In this document: piece after piece, positions 1 to 64,000 of the stretch
Layout: every line of letters starts with the position of its first letter
How positions within the stretch are numbered: position 1 is the first letter of the stretch
Virus record (IMG/VR): IMGVR_UViG_3300046536_000256
Coordinates: 1-64,000 of that record
Length of the DNA stretch: 64,000 nucleotides
Direction: 5' to 3' (one strand)
Notes under the pieces: model-generated
Databases searched by the model: none
What the model was told of the DNA's origin: nothing
Seen by the model: the letters and a program-made list of their open reading frames with translations, nothing else
Made by a program: the position numbers and the translations under genes

Positions 1-966
1 ATACCGACTGATCACCAGATCCCGTTGGATGTACGCGTAAGCTGCAATGCCGAACACAGCAACGATCATGATGTTGACTGCCCAGATCAACAGACGCAAA
101 CGAAGACGTTGACCGCGGAGTCGTTTGATTTCGGCCTTCTGTTCCATCAGCTCGCGTGCAGCAGCACCTTTGTCTTCTTGCACCGGATCTTCAGCAGGCC
201 GCTTAGTAGCCATTTCCAATACGTGATTGAGTTCGTCGTTGCTTTTCGCGCCAAACGTTTCCTCGTGTGTAATCCCCCATTCCTTCAGCAACTCGTAAGG
301 GAAGAAGATACATGTCCACACGTTACTCTTGTTAACCCAGAGCGCATCCTGCCAGTACCAAGCATCGTTTTGCTTGTAAGTATGAGGAGTAGGTAGAATT
401 CTCCCGGTCCACTTTCCGAGGACGGAAATCTGTTCCTCCGTGATAATCCGGGCGAGACGCTCTTTATCAGTTTCGATATGAACTACCTCAGCGTTTGGAA
501 GTGAAGGGGTGTTTGAGCCGATAACGTTTTGGTGTTCCCACTTCCCATCAAGCATTATCACGATGTGGCCTTTCCAGAACCAAGTATCCAGGTGGTTATA
601 CCCTTCAACGTCTGGGAACTCTTGGTCGTGCGGCCAGGTGCCCAAGAGATTAAGCGCGTTTGTTACTGTGGTGGGTTCGTCTACCAGCAGCCCCTCAGTG
701 TCGATCTCAGCCGGTTTGTCCTCAGACCAAGCCATCTCAGTGGTGAAGATCCATTGCTTCCCTAGCCAGGTTATGACGTCCCCTGGAACAGGAACAGGAA
801 CCTTTGTCAGTTCAAGTCCGTCATCCAAGCGACCGCGGAAGTTACGTTGTTGCACACCAGAAGCCAATTCAGCAAAGAACAGCTTCTTTACTTCGCTCCA
901 ATCAGGGTATTGCGGAGTGGAGGTCTTAGCGTTCAAATCAGTATCGTCTTGACTGCTAATGATCAT
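1..966 (-). CDS. Trp-rich repeat protein with C-terminal transmembrane helix (runs off the window edge)
   Basis: Translated by hand; absent from the ORF track because no stop lies in the window. ATG at 966, open to base 1 (MIISSQDDTDLNAK...LIWAVNIMIVAVFGIAAYAYIQRD). Three W-x-W...W segments, then a hydrophobic helix. Confidence 0.75.
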   Translation of the reverse strand, partial: MIISSQDDTDLNAKTSTPQYPDWSEVKKLFFAELASGVQQRNFRGRLDDGLELTKVPVPVPGDVITWLGKQWIFTTEMAWSEDKPAEIDTEGLLVDEPTTVTNALNLLGTWPHDQEFPDVEGYNHLDTWFWKGHIVIMLDGKWEHQNVIGSNTPSLPNAEVVHIETDKERLARIITEEQISVLGKWTGRILPTPHTYKQNDAWYWQDALWVNKSNVWTCIFFPYELLKEWGITHEETFGAKSNDELNHVLEMATKRPAEDPVQEDKGAAARELMEQKAEIKRLRGQRLRLRLLIWAVNIMIVAVFGIAAYAYIQRDLVISRY

Positions 967-1054
967 AAGAAAATCCTTATTTCAGGCAAAAAGTAAAGTA
1001 GTCCCACCTACTCCATCAGGGGTCACCTAATGGAGTAAATGGAGGCTAGGGTTA

Positions 1055-1633
1055 TCAAGCATCGATGATCCGTGTCAAATGAAACGGAAACATTACAACG
1101 GTGTCTTCGGAAAAGTTGTTGTAAGTCAACAGTCCGAATTCATGATGAGGGCTGAAGGTCTTAAGGCTGACCTGGAGGCTCTCGTTGTCAAGGGTGAGCA
1201 TGACCGAGTCGCGTTTGAACGCCTTGAGGACTACGGAGAAGGTCCGCAGGTAATCCCGGGTGAGGAATTCAACTATGTTCTGCATGGTTTCTACGCCCAC
1301 TGCACAACCGTACATCGATGGCTCATGCGCGCGTTTAGCGAAATCGTTGAACGTGCAAACAGCCGCCGAGCCGGTGTGGGAGATATCGGGTGTATTGAGT
1401 AGGCGGTTGTGCGGGAAGTTCGTGGTGCGGGTAATCTCTTTCAGCTCATCAAGAGCGAAAACAAATTCACGCAGTACATCAGTGTCGAGCAGGGTTTGGT
1501 TGAACTCTCTTACGAAGCCTATGTTGAGGGTCTTGTCGAGCTCCTCACGAGTGATAGGGGTTTCGTCTGGTTCAAGGTCGAGAGTGTTCATTCCATTGCC
1601 TGCCTCCGGTACTACTGCAAATGCAAGATTCAT
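1055..1633 (-). CDS. hypothetical protein
   Basis: 192-aa ORF with AAGGA SD, downstream of the promoter motif at 1736-1750. Confidence 0.75.
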   Translation of the reverse strand: MNLAFAVVPEAGNGMNTLDLEPDETPITREELDKTLNIGFVREFNQTLLDTDVLREFVFALDELKEITRTTNFPHNRLLNTPDISHTGSAAVCTFNDFAKRAHEPSMYGCAVGVETMQNIVEFLTRDYLRTFSVVLKAFKRDSVMLTLDNESLQVSLKTFSPHHEFGLLTYNNFSEDTVVMFPFHLTRIIDA

Positions 1634-1735
1634 ATTGGTGTCCTTAAAAAAGAGCGGTAATGTTGCTATAAATAACTAATGCGGTTTTATTAAAAAACTT
1701 ATTACAAGGTTAGAACGCTCTGTTCATTCAACTTA

Positions 1736-1750
1736 GTAATATAGGTTTGA
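1736..1750 (-). promoter_or_regulatory. putative early (virion RNAP) promoter TCAAACCTATATTAC
   Basis: Identical copies at 12117, 23066 and 36990; TATTAC core matches the phiKZ early-promoter consensus. Confidence 0.75.
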
Positions 1751-1766
1751 GTTTACCTAAGAGTTA

Positions 1767-1952
1767 CTAATGCAACACGATATTGTAGCGCCAGCCAATG
1801 ATTGCCCCAATAACCAGCGCGGTTACACACAAAGTGATGATTGCACGGAAGGTGCGACGTCTTCTACGTTCTTGCTTCTTGATGATGTCGGAATACATCT
1901 CTTCCATGAACGTAGATTCTTCTGGTGGTAGGTCACTTCCTGGTGTTGTCAT
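1767..1952 (-). CDS. small membrane protein
   Basis: 61 aa; basic RRRRR stretch followed by one hydrophobic helix; AGGAG SD. Confidence 0.7.
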   Translation of the reverse strand: MTTPGSDLPPEESTFMEEMYSDIIKKQERRRRRTFRAIITLCVTALVIGAIIGWRYNIVLH

Positions 1953-2022
1953 GAGAATCTCTCCTGTTCCGGTTTGTCGGTAATAAATGCGTCTTCTTGT
2001 TAAATTGCAGATATGCGGCTAT

Positions 2023-2054
2023 AAAGGAAGAGCACCCGAAGGCACTCTTCCTTT
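2023..2054. terminator. stem-loop, putative terminator
   Basis: AAAGGAAGAG...CTCTTCCTTT 10-bp inverted repeat just after the stop at 2066. Confidence 0.6.
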
Positions 2055-2065
2055 AGGCGGGAACA

Positions 2066-2656
2066 TTACGAACCTTCTGGGTAGGTCAGCTGACCGTAAT
2101 CGGTATCAGGGATGGTGATGATCGCCTGAACACCCAGAGCAAATGGGATCTGACCGTAAATGGTCGGGCCGTCAACTGTTAGCTTGGCAGCGTCGGAAAC
2201 GATGTCACTACCCTGGATTACCACATGAACCGCGGTGGTAAATGCTACCTTGGCGGCAGCTTGCTGAGCGCCTACAGCGGTGCCGTACGGCAACAGAACA
2301 ATGATCTTGTCGGTGACCCCATCGACATCCTTGTAGGCATAAACCCCGGGAGTGCTTTGGGCTTTGACTGTGGCAAGGTCCGCCTGTACAACCGGATCAA
2401 CTAGGTCGTAGCCATCGGCGTTGTGCAGGTCGGCCGCATGGTAAGTTTGGTTGACCGCAATGAAGTTCCGAGTAGCGGATTTAACGGTTAGGGAACGGAC
2501 GTTGGTTCCGCTACCCGCGAGTAACTCAAACGATAGGTCACTTTCCGTCAGACCCGTAAACAGCGCCTTCATCGGAACGTCGTCCTTATAACGATCCAGA
2601 TTGAATTCGATGAAACGGTCAACGAAAAGACCCATACGGGTAGCTTTAGTGGCCAT
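2066..2656 (-). CDS. hypothetical protein, paralog of 2800-3372 (possibly virion-associated)
   Basis: Start reassigned to MATKATRMG (GGAG SD). Shares YKD..M.A.F.GLT..DL and PGVYAY motifs with its neighbour. Confidence 0.7.
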   Translation of the reverse strand: MATKATRMGLFVDRFIEFNLDRYKDDVPMKALFTGLTESDLSFELLAGSGTNVRSLTVKSATRNFIAVNQTYHAADLHNADGYDLVDPVVQADLATVKAQSTPGVYAYKDVDGVTDKIIVLLPYGTAVGAQQAAAKVAFTTAVHVVIQGSDIVSDAAKLTVDGPTIYGQIPFALGVQAIITIPDTDYGQLTYPEGS

Positions 2657-2742
2657 TGATGAAACTCCGGGAGGAAAGAGAATAGGGTACAGAGTAAAAA
2701 CCCTGTTACATAGTATCCAGCCGGAATTACGGTCAAGCATAA

Positions 2743-2783
2743 ATAACCCCTACCCCGGCCAATGACGGCGGGGTAGGGGTTAT
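2743..2783. terminator. stem-loop, putative terminator
   Basis: 14-bp inverted repeat ATAACCCCTACCCC / GGGGTAGGGGTTAT between the two paralogs. Confidence 0.65.
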
Positions 2784-2799
2784 CTGAGGCGCAATGGAC

Positions 2800-3372
2800 T
2801 TAGAGGTCCAGTACTTCTTCATCGTCCAGTGTCGCGACTGGAACGGCGGCGAGCACGTATTCAACGTCACCAACGATGGTGTCGCCGTTTACGGAGATCA
2901 CGCCGTCGCCCAGAGCGATCTGGTCAGCAGGGATGTCGTAACGCAGAGCAGCGTACAGAGCAACCGACGCGTCGGCAGCTTGGATTTCGGCGGCAGTGCC
3001 GGCGGCAATCACAACGATGTGTTTCATGCTGCCGTCTTCGGCCAGGTACGCGTACACGCCAGGGGCGGTCAGGGCTTCAACAGCCGCTTTGCTTTCCAGT
3101 GGCTCAGCAACGGTCAGGTCCAGGACCTTTTCGCTGTGAACGCTGGCTGGGCGCCATTTCTGGTCAGGACCGGAAGTGAAGCCACGGCTGGACGATTGAA
3201 CGTGGGCGCTGTGGATGCCGTTGGCTTTGGTGACAGCACCGATTTCCAGGTCTTCCAGGGTCAGACCGTCGAACTTCGCCAACATCTCCGGCTTGTCCTT
3301 GTAGATCGCTTGGTTCTTGGCCACGAATGGACCCAGCAGCAACAGCAGAGGCAACAGTTTTACAGTAGACAT
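2800..3372 (-). CDS. hypothetical protein, paralog of 2066-2656
   Basis: Start reassigned to MSTVK (GAGGTG SD); full-length similarity to the downstream gene. Confidence 0.7.
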   Translation of the reverse strand: MSTVKLLPLLLLLGPFVAKNQAIYKDKPEMLAKFDGLTLEDLEIGAVTKANGIHSAHVQSSSRGFTSGPDQKWRPASVHSEKVLDLTVAEPLESKAAVEALTAPGVYAYLAEDGSMKHIVVIAAGTAAEIQAADASVALYAALRYDIPADQIALGDGVISVNGDTIVGDVEYVLAAVPVATLDDEEVLDL

Positions 3373-3449
3373 AATTGGTAACACCTCAAGAGTAATTGAA
3401 TCGGAATGATTCCTGGGCTAGTCCCTAAGCATATAATCCAAGACAAGTG

Positions 3450-3668
3450 CTATAATAAAAGACCTTTTGCTCCTAAGCCGATAAGCATTAGCCAGAACAG
3501 GACTCCACCCGTCTTGTACGGAGGAAACCTGTTCACCAATACCAGCCCTGTATACCCTAGCAGTGTAAGAATGAAAATGTAGTTTTGGGTAGCCATCCCC
3601 AACATGAATACAACAAACATGAAGAAGACGCTTCGCGGGTCAAGCAACCGCTGTAGTTCTGGTGTCAT
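3450..3668 (-). CDS. small membrane protein (2-3 TM)
   Basis: 72 aa, almost entirely hydrophobic helices. Confidence 0.65.
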   Translation of the reverse strand: MTPELQRLLDPRSVFFMFVVFMLGMATQNYIFILTLLGYTGLVLVNRFPPYKTGGVLFWLMLIGLGAKGLLL

Positions 3669-3730
3669 GCTTGGTCCCTGAAAGACAAAAAAGAAAAGGA
3701 AGGGTCAACAACCCCCTTCCTAACCTAGAG

Positions 3731-5434
3731 TTAACGCTTCATCGGTACAGCGGACAACTTGTCGCCCAGCAGGATGCTGCTTGCGTTGGCCAAGATCTTG
3801 GCAGTTTGCAAGCCGCCCTTCAGTGCGGTGATGGTAGCGTAGGCGGTGTCGTAAACCCCCAGCTCCTCACTGGTACCCGTCTCCCCGGTTGCCAGGTTGG
3901 TGCATGGAGGAACCACGTCACCCTCTATAGAGTTCCAGCGGAGTTCTTTGAACGGGGATACCTCGTCAGATGTCTGCCGCATCAGGTGGTTGTGCGAGGC
4001 GTAGCACACCTCGGCAAGCGCGGAGATGATCATGACCTTGATGGCGATTTCACGCTCATGCGGGGTGTCGGTGCCATCCTTGAATGGATCCGGCAGTTCC
4101 CTGTACAAACGAGTCAGAACACGCTTGCCCGCCGTTACCAGCGACGACCCCACGCCTGGCAACACACCGTTCACCAGAGCGCTCTTGACTGCCTTCACAA
4201 CGTCCTCGAACCGGTCAATGCGTTCTTTTACGTCCGAGTAGGTTTCGCCACCCACAAAGATCGTGATGAGCTCACCGCGCAGGTTACGGATACGCGTCTC
4301 GTTGAACTTGGCCCGCACACTGAAACGGTCACCCATTTCATACGAACTCAGTTCTTGTGCCACCGCATCAGCCCGAGCATTCAGCAACGCACGGGTTTCG
4401 TCGGGGATGTTGCTCAGGATCGAGCGAGTCCCATTGACAGTCAGGGTGCTCTGAACGATTGGAGCTCCGTGACTATTCAGCACGTCTTCCAAGTTGGTGT
4501 AGATCGGCGCGCCAAACATGGTCGCGATATCTTGCATCAACAGAGTGCCGACTGAACCACCGGCGTTGGTGTTGATAGCAACAAAGAACGCCGCGGGAAC
4601 ACCTTCCGGTTTACCAGTAACCCGTTCTTTAGCGCGCTGCGCTGCGGTAGCCGCGTTGAGGCGAGCCATGATCTGGCAAGTATCGTGTTCAACCGAACGA
4701 CCGATGACCAACACGGTACGACCACCTAGGCACATCGACAAGTTGATCAGCGTTTCCGAAAGGTCAGCCCCACGCCCCACATTACCGTCAATGATCAACG
4801 GGGTGAAGTCGGTGAAGTCGGTATCCCCACCATTGCCGTTCTTGGCAAAGCCTGGGTTACTGAACCCCATCTGAATCGGCAGGCCATTGGTGTGGACCAC
4901 TTTGTCTTCAGCCGTCTGCCCTTCCTTGAGTTCGATCTCAGGGTAGCGATCACCCGACGCCTTATAGATGTCGGTGATGATCTTGCTGAGTTCTTCGTCG
5001 TTGTTGGAGGAAGTCAGCGCCAGCTTGAACAGGCGTGGGTCGTCAACCGTAACGTTAACAGTCATGGCTTTCAGTTCTTCGATCACTGCGTTCATGCAGC
5101 TCTCAATGTACTTCTGTTCACGGAAGGTTGGGTGAGCGATAAAGACGTTGTACAACAACGACGTCAGCATCACGGTGGTGGTAGTGCCGTCGCCGCATTC
5201 GTGGTCGGTTTTGATCGCCGCTTCAGTAATCACGCGGTTGATCAGTTCGTGGCGTGGATCATCGAAGCGAATCGATTTAGCGACCGTCACGCCGTCCTTG
5301 GTGACCTTTACCGCGGTGCCGTTGGCAATGAACGCCAGCTTGCCGTTAGGACCCATGGTCGCGACTACAGCGCGTTTCACTTGGTCCACTACTTCTTTAA
5401 CGAATTCTTGGGTGTTAGCGATTGTTAGCATCAT
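3731..5434 (-). CDS. groEL: GroEL-like phage chaperonin
   Basis: TMGPNG, VTKDGVTVAKSI, GDGTTT ATP-binding motif, FED catalytic Asp region, GVLPGVG; 567 aa; no C-terminal GGM repeats. Confidence 0.95.
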   Translation of the reverse strand: MMLTIANTQEFVKEVVDQVKRAVVATMGPNGKLAFIANGTAVKVTKDGVTVAKSIRFDDPRHELINRVITEAAIKTDHECGDGTTTTVMLTSLLYNVFIAHPTFREQKYIESCMNAVIEELKAMTVNVTVDDPRLFKLALTSSNNDEELSKIITDIYKASGDRYPEIELKEGQTAEDKVVHTNGLPIQMGFSNPGFAKNGNGGDTDFTDFTPLIIDGNVGRGADLSETLINLSMCLGGRTVLVIGRSVEHDTCQIMARLNAATAAQRAKERVTGKPEGVPAAFFVAINTNAGGSVGTLLMQDIATMFGAPIYTNLEDVLNSHGAPIVQSTLTVNGTRSILSNIPDETRALLNARADAVAQELSSYEMGDRFSVRAKFNETRIRNLRGELITIFVGGETYSDVKERIDRFEDVVKAVKSALVNGVLPGVGSSLVTAGKRVLTRLYRELPDPFKDGTDTPHEREIAIKVMIISALAEVCYASHNHLMRQTSDEVSPFKELRWNSIEGDVVPPCTNLATGETGTSEELGVYDTAYATITALKGGLQTAKILANASSILLGDKLSAVPMKR

Positions 5435-5490
5435 TACAGATTACTCCAGAATACAAGGTTACAAAGTTAAAAGGTTAGGCTTACGTGTAA

Positions 5491-5505
5491 GTAATATAGG
5501 TCTGA
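5491..5505 (-). promoter_or_regulatory. putative early promoter TCAGACCTATATTAC
   Basis: One-mismatch copy of the repeated motif, ~55 nt upstream of the chaperonin start. Confidence 0.75.
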
Positions 5506-5520
5506 AAATATACAAATAAA

Positions 5521-5549
5521 TAAAGCTCTCCGGGTTAGGGAGAGCTTTA
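5521..5549. terminator. stem-loop, putative terminator
   Basis: TAAAGCTCTC / GAGAGCTTTA inverted repeat directly after the stop at 5555; A-rich flank gives a U-tract on minus. Confidence 0.65.
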
Positions 5550-5554
5550 CTCAG

Positions 5555-5860
5555 TTACTTACGGACTACGGGTTCCAACTGCACCAGACAGAACTTACCA
5601 TTGCGGTCCCAGAACTCAAACGTCGAGCTCGAGATAAAGCGATGGTGCACGTCGAGGTCGATGGTCACTTCGAGTTCAACACTGGTGTTCTTCAAGGCGA
5701 CTACCGCACCGATCATGTCGTTGGCGTAGTCTGGAATATCGCCCTCGAATTCCATGTAGACCTGGAGATCCCCGTCTTGAATCTGGTCGAACACCCGGTT
5801 CAATTGATCCAGGGTCAGGTTGTTAACGCACTTAACCTGATCCAATGGTGGGTTAGCCAT
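5555..5860 (-). CDS. hypothetical protein, paralog of 5860-6156
   Basis: 101 aa; aligns by eye with the upstream neighbour over its whole length. Confidence 0.7.
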   Translation of the reverse strand: MANPPLDQVKCVNNLTLDQLNRVFDQIQDGDLQVYMEFEGDIPDYANDMIGAVVALKNTSVELEVTIDLDVHHRFISSSTFEFWDRNGKFCLVQLEPVVRK

Positions 5861-6156
5861 CAGTGTCCTTCCTTACGTACCAGGTAGAACACGTTGGCCG
5901 GAGTTTGTACGAAGCGGAACTCGCCTTCGATCTTGCTCCTGCCATTCCAGTCTTTCAGCTCAAGGTAGACGTCCAGCTTTTTACCCAGGTTGTAAATCCC
6001 CTGAACCCGACCCAGCAGGTGATCGGTACTGACAGCTGCTACGGTTGGGTCAATACCGTAAACAACGTGGACACCCTCGTTCTTTTGCTGGTCCATCAAA
6101 CGCTTGAAACTATCAGCACTAAGTTTCTGAGCGAACTTCACGTTAGGCTGTGCCAT
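5860..6156 (-). CDS. hypothetical protein, paralog of 5555-5860
   Basis: 98 aa; stop/start overlaps on both sides. Confidence 0.7.
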   Translation of the reverse strand: MAQPNVKFAQKLSADSFKRLMDQQKNEGVHVVYGIDPTVAAVSTDHLLGRVQGIYNLGKKLDVYLELKDWNGRSKIEGEFRFVQTPANVFYLVRKEGH

Positions 6157-6701
6157 TACTCGGATTCCTTTTCAATGAGGTTTTGTTTCTGGATGTGGGT
6201 GAGGAGTTTCTCCAGAATGACATTGCCTTCTGGATATGAGAGTGGATCAAGGGGATCAACCGTTGCACCACTCTCAGTAAGGATAAAGGTGGGAACAACG
6301 CTAACGATTGGATACCGCCAACCGCGTAGTTCCTTGATCTCAGGAGTGGCCAAGAACGTCCAGGTGATCCCCATGCCGTTAAGGTTACAACGTGGATCAA
6401 ACAAACCAGCGTCTACCAATGCCTTCCACCGGGTATCAATCTCGAGCGGTGTTCTGGCGGTTACCCGTTCTACCATCTGGACGATGTCTTCGTCTTTGAT
6501 GTAAGTGTTATCCAGATGGGTGGTGGTAACGTTCCTGTGTGCCTGCCGAAGCTCTTCTGCTTCCCGGCGATGGCGGTTACCCGAGAACGTCATTTCCAAA
6601 CAACCGAAGGGTGCGTCACGAACTTCTTTAGTCCGAGTGTCACCACCCGAGCGTGTGACGCGTTCGCACAGCCACGCCCAACCTTTTCGCAACTGCTTCA
6701 T
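6156..6701 (-). CDS. hypothetical protein
   Basis: 181 aa, AAGGAG SD, coupled to the next gene. Confidence 0.7.
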   Translation of the reverse strand: MKQLRKGWAWLCERVTRSGGDTRTKEVRDAPFGCLEMTFSGNRHRREAEELRQAHRNVTTTHLDNTYIKDEDIVQMVERVTARTPLEIDTRWKALVDAGLFDPRCNLNGMGITWTFLATPEIKELRGWRYPIVSVVPTFILTESGATVDPLDPLSYPEGNVILEKLLTHIQKQNLIEKESE

Positions 6702-6721
6702 TGCAGTGCTCCTTATTTACC

Positions 6722-7240
6722 TTAGGTGTGTTTAACTGCTTTCGGTAGCTTTACTACCTGCGTCTTGCCGCCGGTATGAGGGTCCATATCCTTGGCAAGC
6801 TTAAGCGCCTTCTTGACACTTTTCCCCATCCGCAAAGCAGTGTCCACGTAAATCCCTCCCGACCCAATGGCCGTTGGAGGAAGACACTGCGTTAGAATGA
6901 AACTGTCCGGGATGTTGGGACCTTGCTTATAAGCCCCTTGCAGTAACCACCCATTATGAAACTCGTCGATCACGATGGCTGTAAAGTTCAGCTTGGACGG
7001 GATCTTCAAGTCGGTTCGATGGGTAATACCTTCCTTACACGCCAGCGCCTCTGTAAGGAAGGGTTCCACTCCAGGCATGCCGGCGCGACCAAAGGCAATA
7101 ACTTTCCGCCCCATGATCTTCCATTCTTCGCCCTCAGCCGGAGTCAGAATCTTCCGCACTTTTGCGTTGACCTTGGTCCCGTTGCGCGTGCGCATCGAAT
7201 CGGAAACCAGTTTGCCTTTAACCCAAACTACAGTAGTCAT
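6722..7240 (-). CDS. HslV/proteasome-beta-like Ntn-hydrolase peptidase
   Basis: N-terminal M-T-T nucleophile, D-S near residue 14, RKI lysine, AIGSGGIY (cf. HslV AIGSGGPY), terminal DPHTGG. Confidence 0.75.
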   Translation of the reverse strand: MTTVVWVKGKLVSDSMRTRNGTKVNAKVRKILTPAEGEEWKIMGRKVIAFGRAGMPGVEPFLTEALACKEGITHRTDLKIPSKLNFTAIVIDEFHNGWLLQGAYKQGPNIPDSFILTQCLPPTAIGSGGIYVDTALRMGKSVKKALKLAKDMDPHTGGKTQVVKLPKAVKHT

Positions 7241-7845
7241 ACTGTCTTCCTTGCTCGTTCTGTTATTACGATCTTCTGAATGGTCTGGGAGTACAGCTTT
7301 GGCCAGCTATCCGGAATATCGTCGCGATTAAAAATGGTCAGGGGAAAATGACTGGCGCGAGGATCGTCGAAGCTCTCGAACTGGGCGTCCGGAATCTCTT
7401 CCTCGTCATCAGGTTCATCGTCGGGACCATGCGCGTCGAACCAGTCATCCTGAGCGTCTTGGTCATGCGACTTCTCTTGCTCATCCACCTCCAAACGACG
7501 GAGATGTTTAGGCAGAGTTTGACACTCTTTGCACACGATCTTGGTCCACTTCTCCCGGGGGTATTCATCCACGAAATAAGGGGTGTGGGAGATCGCGTCG
7601 CAACGGGGTACTTCTTTCCCGCAGTCAGAACAGTCGACTGGTTCAGTTCGACGCTCTTCCAAGTACTTCACGTAGCACGGGTTACAGAGCAGATACATCT
7701 CCGAACCCATGCTGTCGTTCTCAGAAGTATGACCGTAAGCTTGATCACCTTCTTTCAGGTGTTCGCAATTACCGCCCTCGCAAACACCACCGCTCTCACC
7801 GAACCCCACAGATTTGGAGGTGCGCCCGTGAGTCATCCAGTTCAT
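7237..7845 (-). CDS. Cys-rich zinc-finger protein with acidic tail
   Basis: CEGGNCEH, CNPC, CSDC, CKEC, followed by a D/E-rich stretch. Confidence 0.65.
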   Translation of the reverse strand: MNWMTHGRTSKSVGFGESGGVCEGGNCEHLKEGDQAYGHTSENDSMGSEMYLLCNPCYVKYLEERRTEPVDCSDCGKEVPRCDAISHTPYFVDEYPREKWTKIVCKECQTLPKHLRRLEVDEQEKSHDQDAQDDWFDAHGPDDEPDDEEEIPDAQFESFDDPRASHFPLTIFNRDDIPDSWPKLYSQTIQKIVITERARKTV

Positions 7846-7991
7846 ACCTTCTCCTTATCTTTGGAATGCGCCCTTTCGAATTCAGCGATCCCTTGGCGGT
7901 AATCCGCCTCCACGGTGAGGACCTCGAACCCTTTAGACAGTTTGTTAGCTACACGCTTTGCCCGAGCTTTCTTGTCTTTGACTTTCATCAT
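7842..7991 (-). CDS. small basic protein (49 aa)
   Basis: Hand-found: MMKVKDKKARAKRVANKLSKG...; GAGG SD; ATGA overlap with the next gene. Confidence 0.6.
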   Translation of the reverse strand: MMKVKDKKARAKRVANKLSKGFEVLTVEADYRQGIAEFERAHSKDKEKV

Positions 7992-8012
7992 CGCAGTCCT
8001 CATCGAGTGACG

Positions 8013-8618
8013 TTACTGATACCGGAAGGTGGTATCAAGTGTAATACGGATCAACTGGCGGTTGGTGTCTTGACTAACCACATGACCCTCGTGGACAAAG
8101 GTGGAGTTGCCTAGGTAAACCACGTTTTCTTTTAGCCAGAAACTCTCCATCTTGGAAAGTTCAGGTCGCAGGTGCTCACAGTCACCACCATGACCAGCAG
8201 CACCATCAATGGTTCCAAGGAAACCTTCGCAAGCAATAAAGCTACTTGCCATGATAACCCCGCCGAGTTCTGACTGATATTGCAGACGGTGTTGGTCTTC
8301 TGTCAACATACGACCCGGAGTACCGTTTAGCCAACCACCACTGCTGCCCCAGCTGAATAGGTAGTTACCGTCAATATGCACGCCACCACGACGAAGTTTG
8401 TTGGACTTCTTCAGGAACTGTTCGTCGATGGTAACGTAAAACCCGGTGTGCTCCGGAATACCAGCGTTAGCGAGCATGGTATTCACAGCGTTATGATAGG
8501 TGTCTGGAACACCTTGCAACGGATGCCCCACAAGGTTACGCGCCATGTAAACATGCGCACCGGCGAACTCGGGAAAAGCGATCTCGCCCACAGGCCGAGC
8601 TTTGGAATGAAGCTGCAT
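8013..8618 (-). CDS. putative 2OG-Fe(II) oxygenase-like (DSBH) protein
   Basis: RRGGVHIDG (HxD), distal VHE and RQLIRI in beta-strand context, matching the facial triad plus 2OG-binding Arg. Confidence 0.55.
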   Translation of the reverse strand: MQLHSKARPVGEIAFPEFAGAHVYMARNLVGHPLQGVPDTYHNAVNTMLANAGIPEHTGFYVTIDEQFLKKSNKLRRGGVHIDGNYLFSWGSSGGWLNGTPGRMLTEDQHRLQYQSELGGVIMASSFIACEGFLGTIDGAAGHGGDCEHLRPELSKMESFWLKENVVYLGNSTFVHEGHVVSQDTNRQLIRITLDTTFRYQ

Positions 8619-8628
8619 AGCGAACTCC

Positions 8629-8982
8629 TTAATGAATGGAATGCGACTGGCTACCGGCTTTCTTCAAGGCCGCGGAGACCAAACTGTTCTGCCGGGTGTT
8701 GTCTTCGTTCATGAGCTTGAGCAGAGACGGACTGGCTTTAACCAACGGACTCATCTCCATCTCAAACCGACCACCCTTGCGGATATGCAGAACACCCAAC
8801 TGGTGACCGATCTCAGTGCTGGCGAATTCAATGAAATCGCCTTCGTTGCAGTAGGAGATGGCCAGCTGCAACATCCGGGGCATGGCGGTGTCGAAGTAAC
8901 TGAAGTAACGGACCATAATGACTTCTTTGGACTTACCACGAGTCATGGTGGCCACAACACGACGACGGTTAATAGTTTCCAT
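8629..8982 (-). CDS. hypothetical protein
   Basis: 117 aa, AAGGAG SD. Confidence 0.7.
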   Translation of the reverse strand: METINRRRVVATMTRGKSKEVIMVRYFSYFDTAMPRMLQLAISYCNEGDFIEFASTEIGHQLGVLHIRKGGRFEMEMSPLVKASPSLLKLMNEDNTRQNSLVSAALKKAGSQSHSIH

Positions 8983-8992
8983 GGCTCACTCC

Positions 8993-9400
8993 TTACAAAA
9001 ACATTATTAACAATTTATACTGATCGTTATCGAAATCAATCAGAAGCGATTCCAGTTTGTCTAGGTCGCTAAAGACGTACTCGTAACGAGGCCCGCTAAA
9101 CTTTTCAGCCCGATCCGCACGAACATCGGCAATAAAGGAAAGCAATTGGTCTTTACTGATGAGGCAGGTATTTTCAAACCCTATCTCACCAACATCGTCG
9201 TTCCAGAAATCGAACATAGCGGGGATGTGTTTCTTGAGGTAGTCCCCGCTGATCTCTACCCTCGGGCCCATCCAGAAGAGAGGTTCCTTGCAAAGAGGTA
9301 AGTCGCGATTAACCAAAGCACCGTCAAGTAAAACAACGAGCTCTTGGGTTTGCTTAAGTTCGGCGGTTGTAATTCTGGTAAGACACGGGTTAAGGGGCAT
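8993..9400 (-). CDS. hypothetical protein
   Basis: 135 aa, AAGGAG SD. Confidence 0.7.
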   Translation of the reverse strand: MPLNPCLTRITTAELKQTQELVVLLDGALVNRDLPLCKEPLFWMGPRVEISGDYLKKHIPAMFDFWNDDVGEIGFENTCLISKDQLLSFIADVRADRAEKFSGPRYEYVFSDLDKLESLLIDFDNDQYKLLIMFL

Positions 9401-9410
9401 TTGCTACTCC

Positions 9411-9851
9411 TTATCCGAGGATAATGATTTCGGCTTTAGGCGCGGCAACATCAACCGGCATTTTGTCGTCTGGCCAAACTTCGACACAAACACCCCTGTC
9501 ACCGTGCATGTCGGTGAGTTTGAAGGCCACCTCTCTTGGAATGGCCATTTCGTCGCTAGGGATGTAATGCTTACTGTTCTGGACAAGTAACCCGATCTTG
9601 ACTTCTTGCTCGATTGCGTTGGCTCGATCCATTTCAACAGCCAAAGCTTCTGGATCAACATCAGGAGTACGTGGGGTGGTCGTGAGCACACCAATACCAC
9701 CAGCCTTGACGCGAGCCTTGTTGAAGTCGTCCATCGACATGGTCTTCGTTGGCTCTTGCATCGACTGACGAATCATTTGCTGGAAAGCCAGTGCTTCTTG
9801 TTCCAGCGCCGCATTAAGACGACGGATAGCTTTTGCACGTTTACCGTTCAT
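9411..9851 (-). CDS. hypothetical protein
   Basis: 146 aa, overlaps the upstream stop. Confidence 0.7.
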   Translation of the reverse strand: MNGKRAKAIRRLNAALEQEALAFQQMIRQSMQEPTKTMSMDDFNKARVKAGGIGVLTTTPRTPDVDPEALAVEMDRANAIEQEVKIGLLVQNSKHYIPSDEMAIPREVAFKLTDMHGDRGVCVEVWPDDKMPVDVAAPKAEIIILG

Positions 9852-10101
9852 TGTTCAAAGCCTTTTTGAATGGGGTAGGAATGGGACGAATCTGGTTGCG
9901 ACGGATGAGGTACGGAGTCAGAGTGTAAACGACCCCGTCCTTGTCCTTGTAGGTAAAATCAAAGACGAGGTAATCATCAAATTCTGGATTCGGTGCTGCG
10001 AAGAACTCCTTCGTAACTTCAGCCATGAGCTGGGAGCTATAAAGAGACATGGAAGGAGAATCAGCGGTCAACTGGATCTTTACGCGTTTGCTATTAGACA
10101 T
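9841..10101 (-). CDS. hypothetical protein
   Basis: 86 aa, GAGGT SD. Confidence 0.7.
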   Translation of the reverse strand: MSNSKRVKIQLTADSPSMSLYSSQLMAEVTKEFFAAPNPEFDDYLVFDFTYKDKDGVVYTLTPYLIRRNQIRPIPTPFKKALNNER

Positions 10102-10182
10102 ACCTCTACCTCAAAGCAGGGTTATCGACACCAAGGAATAATTGGTTACAAGGTTGCTGATCCTTGGTGTCGTACAGGGTTA

Positions 10183-10920
10183 TTATTTCTTGGGCAACGA
10201 CAGCGTCTTACGCCCCTTAGTCCGTTCTTCCACACCGCCCAACATCATCAAGAAAGTCCTGGCGGCAGCAATAACTTCCCGGGCTTTAACAACAGACGGG
10301 TGGTCATGAGGGTGCTTCGTGTTGACCAAGAAGCTGGTATTGACCTCAATCGCCTTCTCTGCTTTCACCCGGGCTTCTTCAGCCGTGTCGATCTTTGGCA
10401 TTGGGTTACTACAACCCAGAAGCTCTTTAACAACACGTTCTTCCAACGCGGACACATCAGTTTCGTGGTAGGTGGTCTTCTGACCCCAGTGGACGTTCTC
10501 TTCTTTATAGCTGTCTTTAAAGGACAGAGGGTCGTGTCCCGTTTCCAGGATTGGGCCGCCGATAGGGGGGTTGTCAGGAAAGGTAACTTCCGCCGGCCCA
10601 CCAAACTCCGCTTTACCAAACTGTAGCCGACGAGGCTGGCGAGCGCCGTAGGGCAATTCCAACAACGGACCACCTCTTAGTTTAGGAAGCGGTGGTTCAG
10701 CCTGGATCTGTTTCTGTTTCAGTTCAGCGCACGAAGCGATTACGGCGTCGTGGAATTCCGCGGTAGTCTGGTCCGCACTTGCCCCGGTTAACTTGTCTGC
10801 CCACTCGTCAAACGCGTCATGAGCCTCATCGTGAGAGCACTCGTGAATCCCGCGGTACAGATCAATCCACTGTTCCATCGACTGGTGGAGAGATGCTGCT
10901 TTTCTGCTAACGTTGTTCAT
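10183..10920 (-). CDS. hypothetical protein with weak copy of the dispersed helical motif
   Basis: Start reassigned to MNNVSRK (ATGA overlap at 10917-10920). QWIDLYRGIHECSHDEA resembles the repeated motif. Confidence 0.65.
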   Translation of the reverse strand: MNNVSRKAASLHQSMEQWIDLYRGIHECSHDEAHDAFDEWADKLTGASADQTTAEFHDAVIASCAELKQKQIQAEPPLPKLRGGPLLELPYGARQPRRLQFGKAEFGGPAEVTFPDNPPIGGPILETGHDPLSFKDSYKEENVHWGQKTTYHETDVSALEERVVKELLGCSNPMPKIDTAEEARVKAEKAIEVNTSFLVNTKHPHDHPSVVKAREVIAAARTFLMMLGGVEERTKGRKTLSLPKK

Positions 10921-11042
10921 ACCAAGTTTTCCAATTTGACCAGACCAAAACAAACGTACACAACGACGATTGCTAGCGATACGAGGGTTGCACCACCGAG
11001 GATAATGACCGCCTTACGGAGGTCTGCTTTGTTAGTGCGCAT
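10917..11042 (-). CDS. small single-TM protein (41 aa)
   Basis: Hand-found: MRTNKADLRKAVIILGGATLVSLAIVVVYVCFGLVKLENLV; AAGGAG SD. Confidence 0.6.
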   Translation of the reverse strand: MRTNKADLRKAVIILGGATLVSLAIVVVYVCFGLVKLENLV

Positions 11043-11051
11043 GTTCACTCC

Positions 11052-11513
11052 TTAAAAGCGGAAAGTAGTTTTAACAACCCGACCTTGCTCGATCGAGGTG
11101 TCATACAACGGTTGAGGTTCATTCACCTTAGCCGGCTGATACAGGTAAGTGCAAGATGTGTAGATATCCTTCACATCCAAGTCTGATGGGTTACCAACGG
11201 TAACCGTGGCCATACCTTTACCGTCATCGGAGATAAACAGCATCCGATGACGACTGGCCTGATAATAGGCTCGCACTACACCCTTCAAGTCAGAGGCATC
11301 GGGGTTGACTGCCGTGTACGAGTTACCGCCATGAACCACCCCTGTGCCGGTCAGAATAAACCCATTGGTAATAGGTTGAATCTGAGTAACCCCTGGATCA
11401 CCCTGCCCTGTGGCGTGTTCGTACTCACCGCACAGGATACCGTTTGGAATGTCATCGGCTACAGCGGATAGCGACAACAGCGAAACTACTACGCCTACGA
11501 ACAACGATTTCAT
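11052..11513 (-). CDS. exported/periplasmic protein
   Basis: Sec signal MKSLFVGVVVSLLSLSAVA, beta-rich mature part, two Cys. Confidence 0.7.
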   Translation of the reverse strand: MKSLFVGVVVSLLSLSAVADDIPNGILCGEYEHATGQGDPGVTQIQPITNGFILTGTGVVHGGNSYTAVNPDASDLKGVVRAYYQASRHRMLFISDDGKGMATVTVGNPSDLDVKDIYTSCTYLYQPAKVNEPQPLYDTSIEQGRVVKTTFRF

Positions 11514-12046
11514 GCAGCCTCTCCTTGAGATTTACGGATTAGTTCCTCCAGTTCAATTGCTTCGATTGCGCGCAAGTGATCGGCAATGGCTTTACGGAAT
11601 TCGTTCAGCTTCTGTTTAAAGGAGCTGGACTCACCGGCACGCTTGAAGTCCCAACGGATTTCAAAGTCGTACAGTCCTTCACCGAAGATTTGCAGAATCA
11701 ATGTCTCTTTCGATACAAAGCCATGGAAGAACAACGGCTTGTCTTGGCACAGCACGCGGCTGAAAGGTTCGGTCGGGTCGATGGTCGCCCAACGCTCGAT
11801 CTCTTCCAGCATGCCGATTTGTTCGTACAGATCTTGCTGGTACGCGTTCAGTTGTTTGTTGAAGAAGACCAGGTCATTGGTCGCAGGGATGTCAACACGG
11901 TTGGCCCACTTGCCGTGTTTACCGAAATCGAACTCAACCCCAAAACGCAGGTCGCTGTGTTTGTTACGATGAGCCTCGGACAGAATCACGATGGAACGGT
12001 TCAAGAACGAAGCAGCCAGTTTACGGTCGCTGAAGATTACAGACAT
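11510..12046 (-). CDS. hypothetical protein
   Basis: 178 aa downstream of the promoter at 12117; ATGA overlap with the next gene. Confidence 0.7.
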   Translation of the reverse strand: MSVIFSDRKLAASFLNRSIVILSEAHRNKHSDLRFGVEFDFGKHGKWANRVDIPATNDLVFFNKQLNAYQQDLYEQIGMLEEIERWATIDPTEPFSRVLCQDKPLFFHGFVSKETLILQIFGEGLYDFEIRWDFKRAGESSSFKQKLNEFRKAIADHLRAIEAIELEELIRKSQGEAA

Positions 12047-12116
12047 GGTGAAGCTCCTAATAATTCGAGTGCAGTTCTTTACACCCGGTAAAAAGTTTAA
12101 TTGGTGTTACGGCAAA

Positions 12117-12131
12117 GTAATATAGGTTTGA
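12117..12131 (-). promoter_or_regulatory. putative early promoter TCAAACCTATATTAC
   Basis: Exact copy of the repeated motif in an AT-rich intergenic region. Confidence 0.75.
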
Positions 12132-12148
12132 AACTTAATGTAAGTTAA

Positions 12149-12589
12149 TTAAGCTTCGGCCATCCCGATGGTAATTGCAACAAACCCCATGGATTGGTAG
12201 AAAGCTAAGGAACCTCGGTTCCCCATAATGGAATTAACCTTCAGCTTACCAGGGTTGAACTCTTTCAACTTTGTAACCAACTGCCGGGCAATCCCCTTGC
12301 GACGGTGGGTCTCCGCCACAAACAGCTCGGAGATGGATTCAGGGTCATCGTGGGAGATCGAAACAAACCCCACGATCCGGCTGCCTTCTTTCGCTAACAC
12401 GAGCTTGTCGATGTTAGCAAAGGCTTCCATGGTCATGCGCTCACGATCCTCAGCGGAGATCGGGAACTTATCCTTAAAGAAGCTGTAATCTAATTCAGCC
12501 AACTCCCGGTACAGCTCAAACAAACCCAGGAAGAAAATATTGGAGGAATCCACATTGGCCAACTGCGTGTAGCGGATAAGAGCAGACAT
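12149..12589 (-). CDS. GNAT family acetyltransferase
   Basis: IVGFVSI, ISELFVAETHRRKGIARQLV (acetyl-CoA motif A), N..SLAFYQSMGF (motif B). Confidence 0.9.
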   Translation of the reverse strand: MSALIRYTQLANVDSSNIFFLGLFELYRELAELDYSFFKDKFPISAEDRERMTMEAFANIDKLVLAKEGSRIVGFVSISHDDPESISELFVAETHRRKGIARQLVTKLKEFNPGKLKVNSIMGNRGSLAFYQSMGFVAITIGMAEA

Positions 12590-12707
12590 CGAAAAATCCT
12601 TAATCGATTAATGAACCGGACGACCGGTAACGTATGTGCAGCAAGGTAAAAATAAAGCATACTCAACCACAGAACCCGAAGGCCCTGTGGTTGAGTTAAC
12701 GTTAAGA

Positions 12708-12968
12708 TTACTGGATAGAGACAATATCGTCTTTAATACCGCGACCAACGAACTGCTGTCCGTTAAAGATAACAAACCCTTCCGGATCAACGTACACGTG
12801 CCCTGTTTGGCAGAGCTCACCATTGACACTTATGGTGCGGGCGCCACGGATGGATACACCCATCGCCACTAGGTAAGCAGAAATCGCTCGCGCAACTTCT
12901 TCGCCGGTCAGGTCAATACTTACCCCGGGACCGAACTTAGTCGTGCCATTGCCGTATCTAACTTCCAT
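12708..12968 (-). CDS. hypothetical protein
   Basis: Start reassigned to MEVRYGNG (AGGAGGT SD); 86 aa. Confidence 0.65.
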   Translation of the reverse strand: MEVRYGNGTTKFGPGVSIDLTGEEVARAISAYLVAMGVSIRGARTISVNGELCQTGHVYVDPEGFVIFNGQQFVGRGIKDDIVSIQ

Positions 12969-12981
12969 TACCAAAGACCTC

Positions 12982-13443
12982 CTACTTGCTTGCAGTGCAG
13001 TCAGCCAGAACAATGAGGCCTTTGATAGGACCTACACCGTTTTCGGCTTCTGAATGGTTCGGGTCTTCAAACACGTAGGTGACGAAGTAAAGAGCACCAG
13101 GGGTGTCTTCTCGCTTCAACAGCAGTGTGGTTGGATCACCGGCCATCTCGGAAGCTTCACCGAGTTGGTTGTTGGTCAGGATATGACGATCGGGGAAGGC
13201 CGAACCCTTGTTGATAATGAAACCTTCTTTGGTCTGGATGACCGTGGTCTTGGCTACGACCGGTTTGTTGTCGGTAACAACTTTCTTACCCACGTACTTG
13301 TTGCTGGTGTACTTAGAGCAAACGAATGTGATGTCGCTCGAACTGCGGATGACCGGGTTAGGCTTGTTCTCATAAACCTGTTTGTTAGAGGCATGCGCAG
13401 CGAAAGTCAGTGCCAACAGTGCAAAGATACTAAGTGCTTTCAT
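12982..13443 (-). CDS. exported/periplasmic protein
   Basis: Sec signal MKALSIFALLALTFAAHA, two Cys, beta-rich. Confidence 0.7.
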   Translation of the reverse strand: MKALSIFALLALTFAAHASNKQVYENKPNPVIRSSSDITFVCSKYTSNKYVGKKVVTDNKPVVAKTTVIQTKEGFIINKGSAFPDRHILTNNQLGEASEMAGDPTTLLLKREDTPGALYFVTYVFEDPNHSEAENGVGPIKGLIVLADCTASK

Positions 13444-13481
13444 CTGTGTTTCTCCTAGTTACAAGTTGTATTGCTTAGTGC

Positions 13482-13799
13482 TTATTGTTTTGGGAAGTGA
13501 TGCCAGTTGCCGTCGCTATCTTGCATGCCGATGCCATCGAACAAGATGTTCGTGAAGTCAACACTAGTACCCAGCCCGTGGTGACGGACCATGTCTTGAG
13601 CGTAGCCGCGCTTGATCTCCTCCCACCGCTCAGGGGTACCGGTGAAGCCTTGTTGCCTAGCCTGCTCGATCGTGCATTCCTTCACCACAACAAAGGGTTG
13701 ACGCATTGGCATACCCGGGACGAGTGAGTCACACATCTTCGCCGTTACGGGAGCGCTTGGCATTGCCTTAACCAGGGTGTCACAGAGTTGCTTATTCAT
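13482..13799 (-). CDS. hypothetical protein
   Basis: Start reassigned to MNKQLCDT, overlapping the upstream stop. Confidence 0.6.
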   Translation of the reverse strand: MNKQLCDTLVKAMPSAPVTAKMCDSLVPGMPMRQPFVVVKECTIEQARQQGFTGTPERWEEIKRGYAQDMVRHHGLGTSVDFTNILFDGIGMQDSDGNWHHFPKQ

Positions 13800-14331
13800 G
13801 ACGGTTAGCCTTCTGGTCGCCGAGGAACTCTTCCACCATGGCTTTCGACGCCCGGTTAAAGCTCTTGAGTGCTTTACGACGATGACGCTCCACTTTACCA
13901 AACGGACCTTCTTCAACCATACGCATCCTGAACTCAGGACTGATGGTGATAAAGTTGGCCACGCCCCGTAGTTCAGTTTCACCCAGAGAGCGGATAGCCT
14001 TTAGCCGACCCTCAACCATCGCCTGGCGAGCCTCGGATACCGGAATGTTGAGGTTAGTAGCAGCCTTCCCCAATGAAACTGGATCGAGGACCATCACTAG
14101 GCCGGGACCCATTGTTCTTCCCGCACGACCGCCAACACCGCCGAAGGTAACTTCCTGACCCTTCAATTGGTGAAGAGGGTTAACGGCCTTCGACGTTTCA
14201 AGAGAGATCGCAACATCCGAACGTGGAGGGTTTATCTGGTACGGGTCGAAAGCACCTTCCAGATGTTTCGGTAAAGGTCTTGCCAGAACTTCGGCAATAC
14301 GCTTATCAGCATACGAGGTATCACGTTTCAT
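13792..14331 (-). CDS. hypothetical protein
   Basis: 179 aa, AAGGA SD, below the promoter variant at 14378. Confidence 0.65.
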   Translation of the reverse strand: MKRDTSYADKRIAEVLARPLPKHLEGAFDPYQINPPRSDVAISLETSKAVNPLHQLKGQEVTFGGVGGRAGRTMGPGLVMVLDPVSLGKAATNLNIPVSEARQAMVEGRLKAIRSLGETELRGVANFITISPEFRMRMVEEGPFGKVERHRRKALKSFNRASKAMVEEFLGDQKANRHE

Positions 14332-14377
14332 ATTTCAAGTCCTTGTACAACAAGTTAAAAGGTTTACTTACCGACTA

Positions 14378-14392
14378 GTGATATAGACCCAA
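14378..14392 (-). promoter_or_regulatory. variant promoter motif TTGGGTCTATATCAC
   Basis: Degenerate copy; shares the downstream AACCTTTTAACTT leader with the 5491 site. Confidence 0.45.
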
Positions 14393-14409
14393 CGCGATCT
14401 ACAAGTTAA

Positions 14410-14538
14410 TTACTTGCTAACCGCAGTACCACTAGCACCTTTGTAATACACCAGCGTCAAAGCCCCGGCAGAACAACCACCGAAGACCAGAACCACCATG
14501 AGGATAATTCCCCGCATCAAGATAGAACGCTTAGCCAT
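14410..14538 (-). CDS. small membrane protein (42 aa)
   Basis: Hand-found: MAKRSILMRGIILMVVLVFGGCSAGALTLVYY...; overlaps the upstream stop. Confidence 0.55.
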   Translation of the reverse strand: MAKRSILMRGIILMVVLVFGGCSAGALTLVYYKGASGTAVSK

Positions 14539-15334
14539 TACTTTTGCTCTTGAACCATTGATCTAGAGTTTTAGGTCGACGCTCCGGCATGTAGCCAACG
14601 GCGCCCATGTGGAAACCAAAGCGCCCAATCGGTTTGATCCGCGATTGGTTACAGATCTCCCGGAACCGATTACGAGATAGAGGAACACTCGGGCCATTGG
14701 TGTGGTCGATGACAAGATTGTCAAGGGCTGTTCTCTCAACCAGTGCCCGCATGACTTGTCTCAGTCCAACCGCAGTGAAACCTTTACCGAAGCCCTCCAA
14801 AGTAGCTCCGTCATGCAGAACGGCAAAGACTTTGATCTTGGGATAGTCGGTGTAGATTTCAATGCCTTCAGACGAGGAGGCCTTGATTAGCACCCAGTAT
14901 TCACGGATTACCGCTAGGACCGGGTAGTCCCTTTTGAACAAGCCATTGCTCGTAGCCTGCTTGAACATACGTTCGATTTCTGACGAATACATCTCGTGCT
15001 CCTTCTGGGTATTGCGAGAGCCGTCAACGCAGATTGGATGCGGAGTCAATTCTCCGGTGATCAACTTCTTGAGCGCCGCGCGCATTACATCTTCAGCCAA
15101 GCGGACGTGGTTAGTCCCGTCCGCTACAGGGAAGCCCATACCGACGTGGTCTTTCCCATACCTGTGAACACTCAGCATCACTTGGTTCTCAGAGTAGTCC
15201 GAATAGATAGTCAGACCGCCGTCAGCTGTTTTGTGGATCTTGACCTCATGCCCGCCCAGCAATACAACCTTTTCAATACCGTCAAACAGCCCGTTGTCGA
15301 CCAGCAAACCAAACAACTTGCGTAAAAGTTTCAT
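14531..15334 (-). CDS. hypothetical protein with internal domain duplication
   Basis: NGLF...IY(S/T)DY...VMRA occurs twice. Confidence 0.7.
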   Translation of the reverse strand: MKLLRKLFGLLVDNGLFDGIEKVVLLGGHEVKIHKTADGGLTIYSDYSENQVMLSVHRYGKDHVGMGFPVADGTNHVRLAEDVMRAALKKLITGELTPHPICVDGSRNTQKEHEMYSSEIERMFKQATSNGLFKRDYPVLAVIREYWVLIKASSSEGIEIYTDYPKIKVFAVLHDGATLEGFGKGFTAVGLRQVMRALVERTALDNLVIDHTNGPSVPLSRNRFREICNQSRIKPIGRFGFHMGAVGYMPERRPKTLDQWFKSKSNG

Positions 15335-15381
15335 AGATCGTTCCTACTAAACGCCTCCCCGGTTAGGAGGAGGCGCTATCG

Positions 15382-15978
15382 TTACTGTTGCTTACCGAAC
15401 TTGATCGGTTCTTGCTTGCCGGTATCGAATGCCGCCGCAGTCTTGGAGTCAGACACCACTTGACAAGACTTCTTCAGATCGAGACGAGGGAAGCCAGCAA
15501 AAGACAGGAGCTTGCCGCGCCAGAACCAGCCGAGCATGTTCTCGTACGTCCCACAGGCTTCCAGTTTTCGCGATTGGGCAATTTGGAATTCCTTCCGCCC
15601 ACCTTCGATCACGTCTTGTATTTTCAAGTAGAGTTTGCTGTTCAGTGTGGGGTTCTGTTCTTTGATCCACTGAACAACCGCCTTGTTCCCGTCAGGTCCA
15701 TTACGACTTTGGAAGGTCGTTCGCAACGTATCCTTCAAGTCGCCGGCATACATGCTGGCAACGCCGGCCGTTTCCTGGATGGTCAAGGTGACCGTACTCA
15801 GTACGTTTTCCGAGTCCTTGTCCAGCTTGGTGATGGTGGTTTCGGCGTTAACCGCCGAGTCGTGCGCGCTGGTGTACGTCCCCATAATCGTCACGCCGAC
15901 CAAAAGCAAACCAACCAACAGCACACCCAGGATACAACCTACCAGCATCCCGGCGGACATTTTCTTCGTAGTACTCAT
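15382..15978 (-). CDS. LemA-like membrane-anchored helical protein
   Basis: One N-terminal TM, coiled-coil body, C-terminal YENMLGWFWRGKLLSFAGFP resembling the LemA YN..i..FP...iA...GF end. Confidence 0.5.
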   Translation of the reverse strand: MSTTKKMSAGMLVGCILGVLLVGLLLVGVTIMGTYTSAHDSAVNAETTITKLDKDSENVLSTVTLTIQETAGVASMYAGDLKDTLRTTFQSRNGPDGNKAVVQWIKEQNPTLNSKLYLKIQDVIEGGRKEFQIAQSRKLEACGTYENMLGWFWRGKLLSFAGFPRLDLKKSCQVVSDSKTAAAFDTGKQEPIKFGKQQ

Positions 15979-17084
15979 GCGAATCTTTCCTTAGTCTGAA
16001 AAACATCTTCTTTAATGAAGAAGTAAGTGATGGCACCCGTTACCGAAAGGTTCAGTAGCACCAGTAGAACAACCCACCAAGTTGGCGGGTCTATCGCTTC
16101 CGTCATGTAAGCGAAGTCTTCGTTTGGCACGCGATTGAAATCTTTCTTGATCAAAGCATACTGCTCTTTAACCACGTCGATTCCAAACGCACGCTCGTAC
16201 GTCAAGGTTTGCAATTGCTTCAACAGAATCTGGTTGTTCTGTCCATCGGCGAACGACATTGCCTTTGCCCATTGGATCTGCTCGTTGTCATCGACACCGT
16301 AAAACAAGATGACGTCGTTCTTCCGAGGACCCTTCCAGTACTCCATGAGTGCATAGAAATAGTCTGGACCGTTTTTGGTTACGACCAAGATTATGTTCAT
16401 TTGCTTTAGGACGGCATCTTTAGTCAGCTGGTTGTTCAGCCAAATGTTGATGTCGTCATAATCCTGCTTGGTATCGTCCACTACACGGTAGAAGTTGTAA
16501 TAGTCGTACGGCAACGGATAAGAAGGCAACACCCCCACATACTTCGCAGAGATGGTTGGGTCTGTCTTGAAGCGGTTATCATCGATCAGGAGGTAGTTTC
16601 GCACCATCTCCGTCTCAGACGCAGGATCACCCACTTCCACGTCGCTCCAGCGCGGCGGCTCGCCCAAGCCACGGCGGTCTATTCGGTCAATCGTGTATCG
16701 GGTACCCAACGAGGTACGCACGTCCCAGTCGACGTCATAGGAGTGCTCATGGCAATACTTCGGCGAGCACGACCGTGAGGTAGTTGCTTTGCCCTTCGAG
16801 TCACGAGAGGTTGACGTTGTACACGTTTCCCCGCACTGATACGAATGACTGCATGAAACCTCATCACGATCTTTGCTGGTTACGTAACCGTTGATCACAT
16901 CAAAGTCGTGTGACTTCATAACCCCCGCCATTGCCAGCAACCCAAGACACAGCAACGTGGATACACCCACTGCCCCCAGTTGGCACAGCCACTCTTTCCA
17001 GCAGATCTTGTGGCCCCAGAAGAACTTGCAAAACGTGATCAAAATAATGGAGGGTATAGCCATTATCGCAAGGTAGAATCCCAT
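15975..17084 (-). CDS. membrane protein with Cys-rich segment and TPM(DUF477)-like domain
   Basis: Two N-terminal TMs, Cys cluster (CSHSYQCGETC...CSPKYC), MNIILVVT...YWKGPRKNDVILFYG, C-terminal TM. Confidence 0.5.
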   Translation of the reverse strand: MGFYLAIMAIPSIILITFCKFFWGHKICWKEWLCQLGAVGVSTLLCLGLLAMAGVMKSHDFDVINGYVTSKDRDEVSCSHSYQCGETCTTSTSRDSKGKATTSRSCSPKYCHEHSYDVDWDVRTSLGTRYTIDRIDRRGLGEPPRWSDVEVGDPASETEMVRNYLLIDDNRFKTDPTISAKYVGVLPSYPLPYDYYNFYRVVDDTKQDYDDINIWLNNQLTKDAVLKQMNIILVVTKNGPDYFYALMEYWKGPRKNDVILFYGVDDNEQIQWAKAMSFADGQNNQILLKQLQTLTYERAFGIDVVKEQYALIKKDFNRVPNEDFAYMTEAIDPPTWWVVLLVLLNLSVTGAITYFFIKEDVFQTKERFA

Positions 17085-17142
17085 TCCGGTTTCCTAATAG
17101 TCCTAAGGAAAGACCCCGGTGGTTAGCCGAGGTCTTCGAGGG

Positions 17143-17769
17143 TTACGCGTTTAGGACACCTTCGCCTTCACCGAACCCCAACAACCCCACACCCATGATG
17201 TGCGCTTGTTCAAACGTGACATCATGGCGGAAGCGCTGGTCGATTACCCACTCCAACGACGGCACATCCGGAACCACCGATTTGATTTCCGGTACTTCCT
17301 GTTCGAAGTCGAAGTCCTTGACGGTCAAACGGTTTATTGCGTACAGGATGAAGGTGAACAACGACACCAAGTGTTTCTGGCTGATACCTTCACGATCTGC
17401 GTAGGTTAACCCCCACAGCCGAACCCCCTCTGCGCTACCAGTGGTGGCAAACAACGAAGGATCGCCCTTGGCGATCAGCGTACGGTAATCCACCTCGCGA
17501 ATGGTCGTAAACAGATCAACCGCTTTCAGGTATTCCTGAATGTCACGTTTCAGCCCGGTCATTTGCGCGATGTACCCCGGCGTAGCACCGGGAACGTTCA
17601 TGGCCAAGTCGAACAGGGTCAACATGGTCCGCAGAGAGTCGTTGGCCTCGACAACCGCTTGGTCGTAGGTCAAACCCTTGGTGACTTGCAGTTCGGCCAC
17701 GTACGGCGACGACAGGGTCTTAGCGACTACATCGAAGATCCCGGTGATTGCTGGTGTATTGTTAACCAT
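17143..17769 (-). CDS. hypothetical protein with dispersed helical motif
   Basis: Start reassigned to MVNNTP; contains EWVIDQRFRHDVTFEQAHIMG and YVAELQVTKGLTYDQA. Confidence 0.7.
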   Translation of the reverse strand: MVNNTPAITGIFDVVAKTLSSPYVAELQVTKGLTYDQAVVEANDSLRTMLTLFDLAMNVPGATPGYIAQMTGLKRDIQEYLKAVDLFTTIREVDYRTLIAKGDPSLFATTGSAEGVRLWGLTYADREGISQKHLVSLFTFILYAINRLTVKDFDFEQEVPEIKSVVPDVPSLEWVIDQRFRHDVTFEQAHIMGVGLLGFGEGEGVLNA

Positions 17770-18286
17770 TGATAAACTTCCCAAAGACACGTTGTTTTCT
17801 GATTCGGCGAAACAAGCCCGAAAACCCAAAGAAAGGGAACAAGGCAATCTTCCCTTTGAAATGTGTTACGTTGTTCTCGATCATCCAAGCCTCGATCAGG
17901 TTGTGCTGAATATCCAGCTCATCCTCGGGGTTCCAACGATCGGCTTGACGCAACCAGCGCGGGTTAGCTTTAATCCGCACTGGGCTGACCACATCACCCA
18001 CCACCATCATGCCGTGATCACCTTGGTCAATAAACTCCTGGATGATCTGCGGATACACCTCGGCCTGACGGAAACATTCTTGCACGTAACCAACAGGATC
18101 TTTGGTCATGGCAATCGAGGTAATCAACCCTACAACCGCCTCAGCAGAATGGTTCTTTGCTTCCCGAGCAGCCAACTTCTTTAGCTTCTTAGGATTCGTG
18201 GTGAAGTTCTCTTTCAGGAACTTAAGGAAAGCAGCTTCCTGCTGGAGGGGAGTCAGCTGCTCTTTTACATCGACTACTTCATCCAT
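17762..18286 (-). CDS. hypothetical protein
   Basis: 174 aa, coupled to the next gene. Confidence 0.7.
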   Translation of the reverse strand: MDEVVDVKEQLTPLQQEAAFLKFLKENFTTNPKKLKKLAAREAKNHSAEAVVGLITSIAMTKDPVGYVQECFRQAEVYPQIIQEFIDQGDHGMMVVGDVVSPVRIKANPRWLRQADRWNPEDELDIQHNLIEAWMIENNVTHFKGKIALFPFFGFSGLFRRIRKQRVFGKFING

Positions 18287-18292
18287 GCTGCT

Positions 18293-18898
18293 TTACACCC
18301 GGTGAGAGATCTGACGCTCGACGATGATTTCGTAAGGGAAGTACATCAATCCCTCGCGCTCTTGTGGAGCAGGACCGACATTCACCCACATCGAAATCCC
18401 CTTCTTGCTTTCAGGGGTTGGGAACAATCGCCTGACCGTAGCGTAGCCCGCCTGATTGATAGCACGGTCCTTGCTGGTGTCGGGGTTTACTTTCATGAAC
18501 CATTCGACCCAGTCCATGTTTACGAACCGACGATCATCAACAGCGCTGAACGGGGTGGGCTCGATGCCAAACTCAGGATGACTGCTTGGAAGCAGATGCA
18601 TCATGCTCTCTTCATGGTCCTTGAAGACTTGAAGACAAGCCTTGACACGGCTGGCTGGAAACTCATGCATCCCCAACCCAGATTCAAATGCCCGCAGACG
18701 CTCATGCAGCCAACGAAGACGTTCGGGGGTTGCACGCAAGATCTCAACGAGCCGGGCTGGGAGATCGGGATACTTATCGACTTCGTGATCGATAAAACCC
18801 TGGATAGTGTTGCCGAGACCGCAATCGTGAATATCACCCAATGGCAGGTCTTTACGCATTTGTTCTTTTTCAGCTTCGTAGTCAGTGCGAACGCTCAT
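18293..18898 (-). CDS. hypothetical protein with dispersed helical motif
   Basis: 201 aa; VNMDWVEWFMKVNPDTSKDRAINQAG. Confidence 0.7.
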   Translation of the reverse strand: MSVRTDYEAEKEQMRKDLPLGDIHDCGLGNTIQGFIDHEVDKYPDLPARLVEILRATPERLRWLHERLRAFESGLGMHEFPASRVKACLQVFKDHEESMMHLLPSSHPEFGIEPTPFSAVDDRRFVNMDWVEWFMKVNPDTSKDRAINQAGYATVRRLFPTPESKKGISMWVNVGPAPQEREGLMYFPYEIIVERQISHRV

Positions 18899-18929
18899 GG
18901 TTGTTATCCTTACAGGGTTATAATTGAGG

Positions 18930-19661
18930 TTAGTACTTCTGAACGGTGACCTTTGTGCCTTCGAGGTGTGCTTCGAGATAGTGAACCTTCTCGAAATACT
19001 TGTACCACACCACCCACTTCATGGACAGTACGGTGCGGTGGATGCCGGCCTTCTTGAACTCAGGTTCAGTGATCCACTTCTCCGGTGCTTCGATAACTCT
19101 TGGACGTGGCAATTCACGGTCCAGTTGTTGCATGATCTTGAGCGCGGCTTCATGGGCTTGGAGAATCCCGATACCCTGTTTATTCGAGTACCACAGCAGC
19201 CACTCGGTACTTGGCTGAAGACCACCATTATTACCGTAGATGCTTGGCTCGTCGCTAGCCGGCTCGTAGCGCGCGGTAGCGGCGATTTCTTTGAGTTCGG
19301 CGATCGACTGCTGCATCCGCTCGATTTGTTGCTCAACACAAATAGCCGCGTGTTCAGCTACCCGGGTAACGTCCATGTTGCGTTGAGTGGCGTAGTACTC
19401 GACCCACTCCCGATTGATATCACTTTTGGCACCCTGAAACAGGGAAGGAATGGGACCGAAGCCGGATTCTTCTGCCTTAGCCGCCAGCCAAGCAAACCGT
19501 TCCATGATGACTTGGATGGTAACTTCGTCACTTGCACCTTTGTTGACCCGTTCCAGCAACTTGGCGAGCTGGTCGATAACAATTGTGTCGGCCCACTCTG
19601 GAAGCTGGAGGTCTTTACGAGACTTGCGGGCTACTGATTCTGGCGAAATGATTTGGACCAT
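18930..19661 (-). CDS. hypothetical protein
   Basis: 243 aa; INREWVEYYATQRNMDVTRVA weak motif copy, plus a coiled-coil segment. Confidence 0.7.
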   Translation of the reverse strand: MVQIISPESVARKSRKDLQLPEWADTIVIDQLAKLLERVNKGASDEVTIQVIMERFAWLAAKAEESGFGPIPSLFQGAKSDINREWVEYYATQRNMDVTRVAEHAAICVEQQIERMQQSIAELKEIAATARYEPASDEPSIYGNNGGLQPSTEWLLWYSNKQGIGILQAHEAALKIMQQLDRELPRPRVIEAPEKWITEPEFKKAGIHRTVLSMKWVVWYKYFEKVHYLEAHLEGTKVTVQKY

Positions 19662-20307
19662 GGTCTAATTCCTTTGAAAATTCACGTTCTTGACGAAGCT
19701 GGTTAATACGTCTAACCGCTTCAAATACTTGCGGCGGGTACTTGGTCTCATCGAACCAACCCCCAATGTACACTTCCAGACAACGGGTGCTGCGCAAGGC
19801 CTCTTTAAAGACCAAATGAATCCCGTTATCTACTTTGAAACTGATTAGGAATTTCCCCATTCCAATCAGCGTCTTGATCGTATCCCCGAGTACAACATTT
19901 GTTAGGCTACAGATGGGAGTACGATACTTCAGGCGGTCAGCAATCACCGCATGAAATTCCCGGGTCACCCCCAACGAGTGGAGTTTGTTCCAAGGCAATT
20001 CTTCTTTTACAACACGCTTAACACTGAGGAAGACCCCTTCGTATTCCGGGGTCCGACTGACAACGCTAAACTCTGCTACCCCTTGGCGCTTACGAGGACC
20101 CTTCTCCCAAGTGAACCCAGAGAGGGCTAACACAGGGTTGTCCTTGTGACCGCTCTTCAGGACACGGTCAGCGTAAGCTTTAAAGAACGGAGAGATCCCG
20201 CACCCTTCACCGATTGATTCGGCTATGTAGGGGCGGAGGCTATCCAAAGTTTTATGCAAATCCTTCACCTGACGAACATTGCTTATTGGCGCAATTTTTC
20301 CGTTCAT
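19615..20307 (-). CDS. hypothetical protein
   Basis: 230-aa ORF in a collinear minus-strand run. Confidence 0.65.
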   Translation of the reverse strand: MNGKIAPISNVRQVKDLHKTLDSLRPYIAESIGEGCGISPFFKAYADRVLKSGHKDNPVLALSGFTWEKGPRKRQGVAEFSVVSRTPEYEGVFLSVKRVVKEELPWNKLHSLGVTREFHAVIADRLKYRTPICSLTNVVLGDTIKTLIGMGKFLISFKVDNGIHLVFKEALRSTRCLEVYIGGWFDETKYPPQVFEAVRRINQLRQEREFSKELDHGPNHFARISSPQVS

Positions 20308-20352
20308 TACTGCTCTCTTATCCAGTCCATAGCGATTCCGGGTACAGTGGAA

Positions 20353-20709
20353 TCATCCCATAGACTCACGATCCCTTTCCATGTCCCGTCTGGTTTGCTC
20401 GTCCAGAGTAATGGTGTGCTGCTTGCACTTACCGCACTTGGACTCCTTAACCAGCTTGAACCCATAAGCAGAAATCAATACCGCTCGACCTTCTGCCATG
20501 ACTTGTGTAGTGATACACTGTCCTTTGCCTGGCAGTTTGACTTTGCGGAAGTTGTCGAATACCGACACACCAAAGGTAGCCAGCGCGTAGTCGTCGAAGA
20601 GCTCTTCTAAAGCTGCTTGGACATTCTCCTTGGGCAACCCCTCAAAGAACACGTCCAAGCGCTTACCGACCTCTTCAGCCACCTCATAATCGAATCGAGG
20701 TTCATTCAT
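20353..20709 (-). CDS. hypothetical protein
   Basis: 118 aa; overlaps the upstream stop; CGKC near the C-terminus. Confidence 0.65.
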   Translation of the reverse strand: MNEPRFDYEVAEEVGKRLDVFFEGLPKENVQAALEELFDDYALATFGVSVFDNFRKVKLPGKGQCITTQVMAEGRAVLISAYGFKLVKESKCGKCKQHTITLDEQTRRDMERDRESMG

Positions 20710-21427
20710 ACGGGAACATTCCGATGGAGCTTTGAAGGATAGAGACCAGACGTCTCAGATCGTTCTCACTGAAAATCCCCTCATCAGTGAAGGTGGCGAT
20801 TGCCTCGCCGTCAAGGATCCGGAGCAAGACCTCCCAGATATTGATGACGTCGGTCTTGTCATTGATACGGTAAATCGCCATTGTTCCGGTCAGATACCCC
20901 ATGACGACACGGAAGTCAGAAAACGTTTTACGTTCCTTATCCGTTACCATGCGGATTCTGATATCACCATCCAGTTGCAGCCACTCGTTAAAATTGGACA
21001 GGTAAACTTCCTGAGCTTCCAGAGTTTTACCCACTTTGGCCTTGATCACGTTGCCCTTCATCATCGCCTCGTAAGGCGTGATGTTGTCCCGCATACACTT
21101 ATCCATTACCCATTCCAAGGTAATGATCCGAGTGCCTTCGATAAACATCACCGGCGGCTCAGCAGGGAGGAACTTGGGGTCAGCCAAGTTCAGGGTCGTT
21201 TTAATTACACCAAGTGCCGCGGACCAACCACCGGTGACCCGACTCCTCAGATCAAAGATAGGCATCGCGTGATCGGTATTACCAGGGAACTTTTCTTTCA
21301 ACATCGCACGGTGTTGAGGGACGACAACCGTTTTCTTGTACCACTCGCCCCAAGCTTCTGGGAAGGCGTGCGGGTGGTCCATAAAAGGACTCGGCTCGTC
21401 TTTTCCAGGAACGTATTGATTTTCCAT
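20702..21427 (-). CDS. hypothetical protein; C-terminal domain paralogous to 21427-21750
   Basis: MVTDKERKTFSDF...EGIFSENDLRRL. Confidence 0.7.
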   Translation of the reverse strand: MENQYVPGKDEPSPFMDHPHAFPEAWGEWYKKTVVVPQHRAMLKEKFPGNTDHAMPIFDLRSRVTGGWSAALGVIKTTLNLADPKFLPAEPPVMFIEGTRIITLEWVMDKCMRDNITPYEAMMKGNVIKAKVGKTLEAQEVYLSNFNEWLQLDGDIRIRMVTDKERKTFSDFRVVMGYLTGTMAIYRINDKTDVINIWEVLLRILDGEAIATFTDEGIFSENDLRRLVSILQSSIGMFPYE

Positions 21428-21750
21428 TATGAGATCATCGCCTTGAACACGTTAGCCAAACGAATGAGGTCGTTCTCGTTGAACTTCTCTTCGTAGAGAT
21501 AGTCGCAACGCAATTCCCCTTCCACTTCGTAGATCCGTGCGCGTGGCTGCTGGATCACGCCGATCGTTTCGTTAACCACGATCACCTTAGCCAGCGGTGC
21601 AATGGACACCAGGAAATCGGTGAACTGTTTACGCTGCGAATCGGTGTGCATGGAGACGTTAACATTCCAACCGCCGTGCTCAACCCAGACTTTCATTTCC
21701 GGGAACCACATACCAGCACCCAGAAGAGGTTTTTCCATTACTTGTGTCAT
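21427..21750 (-). CDS. hypothetical protein (single copy of the domain in 20702-21427)
   Basis: Start reassigned to MTQVMEK (AAGGA SD); MHTDSQRKQFTDF...EEKFNENDLIRL. Confidence 0.7.
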   Translation of the reverse strand: MTQVMEKPLLGAGMWFPEMKVWVEHGGWNVNVSMHTDSQRKQFTDFLVSIAPLAKVIVVNETIGVIQQPRARIYEVEGELRCDYLYEEKFNENDLIRLANVFKAMIS

Positions 21751-21760
21751 TGTTTGTTCC

Positions 21761-22603
21761 TTATTTGGATTCTTCAAACCAAGGATCGGTTGGATCCATT
21801 GGGTCGTGGTATTTGATTTTAACCAAGAGGGGATCACTTGGGTCCCATGGAAGGATCTCCACGTTCTTCCGCATCTTGCCGTGAGCAAACTCATTGTCAA
21901 TCATGGACTTAGCGCCCACTTCGAAAGCATGACTGTGGTTAACACCATACGTCTCAACACACCAGTCCAACCACTCCTTGTTCAGACGACGACGATTGAC
22001 GGTGTCCAGTAGACACGGTTCGTTCTTTGACGGACGCAGGTCCGCGATCATAACCGGCTGGGAAACGTTATCTATCACCAGTCGTGGAGTAAGCTGGGAC
22101 TTTACCAAGCCTTCGAGTTCCTCAAAGACCCTATCCATGTCGCTTCCAGGAACCCACCCACGGAGATAGGCTTCCAAAGGAGCAGGGTCCATAGGTGTAC
22201 GCCAGGTAACCTCGCTAGGATCTGGGATGTGAGAAGACATGATCCGATTACCTCGGAGATCGTGACCGGGTTCTGGTCCTATTGCGGTTGGCTTAGTTCT
22301 ACCGTAAAAGGCATCACGAACCGAATCGACAACTTTCTCGACAACAGCTGCGTCTTGAAGAGGGCGGTTACCTTGCCAAGGGTTCTGGGTAACCTCCCCA
22401 CACGACGCATTGGGGTCGGTGTACATCCCCAGCTGAGCCGCTCTCCGACACTCCGAGTGACCCACGTCCTTTTCTTTAGGACCTTGTCCCATGAAACCTG
22501 GGTTATGCGGCTCATCCAGAAAGTCGATTACTTCTTTGGATACTTTAACTGGCTTGTCCAAACCCAAGAACAAACGAACCCCTTTGTACAGTTGTGTGAA
22601 CAT
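21761..22603 (-). CDS. hypothetical protein with dispersed helical motif
   Basis: 280 aa; LNKEWLDWCVETYGVNHSHAFEVG. Confidence 0.7.
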   Translation of the reverse strand: MFTQLYKGVRLFLGLDKPVKVSKEVIDFLDEPHNPGFMGQGPKEKDVGHSECRRAAQLGMYTDPNASCGEVTQNPWQGNRPLQDAAVVEKVVDSVRDAFYGRTKPTAIGPEPGHDLRGNRIMSSHIPDPSEVTWRTPMDPAPLEAYLRGWVPGSDMDRVFEELEGLVKSQLTPRLVIDNVSQPVMIADLRPSKNEPCLLDTVNRRRLNKEWLDWCVETYGVNHSHAFEVGAKSMIDNEFAHGKMRKNVEILPWDPSDPLLVKIKYHDPMDPTDPWFEESK

Positions 22604-22605
22604 GA

Positions 22606-23025
22606 TTACTCCTTAAGCTTATAAGAGAACACCGCGGGCTTAACTGACCAGTCTGACGGGAACTTGAGCGGGATGGCTTCGATAGAAGGCCACGATTCGA
22701 TCGGTTTGATGTGTCTTGGATCATTAATCAAATCGTTCAAAACCTTGGTGAATTCCTCAGCCCGCGTGCTCGACTTGATCATGGGTAATTCGATGATCCC
22801 GTCTTTACAGATCACCGGGTTAACTTCGCTAGCCAACTTGAGGATCTCTTCCACCGTGCCAAGTGGGGGCAAGGAAAAGAACTCCTTGCCCCACAATGCC
22901 ATCCAACGACTGATCGGGGTGTTCTTGTGTTCTTCAAACGTGAACTCGATCGCTGGTCGACGGTTAATGCGATAGATGCCTCCATCAGGGGCCACAGCGG
23001 TTCTAGGGGTATTTTCTTTTGCCAC
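22606..23025 (-). CDS. hypothetical protein
   Basis: 139 aa, AGGAGGT SD, first gene after the promoter at 23066. Confidence 0.7.
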   Translation of the reverse strand: MAKENTPRTAVAPDGGIYRINRRPAIEFTFEEHKNTPISRWMALWGKEFFSLPPLGTVEEILKLASEVNPVICKDGIIELPMIKSSTRAEEFTKVLNDLINDPRHIKPIESWPSIEAIPLKFPSDWSVKPAVFSYKLKE

Positions 23026-23065
23026 GATACTAACCTCCTAATAAAAGAATTCGTTATTCACAGTA

Positions 23066-23080
23066 GTAATATAGGTTTGA
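23066..23080 (-). promoter_or_regulatory. putative early promoter TCAAACCTATATTAC
   Basis: Exact copy of the repeated motif. Confidence 0.75.
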
Positions 23081-23110
23081 GTAATTGTAAAAATCAATTT
23101 AACGAACATA

Positions 23111-23143
23111 ACCCTACTCCGTCCTTTCGGCGCGGAGTAGGGT
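23111..23143 (-). terminator. stem-loop followed by TATGTT
   Basis: 11-bp stem ACCCTACTCCG / CGGAGTAGGGT after the stop at 23150. Confidence 0.65.
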
Positions 23144-23149
23144 TAGTAC

Positions 23150-24343
23150 TTATGCCGCTTCTTTCAGCTCAGGGCACTCGTCACGCAATGCGTACGCGAT
23201 ATTGCCAACGGCGGAGTTCGTGATGTTGAGGAAGGTGAGAATACCGGATGTGGCGTTCAGGCTGCAACTGAGGTCGAACAGATCGTCGCTCAGCTCATCG
23301 TGCTTCTTCTCATCCTGGTTCTTGGTGATCTCGTCCTTCAGTTTGGCCATCTTGCTTTTCACGTCAGTATGAATCTCCTGGATCTTCTTCTTGCTACCCT
23401 CAGTCTGATCAAGGGCACGCTTACTGTCAGCGATCCAAGATTTGGCCGCACTGACACTCTTGAAGTAGTCAGGGTGTGTACCGTTAACAAACCCCTCGAG
23501 AGCTTCGATAACGGCACCGGTCCTGACAGACATCTCTGTGTAGATCTTTCGGGCGCGTTCGCTGAACGACTTATCTTCGGCGCTTTCAACGAAGGACTCT
23601 TTGCGGGTCTTGATGGTCGCGAGGGCCTTGTCGAGACTTTCGCAGTTTCTTTTGATGGCGGTGGCATTCAACACGGAGAGCTCGAACACCTCCTTAACCA
23701 ACTGAATAACCTGCGGGACCGCCTTTGCGACTTCGGCGGGAGTTGGTTTACCGGCTTCACCAGCGGGCTTGGAATCAGCCGACTTAGATTTGTCGTCAGA
23801 CCCGCTCTTAGCCGGCTCAGATTTGGACGAGCTTTTGCCGATCTTGAGATCTTCCTTGACTTCTTCGACCTTCTTTTCCAGCTTGGTCTTTTCCGGGCCA
23901 GCTGGAAGTTTTTCAACCTTGGCTTCAACAGCCTTCACGGCGGACACAACGTTAGCCGGAGTAACCTTTGGAGCCTCCATCGCTTTAACCGCCACTTCAG
24001 CCTCAGCAACGGTTGCCTTGATCTTTGCGTCCTTCTCAGCGGCCGGTTTACCGAAGAGGAATTCCCAGAGCGATTTGAACATCTTCTGGATGTATTCCCA
24101 CATCTTCGAGATGCCTTTACCGATGGTGCCGAACAACCCGCCTTCTTCGTTACCGGTAATTTCGTCGAGACCAGATTCCAGACCGGCGGCGTACATGACA
24201 CCGTGTACGTAGCGTTGCGCGGCAGTAAGGTTCATGCCCTCACTGCCGGTGACTGTGTCAATAAACCCGGTCATCACTTTTTCAACGTGACTTGGATCTG
24301 GAATTTCGTTGTAATCGTCAGCAAAATCAACAATATGGTGCAT
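23150..24343 (-). CDS. phiKZ-type internal head protein
   Basis: Acidic N-terminal propeptide ending AGLESGLDEITGNE, then EGGLFGTIGKGISKMWEYIQKMFKSLWEFLFG amphipathic helix, then a long K/E/A helical body. Confidence 0.7.
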   Translation of the reverse strand: MHHIVDFADDYNEIPDPSHVEKVMTGFIDTVTGSEGMNLTAAQRYVHGVMYAAGLESGLDEITGNEEGGLFGTIGKGISKMWEYIQKMFKSLWEFLFGKPAAEKDAKIKATVAEAEVAVKAMEAPKVTPANVVSAVKAVEAKVEKLPAGPEKTKLEKKVEEVKEDLKIGKSSSKSEPAKSGSDDKSKSADSKPAGEAGKPTPAEVAKAVPQVIQLVKEVFELSVLNATAIKRNCESLDKALATIKTRKESFVESAEDKSFSERARKIYTEMSVRTGAVIEALEGFVNGTHPDYFKSVSAAKSWIADSKRALDQTEGSKKKIQEIHTDVKSKMAKLKDEITKNQDEKKHDELSDDLFDLSCSLNATSGILTFLNITNSAVGNIAYALRDECPELKEAA

Positions 24344-24410
24344 ACATTTCCCCTGGTGTACCGAATAAGTTAATGACCTATAGCATTCGAGGAAACAAAA
24401 AAATAAAGTA

Positions 24411-24448
24411 AGGTAACCAACGGAGGCCGCAACCCCCGTTGGTTATCT
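24411..24448. terminator. stem-loop, putative terminator
   Basis: AGGTAACCAACGG / CCGTTGGTTATCT; A-rich flank gives a U-tract on minus. Confidence 0.6.
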
Positions 24449-24449
24449 C

Positions 24450-24971
24450 TTATCGATGTATCGGTATTACTGTAGCGGTGCACTCTTTACCCCCATCCCT
24501 GCTTCCAATGCGGAAGCCGTTGTAACCGCCACCGGCCCGAGGGCCAAATAGCTCGCTGTACCCCATCGTGTAAGCCACCTGGAAACTTACCCCGTACCGA
24601 TGACGATAGTCCATTACAAAAGCCATGGACACTAAAGCTTCGTCAGCTAACGATACCGGTGGTAGTGGATCATCCAAATCGATGTAGCGTCGTGGTTCTT
24701 CTGAAAGGTGGTTATACAGCGCGGTACCGATGTTGACGGCCATGCTGTGACTCAGGCCGTATTTCATCATCGACCAACGCACCCAACGTGGATGCACTGC
24801 TCCCTCACCCCGTGTAAATAAACTAGGTTCTGTAGGTTCCGGTGTGTACTCCGACCGACCTGGTACCTTAAGCACCGGTGTAACGGTTTGGAGAATCCCG
24901 AAGAGCGGCATTGCCAAAGAACGCATTGCCCCTACGACCCCAAGACTTGCTGAAGTAGCTTTATTAATCAC
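24450..24971 (-). CDS. hypothetical protein with two copies of the dispersed helical motif
   Basis: Probable GTG start after GAGG; RWVRWSMMKYGLSHSMAVNIG and AFVMDYRHRYGVSFQVAYTMG. Confidence 0.65.
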   Translation of the reverse strand: MINKATSASLGVVGAMRSLAMPLFGILQTVTPVLKVPGRSEYTPEPTEPSLFTRGEGAVHPRWVRWSMMKYGLSHSMAVNIGTALYNHLSEEPRRYIDLDDPLPPVSLADEALVSMAFVMDYRHRYGVSFQVAYTMGYSELFGPRAGGGYNGFRIGSRDGGKECTATVIPIHR

Positions 24972-25251
24972 AAGCTTTACCTCACGTACTTTATCGTTGA
25001 ATTGGTTTTCAGTTTTCCTATTGTTGCAGCAGCAGCTTGAACATATCACGGCGTTTTTCCTTAAGACGCTCGATGTCGATATGGTCTCACTTTACTTTCA
25101 ACGGAGATCTGTCCAACGATTGAATCAAGGCCTCTTTTGTCTGATTGAATCGTCCAAGGATATGTCCGTACACCATTCACTGTTTACGCAGTGATTCCCA
25201 TGGGTAACTTCTGTAAGCTTACCTTCTCGTTATAATCCAGATAAACACTGG

Positions 25252-25422
25252 TTACCACAGCTCCAGTAGAACCGTGACCATTCTCTTAAACCAAGAGTAA
25301 TTCCGAGGTAATCGGTTGCGAGGACCAACTATGTATTGTTGGTAGTCGGCACTCCCCGAGGAATGGCCACGGTAGTAGCTGGAAGGCAGAGGCGTAATCG
25401 TGCGATTCGGTCTGTTCGACAT
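25252..25422 (-). CDS. small hypothetical protein (56 aa)
   Basis: Hand-found MSNRPNRTITPLPSS...LLELW; weak SD. Confidence 0.4.
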   Translation of the reverse strand: MSNRPNRTITPLPSSYYRGHSSGSADYQQYIVGPRNRLPRNYSWFKRMVTVLLELW

Positions 25423-25477
25423 AATTAATAAGTCCGTTTAGTTAAATAATAAATTGGCCAAGCAAAAGAAACAAAGG

Positions 25478-25505
25478 CTAGGCCTGCCCAATTGGGCAGG
25501 CCTAG
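25478..25505. terminator. 28-bp perfect palindrome, putative terminator
   Basis: CTAGGCCTGCCCAATTGGGCAGGCCTAG right after the stop at 25514. Confidence 0.65.
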
Positions 25506-25513
25506 TTTATTGC

Positions 25514-26836
25514 TTAGCCCATGAGAGCGGCGATGGAAGCCGGCAGCGCAACCTGAGCGGAACCACCAGCTGGTGCTGGCAGACCGATAGGTGCGCTGTC
25601 AGTACCTTCCGACAGGTTGCTGGAGATTGCACCCTGAGCCAGACGACCCAGACCCGAACCCAGCGCACCAGCTGCCAGACCCAGAGTACCAGCAGCGGTG
25701 TACTTGCCGAACTGGTTGTCGATCACGCCTTCCAGCATTTCACCAGCGAAGAACGAACCGACGATACCGGCAACTGCACCGATACCACTGCCGACGCTCA
25801 GGCTGCCACGGTGACCAGTTTCCAGAGCAGCGCCCAGCAGAGCACTACCTGCGGCAACCCAACCAGCACGCACGCCGTCGTCACGTTCACCACGCAGGGA
25901 GAAACGCGAACGAGCTTCAGCCGACTGAATAGCCGGTTTGAAGGTCTTGGCGAATTCCTGGAACTTGGCGTTTGCTTCAGGCACCTGGCTGACGAAGGTG
26001 TGGAACTGTGCATCGTTGCTCAGACCTTCCGGTGCTGCTTTGGCGGTTGCCGAAGCTTGTGGTTGGAAGGCCAGGTTCTCGGACAGGAACACGTTGTACA
26101 GCTCGTCGCGTTGCGCTTCGGTTGCGTAACCAATAACCACCAGGTCAGCAACAAAGATTTCCAGAGCGGTTTTCGGTTTGGCTTCGTTGTTCATAACAGT
26201 CGACTCGTTGGTGGCGGTGGATGCGGCAGGCGCAGCGGTTTCAACAGCAGGAGTGTTAACAGCGGTCAAAGCGATCAGAGTAGTTTTCATGGTTGGTTGC
26301 TCCAGGGAAGTGTTAGAAGTGTTAGAAGTTTGTTCGGCGGTAGCGGCAGGTGCCACTTGTTCTTGTACAGCCACACCGGATACCGGCGCGGGTTCAAGCG
26401 TTGCATTTTGTTGCTGGCCATGATTCAGGATCCATTCTTCGGAACCTGGTTCACCGACCAGTTGATGCGTTTCAGAGTGCACAACGCTTTCTGGCGCTGG
26501 GGTCTGAATGTTGATTACCGATTCACCGTGCAGCTCGTCCACTGGGATCAGTGTACCTTCCAGGGCCGCAGTTGCAGGGGATGTTGCAGCAGCCAGCAGA
26601 GTTGGATCTGCTTTACGCACTTGGTTCATGCTGAAGCCAGTACCGAGTGCTTCGTTAACGCGTTTCAGGAAAGTCTGACGATGCTGCTTTTCCAGGAACG
26701 CTTCGTCGAACATCTTGGCCTTCAGTACAGCCTGGATGGTTTGTGCATCGCCGCCATTGCCTTTGATTGTTTTCAAAGCTTCGATGGTAGCTTCCAGAGC
26801 CAGTTCATAAACAGGGCGTTCAATTTGCGAATTCAT
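25514..26836 (-). CDS. glycine-zipper membrane protein with low-complexity linker
   Basis: Start reassigned to MNSQIERP (AAGGAG SD). A/T/P/E-rich middle, C-terminal GxxxG-rich hydrophobic helices. Confidence 0.75.
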   Translation of the reverse strand: MNSQIERPVYELALEATIEALKTIKGNGGDAQTIQAVLKAKMFDEAFLEKQHRQTFLKRVNEALGTGFSMNQVRKADPTLLAAATSPATAALEGTLIPVDELHGESVINIQTPAPESVVHSETHQLVGEPGSEEWILNHGQQQNATLEPAPVSGVAVQEQVAPAATAEQTSNTSNTSLEQPTMKTTLIALTAVNTPAVETAAPAASTATNESTVMNNEAKPKTALEIFVADLVVIGYATEAQRDELYNVFLSENLAFQPQASATAKAAPEGLSNDAQFHTFVSQVPEANAKFQEFAKTFKPAIQSAEARSRFSLRGERDDGVRAGWVAAGSALLGAALETGHRGSLSVGSGIGAVAGIVGSFFAGEMLEGVIDNQFGKYTAAGTLGLAAGALGSGLGRLAQGAISSNLSEGTDSAPIGLPAPAGGSAQVALPASIAALMG

Positions 26837-26909
26837 TGGGTGTTGCTCCTTGTCGGGAAAGTGTAATGTTCTGCGTAACACAAAGATATTTGTATTACTT
26901 ACTGTGATA

Positions 26910-26924
26910 GTTATATAGACCTGA
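26910..26924 (-). promoter_or_regulatory. variant promoter motif TCAGGTCTATATAAC
   Basis: Degenerate copy in an AT-rich gap upstream of the glycine-zipper gene. Confidence 0.5.
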
Positions 26925-26960
26925 AAAAGAATATAAGTTAAAAATAAACGCAATCAAACA

Positions 26961-26998
26961 TATACCCCTTATCCCGCATTAGCGGGATAAGGGGTATA
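26961..26998 (-). terminator. 17-bp perfect stem-loop followed by TATGTT
   Basis: TATACCCCTTATCCCGC-ATTA-GCGGGATAAGGGGTATA immediately after the stop at 27001. Confidence 0.75.
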
Positions 26999-27000
26999 AA

Positions 27001-27432
27001 TTACTTACCGAGGCTGTACGCTTCGTTGGTAAAGGTTAGTTTACGGCCCGCCCAATCGGTTAATACGGTTTGGCACGCCAGGATGTCATACTGGTTAAAG
27101 TCGTAGGTCAAACTCATGTGCGGAATGTAACCCGCATACGGAGTCTCGTAACCAGCGGCTTTAAGGCGGAGGTGTTCTTCTTGCAAGTCCTTACTGGTCA
27201 AACGAAAGATCAAACCGTCACCCAGAATCTCCAACGCCACGACATGCGCTTCGAAGATTCGTGTAGGGTCCAGAACAGCTAGGGGTTTATCGATATCCCG
27301 CTCATCGTAGATCAGCGTTGAGTGGAAGTCATGCTTGGGTGCAGGAGCGATGCCAGCAGCACTCAGAAGAGTAATCAGCTCTGCTTCGAAGTCACTGGTC
27401 AGTTCAACCGAGATGTAGCTGTAATCCATCAT
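27001..27432 (-). CDS. 2H phosphoesterase, T4 57B/Acb1-like
   Basis: Two HxT/S motifs, FHSTLIY and YIPHMSLTYD, ~60 aa apart in a 143-aa protein; start reassigned to MMDYSYI. Confidence 0.75.
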   Translation of the reverse strand: MMDYSYISVELTSDFEAELITLLSAAGIAPAPKHDFHSTLIYDERDIDKPLAVLDPTRIFEAHVVALEILGDGLIFRLTSKDLQEEHLRLKAAGYETPYAGYIPHMSLTYDFNQYDILACQTVLTDWAGRKLTFTNEAYSLGK

Positions 27433-27440
27433 CAGGCGCC

Positions 27441-28160
27441 TCAGGAAGGGAAGGGGGTGTCCAATACAATCCCTTGGTGGTTGTCGACGATGTCCAAACA
27501 ACGGAACACAGCAAAGACCCCCTTGTGTTCAGTCGACAGCCGGTTCGCTTCTTCCATCGCCAGCGCCTTGGTCTGATGACGATAAGGAACGTTGTGGATG
27601 TTGACCGCGCCGGTTTGGGTTACCTTACCGATAATGAAACGACCCAGCGTCTTGGCGTACTTCGGTTTGTAACTTGCAGTGCCAGCCAGCGTGAGTTTGT
27701 TGTGGTACATCTGGAAACCTTCCCAGCGTGCATTCACCCACTGCATGACGTACTTGTCGCGGGAATCACGGTCCAGTACCTTGGGATCGAACGAGCCTTC
27801 TTCAAACAGCAGGTTCTCGAACTCTTCCCGTAAGGTGCAGTTCTTGTTATCCGGACGAGCAGCCACCGGAGGCATGCCATGACCCTGTTGCAATTCGCGA
27901 GTAGTGCGGCGCGTTAGGGGAATGGCCACGACGTAAGGATCCGTGTCGTTAGCCGGGGTGTAGACCATTACTGGTGCATCTTCTTTGACATTTGGACCAA
28001 TGCGTTCGTGCAGGACTTCTACCGCTTCTAACAGAGCGGCTTCAACGTTAGGTTGCCCCAACTCTACGGTGCGCTTGTTTACCCATGCTTGATCAATTGC
28101 GCGCAGCGAGAGTGGTTCGGTGGACAAGAAATCCACCGGAGTCAGTTCTTGAACAGTCAT
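27441..28160 (-). CDS. hypothetical protein
   Basis: 239 aa; C-terminal PYRHQTKALAMEEANRLS...FAVF motif of a type common in phage proteins. Confidence 0.7.
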   Translation of the reverse strand: MTVQELTPVDFLSTEPLSLRAIDQAWVNKRTVELGQPNVEAALLEAVEVLHERIGPNVKEDAPVMVYTPANDTDPYVVAIPLTRRTTRELQQGHGMPPVAARPDNKNCTLREEFENLLFEEGSFDPKVLDRDSRDKYVMQWVNARWEGFQMYHNKLTLAGTASYKPKYAKTLGRFIIGKVTQTGAVNIHNVPYRHQTKALAMEEANRLSTEHKGVFAVFRCLDIVDNHQGIVLDTPFPS

Positions 28161-28180
28161 TGCTTATTCTTTCCTTGAGT

Positions 28181-28648
28181 TTATTCGTGGCTACCCGGTA
28201 CATCGAAGTTTGGTAGCCCTGGAAGGTCTCCGTCCAGAATCTCGGAGACCCAGCGACCGCCGGCCATTTCAATCGCACGCCAATCAGCAGTTCCGCCGAT
28301 TTGTTTGGCGTACTCGTTTAGCAAACGCGGGTGATAGTTGTGGTCGCCCATGAGACAATGGCCGAGGCGATCAGCGATTCTGGAAAGGTCATCGTGATCA
28401 GCACCTTCTACCCGACCATCCGGGTGCAGGACTTGGACGCCGTACCACTTGCAATAGTTTTCCATCGTCACAATGGGTTTGCCGAAAGTAGACGGCGACT
28501 GACACAGCAGCGGAATGCCGCGTTGACTTACGTAGACCTTTGTCTTCGGTTGCCCCGGAACTGTGACCCACTGGATGATGTGTGGGTCACTCTCTTTATT
28601 ACGCCCCGGAACTTCTGCGGGTGCTTCTGGTTGAATTTCGTTCGCCAT
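28181..28648 (-). CDS. hypothetical protein
   Basis: 155 aa, GGAGA SD. Confidence 0.65.
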   Translation of the reverse strand: MANEIQPEAPAEVPGRNKESDPHIIQWVTVPGQPKTKVYVSQRGIPLLCQSPSTFGKPIVTMENYCKWYGVQVLHPDGRVEGADHDDLSRIADRLGHCLMGDHNYHPRLLNEYAKQIGGTADWRAIEMAGGRWVSEILDGDLPGLPNFDVPGSHE

Positions 28649-28926
28649 CTTTGTTTCTCCCCTGAAGAAGGTTGTTTAGGTCCGAATATCTTGTCGTGGA
28701 ATTTCATTGAAGCCACCATACCGAACGCAGCCCCACACCCCGCACTTATCCCAATGGTCCACTCCCCCTTAACTACTAGGGTAATAGCGGCTACGTCAAA
28801 CGCCGCCATTAAGAACGATGTGAAAAATACAGAGCGGGTGTGGTTACCTATTACGTTCTTGTACTGGAACCCTTTTAGAAACACCGCACAAAAAGACGAT
28901 CCAACACTAAGAGCATATAACAGCAT
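28528..28926 (-). CDS. small multi-pass membrane protein
   Basis: Three hydrophobic helices with a GCGAAFG glycine motif; tail overlaps the next gene by ~120 nt. Confidence 0.65.
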   Translation of the reverse strand: MLLYALSVGSSFCAVFLKGFQYKNVIGNHTRSVFFTSFLMAAFDVAAITLVVKGEWTIGISAGCGAAFGMVASMKFHDKIFGPKQPSSGEKQRWRTKFNQKHPQKFRGVIKRVTHTSSSGSQFRGNRRQRST

Positions 28927-29414
28927 TAGCTTAATCCGCTGTATTCAGTGTCATGGGTGGTAGGTTTGGCGGCAGCGTCTTTAGCGATCTGGTCCGCCTC
29001 TTCGTTATCAGGGATACCGGAGTGAGCCTTAACCTTAATGAACTTAACCTTATTCACCCTGAGCAACTCGTTCAGGATGATCCACAGGTCTTTGTTCTTG
29101 ACCATCTCGCCGTTGCGGGTAAGCCAGTCATTACGGTACCAGTTCTTGACCCACTTAGTCGAACCGTCAATGGTGTACTGTGAGTCGGTATAGATGTTGA
29201 TCCGGGCGTTCGGACCAAACTCCTCCAGCGTGGCAATTACTGCCATGATTTCCATGCGGTTGTTGGTAGTTAAGTAATAACCCTTGGAGAGTGTGACCTT
29301 CTGGTCTCCGCATCTCACCACAGCCCCATATCCGCCAGGCCCCGGGTTGCCCAAGGCGCTACCGTCAGTATGCACCTCGTAAACAATCACCGGAGCCTTC
29401 TTAGCTTTTGCCAT
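28926..29414 (-). CDS. rnhA: ribonuclease HI
   Basis: TDGSALGNPGPGGYG, TTNNRME, YTDSQY, VKNKDLW, KVKAHSG, NEEAD. Confidence 0.97.
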   Translation of the reverse strand: MAKAKKAPVIVYEVHTDGSALGNPGPGGYGAVVRCGDQKVTLSKGYYLTTNNRMEIMAVIATLEEFGPNARINIYTDSQYTIDGSTKWVKNWYRNDWLTRNGEMVKNKDLWIILNELLRVNKVKFIKVKAHSGIPDNEEADQIAKDAAAKPTTHDTEYSGLS

Positions 29415-30353
29415 CTAACACACCGCGCTATGCCGTAAGTATTTCAAATGAAAGGCCTTCTCTATTATCTTCAATAGATCGACCCGAGAGTTAATGCAGT
29501 CCCGAATATACCGGAGTTGATCCAAGATTAATTCTTCGCCCCGTTCTTGCAGTATCCGGAACAGTTGGTCGTCAAAATTGGGATGACCGAATTCAATGTG
29601 AAAACGATTACCCCTGAGATCGGGCGCAACCGCCCAAGCATCTTTAGCCGTTTGAAAGGCATACAGGGTAGTCCGTGGCAGAGTGATCTCCAAGAAGAAC
29701 ATCCGGCTACGGATATACACTGTGGGTGCTGTTAACCGTACACTAGTCCAAAATACATCGGAAATGTATAACAGTCCTACACAGTTGACGTGGCTATTCG
29801 TTGCATTCACATGTGTAAGATCGATGTCGGCGTTAGTAAAGAATGTGCAGTGCTCCAGACTACAGTCTACGATACTGACAGTAGACTTGGTTGAAATCAC
29901 CGAACAGGATTCAATCCAACAGTTAGAAATCCAAGCATTTTTAGAGACGGCGGCATCTAAGAGCTCTACCTCGTCAAACGTTACCCCCGTGTAACTGTTT
30001 CGTTCTTTACCGTCACTGACAAGCACATCAGAGATGGTGTAGTTACACCCGATGCTGTAGATGTTGGCAACGGCGCAACGCCCGTGAAAGGTGTCGTTCT
30101 TACTCGTGCAGTTCTTGAGTACCACATCGCAGTACTCAAGGTCCTCAATATCCTCGTCCTCGTTCACCTGAAGTGACAGGTATTTGTTCGAGTCCACCTC
30201 CACGATGGATTCAGGACAGAGGCTGTATTTCAACATGTACTGCCCAATCGGGAAGTAGTAGCGGTCAACGCCCTCAATAGGTGCCGCGAGTTCCGGGAGG
30301 GGCATCGCGTTCAGCTTTACCCCGTCCAAATACAGACCCGGTTTTTGTGTCAT
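29415..30353 (-). CDS. beta-helix-like repeat protein, paralog 3 of 3
   Basis: Periodic I/V-x-N/D/S-C/S repeats; shared N- and C-terminal motifs with its neighbours. Confidence 0.75.
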   Translation of the reverse strand: MTQKPGLYLDGVKLNAMPLPELAAPIEGVDRYYFPIGQYMLKYSLCPESIVEVDSNKYLSLQVNEDEDIEDLEYCDVVLKNCTSKNDTFHGRCAVANIYSIGCNYTISDVLVSDGKERNSYTGVTFDEVELLDAAVSKNAWISNCWIESCSVISTKSTVSIVDCSLEHCTFFTNADIDLTHVNATNSHVNCVGLLYISDVFWTSVRLTAPTVYIRSRMFFLEITLPRTTLYAFQTAKDAWAVAPDLRGNRFHIEFGHPNFDDQLFRILQERGEELILDQLRYIRDCINSRVDLLKIIEKAFHLKYLRHSAVC

Positions 30354-31288
30354 ATTGGATCTCCTAACGTTCTTTCGAATTCAGCCCACAGGACCTGGAT
30401 GATTCTCCGGCGAGAACGAATGCAATCTACCACGTAATGATAGATGTCTTTCGGCAGAGCCAGTTCACAGTCAACCAATAACTCGGTCAACTTGGCCTCG
30501 AACTCTGGGTCATCCACCGGGACGTTAAACCCACCGCCTTGCCGGGTGATGGCAAACTCATCATTCCCCGTCTGATAACAGTACAGTGTCAGGTTAGGGA
30601 AATCCAAGCTGAAGAAGTACAAGCGGTTAGGGATGTGGCAGTCATCCACCTTCAGGTACATCTCGTTCAAACGGCTGTCGATTATCCGGATGAAATTCGC
30701 GGCATGTACACTGGCGTCGTTGAACTTACTCCCCTCCAGAACCAACGCTCCCTTAGAAGAGAACGACGAGTTCTTCATCGTGGACCCTTCGATACGTGCC
30801 TGACCCTCTGTGTGGACCGTGGAGTTGATGATTGACGAGTTGAGTACGAAGCTACCATCAGAGATCGTAGCGTTCTCCAAACGCGAGCTGATGACCGTCT
30901 GGTTGACTAACGGGTGCAGACGCGCGGTTTGCATCGACGAACGCGAGATATCCGAGTTCACGATGTTGCAAGCATTGGTCACCGTGTTGCTCAATACGCA
31001 GTTACCAGTAAAGGTATCGCGGTAACTGCTGCTGTTCGTGACGGTTACCCACGCGTGATTCTCGTCATCATTGTCCTCTTCGATTTCCAAGTCGAGGTAA
31101 GCAGCAGAGTCAATCTTGACCACCGAGTGTTCATCAAGAAAGAAGTGGAGTGTTAGGATCCCCACGGCTACTCGGTATTGATCGAAATCCCCAACACCGC
31201 CTTCATCGTCAACAGAGGGGTAAGTGTTTAGCCGGATAGGTTCCAGCTTGTGACCGTCAATGTATACGCCAGTTTCGTGTTCCATCAA
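30350..31288 (-). CDS. beta-helix-like repeat protein, paralog 2 of 3
   Basis: GVYIDGHKL, NSSSYRDTF, IPNRLYFFSLDFP, YVVDCIRSR. Confidence 0.75.
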   Translation of the reverse strand: MMEHETGVYIDGHKLEPIRLNTYPSVDDEGGVGDFDQYRVAVGILTLHFFLDEHSVVKIDSAAYLDLEIEEDNDDENHAWVTVTNSSSYRDTFTGNCVLSNTVTNACNIVNSDISRSSMQTARLHPLVNQTVISSRLENATISDGSFVLNSSIINSTVHTEGQARIEGSTMKNSSFSSKGALVLEGSKFNDASVHAANFIRIIDSRLNEMYLKVDDCHIPNRLYFFSLDFPNLTLYCYQTGNDEFAITRQGGGFNVPVDDPEFEAKLTELLVDCELALPKDIYHYVVDCIRSRRRIIQVLWAEFERTLGDPI

Positions 31289-31344
31289 AAAGCTCCTAGC
31301 AAAACATAACCCACCGGAGTTTCCTCCGGCGGATTAGTGTTCAG

Positions 31345-32808
31345 TTAGACTGCGTAGATGTCGTCCCAAGGCCTTGTGCGGTCACCAACTTCGCGGACAA
31401 GCTGTCTAGCTTCATCCAACAGGCGAACGACTTTCAAACGAGACGTGATCGAGTCAGTCAGGTAACTCGCGATGCTGCGAGTCAGTAAGGTTGGTTGTGT
31501 GTGAAACCCTTCAGGGTCCATTGACAACTGCATAGCAATGAACTTCTGAATATCTTCGTCCGGAGTATCCAGACGCATGCGCTCCATGCTGTGTTGCTGA
31601 GTGCCCAGATCGAAATCCCGGCGAGTGGAGCGAACGAAGTACAACTTGTGTTGCGGGGTATCCAGCTCCAGGTAGGAGAACTTGTTGGGAACGTACACCG
31701 ACGGAGCGCTGATGTGCACACCATTGAAGCGGGTGTGTTTCACCAACAACTCACCCTCAGCGATTACACCCGATTTGTTCAGGTGGACATCTTTGACGGT
31801 AATACGGGTACCGCGAACGTTGGCGTCGAACAACTGGCTACCGGTAACCGTGACGTACCCGCTGCCGCTGACTTGAGTGTCGTGGATTTGTGAGTCGCGG
31901 TAAACACCGTGGGACACTGCCGAGTTAAACACCGAGGTACGCTTGAACTGACCCTCTTTAACGTTCATGCGTTCACGGATGTCTTTCGTCGGCACAGCTG
32001 GCTCTTCGCTCAGGTGGTTAAAGCCATACCCGTAACGATGGTCCACTTCCTTGGTACGCGCCAGTACAGAATTGTTCAGCACGTTAAAGGAAGACTCGGT
32101 GTTCACCAACAGTGATTCACCGATTGGCAGATCCTCGTTGCTGGACGAGTTGATCAAGACCAGTGTGCCATGAATGGCGAGGTTGGTTGGAGCGTGGCTG
32201 TTATGACGCGTTTCACCGCCACCCAGGGTAACTGTGGAGTTACCGTCCAGCAAGTAGTACGATTCAATCCCGTTGTTCTTCAACAGATACAGCGAGAAGA
32301 CTTTGTCGGCGTACAACTGGCTGACCTGGTGTGGCAAGTAGAACGCCTTCGGCAACAGGCTGTTACGGATGCGGTTGTAATCGACTTTCAAGCCGGTCGC
32401 AATCGGTTCCTGCAACACGCCTTCAAACATGAAGGTACCGGTGGCCTGAACCGATTGCAGCGCGTTGGCCACCGCTTCGGAGATCTTGGCTTCCGGGTCG
32501 AGGCCAGCCGCCTTCAGCACCTTTTCGGCGTTACGGATCTGGCGGTCGGTTGGCACTTCTTCGGCAACATCGGTGCCCGCAGGGGTTATGTGAGGCGCGG
32601 TAAAGCTCTTAGGATTATCCGAAGTCTCTTGAGCGATAGTCCCGATAGGTTCTTTGAAGGCCTTTTCCAGGTTCTTCTCGAACAGACTGTTTGCGGCTTC
32701 CTGAGTGAAACCTACTTCCTTTGCGGTGTCTAACGCCTTGAGCGCTTCGGCCACAGGCTTCAGGGTAAATTTATCCCCGTTGGCTGGTTTCTTTTCCACT
32801 TTACTCAT
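31345..32808 (-). CDS. beta-helix-like repeat protein with N-terminal extension, paralog 1 of 3
   Basis: Start reassigned to MSKVEKK (overlaps the ligase stop); VPNKFSYLELDTP, YLTDSITSR. Confidence 0.75.
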   Translation of the reverse strand: MSKVEKKPANGDKFTLKPVAEALKALDTAKEVGFTQEAANSLFEKNLEKAFKEPIGTIAQETSDNPKSFTAPHITPAGTDVAEEVPTDRQIRNAEKVLKAAGLDPEAKISEAVANALQSVQATGTFMFEGVLQEPIATGLKVDYNRIRNSLLPKAFYLPHQVSQLYADKVFSLYLLKNNGIESYYLLDGNSTVTLGGGETRHNSHAPTNLAIHGTLVLINSSSNEDLPIGESLLVNTESSFNVLNNSVLARTKEVDHRYGYGFNHLSEEPAVPTKDIRERMNVKEGQFKRTSVFNSAVSHGVYRDSQIHDTQVSGSGYVTVTGSQLFDANVRGTRITVKDVHLNKSGVIAEGELLVKHTRFNGVHISAPSVYVPNKFSYLELDTPQHKLYFVRSTRRDFDLGTQQHSMERMRLDTPDEDIQKFIAMQLSMDPEGFHTQPTLLTRSIASYLTDSITSRLKVVRLLDEARQLVREVGDRTRPWDDIYAV

Positions 32809-34768
32809 GAAGTGCTCCTGCTTTAATCTGTTGAATGAGTGCATCGATGCTCGAGGCAGCGGTTGCGTTAATCGTAGGGATATGCTGTTCAGCTGCTTTT
32901 AGTATCTTGCTCTGACCAGGCTTCTCCCCGATGAGGAGGTAATTGCAATCCTTGGTGAGTTTATCCACCAGTTCAATACCATGATCCCCGAAGTAGCTTT
33001 CCAGTTCTTCCCGGGCTTGACCGATGGTACCGGTGATGCAGACCTTCAGTTCCGTAATCGGACCCTCAGGCTCAACCAGAACATTAAGGTTCGCCAAGAT
33101 ACCTTCTGCGTTCTCCACGAACTCTTCACTTTCAAAGCTCAGGGCAATCGGGATAGACAAACCAGCAGAGAACCCTGGGATCTTGATCAGTTCGTCAGCA
33201 TTACCCAACCACTGAAGCAAGTTCACATTCCCCGGCCATGCGGCGGCCAGCTTCTTGGCACGCGTCAGATCAACACCAGGCAGACCCAGCGCCTTAATGA
33301 CACGGGACAACGGTTGACCTTTGCGCACTTCCTGAATGCGGTTGTAGATCTTCTCACCTACCACACGTTCATTTAGAAGAAGGATATCCACAGGCAACTT
33401 GATATAACCCTGTTCGATCAACTCGGCAACAGTCACAGGACCCAAGTCGTCGATATCCAGCGTGCGTTTGTGCGCAAGGTTCACGCAACGCAGCACAAGC
33501 TGTGCAGGACAGTCTGTGACGTTGGTACAGATGAGATCGGCACTCTGCTTGGTGATGCGCTTCTCCAGCGGCATGCAGCAGCTAGGGCACTCCTCAGGCG
33601 CTTTGAAGAGTTCACCTTCGCCATGTTCAATCACACGGTTCAGACGAGGGATCACATCCCCGTTACGAGTCACACCGATTACCGAACCTTTACGCAGCTC
33701 CACCGCTAGGAACTGTTTATAGTTGTCCAGATACGTGCGAGCACAGATCACCCCACCAATGCGGGTAGGAGCGTAAAGCCCCACCGGCACCACACGACCA
33801 GTACGAGTGGTATTCCACACGATATCGGTCAGAGTAGTAGCAACCTCCACATCTGGGTACTTGTACGCCAGCGCCCAGTTAGGGTACTTGTTGGTGACCC
33901 CCAGCTTTTCTTGCAATTCAAAGTCGTCGACCTTGATCACAATACCATCGGCTGGCCAGTCCTTGCTGTTGATGTTCTCCCGGATCGCTTCCAGCGACGC
34001 AACAGGCGCGCAATGGAAACCCAGCAGGGTCAGGTGGTTACGCAGTTCGCTGTACTTCTTCTTGCCCAAGGTACTGCTGCAATAGTAAGCGCCGAACCGC
34101 AGGATCCCTTTAACCGCGTGGTTCTGGTTCTCCGGCAAAGCACGAATCCAACCGCTGACTGCGTTACGAGGGGTAGCGGCTTGTTTAAGCGCTGTCTCGT
34201 TATACAGTTCAAAGTCGTGACAGGTGATGTGCCCTTCACCGCGGATGTTGACAGTGCCCGGGACAGGAACGTTGTTCAGGTCAGTCAGCATCCTTGGGAT
34301 GTTCAGACCGAACAAAGGCAAAGCATGGGTAACGTCTTCGCCCACCAGACCGGACCCACGAGTCACCATGGATATCAGTGGACCGTCGACATACGTCAGT
34401 TCCAACGCAATACCGTCCAGCTTAAGTTCATAGAAGAACAGAGTGTCTTCCGGGAACCGTGCGAGGAACTTGTCAACCGCGTCTTGGTTCAATCCCTTCT
34501 TCAAGCTCAGCATTGGGCTATCGAAGGTAACGGGTTTCAGGCCTTCATTAGTAGGCTCGTGGATTGGCACGGGTTTGCGAGCGGTTTCGAACAGTTCGGC
34601 AATTTCCGGGTGTTCCTCGGCCAACTCTTCGAAGCGCTCGACCATCTGGTCGTACAGATAATCTGGGATCTCAGACGTGTCCTTATTGAAATAAAGATCC
34701 GCGTGGTACATGATGTCACGATTTAAATCGTTCATCTCTGTGAAGATCGTTTTATGTTTTGCTTTCAT
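32801..34768 (-). CDS. ligA: NAD-dependent DNA ligase
   Basis: ELKLDG (KxDG), TRGSG..GEDVT, DGIVIK, OB domain, Cys4 zinc finger, HhH motifs, BRCT; start reassigned to MKAKHK. Confidence 0.97.
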   Translation of the reverse strand: MKAKHKTIFTEMNDLNRDIMYHADLYFNKDTSEIPDYLYDQMVERFEELAEEHPEIAELFETARKPVPIHEPTNEGLKPVTFDSPMLSLKKGLNQDAVDKFLARFPEDTLFFYELKLDGIALELTYVDGPLISMVTRGSGLVGEDVTHALPLFGLNIPRMLTDLNNVPVPGTVNIRGEGHITCHDFELYNETALKQAATPRNAVSGWIRALPENQNHAVKGILRFGAYYCSSTLGKKKYSELRNHLTLLGFHCAPVASLEAIRENINSKDWPADGIVIKVDDFELQEKLGVTNKYPNWALAYKYPDVEVATTLTDIVWNTTRTGRVVPVGLYAPTRIGGVICARTYLDNYKQFLAVELRKGSVIGVTRNGDVIPRLNRVIEHGEGELFKAPEECPSCCMPLEKRITKQSADLICTNVTDCPAQLVLRCVNLAHKRTLDIDDLGPVTVAELIEQGYIKLPVDILLLNERVVGEKIYNRIQEVRKGQPLSRVIKALGLPGVDLTRAKKLAAAWPGNVNLLQWLGNADELIKIPGFSAGLSIPIALSFESEEFVENAEGILANLNVLVEPEGPITELKVCITGTIGQAREELESYFGDHGIELVDKLTKDCNYLLIGEKPGQSKILKAAEQHIPTINATAASSIDALIQQIKAGALHE

Positions 34769-34839
34769 TGAAAAACCTTCAAGCATAAATAAGGTTAAGG
34801 TAGGAGCCTGAGGATACCTCCCCAAGCTCCATGGTATTC

Positions 34840-35172
34840 TTAATGAAGGGTGTGCTTTGGCTTATTGAGGAAGGAAGTCGTCGAGCCAACAATGACACCG
34901 ACTTTCATACGCTCAACATCCCCTACCAGCAAATGCGGATCCACCGACCGGAGGAATTGGAAAAGCATCGAAGGGTTGCCAGCCTCGTCGTCGATGATTT
35001 GTTTTACAAAACGGTGCGTAGAAGCCGGCAGAAGCATGGACAGCTTTTCTACCTCGTCTGCTTCGTCGTCGAGTACATCCATACACGTTTTATCGAGGAC
35101 GACGTCGTCAGGTTCCAAATCGAATGCAACCAGAAAAGCCCGGTACACTCTTAGCAATTCTTGTTTGGTCAT
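34840..35172 (-). CDS. degenerate nucleotidyltransferase-like paralog
   Basis: Start MTKQELL; aligns to the two upstream genes but lacks GGAL and DxD. Confidence 0.5.
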   Translation of the reverse strand: MTKQELLRVYRAFLVAFDLEPDDVVLDKTCMDVLDDEADEVEKLSMLLPASTHRFVKQIIDDEAGNPSMLFQFLRSVDPHLLVGDVERMKVGVIVGSTTSFLNKPKHTLH

Positions 35173-35261
35173 CAAGTGACCCCTTGTACAGTTGGTGAAG
35201 TTTCCCATTACGATGACTGGTACAGTTCTGTTTAATGTGTAATGGGAAACCCCAGCCGGTT

Positions 35262-35735
35262 TCAGCCCTTGGCACGATCGGCCATGAACTGATTGAGCGC
35301 TGCAATGTCTTTCAGGTCCTGAGGTTCTCGGTGGGTATCAAGCCACTCGCGTTTCAGGCACTGTTTATACGTCAGCAACGTCATTGGATCAAAGCAGGTC
35401 ATGCCGTCAATTTCGACAGTATCGTGAGGAATGTCAAACGGCCGAACAATGCAATTGACCGACCAAAACAAGGTCTGTGATTTATCAAGCAGCCGGATAA
35501 TACCGGAACCCTCTTCACACCAGACTAGGCGTTGTTTTTCGTTCAGCTCCTTGAAACGTTCAGGGGAAACCCAAACGTTCAGGTCAAGTGTGCTTTCACG
35601 GATACCCATCGCCATGAGCGCGCCACCGCCGCCCAGTACGAGTTCACCTGGTTCGAACCACTTGGGGCCTTCAATAGCTGGCGCGTTGGTTGCCAGGTCG
35701 TACAGGCGCTTCAGTTGTTCTTTGTTCCAGATCAT
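35262..35735 (-). CDS. Pol-beta-superfamily nucleotidyltransferase-like protein
   Basis: LVLGGGGALMAMGIRESTLDLNV and C-terminal LLTYK...QDLKDI. Confidence 0.6.
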   Translation of the reverse strand: MIWNKEQLKRLYDLATNAPAIEGPKWFEPGELVLGGGGALMAMGIRESTLDLNVWVSPERFKELNEKQRLVWCEEGSGIIRLLDKSQTLFWSVNCIVRPFDIPHDTVEIDGMTCFDPMTLLTYKQCLKREWLDTHREPQDLKDIAALNQFMADRAKG

Positions 35736-36172
35736 TACGCCATCCTCGCGGTAAGTCGGGGTGATCGCACTAGAGATTCGAGTTGGACAATTTCCATGAG
35801 GTCCCGTTCCCGCTTATTAGGTTTACGGTTCGGCATGGCCGCCAAGTGACGCTTCTGTTTCAGCATCTCACTTGGACTATAGATCCAGACGTTGTCCACG
35901 CAAACAATCCCAGTGGTGTCACTGAGTTCGTGCAGGTCAATGAAAGGATCGTACTCAATACGGGGTGAAACGTTTTCTTCAAGAAGTACCGGTTTGGACA
36001 TACCAACCCATTTGAACGTCATGGGGGATACGTCCACATCCAGATCCACGGTTTCTTCGCGGACGTCCATCATCACTAATGCACCACCGGCGCTCAGTAT
36101 CACCAAATGTGCCGGATCACCCAGAGCTGTTACCAGTGCTTTGTAGCGTGATATCACTTGATCCCTGTTCAT
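35735..36172 (-). CDS. Pol-beta-superfamily nucleotidyltransferase-like protein
   Basis: ILSAGGALVMMDVREETVDLDVD (intact DxD) and C-terminal MLKQK...RERDLMEI. Confidence 0.65.
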   Translation of the reverse strand: MNRDQVISRYKALVTALGDPAHLVILSAGGALVMMDVREETVDLDVDVSPMTFKWVGMSKPVLLEENVSPRIEYDPFIDLHELSDTTGIVCVDNVWIYSPSEMLKQKRHLAAMPNRKPNKRERDLMEIVQLESLVRSPRLTARMA

Positions 36173-36587
36173 CCTGTCGCCTCGACTGCGGTGTGATAAT
36201 TGCTGGGGCGATTGCCCTCAGTTGTTTAAAGAACTGCCCCGACGCCCAAGCATTAATGTTTTCGCGAACGTAACTGCCAAACAGTGATTCCTTGACGAAG
36301 TTCTCAAAGGCAACCTTTAAAGTTTCCTCAGAACTGCCGCTGCTTGGAACTAAACCTTTATCACGGATCTTCCGAACCGCTTCCGATAAACGGATACGGT
36401 CCAAGCTAATATCCATGATCCAGGCTGGATAACGTTTACGCAGCACAAAATACAAAGCGCCGTGTTCCTCTATAAAACCAAGAACAATCGTACTCTTTCT
36501 GTCTTCTGTTTCGGCTTCGATCAGAATTGGTTCGAAGGACCCATTAAAGAAGTCTGGGTCCAACTGGAAAAAAGACTTTAAGTTCAT
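36117..36587 (-). CDS. hypothetical protein
   Basis: 156-aa ORF in the operon. Confidence 0.65.
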   Translation of the reverse strand: MNLKSFFQLDPDFFNGSFEPILIEAETEDRKSTIVLGFIEEHGALYFVLRKRYPAWIMDISLDRIRLSEAVRKIRDKGLVPSSGSSEETLKVAFENFVKESLFGSYVRENINAWASGQFFKQLRAIAPAIITPQSRRQDEQGSSDITLQSTGNSSG

Positions 36588-36597
36588 GCACCCTTTC

Positions 36598-36876
36598 TCA
36601 GTGAGGCTGTTGTGTCAGGTAGTTGATGAGGTTCACCACACTCTGCTGAACCTGGTAAGTAGCGCCTGGGTTCAGGATGGTGTAGTTGATCGCACTACGA
36701 CCGGAATCGTCGAACTGAACCACCGCCTGGTTCGAACCGGCAAACGCGAGGATCGCAGTTTTAGGGTGACCAGGTTCCTGTTGGATATTAGCGCTGGCGA
36801 GACCAACACCACTTGGGTTGAAAGCGATAGAACCGTCGGGTTGTTCGGCGACGGGAATCTGGATGACGTTGTTCAT
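36598..36876 (-). CDS. hypothetical protein
   Basis: 92 aa, AAGGA SD, first gene after the promoter at 36990. Confidence 0.7.
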   Translation of the reverse strand: MNNVIQIPVAEQPDGSIAFNPSGVGLASANIQQEPGHPKTAILAFAGSNQAVVQFDDSGRSAINYTILNPGATYQVQQSVVNLINYLTQQPH

Positions 36877-36989
36877 TACGGTGTTCCTTTAGTTCTTGAA
36901 AAGGTGATTATGTCTTTGTTCCATAAACATGAGGGTTTCAGGTACAAATACAACCCAGCTGATCAAGACCCTAAAGTCTGAACAACTAG

Positions 36990-37004
36990 GTAATATAGGT
37001 TTGA
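36990..37004 (-). promoter_or_regulatory. putative early promoter TCAAACCTATATTAC
   Basis: Exact copy of the motif, 5 nt past the SbcC stop. Confidence 0.75.
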
Positions 37005-37009
37005 AATTA

Positions 37010-39475
37010 TTAAGCAATAATGCTGTCCTGATTTACTTCCCCCGTAAGAGTCAAACCTTCATACCGCATGGCGATTACGTTTGGTTTGTTAAACAATCCG
37101 TACTGGTTCACATAGTGCGAAACCATGAAGAGTTGTCGTGGTGACTTCTGCCGGGTGTATTCCTGAACGAAGCTAAAGAACCTGCCCCGATTAATCTCGT
37201 CCAAGTTAACCCCCACCTCGTCCATCAGCAACGGGTATTCAACCGGGTGGTACGAGAGCATCACAAACCGGAAAGCCCAGTCAATGAGGTCGCGTTCCCC
37301 TGCGCTGCAATCCGTAACGTCCGGCGTAGGCGAAGCATCCCCCACAATTACCGGGAACTTGTACGTCAGATCCCCGTTCTCTTTACTGCAAGGCTTAATA
37401 ACCAGAGGCTTGGCGTAGATCGTCTTGAACAAGGCGTTCATGTTGGTACACACCGCCTTGATGAAGTCACCCATCAGACGACCAATCAACCCCTTGTTCG
37501 GACACAACCCATCCATGTAGATGTCGACAATCAACAAACGTCGCTTCAACCGCTCGATGTCACCACTGATCGAGTTCACCACTGCTGTCAGGGAACGGTT
37601 CTTAATGATGGAGGTCATGTAGTGGTCTTTCTCCTCACTGAGGATACTGATCCGCTCATCCACCTTCTTCCGGAACTCGGCTTTCCCCTGATTACCCAAC
37701 CCGATCATGATCTCTTCCCGCAGCCCGTGTAACCGATTAACATCTCGGCTGTACGACACGATGTGATGCTGAGTCCGCTTCAAAGATTCCAGACGCTCTT
37801 TGTAGTGGGTGATCTGGTTGTTCTCGACCAACAATTCTTTCTCAACACTGGCCAAGTAGTGAGCGACGTCCAATGCGTTGTTTCTGTCCAGAAGCCCTAA
37901 GCGCGTGTCTAGGACGTTCTGTTCCATAAGCAACTCATCTTTCTTCGCCAACAGGCTAAACCGCTCAGAGAAGGCAAGCAGCGCGTTTAACAGTCGGTTT
38001 GAATCGGTTTTGCCGATGTCGTACTCTTTGATCAGGGTGGGCAAGATCCCGCAGTGGTTATTCTCACGGACAAACACAAACAGCTGGTTCATCCCCAAGT
38101 ACCAATCCGCGTCGTTCTCGATCTGACGCTTGACGTCGGCTTCTTCCTTCCTCAGGCGTTCGACCTTCGCCACCAGTGCAGCCTTCTGCTGTTTCAGGTG
38201 CTCGATCTCAGCCGGAGTAATACCGATCTTGAACGCATGCTCGCAATCAGGACATTCAACCGTTTCCGCTTTCTCATAGTGAGTCAGCTTGTGGGTCATA
38301 TCGTCCAACGACATGGTGGTGTGCCGCAGTTCGTTTGCCAGCTGATCTTGCAGCGTCAACCAACCCTTGTAGGTTGCCCCGTTGACCGCAGGATCGCTTA
38401 CCACGGTGATACGGCCCAAGAACTCACGGAAACCAGTGATCACCAGTTCTAAGTTGCCCAGCGGGATCTCAGGGTCATTGAACACCGGATACTGCTGCAA
38501 CAACACCGCGTACTGGGCCAGCTCTTGTTCCAACTTAGCCAAGTCCTCACGAATGTGATCCGCTTGAACCTGAAAGACTTCTGGGTCAGCCAAGAACTCT
38601 TCCAACCCGTCCAAGACCCCAGCGTGCTCAGCGATCACTCGCTTCAATACACCGGCTTGTTCTTGGTGACGGTTCATCAGTTCCGTGGTGAAATTAATCG
38701 CTTGGGCTACCTCTGGCTGGGTGTAGATAATCCCGCTCAGTTTATTTGTAGTCAATTGATCAACTAGGCGATTAAAGTCTTGGATCTTAACGGTTAAGTC
38801 ACGATCCACCGTAATGCCTTCCAGCCCGCCACGAACTAACAGTGAGTCCCGAAGTTCCCCTTCGATGGTCTTGATGCGGACTTCAAGTTCATCGATCCCG
38901 TACTCGTTAATCTCCGCGAGCTTACGGTTCTCTTCGGTGTAGCGTGCAATCTGATTCTTGATCGCCGCTTTCAACTCATTGCGTTCGTTCTTGAGTTTGG
39001 TCCACACCCCCAAGGCGTAGTCGGTGTCGTTCGGGTAGATCTGCATGAAGATCTCTTTTCGTTTACCGGGAGACATCAACGACAGCAGATCAACCACGCG
39101 CAAACCACTCAACACTTTATTGAGGGTAGAATCCAAGCGGAAATAACTCGACACCAATTCTTTCTGTGAAGCCCCCGTGCCGTTTGGATTGAGTTCCTTT
39201 CCATTCAGCTTAAAGCTATGACCGTTACCTTTACCGGTATACGAGTCTAGAGCGAAATGGCGGTCGCCGATTTGGATTTCGACATACTTGCGGCCGCCTG
39301 CTTCGTAGTTCCCATTTTCTGGGGGAAGCGGATTCATTTCTTTCAGAATGCTGGTCTTACCACTACCGTTCGTTGAAATGAACAGGTTAATCATGTGGGG
39401 AGTAGTCAGTTCAACTTTCTGGATCCCACTTTTCAACAAAGGAATGTATTGTTCCAGGATAAGTTTCAGCAACAT
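37010..39475 (-). CDS. sbcC: SbcC/Rad50 (T4 gp46-like) SMC ATPase
   Basis: Walker A STNGSGKTS, long coiled coils, CPDC zinc hook, CSAGE signature, LLMDE Walker B, SH switch. Confidence 0.92.
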   Translation of the reverse strand: MLLKLILEQYIPLLKSGIQKVELTTPHMINLFISTNGSGKTSILKEMNPLPPENGNYEAGGRKYVEIQIGDRHFALDSYTGKGNGHSFKLNGKELNPNGTGASQKELVSSYFRLDSTLNKVLSGLRVVDLLSLMSPGKRKEIFMQIYPNDTDYALGVWTKLKNERNELKAAIKNQIARYTEENRKLAEINEYGIDELEVRIKTIEGELRDSLLVRGGLEGITVDRDLTVKIQDFNRLVDQLTTNKLSGIIYTQPEVAQAINFTTELMNRHQEQAGVLKRVIAEHAGVLDGLEEFLADPEVFQVQADHIREDLAKLEQELAQYAVLLQQYPVFNDPEIPLGNLELVITGFREFLGRITVVSDPAVNGATYKGWLTLQDQLANELRHTTMSLDDMTHKLTHYEKAETVECPDCEHAFKIGITPAEIEHLKQQKAALVAKVERLRKEEADVKRQIENDADWYLGMNQLFVFVRENNHCGILPTLIKEYDIGKTDSNRLLNALLAFSERFSLLAKKDELLMEQNVLDTRLGLLDRNNALDVAHYLASVEKELLVENNQITHYKERLESLKRTQHHIVSYSRDVNRLHGLREEIMIGLGNQGKAEFRKKVDERISILSEEKDHYMTSIIKNRSLTAVVNSISGDIERLKRRLLIVDIYMDGLCPNKGLIGRLMGDFIKAVCTNMNALFKTIYAKPLVIKPCSKENGDLTYKFPVIVGDASPTPDVTDCSAGERDLIDWAFRFVMLSYHPVEYPLLMDEVGVNLDEINRGRFFSFVQEYTRQKSPRQLFMVSHYVNQYGLFNKPNVIAMRYEGLTLTGEVNQDSIIA

Positions 39476-39525
39476 GATATGGTTTCTTTATATTGACTAG
39501 TGGTCTACAGAATGAGGCAAGGAGT

Positions 39526-40521
39526 ATGAACTTAATCAACCATTTGGGTGTGGGCACTGTTGCCAGCACTAAGCAGACGAACACCAATGAGATCATGGTG
39601 TACCTGCCGAGCATGGCACCAGCCGCCGATGGTCGTGTGGTTGCCACTGCTAAGGAAGTCGAGAAGAAGAGCGAAAACGCCTATGGGGAGGAGACTACTA
39701 GCCGCGTACTGACGTCCAACACCTTCCCGGCGGTATGGCGTTCCATGGGGGACAGTAACCGGATTACCCCACCGGATGTGCGTGAAGGCTCTAAGGTTTC
39801 GATCTATCAGGTATCGGGCCAGAACACCTACTACTGGACCACCTTCGGCATCAACGCCGAAACCATGCGACTGGAAACAGTGGTCATGGGGTACCAGGCT
39901 AACCCGCAGCAAGATGAGAACACGCCGTTTAACATCGACAACTTCTACACCATGACCGTGTCGACCCACGAAGGGTTCATGGCGTTGAGGACCACCCAGT
40001 CTAACGGTGAGAAGGCAGCCTTTGAAGTTAAAGTCGATGGCATGAATGGTCGGATCATGATGGGTGGTAGTGGGGGTAACTTCCTCGTTAAAGATGATGT
40101 CGCTAAATCACTGACTTACGTGAATGCCGACAAGACCATCTTCCAAGTCGAAAAGAAGAACGTTAAGGTCTACGCTAAAGATTCGGTTACGTTTAACACG
40201 GACGAAAACTTTAACATCCTGACCAAGATGTTCAACTTGAAATGCAAGAACATCGCGATTGAAGCTGATACCGCGGATATCCGTATCGGTAAAACGAAAT
40301 GGACTGGTGATATCGATCAAACTGGGGATTACAAACAAGCCGGCGATTACGATCAAACCGGTGACTACACCCAGAAAGGTGATTACGACCAGACGGGCAA
40401 CATTAAGTCTTCTGGTACCATCCACGCAGATGTTGACGTAACATCCTTGGTGTCCTTGAACTACCACCTTACTTCCTTCGTTCAGAGTGGCAGTGGTGAA
40501 TCTGGTCCTCCTGTCCTTTAA
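39526..40521 (+). CDS. baseplate central spike (gpV/gp5-like)
   Basis: N-terminal OB-like region, beta-repeat body, GDYxQT hexapeptides, C-terminal SLNYHLTSFVQSGSGESGPP; start reassigned to MNLINH (AAGGAG SD). Confidence 0.8.
   Translation: MNLINHLGVGTVASTKQTNTNEIMVYLPSMAPAADGRVVATAKEVEKKSENAYGEETTSRVLTSNTFPAVWRSMGDSNRITPPDVREGSKVSIYQVSGQNTYYWTTFGINAETMRLETVVMGYQANPQQDENTPFNIDNFYTMTVSTHEGFMALRTTQSNGEKAAFEVKVDGMNGRIMMGGSGGNFLVKDDVAKSLTYVNADKTIFQVEKKNVKVYAKDSVTFNTDENFNILTKMFNLKCKNIAIEADTADIRIGKTKWTGDIDQTGDYKQAGDYDQTGDYTQKGDYDQTGNIKSSGTIHADVDVTSLVSLNYHLTSFVQSGSGESGPPVL
40306..40416 (+). repeat. 18-nt tandem coding repeat (GD[YI]xQ[TAK])
   Basis: GDIDQT GDYKQA GDYDQT GDYTQK GDYDQT GNIKSS, a triple beta-helix periodicity. 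Confidence 0.85.
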
Positions 40522-40529
40522 TAACCTTA

Positions 40530-40563
40530 CTACCTCCAGCCCCATTGCGGAGGCTGGAGGTAG
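40530..40563. terminator. stem-loop between convergent genes, followed by TATGTT on plus
   Basis: 12-bp stem CTACCTCCAGCC / GGCTGGAGGTAG. Confidence 0.7.
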
Positions 40564-40576
40564 GGGTTATGTTTGC

Positions 40577-43465
40577 TTAGAACACGTCGCGATGCGTAAA
40601 GAACTGGTTAGGTCCATCCGCACCATCATCAACAAAGCAAGGGATCGCTGAACCGCGGCGAGTAGCACTAACAACGTGGTTACTCATCACCATGTAATCC
40701 TTAACCTGCTGAAGTACGCCGTTTACTGCAATGCCGAACATCACTTCATTGTTGGCGACCTCCCGACGGACATCAGAACCCAACACTGCAATAACGTCAC
40801 CGTAACGAACCAAGTAACAGTACGTGGTTCCCGCAGGGTTAACCTTGAGTGCAAATTCCTCACCCAAGACCATCGCTTTACCGCCAATCACCAACCGGCC
40901 GCCCGCAGGTACGCGAACCCACCCAGCTTCGTTGACGTTGAATGGATCAACCTTGGTCACACCACCCACTTCCAACATGGTGTTTGTGAAAGCCCCATTG
41001 GTTGCGTCGTATTGGAACACCCCCTTGTTAGGGATTAGAATCGGAGGAAGGAGTTCGTCCACCAAGTCAAACTGCTGGGTCCCTGGGTAGAGACGAACGA
41101 CGTTGGTCTTGACCGGTGTGAACGCCGGGAAGGTAGACCCCCCAAACCCAGCACAGGTAAAGCTGATGTCGCCGTAGTTGTTACCGAATGGACGGGTCAA
41201 CACAAAGCCGGTGGTGTTTGCGTCGATGTTGACGATTTGCAAGTCGGAGTAATCCATCCGCGTACCGTCACCCGAACCCGACTTCCGATTCCCTACAGCC
41301 ACAGGCCCGCTAGCCGCGGTTATCGGCTTCAACGCTACCCCGTTGGTCTGTTTAAAGTCCAACGTAAAGATGTTGTTGATCACCGAGTATCTTGCTGCTG
41401 CTGCTTCAGCGTAACTCACCCCGTCAGAGACCACCACGAGCGCCTTGGTGCCCGTTACCGCAAAGACCTGGATCTCTGGTACCCGGAGGGTTGGGTCAAC
41501 CCCTGGGTTGAGCACAGCAGCCCTGTCGGTTAGATCGCGCATTACCGCTTGCATACTGAGCATGCTTGCAACAGCCATCTCGACATCAGCACCGACTGTC
41601 AACACTTGGTTTGCGAACGTGACACTGGCTTTACCCACATGCCGGTTGGCCGACGTAAACGCCAACGCATTGTACCCAACACCCGCCGAGGCTTTGTTAA
41701 CCGCAACCGCCATCGACACCGGTATCAGTCCAATGTCATCCATTGGGGTTCTTACTTCCGGCAGCCTTACGCCAAACACACCATCACCCGTTTGAGTGCT
41801 AACGATGCTAGCGTTGTTCCACGTCAGCAACGACCAACTGAACAAACCAGTACCGGGATTCAACCCGTAAACCAGATGTTGAGTAACCGCCGCGTTATGG
41901 GTCACCGGGATAATACGCTCGGGCAATGGACCGAATGGTGCATGACGACTTGGGGCAAAGACTTCGGTTATTGCATCCGACGGGTCTGCCACAGGACGTT
42001 GAGCCAGCATCCAGTCGATCACACTGGTGTAATCCGTGCGGTAACGCTTAACCCGCATCGCCAGCTTAGAACTACGGGCTTTAACCATGAGCCCCGAGTT
42101 CAACAACACACCAGGCGACTGACTAATGTTGTTAAGATCGAATGGGTTGTTCACAGTGAAGAACGAAGACCCGGCCGTAGGCAACAAGTTCGCATCCAAG
42201 GTGTCCTTGACGCGACTCCCGATGGTTTTGAACAACGCTGTCCCACCGGCCACCAACGTACCCGGAATGATTGACTCGGTAAACGAGAGCACCAGCTTAC
42301 TGACCAATGCGCCTTGAGTGACAACCACCCCCACGCTGACGTTCAAGTACATCTCGAAGTCAGTGGAGTTCCACACCAACACAGTAACCGGATCAGGTCG
42401 AGCCGGGTCCCCGGCAATGGTAGCGCCAGCCGGCAAGGTGAGGAAGTCGGCAAGGTTATACGTGTGGAAGCCGTTAGCCGGACCCGGGGCGGGTGAGGCA
42501 CTTCCCATCTTGTCAAATGACGCCAGGTAAGAGCTGTTCACCAGTTCCGTCATGGATGGAGCCGTTGTCACGGCATTGACCGAGAAGAACCGATGATCAA
42601 TCCGCAACACACCCGCTGCCAACGCTACCGAGATCCCCAAGCCTTTATAGACCGCGTTGGCGAAGTTGTTGTAGAGGAGGTAGTTACGGTTAGCCGCTGG
42701 AAGAGGCAGTGTGGAAGCGAAGTTGTAAATCTTCTTATCGCCCAAGGGACGGAAGAACCCCACCTTACCGTCGGTTGTATCCCCGCCGGTCATGTTCCAG
42801 TTCGCCCCGGTGTAGCGCGCGGCTAGGTTAGTGACCTCACTGAGACGAGCACGGGACAAGCCTTTCAACGGCAACCCCACAAACAAACTCTGTTTACTGT
42901 AACGCCCTTCATCCGACCGTGGGGAATAGATCAGACGATCGCCATCAATCAGAATCGGCACCCGGCCATTGGACAGCAGATAACGGCTCGGTTCAGGTGT
43001 TGCTGGGAGAACCGTTTCGTAATCGTCCGGGTAGTAGTACGACGCGAACTGAAACACCCCGTTCTGCTGGTAAAGAGTGGGGTCGAAGTCAGCGGTGTTC
43101 GCATCCAAGGAGGCCTTGGCCCCAGCAGGCGTTACAAAGGCGTTTACGCTGGCGTAACTGATGGACTCAGCCAATGTAGCGGTTCGGAAGTTATCCTTCT
43201 TGTCGAGCCCCACAGTGTCTTTGGTCTCACCGTGCGCCGCACCCCGTATTGCCAAGTGTGCATCAATCGGGGCAATACTGCTGTTGATCCACTGAGTAAC
43301 GTGGGTATCGAGCCCATCCAGCTGATCTTTAATGCTCTTATTGAATTCGCGAACCCGGTCTTCAGCTTTAACCGTGAAGTCATTGAGCTTGTGGATCACC
43401 GCCCCAAAGGTAGGTTCCGGATTCTCAATGACAGGAGGTTCCGCTATAGGCCTGACAATAATCAT
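40577..43465 (-). CDS. large tail/baseplate-associated structural protein (paralog)
   Basis: 962 aa, beta-rich; HGETKDTVGLDKKDNFRTATLAE repeat and C-terminal TRRGSAIP shared with its neighbours. Confidence 0.7.
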   Translation of the reverse strand: MIIVRPIAEPPVIENPEPTFGAVIHKLNDFTVKAEDRVREFNKSIKDQLDGLDTHVTQWINSSIAPIDAHLAIRGAAHGETKDTVGLDKKDNFRTATLAESISYASVNAFVTPAGAKASLDANTADFDPTLYQQNGVFQFASYYYPDDYETVLPATPEPSRYLLSNGRVPILIDGDRLIYSPRSDEGRYSKQSLFVGLPLKGLSRARLSEVTNLAARYTGANWNMTGGDTTDGKVGFFRPLGDKKIYNFASTLPLPAANRNYLLYNNFANAVYKGLGISVALAAGVLRIDHRFFSVNAVTTAPSMTELVNSSYLASFDKMGSASPAPGPANGFHTYNLADFLTLPAGATIAGDPARPDPVTVLVWNSTDFEMYLNVSVGVVVTQGALVSKLVLSFTESIIPGTLVAGGTALFKTIGSRVKDTLDANLLPTAGSSFFTVNNPFDLNNISQSPGVLLNSGLMVKARSSKLAMRVKRYRTDYTSVIDWMLAQRPVADPSDAITEVFAPSRHAPFGPLPERIIPVTHNAAVTQHLVYGLNPGTGLFSWSLLTWNNASIVSTQTGDGVFGVRLPEVRTPMDDIGLIPVSMAVAVNKASAGVGYNALAFTSANRHVGKASVTFANQVLTVGADVEMAVASMLSMQAVMRDLTDRAAVLNPGVDPTLRVPEIQVFAVTGTKALVVVSDGVSYAEAAAARYSVINNIFTLDFKQTNGVALKPITAASGPVAVGNRKSGSGDGTRMDYSDLQIVNIDANTTGFVLTRPFGNNYGDISFTCAGFGGSTFPAFTPVKTNVVRLYPGTQQFDLVDELLPPILIPNKGVFQYDATNGAFTNTMLEVGGVTKVDPFNVNEAGWVRVPAGGRLVIGGKAMVLGEEFALKVNPAGTTYCYLVRYGDVIAVLGSDVRREVANNEVMFGIAVNGVLQQVKDYMVMSNHVVSATRRGSAIPCFVDDGADGPNQFFTHRDVF

Positions 43466-43527
43466 AGCTCTACTCCGTGTTGAATGTGGAAAGTCAAAGG
43501 GGAATTACTTCCCCATGACCGTGGTCG

Positions 43528-46500
43528 TTACGGCAACAGCTCAGCGTTATGCAGGAAGGCAAACGTACCTTCGTCCTGAGGGAACCCGGTACTGACTGGG
43601 ATAATGCCACCCTCACGCGTGTAACTCAGCTGATACTGTCCGACCATCAACGGCTGGTGCCGAGTAATCGAGAGGATCTGCTGGCTGTTGGTTACCACTG
43701 TTGCCGCTTTGAGCATGTTGCCGGATTTACGCATCTTGACTTCGGTCACAAGATAACGAGGTTTGTCGTCCTGTACCGTTGCGTAAATGTAGAACGTTTT
43801 GTTTTGTGGCGCTGGATCAATGTCACGCAAATCGATCGTCCCACCCTCCATGGCGTACGCTGTGCCGTTTACCAACATCCGGATGTTATCTTGCAGGAAG
43901 AGAGTCCAACCTGTTTCCGGATAAGCCGAGGCCACCAAGTAATAGTCGAGGCTATTATCCGGGTTGGTCTTCTTGATCAACGCACCCGCCCCGCCTGTGA
44001 GCATGTACGGCTGTGGGTTACCCGCCGAGATCGAGGTGCTGTCAGGTGTGTTGCCAGCAAGGGTAACGTCCGCCATCCCGATCTTAGGAAGCATGGTGAC
44101 AATGTCCCCTTGCGTCCAACTGGATGAACCGCCGTAAACACCGGTGACCTTGTTAGTTACTAGGTCAATGTCGAAAAGACACAGTTGTTTGGTGTTAATG
44201 GTCTGTGTGGTGACAGTCGAAAACGGACCCATCACGTACACTTTCAGCTTGCCATTGTCCCGGTACGCCGTGAGCAACGCTTTCTGTTTCAACGCGGTGG
44301 CGAGTAGCAGGTTAGCGTCGGCCATCTTCACGTTAACGCAGGTGCGTACATGAGGAGGGGCATCCAACACCGTGATGTCTTTAATCCAGAACACGCCCGG
44401 ATGATCAGCGTTGGGGGTTTCGACAACCGGGGTAAACAGCACCACTTGGGTACGGGTTTGCGAGAGGGTCGCGTCGAAGAAGTAGATCAGCGCGATACCA
44501 ATGTTAAGCCCGTTGAACATCCCTCCCGCTTCACTGCCCAGAACGTTCAAGCTGAAGCCCCAGTACTTAGTAGACTGGAACACAGCCGGGATCATCGCTT
44601 TAAGCTTGTCGATGATGTTCTGGCGAATGCCGTAGAACGAATCCGCGGCATACGTCGCTTTCTTCAATCCCGGGTCCAACGTTCGAGTAACCGTCCGTGG
44701 GAAAGAGATCAACACGTTGTTACCAGCGGGTGCTTTGAACAACGTATTACGCGGGAACGTTTGGTTAGCCGAAGAGTAAGACGCCCAACCGCAGGCACTG
44801 AAACTCGTGCTCCCACACTCCACACCCCCAGCCGCCAACTCAGCCGCAGAACCAGTCATACCGATGGTGAGGTCGTTATGTCCTAGGTTGGTCTCGTACA
44901 CCGCCCCTGTTAATGGGCGCGAGAAAATGTCCCCTATCGAGAGGTTGTTGACCCCCGGACGGACTTGATACCCACCCGTGACTAACCGCGTGTAAATTTT
45001 GCGGGTACCCGAGCTCTGTTCCACTGCCCCAAAGATCTCGCTGTCCGCGGTGTAGGTAACCGATCCTGGGTAGGTCCCGTTAAGAATCGGAGACTTCAGC
45101 ACGGGCTTCAAGATACGACGGAAGCTCAACTGAATCGCTTGAAGATCCAAACGACCACTTAACAGACTGGCATCCGATGTCTTGTTCTTGTAACGACTGA
45201 CCTCGGCAACCGACGGGAAGATGTTGCCATCCTGAATTGTCGAGGTGACGACGTCGCCGTTATCCAAAATCACCGTAGAGGCATTACTGGACTGGAAGGT
45301 GGCGTTGTAAAAATTGGTAAGGTACAGGTCCATGTACCCTGACCGTTCCGCTGGGGTGGAGTCCGTGAAGCCAACACTCAGCGCGGGTAATTTAGCGATT
45401 TGGGTCATCACCCCCGTAACACAGTTGAGCTCCCACCCGATGTCGGTCATCAATGTAATGTTGATGTTAACACCCGGCGCTGTGTAAATAGCGGCAAACC
45501 CCGGCATGATGTGGATGTAGTTGACGTTCGGCACACCCGGCTTCGGACACGAGACCACCATCGTCCGACCACTTTTAGACAGCGTAGCGATTGGCTGACG
45601 GAACGACCAAGGGCCGTACTTGATGATGGTGTTGTTGCCGTCCTTTGTGGTTGCGTTGGGTTGAACGTAACTGGCGTTGGTGAATGGGGTTCCATCCCAA
45701 TCCGTGTACGTTACCTTCAGCAGTTGCCAAGCCACAGCAAGACCGCTTTGAATATCCGACACCTTAACCCGGAAGAACGCATAGTTGTCAGCGTAAGCCG
45801 TCCCATAGTTCTGCACCAATACCAGATAGTCGCCCATGTGATGGATGGTGGCTCGGTTGTTGTTCACCCACGGGGCGCCAGCGAACAGTGCGTTAACAGC
45901 GGTCATGTCAACCCGGACATACCGATGCGCACTTGGATCAAAGGTGCCGTTGGTCAAGCAGACGAACCAGTCAGGGGTAGCAGGGTTGCCCACCATCATC
46001 GCCTTACCGTTACTGCCGGCAATAATCGCGGTGGGGTTAATCCCCAAAGCTACCAATGAAGCCGGAGCATACTTGTACCCGGTGTAAATGATCTTCCCCG
46101 CTGGCTGGTCATAGTTCTCTACGTATGAATAGTAGAGCCCTTGCTGACGACCGTCGTAGTGGTTGGTGAGCATCATCAACATCCCACTGTTTTCCATACA
46201 GAAACCAGAGGTGTCGTAGAGCGCGCCCAAACCTTCGAAGGACCCATCGATGTTCGGCGGAATGTAGCTGTCGCCCGCAAAACGGCTGAGCGGCATGATT
46301 CCCTGAAACATTGCTGCGTCAGTGTCAGCCTTATACGACTTGGCTAACTGACCCACACCCATCGGGGTACTGAAGACGTCACTACGAATCCCCGCCAGTT
46401 CTTCTGCCAGTGTTGCGGTGGCGAAGTTGTCGTGGTTCCCCATGGTGATGTCAAACTTGGTGGTCTGGTGGGGAACGTTGTAATTCTCGTCGTGGGCTTT

Positions 46501-47115
46501 CAGTTGGTTCAGACGAGTGGTCTTCCCCGTCTTTAAACGATCGAAGGCGAGGCGTGAGGCAGCGGTAACCTTATCGTTGGCAGCAGGGTCGCGTGAACTG
46601 GAGAGCTTTTCCAGGTAAACGAAAAACCAGGTCAGCTCATACCAGTCAGTGATCTCGGTTTTAATGCTGTGCGAATGCAGCGACGACGGCAGGGTCGGCG
46701 GCATGTTAAAGACTTTGTCCCAGGTCAGTGGGCGTTTGCCGTTCTGAATCTGGTCCATCCAGTTGACCAAGTCATTGCGCGGAACGAAGTACGCCCCGAT
46801 GCTTTGATAGTCAACCGAAACTTGGCTGTTAGCATCCAAGATGTTTTGTGGCAAACGAATGAACGTTTTGATAGAACGCCCGGTAACCTCGCAGAAAGGA
46901 ACAAACTCCTCTTCCAAGAAGTAATCCCGGTCAAGCACCATTACCGCGCCACGTTGGTCGTACACGGTTACAAGCGCGGGTTCAGCGAAGAAGGGTGCAC
47001 CGTTCGGGAGAACCCACGGACAAGTCTTGTCGGTGAGCGCAATGACTTCCCCGACAACAGTGTTGACGGGTTCAGTGCCATGAATGTCAAACTTTACCGG
47101 TCTGATAAGGTCCAT
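43528..47115 (-). CDS. large tail fibre/baseplate structural protein (paralog)
   Basis: 1195 aa; APFF anchor module, NIDGSFEG, TFYIYA...ELLP ending. Confidence 0.75.
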   Translation of the reverse strand: MDLIRPVKFDIHGTEPVNTVVGEVIALTDKTCPWVLPNGAPFFAEPALVTVYDQRGAVMVLDRDYFLEEEFVPFCEVTGRSIKTFIRLPQNILDANSQVSVDYQSIGAYFVPRNDLVNWMDQIQNGKRPLTWDKVFNMPPTLPSSLHSHSIKTEITDWYELTWFFVYLEKLSSSRDPAANDKVTAASRLAFDRLKTGKTTRLNQLKAHDENYNVPHQTTKFDITMGNHDNFATATLAEELAGIRSDVFSTPMGVGQLAKSYKADTDAAMFQGIMPLSRFAGDSYIPPNIDGSFEGLGALYDTSGFCMENSGMLMMLTNHYDGRQQGLYYSYVENYDQPAGKIIYTGYKYAPASLVALGINPTAIIAGSNGKAMMVGNPATPDWFVCLTNGTFDPSAHRYVRVDMTAVNALFAGAPWVNNNRATIHHMGDYLVLVQNYGTAYADNYAFFRVKVSDIQSGLAVAWQLLKVTYTDWDGTPFTNASYVQPNATTKDGNNTIIKYGPWSFRQPIATLSKSGRTMVVSCPKPGVPNVNYIHIMPGFAAIYTAPGVNINITLMTDIGWELNCVTGVMTQIAKLPALSVGFTDSTPAERSGYMDLYLTNFYNATFQSSNASTVILDNGDVVTSTIQDGNIFPSVAEVSRYKNKTSDASLLSGRLDLQAIQLSFRRILKPVLKSPILNGTYPGSVTYTADSEIFGAVEQSSGTRKIYTRLVTGGYQVRPGVNNLSIGDIFSRPLTGAVYETNLGHNDLTIGMTGSAAELAAGGVECGSTSFSACGWASYSSANQTFPRNTLFKAPAGNNVLISFPRTVTRTLDPGLKKATYAADSFYGIRQNIIDKLKAMIPAVFQSTKYWGFSLNVLGSEAGGMFNGLNIGIALIYFFDATLSQTRTQVVLFTPVVETPNADHPGVFWIKDITVLDAPPHVRTCVNVKMADANLLLATALKQKALLTAYRDNGKLKVYVMGPFSTVTTQTINTKQLCLFDIDLVTNKVTGVYGGSSSWTQGDIVTMLPKIGMADVTLAGNTPDSTSISAGNPQPYMLTGGAGALIKKTNPDNSLDYYLVASAYPETGWTLFLQDNIRMLVNGTAYAMEGGTIDLRDIDPAPQNKTFYIYATVQDDKPRYLVTEVKMRKSGNMLKAATVVTNSQQILSITRHQPLMVGQYQLSYTREGGIIPVSTGFPQDEGTFAFLHNAELLP

Positions 47116-47181
47116 TGTGTTAGCCTTTTAAAAGAGAGGGGAGGAGGGGTTCACCCTGCCTCCTCTCCAACACGTTGTTGT

Positions 47182-50100
47182 TTAAGGGAGAAGCTCACCC
47201 GCACGTAGCCATGGGATTTGACCTTCCGCGTTAGCCAAGCCAGAAGCCGCAGGGATAGAGTTCCCCCGCTTAGTCTCGGTAATCCGGTGGCCATCCAACG
47301 CAAACACGTTGTACCGTTCGATCGTGAGGATCTGGCGGTCGTTCGTGATTACTGTCCCCACCCACAGTTGGTAGTTAGTCTCCAACCGTTTTTCCTTGGC
47401 GATGTCATACCGCGGAACACCTTTATCCAGAATGGCGTAGATGTAGAACGTTTTCCACTGAGGAGCCGGGTCAATATCACGCAAGTCAATAGACCCCAAC
47501 GGCAAGACGTACAGTGTGCCGTAGAAGACCACGTTGATGTCAGTCTTGAAGAAGATGATCCAACCTACCTCAGGATACACCGACCCAATCAATGGGTAGT
47601 TAACGAGCCCTTCCGAGATAGTAGCCGCACCACCCGTCGACAAGTCCCACCCACGCATGACCTGAATCCCGTTATCCGGCGTCATGATCCAGCCACCACC
47701 TCGACTGGAGTGGTCCATTACGTTCAGACCGCTCCAAGCATGGGACGCGTCGCGGTTGTTGTACGTAAGGAGGAAATCCCGGGTGAATTGATCCCCTGGG
47801 GTTTGAGCCATCACCCCGCAGCCATGAAGCACACTGAGGACACTCCCGTTCAGGTAGTACTGAATCCGCATTGGACCCATGGTGCTTTGTGGCGTCTCGT
47901 AATCCCCAGAGTTGTAGACCCGCAGTATGTTCACGCCACAGCTCGGAGCCCTGTGGTGAGCGATGTTGATCACCGTGAACCCAGTTACTACGTATCGCCC
48001 GCCGCTGACCGCGTAGGTCGGTTGCAGGGTCATGATGGTTGTGAACAGCGTGAACTGATCAGGGGTTCCGTCAGCGTCCGTATACTGAACAGAACACGTT
48101 ACCGGCAACCAACCAAACTTGGCTGTCAGGTTAGAGAACGTCGGATCACACACGGTGACATGACGCGCGCGACCACGGTTCATGATCGCCGGAACTTCCA
48201 CTTGGGCCTTGATGCTCTCCACGATATACGCCGGGTACAGAATCTCCAGCGTAGGGACAATAGTAATCGTCCCATCGGTTTCAATGCGCTGGGTGTGTTG
48301 CTGTACCAGCACAATGTCACCGGCCGCTACACCGCCTGGCCAAGCGTTACCGATCAGCTCCCGGTTAAAGCTGCTCTTTTGTGAGTTCACGCAGAACTGG
48401 GATTCCCCTACATCAACCCCGTAAGTATCCAGTTTGGCCGAGGGCACAACAACAGTAGCCCCGCCCAGACCAGCGTTCGCATTCACTCGACGAATGTTGT
48501 TGGTCAATGGCCTAGAAACAATGTTGCTCATGAAAAGGTTCTGGATTTCCGATCGGACAGCGAACTTACCCGATACGGTTTTCCAGTACATCTTCAGGGA
48601 GGTTGCCACCGACCGGTGTGCCGCTACGTAGTACTCACCGCCCGGGTTGTACAACATTCCCCGTGGGTTAATCCCAGACTCGGTTGGAGCGGTCAACGTC
48701 TCCGCCAAAATACTCTTGGGTGAGACAACATCCTGCATGTTCCCGAAAAACTTGTTGACTGTAGCAAACCGGGTCTTAGCAGTCGGGAATGACATGCTAA
48801 TAGTCGCCCGGGGAAAGCCGGTAAAACCAAAAGCACCCGCCGAAATAAGCCGACCATCATCCAAGATGTTGGCACCTTGTGCTTGGTAGAAGAAGACAAG
48901 GTAATACATGAATATCGACTGGCGATACGGGACAGGGATCAAGTTGTCGGCCGATGCACCGAAGTTAACGTTAAACGGTGCGGTACGACTCTTCAACGTG
49001 AACACGCCCGTTACCGGGTTAAAGTCGTAGTTGATTTCCAGGGTGTTCCAAAATGCAGAGTTCACCGTTGGACTTACGTAAGAGGTGTACTGTCCCGCCA
49101 AGAACTTAACCGCATAACTCGCTGGGTTGTTAGGGTTCTGCGCCACCAGAGTCAGACAGCTTCGGTAGCACCCAAGGAATCCGTTAGACGGGTAAGGTGA
49201 AAACGTATGGTACCCTTTGGTAACGTTACCGCTACCGTCCCGCACCGTGGTGTACCAGCTGAAGTACGGCGAGTTGTTCCACTGCACCCCGTCGGCGTCC
49301 ATGAAGCTGACGTTCTGACGGGTTGCCACGACGTCCACCTGTGCCTTAATACTGGCGATCGGCACACGGAAAATGTGTTTGAACGACAGGTTCGAGTACA
49401 AGTCAGGGTCCAGCCCCTGGACCGGCGCTGCCACTGAAGCGGATAGGAAAATGTAAACCCAATCCCCCATCATGGCCACACTCACCATGTTAAACAGTTC
49501 GCTGACGGTATGAGCACCAGGGTTGTACTGAATGGCATCTACTAGGGGACGCAGGTTGATCTTCGAGTAAACGTGCTTAGCCGGGTCCAGGGAGCCGTTT
49601 GTCACGCCAACGTAAAAGATGTCCTTGAAACTGTCGCCTACCAGAATACATTCGTCACCACTACCTTGAGCGATCCGATCCACGTTAGCGTTGTCTGGAT
49701 CAAAGCGGGGGTGCTCGTACTTAAAGCCGGTGTATGTCAATAGCGCGTTGGGTGCATCGGGATCGGTCAAAACCGAGTAATACAGCCCACGGGTACGACC
49801 ATCCATACGGTTCCAGAGAACTGTAATGGAGTTATCGTTTTCCAGACACATCGCGCCTGTTTCAATCACACCCCCAAACCCTTCAAACGAACCATCAATG
49901 TTTGGGGGAATAAAGTTGGTGTTACCGAACTGGGCGATCGGCATGGTCTTGGCTTCGAGGAACTCGTCGGCGTTAAAGCCGTAGTGCTCGATGATGGTCT
50001 TCAGCTCCTGAGGACGCAGGTGCATGTCGTCACGCCCTTGCAAGACATCTGCAAAGGTAGCCGTAGAGAAGTTATCAACCTTCTCCAGCGCAACGTCGTT

Positions 50101-50799
50101 GGCTTTTAAGCCGTGGGCGTCGTAAGACTCAGCGTGGTTCTTCAGAAACAGATCCAGCATCCGGCCATACACACCGATGTACCAGTCAACCAACTCCATG
50201 AAGTGAGTCAGACGACGTTCAATGATGTCCATGCCGTTGCGCGCAATCAAGGCTTGCATGTCACCGAGGAACTCGATGGTGTCCTGGAACGCTACAATGT
50301 CGTACAGCACACTGTGGGCGTGCAGGGTAGGCGGGAACACAGAAGGCTTGTCGCGGAGGTTCTCCCAGTACACAGGCCGGTCGTCATTAATACAGTCGAC
50401 GATCAACCCCAGCATGGTGCTGTCCAACAGAGGGAATTCCCCGACGACGTGGTAAGAGATCGTACCCCCGGTGATCTCTGGCTTCTTCAGGGTGATCATG
50501 CACGCCACAGGCTGAGCCACCAGCTCTGTCAAACGGGGCATGATTTTGAAGATCTCGTAGTCTTCGTCCAAGATCATTGGCTCGCCGTTGGGGAACTTCA
50601 TCCGCAGGCTTTCTACAAAGAACGGGGCATGGCGGGCCACGATGACGCGAGTAAACACACCGGCATCTACCTTGAACGGTTCATCTGTGATCTCGTTCTC
50701 AGGATTCGTCCGGCGGGTATCGGTCTTGTACTCCTGAACAATGGGGAATTGCATATCCCACTCCTTAGTTAGGGGTATTGTGTAATTAGCGGAAGTCAA
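47182..50799 (-). CDS. large tail fibre/baseplate structural protein (paralog)
   Basis: 1205 aa, collinear with 43528-47115 (FIPPNIDGSFEG, GSIDLRDIDPAPQ, ELLP). Confidence 0.75.
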   Translation of the reverse strand: MTSANYTIPLTKEWDMQFPIVQEYKTDTRRTNPENEITDEPFKVDAGVFTRVIVARHAPFFVESLRMKFPNGEPMILDEDYEIFKIMPRLTELVAQPVACMITLKKPEITGGTISYHVVGEFPLLDSTMLGLIVDCINDDRPVYWENLRDKPSVFPPTLHAHSVLYDIVAFQDTIEFLGDMQALIARNGMDIIERRLTHFMELVDWYIGVYGRMLDLFLKNHAESYDAHGLKANDVALEKVDNFSTATFADVLQGRDDMHLRPQELKTIIEHYGFNADEFLEAKTMPIAQFGNTNFIPPNIDGSFEGFGGVIETGAMCLENDNSITVLWNRMDGRTRGLYYSVLTDPDAPNALLTYTGFKYEHPRFDPDNANVDRIAQGSGDECILVGDSFKDIFYVGVTNGSLDPAKHVYSKINLRPLVDAIQYNPGAHTVSELFNMVSVAMMGDWVYIFLSASVAAPVQGLDPDLYSNLSFKHIFRVPIASIKAQVDVVATRQNVSFMDADGVQWNNSPYFSWYTTVRDGSGNVTKGYHTFSPYPSNGFLGCYRSCLTLVAQNPNNPASYAVKFLAGQYTSYVSPTVNSAFWNTLEINYDFNPVTGVFTLKSRTAPFNVNFGASADNLIPVPYRQSIFMYYLVFFYQAQGANILDDGRLISAGAFGFTGFPRATISMSFPTAKTRFATVNKFFGNMQDVVSPKSILAETLTAPTESGINPRGMLYNPGGEYYVAAHRSVATSLKMYWKTVSGKFAVRSEIQNLFMSNIVSRPLTNNIRRVNANAGLGGATVVVPSAKLDTYGVDVGESQFCVNSQKSSFNRELIGNAWPGGVAAGDIVLVQQHTQRIETDGTITIVPTLEILYPAYIVESIKAQVEVPAIMNRGRARHVTVCDPTFSNLTAKFGWLPVTCSVQYTDADGTPDQFTLFTTIMTLQPTYAVSGGRYVVTGFTVINIAHHRAPSCGVNILRVYNSGDYETPQSTMGPMRIQYYLNGSVLSVLHGCGVMAQTPGDQFTRDFLLTYNNRDASHAWSGLNVMDHSSRGGGWIMTPDNGIQVMRGWDLSTGGAATISEGLVNYPLIGSVYPEVGWIIFFKTDINVVFYGTLYVLPLGSIDLRDIDPAPQWKTFYIYAILDKGVPRYDIAKEKRLETNYQLWVGTVITNDRQILTIERYNVFALDGHRITETKRGNSIPAASGLANAEGQIPWLRAGELLP

Positions 50800-50800
50800 A

Positions 50801-50832
50801 CAACTGATCTATGCGGTGGCATAGATCAGTTG
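50801..50832. terminator. 14-bp stem-loop
   Basis: CAACTGATCTATGC-GGTG-GCATAGATCAGTTG after the Tfa stop. Confidence 0.7.
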
Positions 50833-50841
50833 CGGGGCTGG

Positions 50842-51369
50842 TTATGGAGAGGTTGGCCAGTCAATGGTGGTTGGGTAACCGGCTTGTTGGTCGACCTTGC
50901 TCAACGCCAACTTGTAAGCCGCGTAAGCTTTAAAGGTCTTCGCGTCCGCATCGCTCAACAGTCCGGCAATGAAAGCATCCGCCATTCCGATCGTAGCTTG
51001 GTTGGCAACCCCCATCAACTGGTCACGTTGGGCCTGAGCGGCCAAAGACGCATCAAGAAGCCACACGGTACCATTCCAGGCGTAATGAACCCCAGGACAA
51101 GGAACCCGTGTATATTCACTAGGCAACTCCTCGAGGGTACGCCACTCCTTCGGAGCACCAGTGGTTACACTGTAGACCGTCCCACGTTGATCGATGACTT
51201 GGGTTGGAACCCCGTCAACGTTTACCCACACCTTACCGGCGTCTGCGGCCACCAACAGATCTTCCACCTCGATAGCGTTGCTCGGCAATGGGAAACCCAA
51301 CCCCGGAACTTCGCAAATGGTAATCGGTCCGTACAAAATACCCAGTTCATCGAATTCGTAAATATTCAT
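50842..51369 (-). CDS. tail fibre assembly chaperone (Tfa-like)
   Basis: DQRGTVYS..TG, HYAWNGTVW, helical C-terminus ending QQAGYPTTIDWPTSP; directly follows the fibre gene. Confidence 0.88.
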   Translation of the reverse strand: MNIYEFDELGILYGPITICEVPGLGFPLPSNAIEVEDLLVAADAGKVWVNVDGVPTQVIDQRGTVYSVTTGAPKEWRTLEELPSEYTRVPCPGVHYAWNGTVWLLDASLAAQAQRDQLMGVANQATIGMADAFIAGLLSDADAKTFKAYAAYKLALSKVDQQAGYPTTIDWPTSP

Positions 51370-51376
51370 AAATACC

Positions 51377-53233
51377 TCAGATCATTTTAAACCGGCCAGG
51401 GTAGGCAACGTTTGTTGGACGTGTTTCATTGCCACCAGAATCACTTGTAACCCCAGGAACCCAGAGGGAATAGTTGTTATAACCACCGCCCATCATTTGC
51501 GTACCAAAACCACCTGCGCCTGGAATGTTGTGATGGTGATCCTCGTACATGTCGTCTTGCGTACTACCGCCTGCGCGACCACCATCGAGTCCTGCACCTT
51601 CGCTCAGGATACGTGTGAATCGACCACGGGTTTCTGGACCGCGGAAGGTAGTAGTACCGTTACCTTGAGTCCAACCACCTTCCATGCCACCACGAGCGGC
51701 TTCAGTGGTCAGCATTCCCGATGACTCCGCATGATCCCACAGCCATGGCAGGTCGGCACGTTGCAGGATAGGACCACTAACCGGACCATAGCCACCAGGG
51801 TTGAAGGAGTACGTGGTCTCCATGATCGGACGACCCAGAGGGGTACTGTCGAAACGGCTGATAGGAATCCAGTTACCCGCTCCGTCGCTGCGCAGGTGCC
51901 AGTAGTCGCCAGACCCCATGAGGACCAAGAACGGATAACCTTCCGCACGCAGGTGTGTGTGGAACTTGATTTTGTCCGATCCAGATGCAGCAACCTTAAG
52001 GGTGTTGCCGGTGTTGTCCGAACGGCGAACAATGAAGTCCGTCACACCCAAGGTAGAGTCGGATAGCGGCAACACGGTCGTAACGTTCGACCCCGAGGCG
52101 TCGATGATGACCACGCCATGCTGATCGCCGGTCAACGTAGTGTCAGTGTTGACATACGTGATGCCAGCGGTAGTTCCGCCGGCTTTGGCAAGTGTTACCG
52201 CGGTGCTAATCGCACTGCTGACCCCGCCAATAGAATCCACCGCCGTGGCAGAAATAGTGAGCAGTGTATCCGCCAGTACAGAGGGTACGCCGAACGTCAC
52301 TTGTTCGTTTGCCGCGATGTGCACGGTCTTGCTAAAAACCACCCCAACCGGGCCATCTTGGGTCAGCGTGTACGTAACCGGACCACCGTCATTCGCAGAA
52401 CCGCCACTCACAGTAACCGCGTAACCAGGGCCACCGTTCAGGGTGATCTTGGCCGCTGTTAGGCTGGTCGGAGGATTAGGAACCGGACCACCAGGACCGA
52501 TAACCAAGGTTCCGGCAATCAGTTTCCGGAAAGCCTCTTTCAATACCGCGATAGTTACGAGCTTGTTGGCACTGCTGCCTTCAAGGTCTTCGTTAGTAGC
52601 CGCGCCCATATTCGGCACGAAGTCCAAACCAATGCTGCTCGCGTCACCGAAGTGAGCCTCGATGAGGTCGGCCGCCATGTGTTCTTCTAACAGTGCTTTA
52701 ACTGTCAGACCCTGGCTCGGATCGATGTTGGCCAAGACCAAGCTACGAACAGCCGTCATGAACTCTTCGTAGTCGTAGGTTTGAGTCGCCGGGTGAGAGT
52801 GAGGATCGCTTGGGAACTCGACAGGAACACCTACCAGATCATCCCAGTCAGCGATACGAGGGCTGTTGACAATGTTGGCAACCAGGGTGGCGAAGGCAAT
52901 CTGATCCAGTACAAATGGACCACCGAGACTGGTGTAGTCAGACAACAGGACTTCGTTGTCCACCGGCTTCAGCATAATCACTGAGCCGAAGGCATTTCGT
53001 TTGTAGCCATTGACAAAACGACTGAACTCGTGACCAAAGCAGTAGTCGACACCCAATACCAACGGGGTGGCTGTGCCTTGGCGCCACAGCGTAAAGTTCT
53101 TGCTGAAGAAGGGCGCCGCGCGCGGTACCCACTCCACTCGAGTCGTTACGCCAGCGGTCTTGATGACTTCTTGTTTGATGTCGTTATCAACGCGTTCTTG
53201 AAAGGGGTTCCAGAGATAAGTGATCGCAGCCAT
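51377..53233 (-). CDS. tail fibre protein, chimeric (jumbo-phage anchor, Ig/FN3-like domain, collar-type tip)
   Basis: N-terminus shares PRAAPFF and WDDLVGVP...HSH with the big tail paralogs; C-terminus LPWLWDHA...TTTFRGPETRGRF...GSTQDD...HHH collar module. Confidence 0.85.
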   Translation of the reverse strand: MAAITYLWNPFQERVDNDIKQEVIKTAGVTTRVEWVPRAAPFFSKNFTLWRQGTATPLVLGVDYCFGHEFSRFVNGYKRNAFGSVIMLKPVDNEVLLSDYTSLGGPFVLDQIAFATLVANIVNSPRIADWDDLVGVPVEFPSDPHSHPATQTYDYEEFMTAVRSLVLANIDPSQGLTVKALLEEHMAADLIEAHFGDASSIGLDFVPNMGAATNEDLEGSSANKLVTIAVLKEAFRKLIAGTLVIGPGGPVPNPPTSLTAAKITLNGGPGYAVTVSGGSANDGGPVTYTLTQDGPVGVVFSKTVHIAANEQVTFGVPSVLADTLLTISATAVDSIGGVSSAISTAVTLAKAGGTTAGITYVNTDTTLTGDQHGVVIIDASGSNVTTVLPLSDSTLGVTDFIVRRSDNTGNTLKVAASGSDKIKFHTHLRAEGYPFLVLMGSGDYWHLRSDGAGNWIPISRFDSTPLGRPIMETTYSFNPGGYGPVSGPILQRADLPWLWDHAESSGMLTTEAARGGMEGGWTQGNGTTTFRGPETRGRFTRILSEGAGLDGGRAGGSTQDDMYEDHHHNIPGAGGFGTQMMGGGYNNYSLWVPGVTSDSGGNETRPTNVAYPGRFKMI

Positions 53234-53355
53234 TTAAAGCACTCCTAGTGGGGGTCCTGTGGGATATCTTATGACCTGCACCCCATAGTGATAACGGCGT
53301 CTACATACTGTTTATAGGGCCGAATTTTCATAGAATCGTAAGGAGTCCACCCCCT

Positions 53356-54594
53356 ATGTACACTTATCAAAGGGCTGTTGGCATTAACCAACTTGTCCCC
53401 AGAGGAGAAGAACTTTTAGATATTTCTGCTGTACAGACCAAAGATCTTTTTGCTTTGTACAGCGAGCTGGTCATTGTGGTGACGGATGCATTCGCGAAAC
53501 GTGACGTGGCCATTGTCGCAGTTACTTATCAAAACGAGCTGGGGCTGTTTGTTGGAACGATCCAGGAGTGGCTTGATACCAAGGCTACGGTCCCGTTGAT
53601 CACCAGCAACACCTTGCCAGGTACCGAATACCGCTTCGTGACCAGCCACGACATTCAGTACGAATGGTTCACCCTGTTACCCGGGGATGTGCGGCTTGCT
53701 GACGACCGTCAAGACCTGCTGACCAAAACATCGGCACCTGACATCCGGGTTACTAAGACCGACAACACTGAGGTGGATTACCAAGCCTTGGTTAGTCGTT
53801 CCTTGTGGACCATCAACGGTCACTTGACCCGGGCCATCAAAGGCACCCGCTGCATCTACCTGTTGAACGCTGGTAAGCACTTTAACGTCGACGATAACGT
53901 TCACGTTAACTCGCTGAACTTCAACACGGTGTCTACGCTCAACACGTATCCGGTTACCGCTGATCAAATAGAGTTTATAGACCATGGCACTTATCGCAGC
54001 CTGCGGTTGGATGCGCCGGTGTCGCTGGTCGGCAAGACTGTGTGGATGTCGATCGGTGGCCGGTTGTACCTGAACGATGTGGTTCAGGCGAATGGCGAGA
54101 AAGGTGTTACCATTCGCACGGAGAAAGTGGATTGGTTCAGTCGGGTGTTTGACTCGAAAGAACTGATCGATCTGACTTCGGTGATTGATAAGGATCGCCA
54201 GATTGTTGGCAGTGACTTCTTCCAGACTGAAGACTTCTTTACGAAGCTCCTGACGGACGTGTCCACGTTCTTCATCATTCTGGATAACCCGAACTTGTAC
54301 GTCACGCTGGAACCGGTGACGAAGTACAGTTATCCCTTTACGTTTCATACGGACGAAACGAGACGTATCCCGTTGATGGTTAGCAATGGCTTGCTGCCCA
54401 AATACTTCACTCGAAAGCTGCTGAACCGGAGGCTACTCGACATTGATATTGGCGTTAACAAGCGTTATCTCAACAAGACTACCGGTATCCACAACGAGGG
54501 GGAACTCTTTCATGGATACACCAATCGGTTTTCTCCAAGTACTCTCTCAGAAGGGTACCTACTTTACATTCGTGGTTTGATACAAGGGACCTAA
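53356..54594 (+). CDS. probable virion structural protein
   Basis: 412 aa, beta-rich, within the morphogenesis block; function not recognised. Confidence 0.6.
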   Translation: MYTYQRAVGINQLVPRGEELLDISAVQTKDLFALYSELVIVVTDAFAKRDVAIVAVTYQNELGLFVGTIQEWLDTKATVPLITSNTLPGTEYRFVTSHDIQYEWFTLLPGDVRLADDRQDLLTKTSAPDIRVTKTDNTEVDYQALVSRSLWTINGHLTRAIKGTRCIYLLNAGKHFNVDDNVHVNSLNFNTVSTLNTYPVTADQIEFIDHGTYRSLRLDAPVSLVGKTVWMSIGGRLYLNDVVQANGEKGVTIRTEKVDWFSRVFDSKELIDLTSVIDKDRQIVGSDFFQTEDFFTKLLTDVSTFFIILDNPNLYVTLEPVTKYSYPFTFHTDETRRIPLMVSNGLLPKYFTRKLLNRRLLDIDIGVNKRYLNKTTGIHNEGELFHGYTNRFSPSTLSEGYLLYIRGLIQGT

Positions 54595-54596
54595 CT

Positions 54597-55175
54597 ATGT
54601 TTGCTTTTTTCAGTGGTGCATTCTTCACGGATAAAGTCCGGGGAGTGATTACCATGTTCCTTCTGGTGTTACTGGTTGGACTGTGGGGTGCTCAGTATTT
54701 CTGGCCTCGTCATGCGAATACGCTCGACGACCAGACCATCGATGCTTTGAAAGACGTTCGTGGTCAGCTGGAGCGTGTTGCCAATAACCTGGACAAGTCC
54801 AGTGAGGCACAGACGGCGTTGAACCAGACATTGGCCAGACAACTGGACTCCGCCAAACAAGTACGGGATGAAGGCTATGCGAAACTGTTTAAAGAGTATG
54901 GGCTGGATCTGGGCGTTGCTCCTGTTGACCCCAATGATCCTTTCGGGCTGCGGGCACCAGACCACGATCTCGGAGGGCAACCTGTACCTCCAAGCTCAGG
55001 CTCAGCAGGTGCAGATCAATACTTACAAGAGTCAGCTCCAAGCAACCAAGGCAAGACTAACCCAAGTGGTGCCGGAGGTTCAAAGCCAAAACCAGGAGCC
55101 ACCTCGGGCGCTACTGGCGGATCTAACGGTGTACCTGACCCAGAACGACTGCACGTCGTTTCCCGCGGCAGTTAA
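54597..55175 (+). CDS. putative inner-membrane spanin (i-spanin)
   Basis: Single N-terminal TM, then coiled coil; C-terminal half overlaps a lipoprotein ORF in the +1 frame. Confidence 0.6.
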   Translation: MFAFFSGAFFTDKVRGVITMFLLVLLVGLWGAQYFWPRHANTLDDQTIDALKDVRGQLERVANNLDKSSEAQTALNQTLARQLDSAKQVRDEGYAKLFKEYGLDLGVAPVDPNDPFGLRAPDHDLGGQPVPPSSGSAGADQYLQESAPSNQGKTNPSGAGGSKPKPGATSGATGGSNGVPDPERLHVVSRGS

Positions 55176-55347
55176 AGACCAGTGTTATAAGGCAACCCGG
55201 GTCAAGCTAATCGAAGTCACGCGTCTCCTTGATGAAACCAAGATGCGTGAATACGCCGGTCAGCGAACCATTGCCCAATTGATTTCCAGTATCGACGTCT
55301 TGATTGACGGGATGGCCACTCCGGAACCACTGAAGCCACCTGAATAG
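54868..55347 (+). CDS. putative outer-membrane lipoprotein spanin (o-spanin)
   Basis: Hydrophobic WIWALLLLTPMI followed by lipobox LSG-C; start may be 54868, 54877 or 54898. Confidence 0.6.
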   Translation: MKAMRNCLKSMGWIWALLLLTPMILSGCGHQTTISEGNLYLQAQAQQVQINTYKSQLQATKARLTQVVPEVQSQNQEPPRALLADLTVYLTQNDCTSFPAAVKDQCYKATRVKLIEVTRLLDETKMREYAGQRTIAQLISSIDVLIDGMATPEPLKPPE

Positions 55348-55366
55348 TAAAACGCGACATAATCCA

Positions 55367-55408
55367 CTACCCTCCCCTGAGCCCTTTCGAGGCGCCAGGG
55401 GAGGGTAG
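55367..55408. terminator. bidirectional stem-loop with TATGT on both sides
   Basis: 13-bp stem CTACCCTCCCCTG / CAGGGGAGGGTAG between convergent genes. Confidence 0.7.
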
Positions 55409-55429
55409 GGGTATGTTTGCTTGGATTAC

Positions 55430-55882
55430 TTACGCAGCAGGTGTAGGCGGGTCATCAGGAGGCTTTGGAGCAATGGCTCCTGCTACTCGACTACGTATCT
55501 TGTCGGCCATTGGAGCAAGCTCCATCAACGTAGACAAGATCTTGTTCGCGTTCATCCACGTCCAAGCCACAATGATCGGACCCACGTTCATGATAACCAT
55601 GGAAAGGTTACTGGGCCAAACCCCATGAACAGTGACCGAGACGTTAGTGGTCCAGGCGTTTGCTAGTGCTGCAAGGCAAAGAGTCCACACTGCAACCGCA
55701 CCAAAGATGTTGCGCAGTATGACACTCCATTTCCCAAACACTTCCCGTTCAATCCCACCAGGTATATGCGTGGAATCGACGAGAGTGACTGGGGCTACTT
55801 CTTTTTCTGGTTCAGGTGGTGGGAGAGGTCCAGGGCTCGGTGTTTCGCCTGGTCCGCTTCCGATAGGATCGACAGTGGCCAT
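55430..55882 (-). CDS. two-TM membrane protein, holin candidate
   Basis: Two hydrophobic helices flanked by Pro-rich termini; adjacent to the spanin-like pair. Confidence 0.45.
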   Translation of the reverse strand: MATVDPIGSGPGETPSPGPLPPPEPEKEVAPVTLVDSTHIPGGIEREVFGKWSVILRNIFGAVAVWTLCLAALANAWTTNVSVTVHGVWPSNLSMVIMNVGPIIVAWTWMNANKILSTLMELAPMADKIRSRVAGAIAPKPPDDPPTPAA

Positions 55883-56469
55883 TGTTGGTACACCCCATAA
55901 TCTTTTGCTATTTGTTCACAACGGTACAGGGCAATGGCGCCAGCGTCAGTGGTGTGTTCATCCATCAATGAGATATCAAAATCACCAGCTTCAAGCCCGC
56001 CGTATTCCTTAAGGCCTTTTTGTACATCTTCTTTGGTAGTACCCCGGAAGTTTGCTTTCACAATTTCCTTGGCTTGGTTCGGCAGCACATACGACAAGTG
56101 TACATCGTTTTCAGTGAAGGACTGCCGGAGTAACGCAACGCACTGAATCAACTGCTTGAACGTCAGAGGAGACATCCCCATGAAGTTATCTTCGCAGATC
56201 CCCGTGTCCGGTTGATGAATCTCAACCAAGGTCTTGAGGCTGCGATACAAGCCGTAGGTTCTTGCCAGGAGCTTGGTACCTGCCAGGTCATCGAACTGGA
56301 CGGGAATGTCGTAGAGCACCTTCTCACCGTAGATCGTGTTGGCGTAAACCAACTTAAACTTCTCCGACTTCTCAATGTTCACATCTACGACAAACACACC
56401 CATGTTGGTGGTTGAAGGGTCAATCCCCATGACCCTTACTACACCAGGATGCCTTAGACCCTTAGGCAT
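55795..56469 (-). CDS. ruvC: RuvC-like Holliday junction resolvase
   Basis: VMGIDPSTTNMG, ICEDNF, TKEDVQ, EHTTDAGAIA acidic catalytic residues. Confidence 0.82.
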   Translation of the reverse strand: MPKGLRHPGVVRVMGIDPSTTNMGVFVVDVNIEKSEKFKLVYANTIYGEKVLYDIPVQFDDLAGTKLLARTYGLYRSLKTLVEIHQPDTGICEDNFMGMSPLTFKQLIQCVALLRQSFTENDVHLSYVLPNQAKEIVKANFRGTTKEDVQKGLKEYGGLEAGDFDISLMDEHTTDAGAIALYRCEQIAKDYGVYQQWPLSILSEADQAKHRALDLSHHLNQKKK

Positions 56470-57068
56470 ATGAAACCGAGCTTAGACCCATGCAGGATCT
56501 GAACCACGGCAACCATGTCAGAAGAGCTTAGCAAGAACTCTTCGGGGGCTTTGTCGGCGGTGCCTTTATACACGAGTTTAAAACCGCCCGTGCACAGGTC
56601 ACCGATGGTACCCGACTTCCATTGACCCACAACCCGGTAGGAGTTCAACAGGGTTGAGAGTTTCCAAGCTACGGTGTTGTCCGTGTTCTCGGTAGGGTAC
56701 GTGTTACCGACCCCTACTTCATCCAAGAACTCCAGCTCGTTGGCGCTGTGAACCGCAACGGGGGATGTTAGCCAAGAGTATTCATCGGAGGCGAAGGACA
56801 ACACATTACCAATCACCAATTCAGTGTCAGCCGCTTTAGCCGCTTCTGCTTTGTTGGTGAAGGTAACGATGACTTCCTTGGTATTGACGTTAATCAATTC
56901 CAAGTAGAGCTTACCGTCAGCAGCCCGGAAGGCCTGAGACTGTTTAAAGTCGCCAGCGTTCAGAGACGTCTGATAAAACATGTTGGCCATCGAGACGGCC
57001 TCAGAGGACAAAGTCCCTTCCATCAAGGGAAGGTGCACTTCCCCTTTCAGGATCGCTGGGGTTTCCAT
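56454..57068 (-). CDS. probable virion structural (baseplate region) protein
   Basis: 204 aa in the baseplate operon; context only. Confidence 0.55.
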   Translation of the reverse strand: METPAILKGEVHLPLMEGTLSSEAVSMANMFYQTSLNAGDFKQSQAFRAADGKLYLELINVNTKEVIVTFTNKAEAAKAADTELVIGNVLSFASDEYSWLTSPVAVHSANELEFLDEVGVGNTYPTENTDNTVAWKLSTLLNSYRVVGQWKSGTIGDLCTGGFKLVYKGTADKAPEEFLLSSSDMVAVVQILHGSKLGFICLRV

Positions 57069-57071
57069 GGG

Positions 57072-58019
57072 TTAGTTCCCTTGGCCGGTGGTGGTGTCAG
57101 TGGCGTTGGTGTGCAGCAGCATAGGCTCGCTGGCACCGTGGTCGTAAGCCAACTGGATCTTGGTGTTGGTGATAGCGTTGCGACCGTCACGTTCGGTCAC
57201 GTAGTGGCCAGCAACTGCGCTGAGCACTTCGGTGTACTTGATGGTTGCGCCGCCGGCAATTTGACCGTCGAACTGGGTGTCGATACCCCAAGCCACCATC
57301 ACTTCGTTAATAGAAGCGTAGCTGGTGTCGCCGAACTTGCCTTTACACGCCATGGCAATTTCGTTCAGGTCCTGCTGAGTCAGCGAGCAATCCAAGATCG
57401 CCGAGCTGTTCAGGTAGGTATCCGAGATTGGCACCGAGCCCACCGACGTAAAGTCCACCGGCTGAGGATTGAACAGGTCATCCTTGGTCGGTACGTACGG
57501 TTTGGCGTTCTCGTTACCGGCGTCGTCGCGGGTGATCTTGTTGACTTCCGGACTGTAGCTATCGAAGTTAATCAACTTAAGATAGTACACAGCGTAAGTT
57601 TCACCGTCATCCCAGACCTCGATCACCCGCATACGGTAGTTCAGGCGGTTGACGTTATCCAAGTCGCTGGAGAGCGGACGAGCGATGAACGGGATCGGGA
57701 CGAACAGGTTCATGTCAATCGGCTGATGCTGGTTGACCTTGAGCTTTGTAGTACCGATGGACGTTTTGCCGTCAGCGTCGGAACCGCGAATGCCGATACC
57801 GTAGAACTTCAGTTCGAAGTCACGACCGTTCTTCAACCCAATGGATTCGTCACCCATGATGTTGTAACGTTCGTTGAGGGTGGTGTACTGAGGCAGGTTG
57901 ATCTTCTGGTTGGTCGCGCAGCATTTACCAATCAGGTTACCGAAGGCGGTGTTTGTAACAGCTTGGGTAGGAACCTCCGAACGGTTCTGGTCTTGTACTT
58001 CAGCGCTAGAGATAGCCAT
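57072..58019 (-). CDS. probable baseplate protein
   Basis: 315 aa with strongly biased highly-expressed codons; context and phiKZ-type appearance. Confidence 0.6.
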   Translation of the reverse strand: MAISSAEVQDQNRSEVPTQAVTNTAFGNLIGKCCATNQKINLPQYTTLNERYNIMGDESIGLKNGRDFELKFYGIGIRGSDADGKTSIGTTKLKVNQHQPIDMNLFVPIPFIARPLSSDLDNVNRLNYRMRVIEVWDDGETYAVYYLKLINFDSYSPEVNKITRDDAGNENAKPYVPTKDDLFNPQPVDFTSVGSVPISDTYLNSSAILDCSLTQQDLNEIAMACKGKFGDTSYASINEVMVAWGIDTQFDGQIAGGATIKYTEVLSAVAGHYVTERDGRNAITNTKIQLAYDHGASEPMLLHTNATDTTTGQGN

Positions 58020-58031
58020 CGAAAAAAGTTC

Positions 58032-58439
58032 CTATAAGAAATAGATAATGAAAGAGTTCTGAAAGCGCATAGAATTTGGGCTCATCACCACAGTCAGGCC
58101 GTTGTAAGCCAAGGACAACACCCCTATGTCTTCCGGAAGCAAATCCAGGTTAACTTGTTTGTTGATCCACGTTGTCACGCTCGTTTTATTGATCATGGCT
58201 TCGCGGTTGCCTTGTTGATCTTTCGGGAACCAAAGCGACTTCTGTTGGCTGTAAGGACTAACGTCTAGACGTTTATGTTCGTAGATCTCTGGTACCGTAC
58301 CGTCACGGCTCACCAAAAAGACCTGGTCCCCTGTAATACGATTCACACGCTGGCGGGCAAAGGTGACACTGTTAACGTCACTTATCTTGCGTTTATAACA
58401 ATAGTCCTTACGGATCAGGTTGATTTCCCGGGTAGCCAT
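58032..58439 (-). CDS. hypothetical (baseplate operon) protein
   Basis: 135 aa, GGAGG SD. Confidence 0.6.
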   Translation of the reverse strand: MATREINLIRKDYCYKRKISDVNSVTFARQRVNRITGDQVFLVSRDGTVPEIYEHKRLDVSPYSQQKSLWFPKDQQGNREAMINKTSVTTWINKQVNLDLLPEDIGVLSLAYNGLTVVMSPNSMRFQNSFIIYFL

Positions 58440-58440
58440 G

Positions 58441-60636
58441 TCAACCTCCTGCCATCATCAAGGGATCGTGGGGGAAGTTCAGCTTGCCGTAGTACGTCCC
58501 TTCCGGAAGGTCGACCGGTGGCTTCGGAATGTCTGCCAATGGGAGCTGTCTGAAGTACGACGTGTCTGACATCCTTACTGCATACTTCCGCAGGTCGGTA
58601 TCTAGGTCCACAGACTTCAGGATATCCCCGGTGATGATCGTTGCGACGCCCTCCGAGTCCATCACCGCCTTCGGCCTGATCGCGTCTGTAATCGGGGTCA
58701 CAGACGCCATGTAGCGGATCCCGTCAATGTGACCACGGGTCAGCAGCTTAGCGTTCTCGAAGTCCCCGTAAGAACCGTTGCCTTTACCAATCCATTTCGG
58801 ATCGCCGATAAAGGTTTCGTTCTTCAGCTCCGTCAAGTCAATACCGTCGTCCATCTCCTTGATCACTTGAATGGTGTACGAAGACAACCCAGTCATAATG
58901 TCAATGAGATCGCTCTGCTTAACACGGAGTGATGGATGATTGTTACTGTCCCAACCGGTAATGCGCTTGAAGATGTCCCAGGCAAAGTTCCTGGCTTCAT
59001 CGGCAGAGTACTCCGAGAAGTCAAGTTCATAGCCGTCGATCAAGTCCTTGTACGACGTGTAGCTGGTCAGGGTATCCAGGAAGCCCGTCTCGTACATGTC
59101 CAAGCAAGTGTTCTTAACCCGCGCCCGCATGTTGAGGTCGTAGTACTTACTGAAGATCTTCCGGTGGTTCCACTGGGCTTGGTACACACCCGTGGCGTAG
59201 GTCATCAAGTATTCAGGGGCGATGAACGTATCCACCGGTATCCACTGATCCCGAATGCCCTTAGCGTCAGGCATGTTGATGAAGGCTGGTCCACCAATCC
59301 CAATCAGCTCTTCGATCGAAGGTGGCTTGATCTTCATGACGTTGGCGTACTGGACCGGCTCAATCGCCAGCGGTTCTTCACCGTAAGTCAAGTCAATCAG
59401 GTAACGCCAGATGTAGTAAGCATCGCCTACTGGCAAGCGCACCGAACGACCGTTCTTTGGATCAACCACTAGGATCTTGCCTTTAAACAGACCCTTACCC
59501 GCCAAGTAGATCCACTCGTTGTACACCGTGGACATCAAGGTATCGATGTGCCGGTTGGTGTAATCCCGCATTGTGGATTCGAGGGTCTTGGTAGGGAGTT
59601 CCGAATGCAGGCTGAACTGACCCTTCTGGAGTGCGTCTGCGTAGTAGATCGAGGTCTGGTCGTAGTTGTCCTTAGCAACGTTCTGCTGCTTGGTGATCAA
59701 CGCCTGGGTGTTAATAAAGGTAGCCGCTCGCCCGTAGTCCGCCATCAGGTTCATCTGAAGCTTACGGTAGACTGGGGTGGGGGTAACGTCGACCAACTGA
59801 GTCTCAGTGGTCTCCACCATGTCGTACTTGGCCAGAGGGATCGAGGCGGTTGTCAACATGTTGTCCATGAGCTTGCCGAAGGTGTACTGCTGCCCCGGGT
59901 TGTTCTTGACCCACGCGATGTTCCGATACAACCACATGATCTGGAAACGGCTAAGACTATTCTTATATCTGGAGAAGTCCCCGTAGGAGTCTATCCGCGC
60001 CCAAATGTAGAAGTCATGGACGTTTCTTGTGCCGATGGCTTCAAAGCGAATGGTGCAAATAGCTTTGATCAAATCCGCGTACAACTGCATAATCGCTACC
60101 GGCAACATCAAGTTGTCGGTGATCATGTAATCGTTTTCGAAGATGTGCGCCTGTTCAACCTTCACCCAGGTCTGGAGTTGAGGGATCAGTTGATCCTCGT
60201 TCCACAGCACCAAGCTCTGGTTGTACTTGAGGATCTTATAGTCCTCTGCCCCGATCGTCTCGGTATATGGGATCGGAGCCAATATACCGCGTATTAATTC
60301 TGACTGCGCGGGATACTTATCGTTCAGGCGTATAAACAGATCGCCACCGGAGTTGTACTCCCGGAAGGTGGCCAAGTGAACTTCCATGTTTACTTTGTTG
60401 AAAACGATGTCTTCGCCAGTGTCCACGGACTTGACGTACATCAATTCGTCTGTGGGGTGGTAATCCCCGTTCATGTTCATGTAGTAGCGCCAGGTGGTCT
60501 TGTCAGAGCTGACCGCGTACCCCGCATTTACCAGCATGTTGTTGTCGCGTACAGCAACTGCCTCGATTTTGATCACCATGGTTCGCGCTAAGCGGAACAC
60601 ACTGGTTAGATATGCATCCAATTCGATATTGTTCAT
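58441..60636 (-). CDS. probable baseplate wedge/structural protein
   Basis: 731 aa, divergent from the portal as in phiKZ-like gene order (recalled, not searched). Confidence 0.6.
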   Translation of the reverse strand: MNNIELDAYLTSVFRLARTMVIKIEAVAVRDNNMLVNAGYAVSSDKTTWRYYMNMNGDYHPTDELMYVKSVDTGEDIVFNKVNMEVHLATFREYNSGGDLFIRLNDKYPAQSELIRGILAPIPYTETIGAEDYKILKYNQSLVLWNEDQLIPQLQTWVKVEQAHIFENDYMITDNLMLPVAIMQLYADLIKAICTIRFEAIGTRNVHDFYIWARIDSYGDFSRYKNSLSRFQIMWLYRNIAWVKNNPGQQYTFGKLMDNMLTTASIPLAKYDMVETTETQLVDVTPTPVYRKLQMNLMADYGRAATFINTQALITKQQNVAKDNYDQTSIYYADALQKGQFSLHSELPTKTLESTMRDYTNRHIDTLMSTVYNEWIYLAGKGLFKGKILVVDPKNGRSVRLPVGDAYYIWRYLIDLTYGEEPLAIEPVQYANVMKIKPPSIEELIGIGGPAFINMPDAKGIRDQWIPVDTFIAPEYLMTYATGVYQAQWNHRKIFSKYYDLNMRARVKNTCLDMYETGFLDTLTSYTSYKDLIDGYELDFSEYSADEARNFAWDIFKRITGWDSNNHPSLRVKQSDLIDIMTGLSSYTIQVIKEMDDGIDLTELKNETFIGDPKWIGKGNGSYGDFENAKLLTRGHIDGIRYMASVTPITDAIRPKAVMDSEGVATIITGDILKSVDLDTDLRKYAVRMSDTSYFRQLPLADIPKPPVDLPEGTYYGKLNFPHDPLMMAGG

Positions 60637-60657
60637 AATTTACTCATGAGGTTTACG

Positions 60658-63600
60658 ATGGCTAGGGAAAATCGTCCTGGTACGAGAGGTAATTTCCAGG
60701 TAGACTACACAGCCCTACGGGCCGACATTAACAACATCAACCCGGTCGTGAAGAGCACGCTACGTAACGCGGTTCCTCGCAACGGCCAAAGCCCTGAACG
60801 CGATGAGATGCAGGGCAAGACAACAGTTAACGCCCACAAGCTGGAGCGGCTTAGCAACATTATCAGTAACAACATCAACGCCGCTGTCGACTTGCGTACC
60901 ATCACACCTTACATCGGTAAGGCTGAACTGATTTGGGACGCTATCATGCTCTACCCTAACGGTAAGCAGGAGAAGACCCTCAACTACGACACCCGGCCAT
61001 CAAAGCTCAAGAATTCTAAGCTTCATGACGAACTTCGTGCGGTCTGGGATAACTACTACACGAACGACTATAAAATCGAGGCGGATCTGCGCTCGATGGC
61101 TCATGACATGCTTTGGAATACCGGCAGTTATGTTCTGTTCAACTTGAGTCGTCCTGGACTGGATTATCTGATCAATGGTTCTGAGCTGTTGCCGGAAGAC
61201 AAAAACGCTCGTCGGTCCGGTAACGAAGCTTACGACAACTACATGAACAAAGCGACGCAGGCGGTTAACGAGGAGTTCGTTAAGGACAGTGCGTCCGGCA
61301 AGTACCTCACGCGTAACCGTGGTCGTTTCGTTCGTGACCCCAATGCCAAGGACCAACCTAGCCAGGTAAGTGGTCTGGAAGCGATCATGAGTGGTCGCCA
61401 GACGTACTCGGGGAATGAGTTCCCGATCTTCGGCGGTGAAGCGTACAAGGACGACAAGGGTGAGCAGTTCAACTTTGGCATCACTCTGACCGATAACCCG
61501 TCCCTGCTTTATCTCCAGAAACTCAGCGCGGTTACTCGTCAGTCTGACGTTAACGCGGTCATGGGGACTGAAGACCTTAACCTGCACATTAGCTCGGCGA
61601 TGATTACCGCCGCGGCGCGCGCAGAGAAGGAAGAAGCCAAGAAGGGTGGTAAAGGACCTAAAGCTCCAAACGCCCAAACCAAGAACCTGACCGAGCAACA
61701 AGCGGACTCGATATCGAAGGACTTGTTTCCTAACCGTAACGTGGCTCACCAGTCAATTCAGTTCGTTAAACACAACGATGCATTGTCGGGTAACCTGTAC
61801 GGCCGCGGCCTGACCTGGCACGTTCCTTCTGAAGCGGTGATCCCAATCCACCGTCAAGGCAGTAACGGTAAGCACGAAGACTACATCTTCCTTCTGGACG
61901 ACGATGGTAACTTCCTCAAGAATACCGCGGATGCGGAGTTCTACCAGTCGATGAAGAAGAACGCCAACTCGATCGCTAACAAGCCTAAGGGCGGTAGCAC
62001 TGACAGCCTGATCTCCAACTTGAAGACTATTCAGGAAGGTAAAGACTGTGAGTTCGACATGTCTGAGTTTGCCGAGATGGCTAAAGCCAGTATTGTTCGT
62101 CAATTCATGTCGGCTATTATTAGCGGTAAGGGTGACAACATCTCGATCAGCATCGACGAGGAAACCAACAAGATCTTCTTGGCGCGGATGTTTAAGCGTC
62201 AGTCGGTCCGTTGCTTGTACGTTCCGGGTGAAAGTGTTACGTACATGGCGTTCAACTACAACCGTTTGGGTATTGGTCAATCCCTGACCCAAGCAGCCAA
62301 GATGCACATTGCCCGTCTGGCAGCCTTTGACGTCGCTGACGCCATGGCTAACCTGGAAGCAGCCCAACCCCACAGCCTGATGTCGATTAACATCGCTAAG
62401 GAGGATCCCGACCCCGCAGCCACCATCGCGATCGCTCGGTCTGTGTTCTTCGAGGCCAACCCTCGGATTCACAGCATTCTCTCAACGGCCCAACTCTCTA
62501 TACCCCAGATTGTGGACTCCTTGCGGGAATCGTCCTTGACGGTGAAGATCAATGCGGGGGAAAACCCTCATATGCCTACACCGGATATCGACATCTCCCA
62601 CATGGAAAAGCAGGTCTTCAAACCTGTTGACCAAGCCAGCCGTGAAGAGGTCCTTAACAAGATCTCCAACTACTTTGGTCTACCCCGCAGCTGGCTGGAC
62701 ATTGTGGACGGTGGCGAGAACCAGTTCCAAATTGAAGCGTTGACTGAGCACCAGATGCTCCTGAACCAAGGGGCTAATTGGCAAGATCAGTGGTGCGACA
62801 TGATCATGGACTTTGAGCGTAAGCACATGTCTGTGAACGGTCCTTTCCTAAATGACTTGGTTAAAGTCATTGTGGACAACAAACCTCTTTGGTCACCGGA
62901 CAGTAAGGAGCCGTTGGAAGGCTCTGACGAAGAGAAGATCAAGTTGATCCTCACTGACTTCGTCAACAACATCTATTGCTGGTTGCCTACCCCGTCTAGT
63001 ACCGAGAGCCATGCAAAGCTCAAAGACAAGCTGGACGCGGTGGACGCACTGGTGCAAGCGTGGACCGACCTGTCGGGCTACGAGAAGATGTTGCCGGTGG
63101 TGGCTACGGCTCTGGGGTTGGAAGACGGCGATTACAACGCAGACACGATTAAGGAAGCTCTCAAGGCAGCCTATGTCACGGAAGCGTTTAAGCGATTCAA
63201 CTTGCCGATGCCGTTCGATGAGATTATCAGCGAAGGCAAAGGCGGTGGCATGGCGTCGCTGGTTAACGCGGTTGTGCATCAGCGGGTTAACTTGGCTGAG
63301 TTCTTGGCGAAGTTCACCATTGACGTGGCTGGCGCTGACAAGAAGTTGATCAAAGAGCACCAAGCGAAAATCGCTAAGGCCTTGGCTGCGCTCGAAGAGA
63401 CCGTGAACAAGGTAACCGGCGGCGGTGATGATCAACAACAAGTCGATGGCGACGGTAACCCTATCCCTGGCGGTGACGACCAAGGTAATTTGGGCGGAGC
63501 CGGTGGTGACGACAGTGGGTTGACTGGCGGTGACGATAACGACCTGGGTGGTGGAGGTGGTGACGATGATCTGACGGACGATACTCCTCCGGCGGATGAC

Positions 63601-63732
63601 AAACCAGCTGACACTGACGAACCTGCTCCAGATGACGACACTGCCAAGAAAGGCGATGACGACAACGCGGACGGACTCGATCCAGCGAAGAATGACCCTG
63701 AAGAAGACCCTTTCACCACAGGGAAAAAATAA
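60658..63732 (+). CDS. probable portal protein
   Basis: ~1020 aa, mostly helical; HIARLAAF...INIAKEDP and NYFGLPRSWL resemble T4 gp20 clip/wing motifs; S/G-x-E sites; acidic G/D tail; GAGGT SD. Confidence 0.62.
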   Translation: MARENRPGTRGNFQVDYTALRADINNINPVVKSTLRNAVPRNGQSPERDEMQGKTTVNAHKLERLSNIISNNINAAVDLRTITPYIGKAELIWDAIMLYPNGKQEKTLNYDTRPSKLKNSKLHDELRAVWDNYYTNDYKIEADLRSMAHDMLWNTGSYVLFNLSRPGLDYLINGSELLPEDKNARRSGNEAYDNYMNKATQAVNEEFVKDSASGKYLTRNRGRFVRDPNAKDQPSQVSGLEAIMSGRQTYSGNEFPIFGGEAYKDDKGEQFNFGITLTDNPSLLYLQKLSAVTRQSDVNAVMGTEDLNLHISSAMITAAARAEKEEAKKGGKGPKAPNAQTKNLTEQQADSISKDLFPNRNVAHQSIQFVKHNDALSGNLYGRGLTWHVPSEAVIPIHRQGSNGKHEDYIFLLDDDGNFLKNTADAEFYQSMKKNANSIANKPKGGSTDSLISNLKTIQEGKDCEFDMSEFAEMAKASIVRQFMSAIISGKGDNISISIDEETNKIFLARMFKRQSVRCLYVPGESVTYMAFNYNRLGIGQSLTQAAKMHIARLAAFDVADAMANLEAAQPHSLMSINIAKEDPDPAATIAIARSVFFEANPRIHSILSTAQLSIPQIVDSLRESSLTVKINAGENPHMPTPDIDISHMEKQVFKPVDQASREEVLNKISNYFGLPRSWLDIVDGGENQFQIEALTEHQMLLNQGANWQDQWCDMIMDFERKHMSVNGPFLNDLVKVIVDNKPLWSPDSKEPLEGSDEEKIKLILTDFVNNIYCWLPTPSSTESHAKLKDKLDAVDALVQAWTDLSGYEKMLPVVATALGLEDGDYNADTIKEALKAAYVTEAFKRFNLPMPFDEIISEGKGGGMASLVNAVVHQRVNLAEFLAKFTIDVAGADKKLIKEHQAKIAKALAALEETVNKVTGGGDDQQQVDGDGNPIPGGDDQGNLGGAGGDDSGLTGGDDNDLGGGGGDDDLTDDTPPADDKPADTDEPAPDDDTAKKGDDDNADGLDPAKNDPEEDPFTTGKK

Positions 63733-63746
63733 AAGATAGACCTTAA

Positions 63747-63780
63747 TACTACTCCTCTAGCCTAGGCTAGAGGAGTAGTA
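63747..63780. terminator. 34-bp perfect palindrome between convergent genes, followed by TATGTT on plus
   Basis: TACTACTCCTCTAGCCTAGGCTAGAGGAGTAGTA. Confidence 0.7.
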
Positions 63781-63793
63781 CGTTTATGTTTGG

Positions 63794-64000
63794 TTAGTTG
63801 TCATCCCAAGGATCAGACTGAATAATCCAGCCCGGGTATTGGCGGTCGATCTCTTTCATTTGCTCAGAGAACGACAACAGATATTCCCGATCCACATGCG
63901 GGATATGGTCGATCATGTTTTCTGGGTGGCCGATGACCAGCATGAGGTTCTTCCCGGACATCATCCCAGGGTTCTCATGCGCTCTACCCACCAGTTGCTG
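63794..64000 (-). CDS. C-terminal end of a gene entering from beyond the window
   Basis: Frame open to the edge (QQLVGRAHENPG...WDDN stop). Confidence 0.55.
   Translation of the reverse strand, partial: QQLVGRAHENPGMMSGKNLMLVIGHPENMIDHIPHVDREYLLSFSEQMKEIDRQYPGWIIQSDPWDDN

What the first reader, a model, noticed from the sequence alone, without database searches (positions are those of the whole stretch)
27001..27432. Acb1-like 2H phosphoesterase: candidate anti-CBASS enzyme
Seen: two HxT/S motifs in a 143-aa protein, ending PHMSLTYD. Established: T4 57B/Acb1 has this architecture and degrades CBASS cyclic oligonucleotides; other 2H enzymes open 2',3'-cyclic phosphates in RNA. Inference: counter-defence against signalling immunity, which a nucleus shell would not block.
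Basis: partly seen in the sequence, partly recalled or inferred. Interest (0 to 1): 0.6.

Follow-up and report, generated by a model that had tools for sequence, protein, structure and literature searches.

The report
Acb1-family phosphodiesterase in a jumbo phage
A small gene in a nucleus-forming jumbo phage belongs to the known Acb1 family, whose members destroy the cyclic-nucleotide alarm signals of bacterial CBASS immunity, but it comes from a divergent, untested branch that lacks the usual C-terminal lid.

Summary
Window 27001-27432 (minus strand) encodes a 143-aa protein with two HxT/S motifs, H37-S-T39 and H105-M-S107. The motif pair alone is weak evidence, since 41 of 348 similar-sized ORFs in this genome carry two Hx[ST]. 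The family match is strong: Pfam Acb1 (PF23474) at 51 bits against a cut-off of 27, E 1e-13, versus 13.5 bits for the LigT-type family. The AlphaFold model (pLDDT 91.6) sits closest to solved phage Acb1 structures: BCSR5 Z 14.2, FBB1 Z 13.1, LigT Z 9.5.

The genome is a complete 233-kb phage related to EL and RisingSun.

The gene is under purifying selection (dN/dS 0.12). It sits at a fixed position downstream of RNase H in all eight relatives examined. It ends an operon with a strong terminator.

Caveat: this clade keeps the catalytic tetrad and two of the four base-stacking aromatics. It lacks W74 and the whole C-terminal lid (W147) of T4 and FBB1 Acb1, and has its own invariant W127-x-G-R130. 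Its substrate range is therefore open.

The EL homologue is already auto-named Acb1. I found no biochemical test of this clade. Verdict: a new member of a known kind, of moderate interest.

The parts
27001..27432 (-). Coding sequence of the 143-aa Acb1-family 2H phosphodiesterase (P0001), stop codon included
   Evidence: Translation. Pfam PF23474 E 1.2e-13. AF2 model pLDDT 91.6. dN/dS 0.12.
27316..27324 (-). First catalytic motif, H37-S38-T39. It corresponds to T4 Acb1 H44-x-T46.
   Evidence: H37 and T39 are invariant in 52/52 homologues. hhalign maps them to T4 H44/T46.
27112..27120 (-). Second catalytic motif, H105-M106-S107. It corresponds to T4 Acb1 H113-x-T115.
   Evidence: H105 is conserved in 52/52 and S107 in 51/52. 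hhalign mapping.
27043..27054 (-). Clade-specific invariant W127-x-G129-R130, just before the last beta-strand. It has no counterpart in T4 Acb1 and may replace the missing lid (inference).
   Evidence: W in 51/52, G in 52/52, R in 47/52. The hhalign alignment puts a gap in T4 here.
27439..27442 (-). Shine-Dalgarno-like GAGG, 6 nt upstream of the ATG. It overlaps the stop codon of the upstream ORF, which suggests translational coupling.
   Evidence: Read directly from the sequence.
26961..26998 (-). Intrinsic-terminator-like hairpin (17-bp stem, 9 GC pairs, 4-nt loop, T-rich tail) starting 3 nt after the stop codon. It closes the transcription unit.
27441..28160 (-). Upstream, tightly coupled ORF of 239 aa with unknown function. 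It is conserved in 5 of 8 related loci.
   Evidence: No Pfam family, no Atlas hit, AF2 pLDDT only 54.6.
28926..29414 (-). RNase H gene, the conserved upstream anchor of the locus in all relatives
   Evidence: phrog_531 E 2.5e-50. Synteny.
32801..34825 (-). NAD-dependent DNA ligase, first gene of the closely packed minus-strand gene string that ends with the Acb1-like gene
   Evidence: phrog_3869 E 8e-154. ORF spacing.

Best explanation
The gene encodes a metal-independent 2H phosphodiesterase of the Acb1 family. After infection it is probably made in the host cytoplasm (inferred). There its two HxT/S motifs (H37/T39 and H105/S107) would cleave a 3'-5' bond of the cyclic di- or trinucleotide second messengers produced by CBASS cyclases, through a 2',3'-cyclic phosphate intermediate. 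cA3 from type III CRISPR with NucC could be a target too. Effector proteins would then not be activated and abortive infection would be averted. This matters for a nucleus-forming phage, because the protein shell shields its DNA from nucleases but cannot stop a diffusible signal from killing the host cell.

Shown here: family membership, the fold, the conserved catalytic tetrad, purifying selection, the fixed genomic position and the nuclear-shell context.

Inferred: the substrate, the cytoplasmic location, the timing of expression and the anti-defence effect.
For: - Family match: Pfam Acb1 at 51.4 bits against a cut-off of 27, E 1.2e-13. All 52 clade members match Acb1.
- Solved structures by sequence: PDB searches find only Acb1 entries, 7T26/7T27 and 9Q2G/9Q2Y.
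- Link to T4: hhalign against the T4 clade gives probability 95%, with H44/T46/H113/T115 aligned to H37/T39/H105/S107, Y12 to Y6 and F107 to Y99. Y6 is Y or F in 52/52 homologues and Y99 is F or Y in 52/52. tblastn reaches KVP40 gp57B.
- Structure: the AF2 model has pLDDT 91.6. Its nearest solved structures are phage Acb1s, with Foldseek E 5e-7 to 2e-6 and VIA Z 14.2 and 13.1, against LigT at E 1e-2 and Z 9.5.
- A real, constrained gene: dN/dS 0.12 and GC content equal to the genome's. It has a ribosome-binding site and a terminator.
- No RNA-repair partner: no Rnl2-type or RtcB RNA ligase was found in the complete genome.
- Context: the genome encodes a chimallin homologue. CBASS III-C restricts a nucleus-forming phiKZ-like phage by more than 1e5-fold (PMC10889362), and phiKZ itself has no Acb1 match.
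- Mechanism of characterised Acb1s: PMC9117128.
Against: - Identity to characterised Acb1s is only about 18-22%.
- The Pfam match stops at profile position 121 of 144.
- The strand that carries the stacking residue W74 in T4 has no aromatic residue in this clade.
- The protein ends where the T4/FBB1 lid (residues 145-152, with W147) begins.
- E141, which reads adenine N6 in T4 Acb1, has no clear equivalent.
- Arabidopsis ADP-ribose-1'',2''-cyclic-phosphate phosphodiesterase scores almost as high (Z 12.4) as FBB1 Acb1 (Z 13.1).
- The gene is a fixed, syntenic component next to RNase H and DNA ligase in all relatives. It does not sit in a recognisable anti-defence island.
- I found no biochemical test of any member of this clade.
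Confidence: 0.65

Rival explanations
1. It is an Acb1-fold enzyme with a different or wider substrate range than T4 Acb1. Without the C-terminal lid, and with a clade-specific W127-x-G-R130 loop, the pocket might accept larger rings (cA4 or cA6 of type III CRISPR), 2'-5' linkages, or another nucleotide signal. Its main target would then be a signalling defence other than classical CBASS.
For: The lid (residues 145-152, W147) and W74 are absent, while W127, G129 and R130 are nearly invariant. In T4/FBB1 Acb1 the closed pocket is what excludes rings of more than three bases (PMC9117128). Nucleus-forming phages are known to be vulnerable to type III CRISPR signalling (Mayo-Munoz et al. 2022, seen only as a reference; the details rest on my own knowledge). 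The best structural match, BCSR5 phosphodiesterase from another jumbo phage, is deposited in open-lid and closed-lid states, so lid geometry varies within the family.
Against: This is pure inference from absent residues. The C-terminal alignment has low confidence. Model coordinates could not be inspected, so pocket size was not measured. Y6 and Y99, two of the four stacking residues, are conserved, which argues for a similar binding mode.
Confidence: 0.17
2. It is a housekeeping 2',3'-cyclic phosphodiesterase or RNA-end healing enzyme, LigT-like or CPDase-like. It would act on RNA or nucleotide 2',3'-cyclic phosphates during phage nucleic-acid metabolism, not on immune signals.
For: PHROG 755 carries the label 'RNA ligase'. 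Seventeen of 52 clade members also give weak matches to PF13563. The structure is similar to Arabidopsis CPDase (Z 12.4) and to LigT (Z 9.5). The gene is co-oriented and tightly packed with DNA ligase and RNase H, and it is a fixed syntenic gene in all eight relatives.
Against: PF13563 scores 13.5 bits, below its cut-off of 27, while Acb1 scores 51.4 bits. LigT is 4.7 Z units below the best Acb1. No Rnl2-type or RtcB ligase exists in the complete genome to seal healed ends; the PF09511 search was uninformative. The PHROG label is a legacy name of the 2H superfamily and is not evidence of ligase activity.
Confidence: 0.15
3. It is a chance ORF, or a decayed and inactive remnant.
For: The bare Hx[ST] pair is common: 41 of 348 ORFs carry it.
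Against: Profile E-value 1e-13. dN/dS 0.12. Fifty-two homologues have an invariant catalytic tetrad. The fold is predicted with confidence. The ORF has a ribosome-binding site and a terminator.
Confidence: 0.01

Closest known systems
Pseudomonas phage EL gp126 (YP_418159.1) and Erwinia phage RisingSun gp120 / Joad homologue
   Same: Same clade: 45% and 44% identity over the full length. They share the same length, the same position downstream of RNase H and the same Pfam Acb1 match. One source (UniRef) already names the EL protein 'Anti-CBASS protein Acb1'.
   Different: The records annotate these proteins as 'RNA ligase', 'hypothetical' or 'putative structural protein'. None has been tested. 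The RisingSun 'structural' label is not backed by that paper's mass-spectrometry table. In EL a DHH phosphoesterase lies between RNase H and the gene; this genome has no DHH gene.
Phosphodiesterase (Acb1) of Burkholderia jumbo phage BCSR5, PDB 9Q2G / 9Q2Y
   Same: Best structural match: VIA Z 14.2 with 142 of 143 residues aligned, and Foldseek TM 0.74-0.76. A sequence profile of the clade also hits it at E 1.5e-4. It too comes from a jumbo phage of about 227 kb (PMC12388082).
   Different: Only 17-19% identity. It is 165 aa against 143 aa. I found no paper describing it, so its substrates, and which element forms its lid, are unknown to me.
T4 gp57B Acb1 and Erwinia phage FBB1 Acb1 (PDB 7T26/7T27; Hobbs et al. 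2022, PMC9117128)
   Same: Same Pfam family and 2H fold. The HxT/HxT tetrad aligns with H37/T39/H105/S107. The stacking residues Y12 and F107 are kept as Y6 and Y99. All are small stand-alone phage proteins.
   Different: About 18-22% identity. No aromatic residue at the W74 position, no C-terminal lid (145-152, W147) and no clear E141 equivalent. There is an extra helix (114-123) followed by the W127-x-G-R130 segment after the second motif. The T4 gene lies next to ipI in an anti-defence neighbourhood; this one ends a DNA ligase/RNase H gene string.
E. coli LigT, Arabidopsis CPDase and other cellular 2H phosphoesterases
   Same: Same superfamily fold and HxT/S catalytic chemistry. Z is 9.5 for LigT and 12.4 for Arabidopsis CPDase.
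   Different: The sequence profile match is below threshold (PF13563, 13.5 bits). These proteins are larger (170-185 aa) and act on RNA ends or ADP-ribose cyclic phosphate.
Penguinpox cGAMP phosphodiesterase (PDB 9BKQ/9CIW), the eukaryotic-virus Acb1-like enzyme
   Same: A viral 2H enzyme that destroys an immune cyclic dinucleotide. Z 10.2.
   Different: 8-9% identity, about 200 aa, and it acts on 2'3'-cGAMP of animal cGAS-STING.

Membership tests
Acb1 (Pfam PF23474; T4 gp57B type) | Sequence-profile match above the curated threshold | tested here: met
   51.4 bits against a cut-off of 27, E 1.2e-13, covering residues 6-121 and profile positions 4-121 of 144. The six-frame genome search gives 50.7 bits. 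All 52 clade members match.
Acb1 (Pfam PF23474; T4 gp57B type) | Compact 2H fold with an HxT/HxT catalytic tetrad (T4 H44, T46, H113, T115) | tested here: met
   H37-S-T39 and H105-M-S107. They are invariant or nearly so and aligned to the T4 tetrad. The AF2 model has pLDDT 91.6 with the expected beta/alpha order.
Acb1 (Pfam PF23474; T4 gp57B type) | Structure nearer to solved Acb1 than to other 2H enzymes | tested here: met
   VIA Z: BCSR5 14.2, FBB1 13.1 and 12.4, Arabidopsis CPDase 12.4, LigT 9.5. Foldseek E: 5e-7 to 2e-6 for Acb1, 1e-4 for CPDase, 1e-2 for LigT. The margin over CPDase is small: FBB1 and CPDase are tied within 1 Z.
Acb1 (Pfam PF23474; T4 gp57B type) | Base-stacking aromatics Y12 and F107 | tested here: met
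   Y12 maps to Y6 (Y 45, F 7 of 52). F107 maps to Y99 (F 31, Y 21 of 52).
Acb1 (Pfam PF23474; T4 gp57B type) | Base-stacking W74 on the central hairpin | tested here: not met
   The aligned strand (residues 64-70) has no aromatic residue in the window protein. Across the clade, position 67 is L/M/I/V in 51 of 52 and position 68 is E/D in 45 of 52.
Acb1 (Pfam PF23474; T4 gp57B type) | C-terminal lid (T4/FBB1 residues 145-152, with W147) that closes over the ligand | tested here: not met
   The protein ends 2-4 residues after its last strand. hhalign leaves T4 145-152 unmatched. The model's residues 3-143 span the whole 137-residue ordered apo FBB1 chain, in which the lid is not modelled. Clade tails are short and basic, with no tryptophan except in two members. 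The C-terminal alignment has low confidence.
Acb1 (Pfam PF23474; T4 gp57B type) | E141 contact to adenine N6, which sets the requirement for one adenosine | tested here: inconclusive
   In the global alignment E141 falls on S140 (G in 46 of 52). E137 is nearby but is E in only 25 of 52.
Acb1 (Pfam PF23474; T4 gp57B type) | [quoted passage not shown] | not testable with these tools
   This needs biochemistry and phage challenge assays. I found no published test for this clade.
LigT / 2'-5' RNA ligase type 2H enzymes (PF13563) | Sequence-profile match above the curated threshold | tested here: not met
   13.5 bits against a cut-off of 27, E 0.075.
LigT / 2'-5' RNA ligase type 2H enzymes (PF13563) | An RNA-repair context, meaning a partner RNA ligase in the genome | tested here: not met
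   No PF09414 or RtcB match in the complete 233-kb genome, with positive controls ringing. The PF09511 search was uninformative because its controls were silent.
   G000 134894-136909 (minus strand, 671 aa) matches phrog_4795 'nuclear shell protein' at E 3.7e-133. Direct searches with phiKZ gp054 were blank, so it is a distant homologue. The window also holds a PHIKZ128-like virion protein and an EL-type GroEL-like chaperonin. PhuZ tubulin and the split RNA polymerases were not tested.

The most novel reading that the evidence does not exclude
The EL/RisingSun-type clade may be a lid-less Acb1 variant. An internal W127-x-G-R130 loop would replace the C-terminal lid and open the pocket. The enzyme would then also destroy signals that T4 Acb1 cannot, such as cA4 or cA6 of type III CRISPR or non-canonical linkages. 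That would give nucleus-forming phages a single fixed enzyme against the signalling defences that bypass their shell.
Probability: 0.15. Interest if true: 0.7.

Novelty: new member of a known kind. Interest (0 to 1): 0.35.

Why it matters
Nucleus-forming jumbo phages evade DNA-targeting defences. They remain exposed to abortive-infection systems that work through diffusible nucleotide signals: CBASS III-C restricts a phiKZ-like phage by more than 1e5-fold (PMC10889362).

An Acb1-type enzyme sits at a fixed position in the EL/RisingSun lineage, and phiKZ itself has no match. This gives a simple prediction: EL-type phages, or phiKZ supplied with this gene, should resist CBASS systems whose signals contain adenosine.

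The clade's missing lid also makes it a natural experiment on how Acb1 chooses its substrates. In itself, though, the finding is a correct family assignment that automatic pipelines (Pfam, UniRef, AntiDefenseFinder-type tools) already make for relatives.

Tried and rejected
- NCBIfam has no model for this protein or for T4 Acb1.
- Supplements of Hobbs et al. 2022 do not mention EL, RisingSun, or Vibrio or Pseudomonas phages, so I cannot tell whether this clade was in their tree or test set.
- The 'putative structural protein' label of RisingSun gp120 suggested a virion-packaged enzyme. gp120 is not in that paper's mass-spectrometry table, so I dropped the idea.
- phiKZ gp054 did not find the shell protein, either through the genome search or through phmmer. 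Its PDB sequence search was also blank. Only the PHROG profile identified it.
- The upstream 239-aa partner ORF stays unknown: no Pfam family, one weak PHROG of unknown function, a blank Atlas search, and an AF2 model with pLDDT 54.6 that is too poor to search with.
- The C-terminal 36 residues alone find nothing in the PDB, so the tail could not be aligned to BCSR5 Acb1.
- The Acb2 (PF13876) and Rnl1 (PF09511) searches were uninformative because their controls were silent.
- A second ORF with a spaced HxT/S pair (G000 194244-194969) matches no family and is taken as chance.
- I found no paper on the BCSR5 structure.
- Also not used: sequencing-run search and read laying, because this is a metagenomic virus record and no expression claim is made, and complex prediction, because no binding claim is made.
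- The search for homologous proteins only sees proteins of 0.55-1.75 times the query length, so fusions and fragments of this domain were not surveyed.

Full report
**Observation.** The minus strand of window 27001-27432 encodes a 143-aa protein, P0001. It carries H37-S-T39 (27316-27324) and H105-M-S107 within PHMSLTYD (27112-27120). A GAGG lies 6 nt upstream of the first ATG and overlaps the stop codon of the preceding ORF. A 17-bp-stem hairpin with a T-rich tail starts 3 nt after the stop codon (26998-26961).

The motif pair alone is weak evidence. In this genome, 41 of 348 six-frame ORFs of 100-250 aa have at least two Hx[ST]. Only two have the motifs followed by an aliphatic residue and spaced 50-100 residues apart. 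The other ORF matches no family.

**What the protein is.**
- Pfam places it in Acb1 (PF23474) at 51.4 bits, cut-off 27, E 1.2e-13. The LigT-type family PF13563 scores 13.5 bits, below its cut-off.
- PHROG 755 matches at E 3.6e-23. Its label, 'RNA ligase', is the legacy name of the 2H superfamily.
- Sequence searches of the PDB find only Acb1 entries: FBB1 7T26/7T27 and, with a clade profile, BCSR5 9Q2G/9Q2Y.
- Word-indexed searches returned 52 homologues of 141-164 aa. All carry PF23474. Many sit on contigs of 210-243 kb, though others are known only from short contigs.
- One source already names the EL protein 'Anti-CBASS protein Acb1'.
- With this 52-sequence alignment, AlphaFold2 gives a confident model: pLDDT 91.6, pTM 0.85.
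- Foldseek ranks the BCSR5 phosphodiesterase and FBB1 Acb1 first (E 5e-7 to 2e-6), then Arabidopsis CPDase (1e-4) and LigT (1e-2).
- VIA-align gives Z 14.2 for BCSR5, 13.1 and 12.4 for FBB1, 12.4 for CPDase, 10.2 for penguinpox cGAMP PDE and 9.5 for LigT.

The margin over the plant CPDase is small, so the family assignment rests mainly on the sequence profile.

**Link to the founding member.** T4 gene 57B matches the same Pfam model at 202 bits, and its sequence was read from the record. A profile-profile alignment of the clade against 31 T4-type sequences gives 95% probability. A relaxed tblastn from P0001 reaches KVP40 gp57B directly.

The residues that Hobbs et al. define (PMC9117128) map as follows:
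- The tetrad H44/T46/H113/T115 maps to H37/T39/H105/S107, which are invariant or nearly so.
- Y12 maps to Y6, which is Y or F in 52/52.
- F107 maps to Y99, which is F or Y in 52/52.
- The strand that carries W74 has no aromatic residue.
- E141 has no clear equivalent.
- The lid (145-152, with W147) has no counterpart, because the protein simply ends.

Two further observations fit this mapping. The Pfam match stops at profile position 121 of 144. The model's residues 3-143 span the whole ordered apo FBB1 chain, in which the lid is not modelled.

In place of the lid region the clade has a helix (114-123) followed by a nearly invariant W127-x-G129-R130 and a conserved aromatic at position 139. 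Whether these line the pocket is inference, since model coordinates could not be inspected.

**Genome and context.** The window is part of a complete 233,283-bp virus record with direct terminal repeats. It holds a single Acb1 match. No isolate shows extended nucleotide identity.
- The closest isolates by protein are Pseudomonas phage EL (45%) and Erwinia phages RisingSun and Joad (44%), followed by pTD1-like Vibrio phages.
- The window also holds an EL-type GroEL-like chaperonin, an NAD-dependent DNA ligase, an SbcC-like protein and phiKZ-type virion proteins.
- Outside the window, G000 134894-136909 encodes a 671-aa protein that matches the PHROG 'nuclear shell protein' at E 3.7e-133.

**Locus organisation.** The gene is the last in a tightly packed minus-strand string, in this order: DNA ligase, a 499-aa ORF, two paralogous 312-aa ORFs, RNase H, a holin-like ORF, a 155-aa ORF, a 239-aa ORF, then Acb1 and the terminator.

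All eight related loci examined keep the same order: RNase H, then a variable segment of about 0.5-3.5 kb, then Acb1, then a homologue of the 479-aa ORF. These loci include EL and RisingSun.

The gene is under purifying selection, with dN/dS 0.12 against an 89%-identical homologue, and its GC content equals the genome's. It therefore behaves as a vertically inherited, fixed gene of this lineage. phiKZ itself has no match.

**Mechanism.** The best-supported reading is an Acb1-type, metal-independent phosphodiesterase that linearises 3'-5' cyclic di- or trinucleotide immune signals in the cytoplasm. This is plausible biology for such a phage. CBASS type III-C gives more than 1e5-fold protection against a nucleus-forming phiKZ-like phage (PMC10889362), so the shell does not protect against signalling immunity. 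I put this reading at 0.65.

Two rivals remain open.
- The missing lid and W74 could mean a different or broader substrate range (0.17). The attractive possibility is type III CRISPR cyclic oligoadenylates, to which nucleus-forming phages are known to be vulnerable. That work was seen only as a reference.
- A housekeeping cyclic-phosphodiesterase or RNA-end role (0.15) is suggested by the fixed position beside RNase H and DNA ligase and by the CPDase similarity. It is weakened by the sub-threshold LigT-family score and by the absence of any Rnl2-type or RtcB ligase in the genome.

**Novelty.** The family, its mechanism and its counter-defence role are known (PMC9117128). Automatic resources already label relatives as Acb1. 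Surveys report acb1 hits in jumbo phages (PMC13573597; PMC11780129). A jumbo-phage Acb1-like phosphodiesterase structure (BCSR5) is already in the PDB.

I found no experimental test of the EL/RisingSun clade, and no discussion of Acb1 in the context of the phage nucleus. This is a new member of a known kind, and its clade-level structural differences are worth a substrate panel.

Noticed in passing
window 27441-28926; L002 2074-4991; L003 2512-3750: The segment between the conserved RNase H and the Acb1-like gene varies among relatives. This genome has a holin-like ORF, a 155-aa ORF and a 239-aa ORF. EL has a DHH phosphoesterase. RisingSun has seven small genes, including a dihydrofolate reductase. 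It may be an accessory-gene hotspot.
   Followed up: partly
L003 2512-3750 (Pseudomonas phage EL gp125): In EL a DHH phosphoesterase sits directly upstream of the Acb1 homologue. A nanoRNase-type enzyme could finish off the linear products of Acb1. This genome has no DHH match, so the pairing is not general.
   Followed up: partly
window 27441-28160 (-): A 239-aa ORF is translationally coupled to the Acb1-like gene and conserved in 5 of 8 relatives. It has no Pfam family and no Atlas hit, and the AF2 model has pLDDT 54.6. Its function is unknown.
   Followed up: yes
window 28181-28648 and 28528-28926 (-): Two ORFs overlap by about 120 nt: phrog_19982 (155 aa) and a holin-like phrog_7045 (132 aa). 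Both are conserved at 95% identity or more in L004. The PHROG match of the 155-aa ORF starts at residue 36, so its true start is probably internal.
   Followed up: no
window 29415-30353 and 30350-31288 (-): Two adjacent 312-aa ORFs with no family match hit the same single region in several relatives. They look like a tandem duplication present in this genome and in L004.
   Followed up: no
window 3731-5434 (-): A GroEL-like chaperonin (phrog_5725, E 9e-128), a hallmark shared with phage EL.
   Followed up: no
window 40577-53233 (-): Four large neighbouring ORFs of 962, 1195, 1205 and 618 aa share an N-terminal phrog_2163 'virion structural protein' module. Two of them are full-length paralogues in phrog_3573. 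They look like a family of tail or fibre-like proteins.
   Followed up: no
G000 134894-136909 (-), outside the window (L017): The nuclear shell protein homologue is recognised only by the PHROG profile (E 3.7e-133). It gives no hit to phiKZ gp054 or to any PDB chimallin by single-sequence search, so it is very divergent from the solved chimallins.
   Followed up: yes
P0045 (homologue, 164 aa): One clade member carries a C-terminal extension of about 20 residues that is rich in Cys and His, with a zinc-knuckle-like pattern. Several others end in short Lys-rich tails.
   Followed up: no
L002 5001-5435 (RisingSun gp120) and Eneladusvirus homologues: Several GenBank records call the homologue a 'putative structural protein'. 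The RisingSun mass-spectrometry table does not list gp120, so the label looks like annotation carry-over.
   Followed up: yes
window 25514-26953 (-): The downstream neighbour (at most 479 aa) has an Ala/Gly-rich C-terminal part that looks membrane-like, and only one weak PHROG match. It is the conserved downstream anchor of the locus. A sigma-70-like promoter hit lies at 26957-26930, just after the Acb1 terminator.
   Followed up: no

What the first reader, a model, noticed from the sequence alone, without database searches (positions are those of the whole stretch)
29415..32808. Three tandem beta-helix paralogs wedged between DNA ligase and RNase H
Seen, collinear motifs in all three: G(L/V)Y(L/I)DG.KL (two copies), (L/V)xNSSS/NCTS.(N/R)D, 5-6-residue I/V-x-N/D-S repeats, (I/V)(P/R)(N/S)(R/K)(M/L/F).(F/Y)LE(I/L), and Y(I/V/L).D(C/S)I.SR. 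There is no signal peptide or obvious catalytic motif, and all three overlap their neighbours. Inference: a diversifying family of cytoplasmic solenoid binding proteins (heterotrimer, defence-protein inhibitors or replication cofactors) rather than tail fibres.
Basis: partly seen in the sequence, partly recalled or inferred. Interest (0 to 1): 0.6.

Follow-up and report, generated by a model that had tools for sequence, protein, structure and literature searches.

The report
Variable solenoid gene array, jumbo phage
Three neighbouring genes of a rhizosphere jumbo phage encode fast-evolving beta-solenoid proteins of an unnamed family: related nucleus-forming phages keep one long copy beside their DNA ligase and add zero to about four short, very acidic copies, and the function is still unknown.

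Summary
Three minus-strand ORFs are true paralogs: A (31345-32808, 487 aa), B (30350-31285, 311 aa) and C (29415-30353, 312 aa). They lie between an NAD-dependent DNA ligase and an RNase HI in a 233-kb phage related to EL and RisingSun.

No Pfam, PHROG or NCBIfam model covers them. A profile finds about 120 cluster representatives among 1.84 billion proteins. These fall into a long class (420-550 aa) and a short class (300-360 aa).

The slot ligase-[family]-RNase H is conserved in EL, RisingSun, Miami, VP4B and metagenomic relatives. Each has one long copy followed by a hairpin, then 0 to about 4 short copies. Close relatives (ligase 91% identical) differ in which short subfamilies they carry.

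The genes change 3-5 times faster at the protein level than the ligase, but remain under purifying selection.

AlphaFold gives a solenoid of about 18 residues per coil with a conserved C-terminal helix. Two models disagree on handedness. No catalytic residues are conserved. Short copies are strongly acidic (median pI 4.7); long copies are near neutral.

Best reading: non-enzymatic binding proteins. The long copy would be a core partner of the replication module. The short copies would be exchangeable acidic decoys against host DNA-binding or defence proteins. An obligate heterotrimer is unlikely. Function is untested.

The parts
32801..34768 (-). NAD-dependent DNA ligase (LigA type). It is the upstream anchor of the slot, and its last codons overlap the start of gene A by 8 nt.
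   Evidence: Pfam DNA_ligase_aden 5e-37, OB, Nlig-Ia, BRCT and zinc finger. 91% identical to the ligase of relative L026 from the ATG at 34768. Overlap read.
31345..32808 (-). Gene A, the 'long' family member (487 aa). Layout: a disordered Lys-rich N-terminal tail (about 1-80), two helices (88-123), an N-cap, a solenoid with a 255-276 loop, a C-cap, and a conserved C-terminal helix carrying Y..D.I.SR.
   Evidence: AGGAG lies 6 nt before the ATG. Orthologs at the same position: EL gp123, RisingSun gp111, Miami 069, VP4B gp173, L026 and L027.
31307..31336 (-). Terminator-like hairpin (13 bp stem, GAAA loop, then TGTTTTG) between A and B. It separates the ligase-A unit from the B-C-RNase H unit.
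   Evidence: Fold energy -27.3 kcal/mol, z = -5.7. A hairpin of different sequence sits at the same position after the long gene in L026, L027 and EL.
30350..31285 (-). Gene B, a 'short' family member (311 aa, pI 4.65, net charge -23), subfamily s1.
   Evidence: AGGAG lies before the ATG. 72% identical to L026 s1. Placed in the s1 clade with SH-aLRT support of 96-99.
29415..30353 (-). Gene C, a 'short' family member (312 aa, pI 4.98, net charge -14, 12 Cys), subfamily sX. Its ATG overlaps the stop of B (ATGA).
   Evidence: Nearest relatives are P0004 (45%) and L004 sX (38%).
28926..29414 (-). RNase HI (162 aa), the downstream anchor of the slot. Its ATG directly follows the stop of C.
   Evidence: Pfam RNase_H 3.3e-41. 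Sequence at the junction read.

Best explanation
SHOWN.
- A, B and C belong to an unnamed, non-enzymatic-looking beta-solenoid family.
- Among named phages the family was found only in the EL / OBP / RisingSun-Joad / VP4B / Miami branch of chimallin-encoding (nucleus-forming) jumbo phages.
- Each genome examined keeps one long copy just downstream of the NAD-ligase, followed by a hairpin.
- Some lineages have added one to about four short copies between that hairpin and RNase H.
- The short copies fall into old subfamilies that are gained and lost even between close relatives.
- All members share the caps and a C-terminal helix with an invariant Ser-Arg, while the coil surfaces vary.
- Short copies are strongly acidic and long copies are near neutral.

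INFERRED.
- The solenoid is a rigid display surface, and the proteins act by binding rather than by catalysis.
- The conserved C-terminal helix packs on the solenoid or docks a conserved phage partner.
- The long copy is a core accessory made with the replication/repair genes.
- The short acidic copies are exchangeable, nucleic-acid-like decoys or inhibitors of host DNA-binding proteins. Candidate targets are defence nucleases or sensors, or topoisomerase-type enzymes, in the manner of pentapeptide-repeat DNA mimics.
- This role would explain their turnover and fast divergence.
For: - Paralogy.
- Family size and the two length classes: 123 representatives at E<=1e-3 among 1.84 billion proteins. 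The tree separates long from short with only 2 changes, against 25 expected from shuffles.
- Conserved slot and variable copy number.
- A hairpin follows the long gene in four genomes.
- Divergence, window against L026: ligase 91%, Acb1 94%, RNase H 80%, B 72%, A 59% identity. The window lacks subfamilies s2 and s3; L026 lacks sX. dN is 0.06 for the ligase against 0.18-0.31 for B and A.
- Solenoid models.
- Conserved positions are confined to the caps and the C-terminal helix, with no conserved His, Cys, Lys or Glu.
- Charge: 43 short members have median pI 4.72 and net charge -19. 53 long members have median pI 6.35 and net -3, and the homologous domain alone still has pI 6.10. The extra negative charge sits in the N-cap and the coils.
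- The only named sequence neighbours are pentapeptide-repeat DNA mimics: MfpA 4e-7, QnrB1 2e-6 and AlbG 2e-5 in a profile search of PDB sequences, and language-model features at 0.82-0.86.
- Not in the virion gene block.
- RisingSun gp111 was not detected in lysate mass spectrometry.
- An Acb1-type anti-CBASS gene lies in the same conserved block.
Against: - There are no functional data for any member, and no partner is known.
- The pentapeptide similarity is weak: per-stretch E-values are 0.01-0.25 and the period is not that of the family.
- The two AlphaFold models disagree on handedness, so a rod that mimics DNA is not established.
- Acidity is common among phage early proteins.
- dN/dS of about 0.1-0.2 shows no gene-wide positive selection.
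- The long copy is a clade-wide core gene coupled to the ligase, which fits a housekeeping role at least as well as an arms-race role.
- These phages already shield their DNA in a protein shell, so DNA-mimic decoys may be less needed.
Confidence: 0.4

Rival explanations
1. Replication or repair accessory. The family provides scaffold or adaptor proteins of lagging-strand maturation, holding ligase, RNase H or DNA together inside the phage nucleus. The short copies would be sub-functionalised duplicates.
For: - The slot between ligase and RNase H is conserved across distant genera.
- The long gene overlaps or abuts the ligase stop in the window, L026, L027 and EL.
- One long copy is present in every genome of the branch that was examined.
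- The short copies are joined to RNase H.
Against: - The family diverges far faster than ligase and RNase H. Against EL the long copy is 20% identical where the ligase is 46%, and against RisingSun it is almost undetectable where the ligase is 40%.
- Short copies come and go between close relatives.
- The profile found nothing in phiKZ, 201phi2-1, PhiPA3, SPN3US, phiEaH2 or Goslar, which replicate without it.
- In RisingSun, Miami and VP4B, small unrelated ORFs separate it from the ligase.
Confidence: 0.25
2. Virion-associated proteins: either small tail spikes or fibres with a beta-helix, or proteins packaged in the head and ejected with the DNA.
For: - Many phage beta-helices are tailspikes, and they appear among the structural matches.
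- Jumbo phages of this group package many non-structural-looking proteins.
- The baseplate and fibre block begins only about 7 kb away.
Against: - The genes sit inside a replication/repair block, on its strand and joined to its genes.
- The coils are short (about 18 residues) with no Pfam Beta_helix signal; 1 of 98 members matched.
- RisingSun gp111 was not among the proteins detected in lysate mass spectrometry. That survey was shallow, however.
- No signal of a trimerisation or receptor-binding domain.
Confidence: 0.08
3. An obligate heterotrimer, or other fixed hetero-oligomer, of A, B and C.
For: Tandem arrangement. The C-terminal helix is conserved in all three.
Against: - Copy number at the slot ranges from 1 to about 5, and the subfamilies present differ between close relatives.
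- A is separated from B and C by a hairpin.
Confidence: 0.05
4. Left-handed beta-helix enzymes of the hexapeptide acyl/acetyl-transferase type.
For: - The coil length is about 18 residues.
Against: - No member matches Pfam Hexapep.
- The residue period is 5/10/18, not 6/12/18.
- No conserved His or other catalytic residue lies in the coils.
- The other model is right-handed.
Confidence: 0.04

Closest known systems
Pentapeptide-repeat proteins that mimic DNA (MfpA, Qnr, AlbG/McbG)
   Same: - Non-enzymatic beta-solenoid with short strands and Ser/Asn/Asp-rich turns.
- A C-terminal helix after the coils.
- A strongly acidic surface in the short copies.
- They are the only named sequence neighbours by a profile search of PDB sequences (E 4e-7 to 1e-3) and by language-model features.
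   Different: - The Pfam pentapeptide models are not met: 1 of 98 members matched, and B scores 14.6 bits against a cut-off of 27.
- Coils are about 18 residues, not 20, and there is no 15/20 period.
- Extra N-cap and C-cap domains are present.
- Handedness is unresolved.
- The dimer test gave no answer.
- These are phage-encoded genes in tandem variable arrays.
Left-handed beta-helix (hexapeptide-repeat) scaffolds without catalysis, such as CcmM N-domain, dynactin p25/p27 and complex-I gamma-CA subunits
   Same: - Triangular coils of about 18 residues.
- The best-confidence model superposes on them at rmsd about 2 A over 80-85 residues.
- A helical C-terminal extension.
- They are used as binding scaffolds.
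   Different: - No hexapeptide sequence signature.
- The second model has the opposite hand.
- There is no evidence of trimers.
EL gp123, RisingSun gp111, Miami CPT_Miami_069, VP4B gp173 and gp175 (all annotated as hypothetical proteins)
   Same: True family members at the same slot between ligase and RNase H.
   Different: - EL, RisingSun and Miami have only the long copy; VP4B has a long and one short.
- The window phage has a long and two short copies.
- None has been studied. Nothing was found in the paper library for EL gp123, and gp111 does not occur in the RisingSun genome paper.

Membership tests
Pentapeptide-repeat proteins (Pfam PF00805 / PF13599 / PF13576) | The sequence matches the Pfam pentapeptide models at their gathering score. 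| tested here: not met
   B gives 14.6 bits against a cut-off of 27; A and C give no match. Only 1 of 98 family members matches PF00805 at E<0.01.
Pentapeptide-repeat proteins (Pfam PF00805 / PF13599 / PF13576) | Regular 5-residue repeat giving four-faced coils of 20 residues. | tested here: not met
   Autocorrelation of hydrophobic residues peaks at 5, 10, 18, 23 and 28. It is flat or negative at 15 and 20. In the model of C, strands recur three per coil of about 17-18 residues.
Pentapeptide-repeat proteins (Pfam PF00805 / PF13599 / PF13576) | Right-handed quadrilateral beta-helix. | tested here: inconclusive
   The model of C (7 sequences, pLDDT 74) fits right-handed helices at rmsd 2.4-3.7. 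The model of A (98 sequences, pLDDT 82) fits left-handed helices at rmsd 2-4.7 and right-handed ones only at 11-14.
Pentapeptide-repeat proteins (Pfam PF00805 / PF13599 / PF13576) | Acidic, DNA-like surface, and a dimer formed through the C-terminal helix. | tested here: inconclusive
   Acidity holds for short copies (median pI 4.72) but not for long copies (6.35). Dimerisation could not be judged.
Hexapeptide-repeat left-handed beta-helix transferases (Pfam PF00132 and relatives) | Hexapeptide sequence signature with a 6-residue period. | tested here: not met
   None of the 98 members matches a Hexapep model at E<0.01. Autocorrelation at lag 6 is negative.
Hexapeptide-repeat left-handed beta-helix transferases (Pfam PF00132 and relatives) | Conserved catalytic residues (typically a His) at a trimer interface. 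| tested here: not met
   No conserved His, Lys or Glu in the coils. Conserved columns are in the caps and the C-terminal helix only. Trimer formation was not tested.
Pectate-lyase-like right-handed beta-helix of phage tailspikes (Pfam PF13229 / PF12708) | Match to Beta_helix models, long coils (22 residues or more), and a position among virion genes. | tested here: not met
   1 of 98 members matches PF13229 at 0.0017. Coils are about 18 residues. The genes lie in the replication block.
The unnamed ligase-RNase H slot family (EL gp123 / RisingSun gp111 type) | Profile match over the whole solenoid plus the C-terminal Y..D.I.SR helix, and a position between the NAD-ligase and RNase H. | tested here: met
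   A, B and C match the family profile over their full length, and the Ser-Arg pair is invariant. Synteny is shown.

The most novel reading that the evidence does not exclude
The short acidic solenoids would be a new class of phage-encoded nucleic-acid mimics or decoys. Nucleus-forming jumbo phages would swap them as cassettes to neutralise host DNA-binding defence or topology enzymes. The long copy would be a clade-specific core factor of the phage-nucleus replication machinery that shares the same docking helix.
Probability: 0.2. Interest if true: 0.7.

Novelty: new variant of a known kind. Interest (0 to 1): 0.42.

Why it matters
Nucleus-forming jumbo phages are a model for viral compartmentalisation and candidates for phage therapy, yet most of their genes are unnamed.

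This work defines one such family and gives it several handles:
- a fixed address between ligase and RNase H;
- a core long form;
- a variable set of acidic short forms;
- a signature motif.

That makes the family directly testable in culturable phages (EL, Miami, RisingSun/Joad, VP4B).

If the short copies prove to be decoys for host enzymes, they would add a solenoid-based class to the known phage counter-defence proteins. If the long copy proves to be a replication factor, it would mark a branch-specific solution to lagging-strand maturation inside the phage nucleus.

Tried and rejected
- **Family libraries.** Pfam, PHROGs and NCBIfam scans of A, B and C gave nothing above threshold.
- **Named phages by BLAST.** tblastn of B against 50,697 phage records gave no match. 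A matched only EL-like phages at about 20% identity. RisingSun gp111 matched only itself and Joad.
- **Viral-contig scan with B:** nothing.
- **Structure searches.** Foldseek against PDB with the long model gave nothing at E<=1e-3. The ESM-Atlas shape search gave nothing meaningful. Atlas look-ups yielded only leads below 0.9, and the Atlas's own models are of low confidence.
- **Homodimer test of C** (complex prediction, 96-row alignment): verdict 'no answer', score 0.00. This counts neither for nor against binding.
- **Chimallin.** A search of the phage's own genome with phiKZ chimallin found nothing by the genome search or phmmer. This is inconclusive because chimallins are very divergent. 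The assignment to the nucleus-forming group rests on kinship with EL and RisingSun/Joad, which are listed among chimallin-encoding phages in the supplement of PMC10299810.
- **Public runs.** Only four rhizosphere metagenomes hold the DNA.
- **Rhc paper.** The RNase H-clamp preprint concerns a different, two-domain RNase H and does not mention this family.
- **Bactofilin-like polymer:** considered and set aside. Both solenoid ends are capped and no Pfam match was found.
- **Genetic code.** No alternative genetic code was used or needed.
Full report
**1. What is there**

The window is the first 64 kb of a 233,283-bp viral record with direct terminal repeats. On the minus strand lie three ORFs:
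- A: 31345-32808, 487 aa.
- B: 30350-31285, 311 aa.
- C: 29415-30353, 312 aa.

Upstream is an NAD-dependent DNA ligase and downstream an RNase HI, both by Pfam.

A, B and C each have an AGGAG 6-7 nt before the ATG. The junctions are as follows:
- Ligase and A overlap by 8 nt.
- B and C overlap by 4 nt.
- C and RNase H abut.
- A and B are separated by 59 nt that contain a 13-bp hairpin followed by a T-rich tail.

The three proteins are paralogs: B/C E=7e-34, A/B 7e-12, A/C 2e-9. There are no further copies in the genome. Not every gene overlaps its neighbour. A also has a different architecture, with an extra N-terminal region.

**2. Which phage**

- The only DNA-level matches among 50,697 phage records are the RNase H genes of Erwinia phages RisingSun and Joad.
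- Gene order matches Pseudomonas phage EL: baseplate protein, SbcC-like, small ORFs, ligase, family member, RNase H, then a 2H-phosphoesterase.
- The window also carries an EL-style GroEL-like chaperonin.
- EL, Joad, OBP, VP4B, Miami and others are listed together among chimallin-encoding (nucleus-forming) phages in the supplement of PMC10299810.
- I could not find chimallin in this genome with the phiKZ protein. That test is too insensitive to count.
- The DNA occurs, identical, in four rhizosphere metagenomes. No RNA run holds it.

**3. The family**

No Pfam, PHROG or NCBIfam model covers the proteins. The word search found two relatives of C among 5.8 billion clusters.

Because these searches left the proteins open, I ran the exhaustive profile search. 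It found 123 representatives at E<=1e-3, and 92 at <=1e-10, among 1.84 billion proteins. These fall into two length classes: about 300-360 aa and about 420-550 aa.

A tree of the shared domain separates long from short with two changes, where shuffled labels need about 25. B falls in subfamily s1 and C in subfamily sX. Two further short subfamilies, s2 and s3, are absent from the window.

Among named phages, the profile gave these results:
- Found: EL gp123, RisingSun gp111, Miami 069, VP4B gp173 and gp175.
- Found weakly: AH04, CF8 and OBP.
- Not found: phiKZ, 201phi2-1, PhiPA3, SPN3US, phiEaH2 and Goslar.

BFVD structure matches name the same uncharacterised proteins.

**4. A fixed slot with variable content**

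Wherever context was available, the family sits between the NAD-ligase and RNase H.

| Genome | Long copies | Short copies |
|---|---|---|
| EL, RisingSun, Miami | 1 | 0 |
| VP4B | 1 | 1 |
| Window | 1 | 2 |
| 232-kb food-metagenome phage | 1 | 2 |
| L025/L026 | 1 | 3 |
| Another contig | 1 | 3, then a LAGLIDADG-like ORF |
| L004 lineage (contig cut; long copy not on it) | not seen | s2, sX and s3 together, so probably 4 |

A strong hairpin follows the long gene in the window, L026, L027 and EL. Its sequence differs between genomes but its position is the same. The short genes have therefore accumulated between that hairpin and RNase H.

**5. Tempo**

Identities to three relatives:

| Compared with | Ligase | Long copy (A) | Other genes |
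|---|---|---|---|
| L026 | 91% | 59% | Acb1 94%, RNase H 80%, B 72% |
| L027 | 58% | 26% | not compared here |
| EL | 46% | 20% | not compared here |

C's nearest relatives are only 38-45% identical.

dN is 0.06 for the ligase, 0.18 for B and 0.31 for A. dS is saturated at 1.25-1.67, so dN/dS of about 0.05-0.18 is only indicative. The family evolves fast and turns over, yet on average it is under purifying selection. Gene-wide positive selection is not shown.

**6. Fold**

AlphaFold2 gives a beta-solenoid for both proteins modelled:
- C with 7 sequences: pLDDT 74.
- A with 98 sequences: pLDDT 82, pTM 0.73, and above 90 in most coils.

In the model of C an N-terminal beta cap precedes the coils. 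In both models a beta C-cap, a short helix and a long C-terminal helix follow them. In A, about 80 disordered residues and two helices come before the N-cap.

Coil length is about 17-18 residues, judged from the strand pattern and from autocorrelation peaks at 5, 10, 18, 23 and 28.

The two models disagree on handedness:

Paralogs cannot differ in hand, so one model is wrong. The deeper, more confident model is left-handed. The sequence-based neighbours are right-handed pentapeptide-repeat proteins. I leave handedness open.

**7. Clues to function**

- Conserved columns lie in the caps (LD..S.V; NS.S..D.F.G...L.N; NKF....I..P) and in the C-terminal helix (S...Y..D.I.SR, with Ser-Arg invariant). 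The coil surfaces vary, and no catalytic-type residue is conserved.
- Short members are uniformly acidic (median pI 4.72, net -19, n=43). Long members are near neutral (median pI 6.35, net -3, n=53), and this holds within the homologous domain too. The extra negative charge lies in the N-cap and the coils.
- A profile search of PDB sequences returns almost only pentapeptide-repeat proteins: MfpA 4e-7, QnrB1 2e-6, AlbG 2e-5, SV2C. Each aligned stretch is weak, with i-E 0.01-0.25. Language-model features point the same way, below the reliable range.
- The block also holds an Acb1-type 2H phosphoesterase, an SbcC-like protein and, in relatives, a DHH phosphoesterase.
- RisingSun gp111 is not among the 31 proteins seen in a lysate proteome.

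**8. Interpretation**

The shown facts point to non-enzymatic binding proteins built on a rigid solenoid. There are two roles: a core long form tied to the ligase, and an exchangeable set of acidic short forms tied to RNase H.

My best guess (confidence 0.4) has two parts. The short forms act as nucleic-acid-like decoys or inhibitors of host DNA-binding proteins. The long form is a branch-specific accessory of the replication module.

The main rival (0.25) is that all of them are scaffolds of lagging-strand maturation. Other readings are less likely: virion proteins (0.08), an obligate A-B-C heteromer (0.05) and hexapeptide-type enzymes (0.04).

The homodimer prediction gave no answer and is not evidence either way.

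**9. Comparison and novelty**

The family works most like pentapeptide-repeat DNA mimics, or like non-catalytic left-handed beta-helix scaffolds. It fails the sequence and periodicity tests for both families, so it is not a member of either.

It is an unnamed family whose known members are all annotated as hypothetical. I rate it a new variant of a known kind, namely beta-solenoid binding proteins.

Interest is moderate. The architecture, fixed slot and cassette-like turnover are clear and testable in culturable phages, but the function remains inferred.

No alternative genetic code was used.

Noticed in passing
window 27001-27501 (minus; likely start at 27429): A 2H-phosphoesterase matches Pfam Acb1 (anti-CBASS), 2e-13, and is 94% identical to its counterpart in a relative. 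The syntenic genes in EL (gp126), RisingSun (gp120) and VP4B (gp179) are annotated 'RNA ligase', which may be a misnomer. A 17-bp terminator-like hairpin follows the gene at 26998-26961.
   Followed up: partly
window 35262-35735 and 35735-36172 (minus): A second tandem pair of paralogs (157 and 145 aa, both phrog_12854, function unknown) lies between the SbcC-like gene and the ligase. Pairs of similar size occur at the same place in L026, L027 and EL.
   Followed up: no
window 3731-5434 (minus): A GroEL-like chaperonin (phrog_5725 9e-128; Pfam Cpn60_TCP1). This supports kinship with the EL group.
   Followed up: no
window 40577-53233 (minus): Four large paralogous genes of tail-fibre or virion-protein type (962, 1195, 1205 and 618 aa) share an N-terminal module (phrog_2163) and have different C-terminal parts. 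This is a second diversified gene set, this time clearly structural.
   Followed up: no
relative contig from SRR33038036 (no DNA held): A 298-aa ORF with a faint LAGLIDADG match sits between the last short copy and RNase H, where other relatives have subfamily s3. A homing endonuclease may contribute to cassette turnover. The same contig has a Kelch beta-propeller gene next to Acb1.
   Followed up: no
[not shown]
   Followed up: partly
window 28000-33900, in public runs: The phage DNA is present, with identical sequence, in four rhizosphere metagenomes from four studies. In one of them contig depth is about 926, so the phage was very abundant in that sample.
   Followed up: partly

What the first reader, a model, noticed from the sequence alone, without database searches (positions are those of the whole stretch)
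34840..36172. Tandem triplet of minimal nucleotidyltransferase-like proteins with graded active-site decay
Seen: copy 1 has SAGGAL...REETVDLDVD (intact DxD), copy 2 GGGGAL...RESTLDLNVW (D-x-N), and copy 3 has lost both motifs but keeps the N-terminal helix pattern (n(R/K)(D/E)Q...Y). Copies 1 and 2 end with the L..K...R..D..(D/E)I helix typical of AbiEii/MenT/DUF6036-type NTases. Established: this superfamily nucleotidylates tRNA ends, proteins or small molecules and makes signalling nucleotides. Inference: an undescribed early phage system of one active enzyme plus pseudo-enzyme regulators or decoys. It could repair or modify tRNA ends, inactivate defence proteins, or act as antitoxin mimics of host type IV TA/Abi NTases.
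Basis: partly seen in the sequence, partly recalled or inferred. Interest (0 to 1): 0.72.

Follow-up and report, generated by a model that had tools for sequence, protein, structure and literature searches.

The report
Jumbo-phage minimal nucleotidyltransferase paralogue cassette
Three neighbouring genes of an EL-like giant phage encode one apparently intact small nucleotidyltransferase, one anciently altered sister copy and one stripped-down but still conserved copy, all of an uncharacterised family found mainly in giant phages, and nobody knows what the enzyme modifies.

Summary
On the minus strand, 35735-36172 (145 aa), 35262-35735 (157 aa) and 34840-35172 (110 aa) encode three homologous proteins. 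Copy 1 models confidently as a minimal Pol-beta-fold nucleotidyltransferase. Its nearest solved structures are TM1012, ANT(2'')-Ia, LnuA and MenT1/3. It carries GG...TxDxD, DLH, K107 and D124, which parallels the MenT catalytic set.

Copy 2 is not a recently decayed duplicate. It belongs to an old, monophyletic sister clade that always has D-L-N-x-W, and it sits next to copy 1 in phage EL (gp120/gp121) and other EL-like contigs.

Copy 3 is a real but very remote homologue (profile-profile 96.6%, shuffles and unrelated neighbours score far lower). It lacks every catalytic residue and the C-terminal helices, yet it is under purifying selection in five contigs.

The genes lie in a probable early operon between an SbcC-like gene and the NAD-dependent ligase gene. 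A fourth family member at about 25021-25359 is a genuine pseudogene.

No Pfam, NCBIfam or PADLOC model matches. Only PHROG 12854 (unknown function) does. The complex prediction gave no answer and the substrate is unknown.

Verdict: an uncharacterised variant of a known enzyme kind, of moderate interest.

The parts
35735..36172 (-). Copy 1, 145 aa: full-motif minimal nucleotidyltransferase, orthologue of phage EL gp120
   Evidence: ORF. GAGG ribosome-binding site 7 nt before the ATG. PHROG 12854 at 9e-26. AF2 pLDDT 90.6. NTase-fold matches. 49% identical to EL gp120.
35262..35735 (-). Copy 2, 157 aa: member of the conserved D-L-N-x-W sister clade, orthologue of EL gp121. Its ATG overlaps the copy 1 stop codon (TAATG).
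   Evidence: overlap. PHROG 12854 at 5e-13. Clade alignment A7. Monophyly 100/94. dN/dS 0.11 against L003.
34840..35172 (-). Copy 3, 110 aa: truncated, motif-less remote homologue. It covers the N-terminal alpha/beta core only and keeps D78-x-H80.
   Evidence: hhalign 94-96.6% with shuffle and negative controls. hmmsearch and genome-search hits of relatives at 2.4e-6. Present in L003, L029, L030 and G001. dN/dS about 0.07. AF2 with a family alignment gives pLDDT 90.5. A wide VIA search returns only NTase folds at the top, Z 6.8-4.
35200..35250 (-). Conserved hairpin between copy 2 and copy 3: perfect 12-bp stem, 27-nt loop
   Evidence: RNA MFE -27.4 kcal/mol, z -2.7. Arms invariant in L003, L029 and L030. 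Single occurrence in the 233-kb genome. No Rfam family.
36990..37006 (-). Promoter-like motif TTTCAAACCTATATTAC upstream of the operon
   Evidence: Five copies in the window, all on the minus strand, against 0.69 expected. Aligned with the annotated EL promoter upstream of gp119. Literature motifs in PMC7058600 and PMC7598289.
36598..36876 (-). 92-aa ORF, EL gp119-like, first gene after the promoter motif. Not a family member.
   Evidence: PHROG 16812. Synteny. hhalign negative.
36117..36587 (-). 156-aa ORF whose 3' end overlaps the copy 1 start by 56 nt. Not a family member.
   Evidence: Homologues with a conserved overlap in L010, L029, L030 and G001. hhalign negative. dN/dS 0.13.
32801..34825 (-). 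NAD-dependent DNA ligase (probable start about 34771), downstream neighbour in all EL-like contigs
37010..39475 (-). SbcC-like ATPase, 821 aa, upstream neighbour
   Evidence: PHROG 77 at 1.5e-65. Synteny.
25021..25359 (-). Pseudogene remnant of a fourth family member, from a different DxD subclade
   Evidence: tblastn with the intact 152-aa orthologue L017:4986-5444 shows three frames, two in-frame stops and a missing N-terminal part. Weak profile hit with a TGA. Subclade placement.

Best explanation
This is a cassette in a probable early operon of an EL-like (Chimalliviridae) giant phage from a rhizosphere metagenome. It encodes paralogues of a family of about 135-150-aa Pol-beta-fold nucleotidyltransferases found mainly in giant phages.

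Copy 1 is the predicted catalytic subunit. It has the triphosphate-binding GG loop, T41-x-D43-x-D45, D79-x-H81, K107 and D124. This is the same pattern as the MenT1 residues T39, D41, K137 and D152.

Copy 2 is a conserved sister paralogue. It keeps the Gly loop, T-x-D, K and D, but always has Asn in place of the second metal-binding Asp, and R...N in place of DLH. I infer a nucleotide-binding but catalytically impaired or altered partner, made in step with copy 1 through the overlapping stop and start codons.

Copy 3 is a lineage-specific, fast-evolving but selected fragment of the fold with no nucleotide-binding residues. I infer that it acts only by binding a protein, as a regulator or decoy.

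Most likely chemistry (inference): copy 1 transfers an NMP from an NTP to a 3'-hydroxyl of an RNA or tRNA-like nucleic-acid end, as MenT/AbiEii do, and the partner copies tune or restrain it.

Sub-confidences:
- Homology and fold: 0.95
- Copy 1 catalytically competent: 0.75
- Copy 2 non-catalytic: 0.65
- The copies form a complex: 0.45
- Nucleic-acid acceptor: 0.4
For: - Fold.
- Family: 514 representatives at E<=1e-3 with a strong signature. The viral-contig hits all lie on 170-311-kb contigs. The ESM Atlas cluster is 98% viral.
- MenT residues: PMC10435456, against column conservation of T41 106/125, D43 114/125, K107 110/125 and D124 123/125.
- Copy 2 clade. It lies directly after copy 1 in EL, L010, L011, L012, L020, L029 and L030. 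TAATG overlap.
- Copy 3.
- Early promoter motif: with PMC7058600 and PMC7598289.
- Nucleic-acid or nucleotide context: SbcC-like, NAD ligase and RNase H here. dUTPase, dCTP deaminase and DHFR sit beside distant members.
- Precedent for a partner protein that binds and switches off an NTase of this group: AbiEi-AbiEii (bioRxiv 10.64898/2026.01.19.700257). The AbiEi C-terminal domain is itself a structural match of the copy 1 model at Z 8.1.
Against: - No activity, interaction or expression data exist. The complex prediction gave no answer.
- No Pfam, NCBIfam or PADLOC model matches.
- All three proteins are acidic (pI 4.9-5.6), which is unusual for nucleic-acid binders.
- The nearest characterised structures include small-molecule adenylyltransferases with Z scores equal to or higher than those of MenT.
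- Synteny with the ligase and SbcC-like genes is seen only among fairly close relatives, so it may be inherited gene order rather than functional linkage.
- G001 has copy 1 and copy 3 but no copy 2, so copy 2 is dispensable in at least one lineage.
- Copy 3 is not recognised by Foldseek on PDB or by the language-model search, and its model rests on an alignment dominated by family members.
Confidence: 0.4

Rival explanations
1. Small-molecule nucleotidylyltransferase. Copy 1 (with copy 2) adenylylates a hydroxyl group of a small molecule, such as an antibiotic-like compound, a metabolite or a signalling nucleotide, as ANT(2'')-Ia and LnuA do. One possible purpose is to neutralise a chemical or signalling defence early in infection.
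For: - ANT(2'')-Ia and LnuA are among the best structural matches (Z 9.5-9.7; top Swiss-Prot hits).
- Acidic pI.
- Sequence-family members are fused to GNAT acetyltransferase and NUDIX domains, as in bifunctional modifying enzymes.
- One member sits beside an Acb3-family gene and a DHH-like gene in a phiKZ-like contig.
Against: - No match to the Aminoglyc_resit or other Pfam models.
- The T-x-D...K...D pattern parallels the MenT set.
- GNAT and NUDIX enzymes also act on tRNA and RNA ends.
- The neighbourhoods are nucleic-acid and nucleotide metabolism genes.
Confidence: 0.25
2. Two enzymes rather than an enzyme plus a pseudoenzyme. Copy 2 is itself active, with altered metal use or a different reaction, and the pair acts in sequence in the way separate CC-adding and A-adding enzymes do.
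For: Copy 2 keeps the Gly-rich loop, R46, T49, D51, K124 and D140, and has clade-specific invariant residues (W55, an R and an N on the third strand, an F-D pair). It evolves under dN/dS 0.11.
Against: Asn replaces the second carboxylate and the DLH strand motif is gone in every clade member. To my knowledge no active Pol-beta NTase has D-x-N. G001 lacks copy 2.
Confidence: 0.15
3. Toxin-like NTase with mimic partners. In one version, copy 1 is a MenT/AbiEii-type translation inhibitor used for host shut-off and is held in check by copies 2 and 3. In the other, the degenerate copies mimic AbiEi-type antitoxin domains and silence host AbiEii/MenT defence toxins.
For: - MenT1/3 structural matches and a shared residue pattern (PMC10435456).
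- The AbiEi C-terminal domain and Rv2827c match both models.
- AbiEi binds AbiEii and drives inhibitory autophosphorylation at the conserved S/T before the catalytic Asp (bioRxiv 10.64898/2026.01.19.700257). The family keeps T41.
Against: - No PF08843 match and no PADLOC match.
- No wHTH antitoxin is present.
- Copy 1 lacks the larger four-helix lobe of MenT.
- The phage depends on host tRNAs.
- No interaction evidence.
Confidence: 0.12
4. Protein AMPylase. Copy 1 nucleotidylates a host or phage protein, as MNT does to HEPN toxins.
For: Minimal NTases of similar size AMPylate proteins. MNT chains appear among the weak matches of the copy 3 model.
Against: MNT-type structures are not among the strong matches of copy 1. 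No HEPN partner is present. The K and D C-terminal motifs are typical of the AbiEii/MenT group.
Confidence: 0.08
5. Copies 2 and 3 are functionless relics of duplication.
For: Catalytic residues are lost. A fourth family member in the same genome really is a pseudogene.
Against: Intact reading frames in five or more contigs, low dN/dS, clade-specific invariant residues and good ribosome-binding sites.
Confidence: 0.03

Closest known systems
TM1012 of Thermotoga maritima (PDB 2ewr/2fcl) and the DUF6036 (PF19502) group of minimal nucleotidyltransferases
   Same: Same size and overall fold. TM1012 is the best solved match (Z 10.5, 124 of 145 residues aligned). A few family relatives give sub-threshold DUF6036 hits.
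   Different: The Pfam model does not reach its cut-off on any copy or anywhere in the genome. TM1012 and DUF6036 have no known function, so they give no mechanistic guidance.
MenT1/MenT3/MenT4 and AbiEii (DUF1814, PF08843) tRNA-acceptor-end nucleotidyltransferase toxins
   Same: Fold match at Z 9.2-9.4. The family has the same residue pattern, (S/T)-x-D-x-D, a later Lys and a C-terminal Asp (PMC10435456).
   Different: - No HMM match.
- About half the size, with a much smaller helical lobe.
- Phage-encoded in an early operon.
- No AbiEi- or MenA-type antitoxin.
- The partners are degenerate paralogues of the enzyme itself.
ANT(2'')-Ia and LnuA antibiotic adenylyltransferases
   Same: Comparable size and fold (Z 9.5-9.7). 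Acidic proteins.
   Different: No sequence-model match. No resistance context. Found in giant phages.
Pseudomonas phage EL gp120/gp121 and PHROG 12854
   Same: Direct orthologues of copy 1 and copy 2 in the same gene order: SbcC-like, gp119, gp120, gp121, NAD ligase.
   Different: EL lacks the 156-aa ORF and copy 3. All are annotated as hypothetical, and no functional study turned up in five literature searches.
RlaP, the RNA-ligase-associated Pol-beta NTase of giant phages (PMC7824862)
   Same: A small NTase encoded beside a ligase in giant phages and proposed to restore nucleotides at ends before ligation. It is a functional analogy for the ligase-adjacent position here.
   Different: No Pfam RlaP hit. 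Here the neighbour is an NAD-dependent DNA ligase, not an RNA ligase. The association holds only within EL-like phages.

Membership tests
Pol-beta-fold nucleotidyltransferase superfamily | alpha/beta core fold with the helix-turn carrying G[GS] and the following strand carrying DxD | tested here: met
   Copy 1 model has pLDDT 90.6. Foldseek and VIA matches are almost exclusively NTases. The copy 3 model gives the same list at lower Z, but was built with a family alignment.
Pol-beta-fold nucleotidyltransferase superfamily | hG[GS]x9-13Dh[DE]h motif | tested here: met
   Copy 1 has G29-G30, twelve residues, then D43-L-D45. Not met in copy 2 (D51-L-N53) or copy 3 (K43-L-S45 at the aligned positions).
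Pol-beta-fold nucleotidyltransferase superfamily | third metal-binding carboxylate on a neighbouring strand | tested here: inconclusive
   The candidates are D79 (D in 70/125, S in 25/125) and D47 (73/125).
AbiEii/MenT (DUF1814, PF08843) | match to the family profile | tested here: not met
   No Pfam hit at E<=1 for any copy. No PADLOC hit.
AbiEii/MenT (DUF1814, PF08843) | motifs III (Lys) and IV (Asp) in the C-terminal helices, plus S/T-x-D | tested here: met
   T41, D43, K107 and D124 are conserved in 85-98% of 125 family members. Copy 2 keeps T49, D51, K124 and D140. The correspondence to MenT1 T39/D41/K137/D152 (PMC10435456) rests on pattern and fold match, not on superposed coordinates.
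AbiEii/MenT (DUF1814, PF08843) | cognate antitoxin (AbiEi/COG5340, MenA) encoded alongside | tested here: not met
   The neighbours are a 92-aa ORF, a 156-aa ORF, paralogues and the ligase. None matches a Pfam model or the family profile.
AbiEii/MenT (DUF1814, PF08843) | toxicity and tRNA 3'-end nucleotidylation | not testable with these tools
   Needs expression and alpha-32P-NTP assays.
DUF6036 (PF19502) | match to the family profile above the gathering score | tested here: not met
   No hit on the proteins or in the six-frame genome at E<=10. Only 4 of 125 relatives give sub-threshold hits.
Aminoglycoside/lincosamide nucleotidyltransferases (ANT(2''), Lnu) | match to the family profile; antibiotic substrate | tested here: not met
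   No Pfam hit. Fold similarity only. Substrate not testable.
PHROG 12854 (phage proteins of unknown function) | match to the family profile | tested here: met
   Copy 1 at 9.3e-26 and copy 2 at 4.7e-13. Copy 3 has no hit.
RlaP (ligase-associated Pol-beta NTase) | match to the Pfam RlaP profile and association with an RNA ligase | tested here: not met
   No Pfam hit. The neighbouring ligase is an NAD-dependent DNA ligase.

The most novel reading that the evidence does not exclude
The cassette is a self-regulating early counter-defence module. A minimal MenT-like transferase works with pseudo-transferase paralogues (copy 2, copy 3). These either gate its activity, as AbiEi gates AbiEii, or act as decoys that bind and silence host AbiEii/MenT-type or other NTase-based defence proteins before the phage nucleus is established. 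That would be a new class of phage anti-defence proteins derived from the fold of the enzyme they oppose.
Probability: 0.12. Interest if true: 0.8.

Novelty: new variant of a known kind. Interest (0 to 1): 0.52.

Why it matters
Chimalliviridae carry hundreds of genes of unknown function. This work defines a sizeable family of minimal nucleotidyltransferases centred on these phages (514 representative clusters). It shows that EL-like phages keep an intact copy next to a conserved catalytically altered copy, and sometimes next to a third stripped-down copy.

Pairings of an enzyme with a pseudoenzyme paralogue are a recurring regulatory design. Here the parts are small (110-157 aa), tractable, and have orthologues in a cultivable phage (EL gp120/gp121).

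Finding the acceptor would show whether giant phages use MenT-like chemistry for repair, host takeover or counter-defence. It would also give a function to relatives of the uncharacterised TM1012/DUF6036 group.

Tried and rejected
- Pfam, NCBIfam and PADLOC scans of the three proteins and two neighbours: nothing usable.
- PDB sequence searches with copy 1 and with the family profile: only chance-level hits.
- megablast of the region against phage genomes: no match.
It was rebuilt without them.
- Complex prediction of copy 1 with copy 2: score 0.00, 'no answer', so not used as evidence either way.
- Idea that the 92-aa and 156-aa upstream ORFs, or the genes following the homologue in Ralstonia phage FLC1-1B, are further copies: rejected, hhalign probability at most 2%.
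- Idea that the Asp at the usually Gly position 36 of copy 1 tracks the presence of copy 3: rejected, since L030 has Gly with copy 3 present.
- RlaP membership: rejected.
- Foldseek on PDB and the language-model search did not recognise copy 3.
- Rfam: no family for the conserved hairpin.
- Sequencing runs: only rhizosphere DNA metagenomes hold the region, so there is no expression evidence and read laying was not used.
- Literature searches for DUF6036, TM1012, EL gp120/gp121 and phage NTases found no functional study.
Full report
**The observation**

Three ORFs lie head to tail on the minus strand at the coordinates given.
- Copy 1 is 35735-36172 (145 aa).
- Copy 2 is 35262-35735 (157 aa).
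- Copy 3 is 34840-35208 as listed. The start used by gene callers in relatives is Met13 at 35172, giving 110 aa. An AAGGGG ribosome-binding site precedes it.

Copy 1 carries G29-G30, then T41-x-D43-x-D45-x-D47. Copy 2 carries G35-G38, then T49-x-D51-L-N53-x-W55. Both end with the Lys...Asp..(Asp/Glu)-Ile helices.

Copies 1 and 2 are detectably homologous by BLASTP (E 3e-4). Both match PHROG 12854, a phage family of unknown function.

Copy 3 is invisible to BLASTP, but profile-profile comparison detects it.
- Against a 125-member family alignment it gives 94.4% with two sequences, 96.3% with three and 96.6% (E 5.6e-10) with five.
- Forty column shuffles gave scores of at most 16.6 against the observed 44.8.
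- Thirteen unrelated neighbouring proteins gave at most 2%.
- Plain profile searches also hit copy 3 relatives at 2.4e-6.

**What the proteins are**

With a 15-sequence alignment, AlphaFold2 models copy 1 at mean pLDDT 90.6.
- Foldseek and VIA-align return almost only nucleotidyltransferase-fold proteins: TM1012 (Z 10.5), a Paracoccidioides NTase-like protein (10.1), ANT(2'')-Ia (9.7), LnuA (9.5), MenT3 (9.4), MenT1 (9.3) and the C-terminal domain of the antitoxin AbiEi (8.1).
- AlphaFold DB clusters give uncharacterised proteins and entries labelled 'nucleotidyltransferase' or 'AbiEii'.
- Swiss-Prot gives ANT(2'')-Ia and LinA first.

No Pfam, NCBIfam or PADLOC model matches any copy. The DUF6036 model finds nothing in the whole 233-kb genome. 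Only 4 of 125 relatives give sub-threshold DUF6036 hits.

An exhaustive profile search found 514 representative clusters at E<=1e-3, mostly 130-150 aa. They share a strong signature: an N-terminal MNK...Y helix, a GGALVMxGLRExTxDLDxD block, a (D/S)LH strand, a QK helix and a KRxQDxxDI helix.

In that family T41, D43, K107 and D124 are conserved in 85-98% of members. This parallels the residues shown to matter in MenT1 (T39, D41, K137, D152) and MenT3 (S78, D80, K189, D211) (PMC10435456).

Some relatives are fused to GNAT acetyltransferase and NUDIX domains.

The hits in viral contigs all lie on 170-311-kb contigs. The nearest ESM Atlas cluster is 98% viral.

**Copy 2 is not a decaying duplicate**

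Its D-L-N-x-W motif, a GGGG loop, an Arg and an Asn replacing the DLH strand motif, and an F-D pair are shared with EL gp121 and with proteins from other contigs.

In a maximum-likelihood tree the twelve copy-2-type sequences form one clade (support 100/94), separate from all 44 DxD-type members.

The copy-2-type gene directly follows a copy-1-type gene in EL, L010, L011, L012, L020, L029 and L030. Here the copy 1 stop and copy 2 start overlap as TAATG. dN/dS against the L003 orthologue is 0.11.

It keeps the four residues that correspond to the MenT1 set. It lacks the second metal-binding carboxylate and the strand motif. I therefore infer a nucleotide-binding but catalytically impaired or altered partner. 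That is an inference, not a result.

**Copy 3**

It aligns without gaps to the first 90-100 residues of the family. The aligned positions read as follows:
- D27-K-T-C30 where the family has S-A-G-G.
- K43-L-S45 where the family has D-L-D.
- D78-x-H80 retained.
- The sequence ends where the Lys-bearing helix would begin.

It is closer to the DxD-type profile (94.3% over 103 residues) than to the copy-2 clade (51.5% over 48 residues).

It occurs in the window, L003, L029, L030 and G001, at 48-75% identity with many invariant positions, including a C-terminal TLH.

Non-synonymous divergence is 0.16 against synonymous divergence of 0.73. The synonymous value is saturated, so the ratio of about 0.07 is rough.

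A model built with a family-dominated alignment is confident (pLDDT 90.5). In a search that does not depend on Foldseek, its top matches are again NTase folds, though only at Z 6.8-4. Foldseek on PDB and the language-model search do not recognise it.

It is a maintained gene, not a relic, and it cannot bind nucleotides in the family's usual way.

**Context**

The genome is a complete 233,283-bp record with terminal repeats, from rhizosphere metagenomes. Its closest cultured relatives are EL-like phages (genus Elvirus, Chimalliviridae).

The gene order is SbcC-like ATPase, gp119-like ORF, (156-aa ORF), copy 1, copy 2, (copy 3), NAD-dependent ligase..., RNase H. This order is shared by all EL-like contigs examined.

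Immediately after the SbcC-like gene lies TTTCAAACCTATATTAC. It is one of five copies in the window, all on the minus strand, against 0.69 expected. It matches the annotated EL promoter upstream of gp119, the published EL consensus and the phiKZ early motif (PMC7058600 Table 2). Such motifs have proved to be early, virion-polymerase promoters wherever transcripts were mapped (PMC7598289). 'Early' is thus supported by inference only.

In more distant giant phages, single family members sit beside an SbcC-like gene (L013), DHFR (L014), dUTPase (L018), dCTP deaminase (L021), an SspB-like gene (L016), or an Acb3-family gene and a DHH-like gene (L027).

The cassette turns over.
- G001 has a ligase 91% identical to the window's. 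It has copy 1 and copy 3 but no copy 2.
- Synonymous divergence of copy 1 and copy 3 between the window and G001 (about 0.8) exceeds that of the flanking ligase (0.44).
- A fourth family member, from another subclade, is intact in G001. In the window it is only a frame-shifted, stop-containing 3' remnant at about 25021-25359.

**How it most likely works**

Shown:
- The fold.
- The homology of all three copies.
- The motif content.
- Conservation and selection.
- Tight linkage of copies 1 and 2.
- The promoter-like motif.

Inferred:
- Copy 1 is an active NMP transferase.
- Copy 2 is a non-catalytic or altered nucleotide-binding partner.
- Copy 3 acts by protein binding.

For the acceptor I favour a nucleic-acid 3' end, RNA or tRNA-like (about 0.4). 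The reasons are the MenT-like residue set and the nucleic-acid and nucleotide-metabolism neighbourhoods.

A small molecule is the main rival (about 0.25). The reasons are the ANT/Lnu structural matches, the acidic pI of 4.9-5.6 and the GNAT and NUDIX fusions.

AbiEi-AbiEii is a precedent for a partner that regulates such an enzyme by binding. There the antitoxin binds the NTase and triggers inhibitory autophosphorylation at the Ser/Thr preceding the catalytic Asp (bioRxiv 10.64898/2026.01.19.700257). The AbiEi C-terminal domain resembles the present fold, and the family keeps T41. This is a lead, not evidence.

The only interaction test available gave no answer.

**Comparison with known families**

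The cassette works like, and folds like, the minimal NTases of the TM1012/DUF6036, ANT(2'')/Lnu and AbiEii/MenT groups. It fails the profile-membership test for each of them. It has no antitoxin of the known kinds.

It is a member of PHROG 12854 (copies 1 and 2). Copies 1 and 2 are orthologous to EL gp120 and gp121, which have been annotated as hypothetical since the EL genome was deposited.

RlaP, the ligase-associated NTase of giant phages (PMC7824862), is a functional analogy only.

**Verdict**

The finding is real. The evolutionary story (graded decay) is wrong for copy 2 and misleading for copy 3. The proposed roles remain untested.

I rate it a new variant of a known kind: an uncharacterised giant-phage NTase family with conserved degenerate paralogue partners. 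Interest is 0.52.

Noticed in passing
window 25021-25359 (-): Pseudogene remnant of a fourth member of the same NTase family. It is read in three frames, has two in-frame stops, and lacks the N-terminal part that would carry the GG/DxD motifs. The intact 152-aa orthologue is L017:4986-5444 in the related phage G001.
   Followed up: yes
window 35200-35250 (-): Hairpin with a perfect 12-bp stem and 27-nt loop between copy 2 and copy 3. It is invariant in L003, L029 and L030, although the flanking proteins are only 50-85% identical. It occurs once in the genome, is absent from G001 (which lacks copy 2), and matches no Rfam family. Its function is unknown; it may control processing or translation of copy 3.
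   Followed up: partly
window 1736-1748, 5491-5503, 12117-12129, 23066-23078, 36990-37002 (all -): Repeated AAACCTATATTAC motif, with an AT-rich TTTC extension. It matches the predicted EL promoter and the phiKZ early-promoter core. These are probably early promoters for the virion RNA polymerase that define operons on the minus strand.
   Followed up: partly
window 36117-36587 (-): 156-aa ORF of unknown function whose last 56 nt overlap the start of copy 1. The overlap is conserved in G001 and L029 (56 nt), L010 (44 nt) and L030 (20 nt). The ORF is absent from phage EL and has no match in cultured phages.
   Followed up: partly
window 34840-36172 compared with L022 (G001): Synonymous divergence of copy 1 and copy 3 between the window and G001 (about 0.8) is about twice that of the adjacent ligase (0.44), and G001 lacks copy 2. 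This suggests cassette exchange or faster turnover inside conserved flanks.
   Followed up: partly
L027:2396-3755: In a phiKZ-like contig a family member (P0034) lies next to a gene with the Pfam Acb3 family and near a DHH-like phosphoesterase. This could be an anti-defence neighbourhood.
   Followed up: no
window 29415-30353 and 30350-31288 (-): Two adjacent ORFs of exactly 312 aa each, with no PHROG match, lie between the 499-aa gene that follows the ligase and the RNase H gene. They may be another tandem paralogue pair.
   Followed up: no
L018:4661-4996: A 111-aa ORF just upstream of the family member in this contig begins with the family's N-terminal helix (hhalign 91.5% over 39 columns) and then diverges. 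It could be a partial duplication or a frame problem.
   Followed up: no
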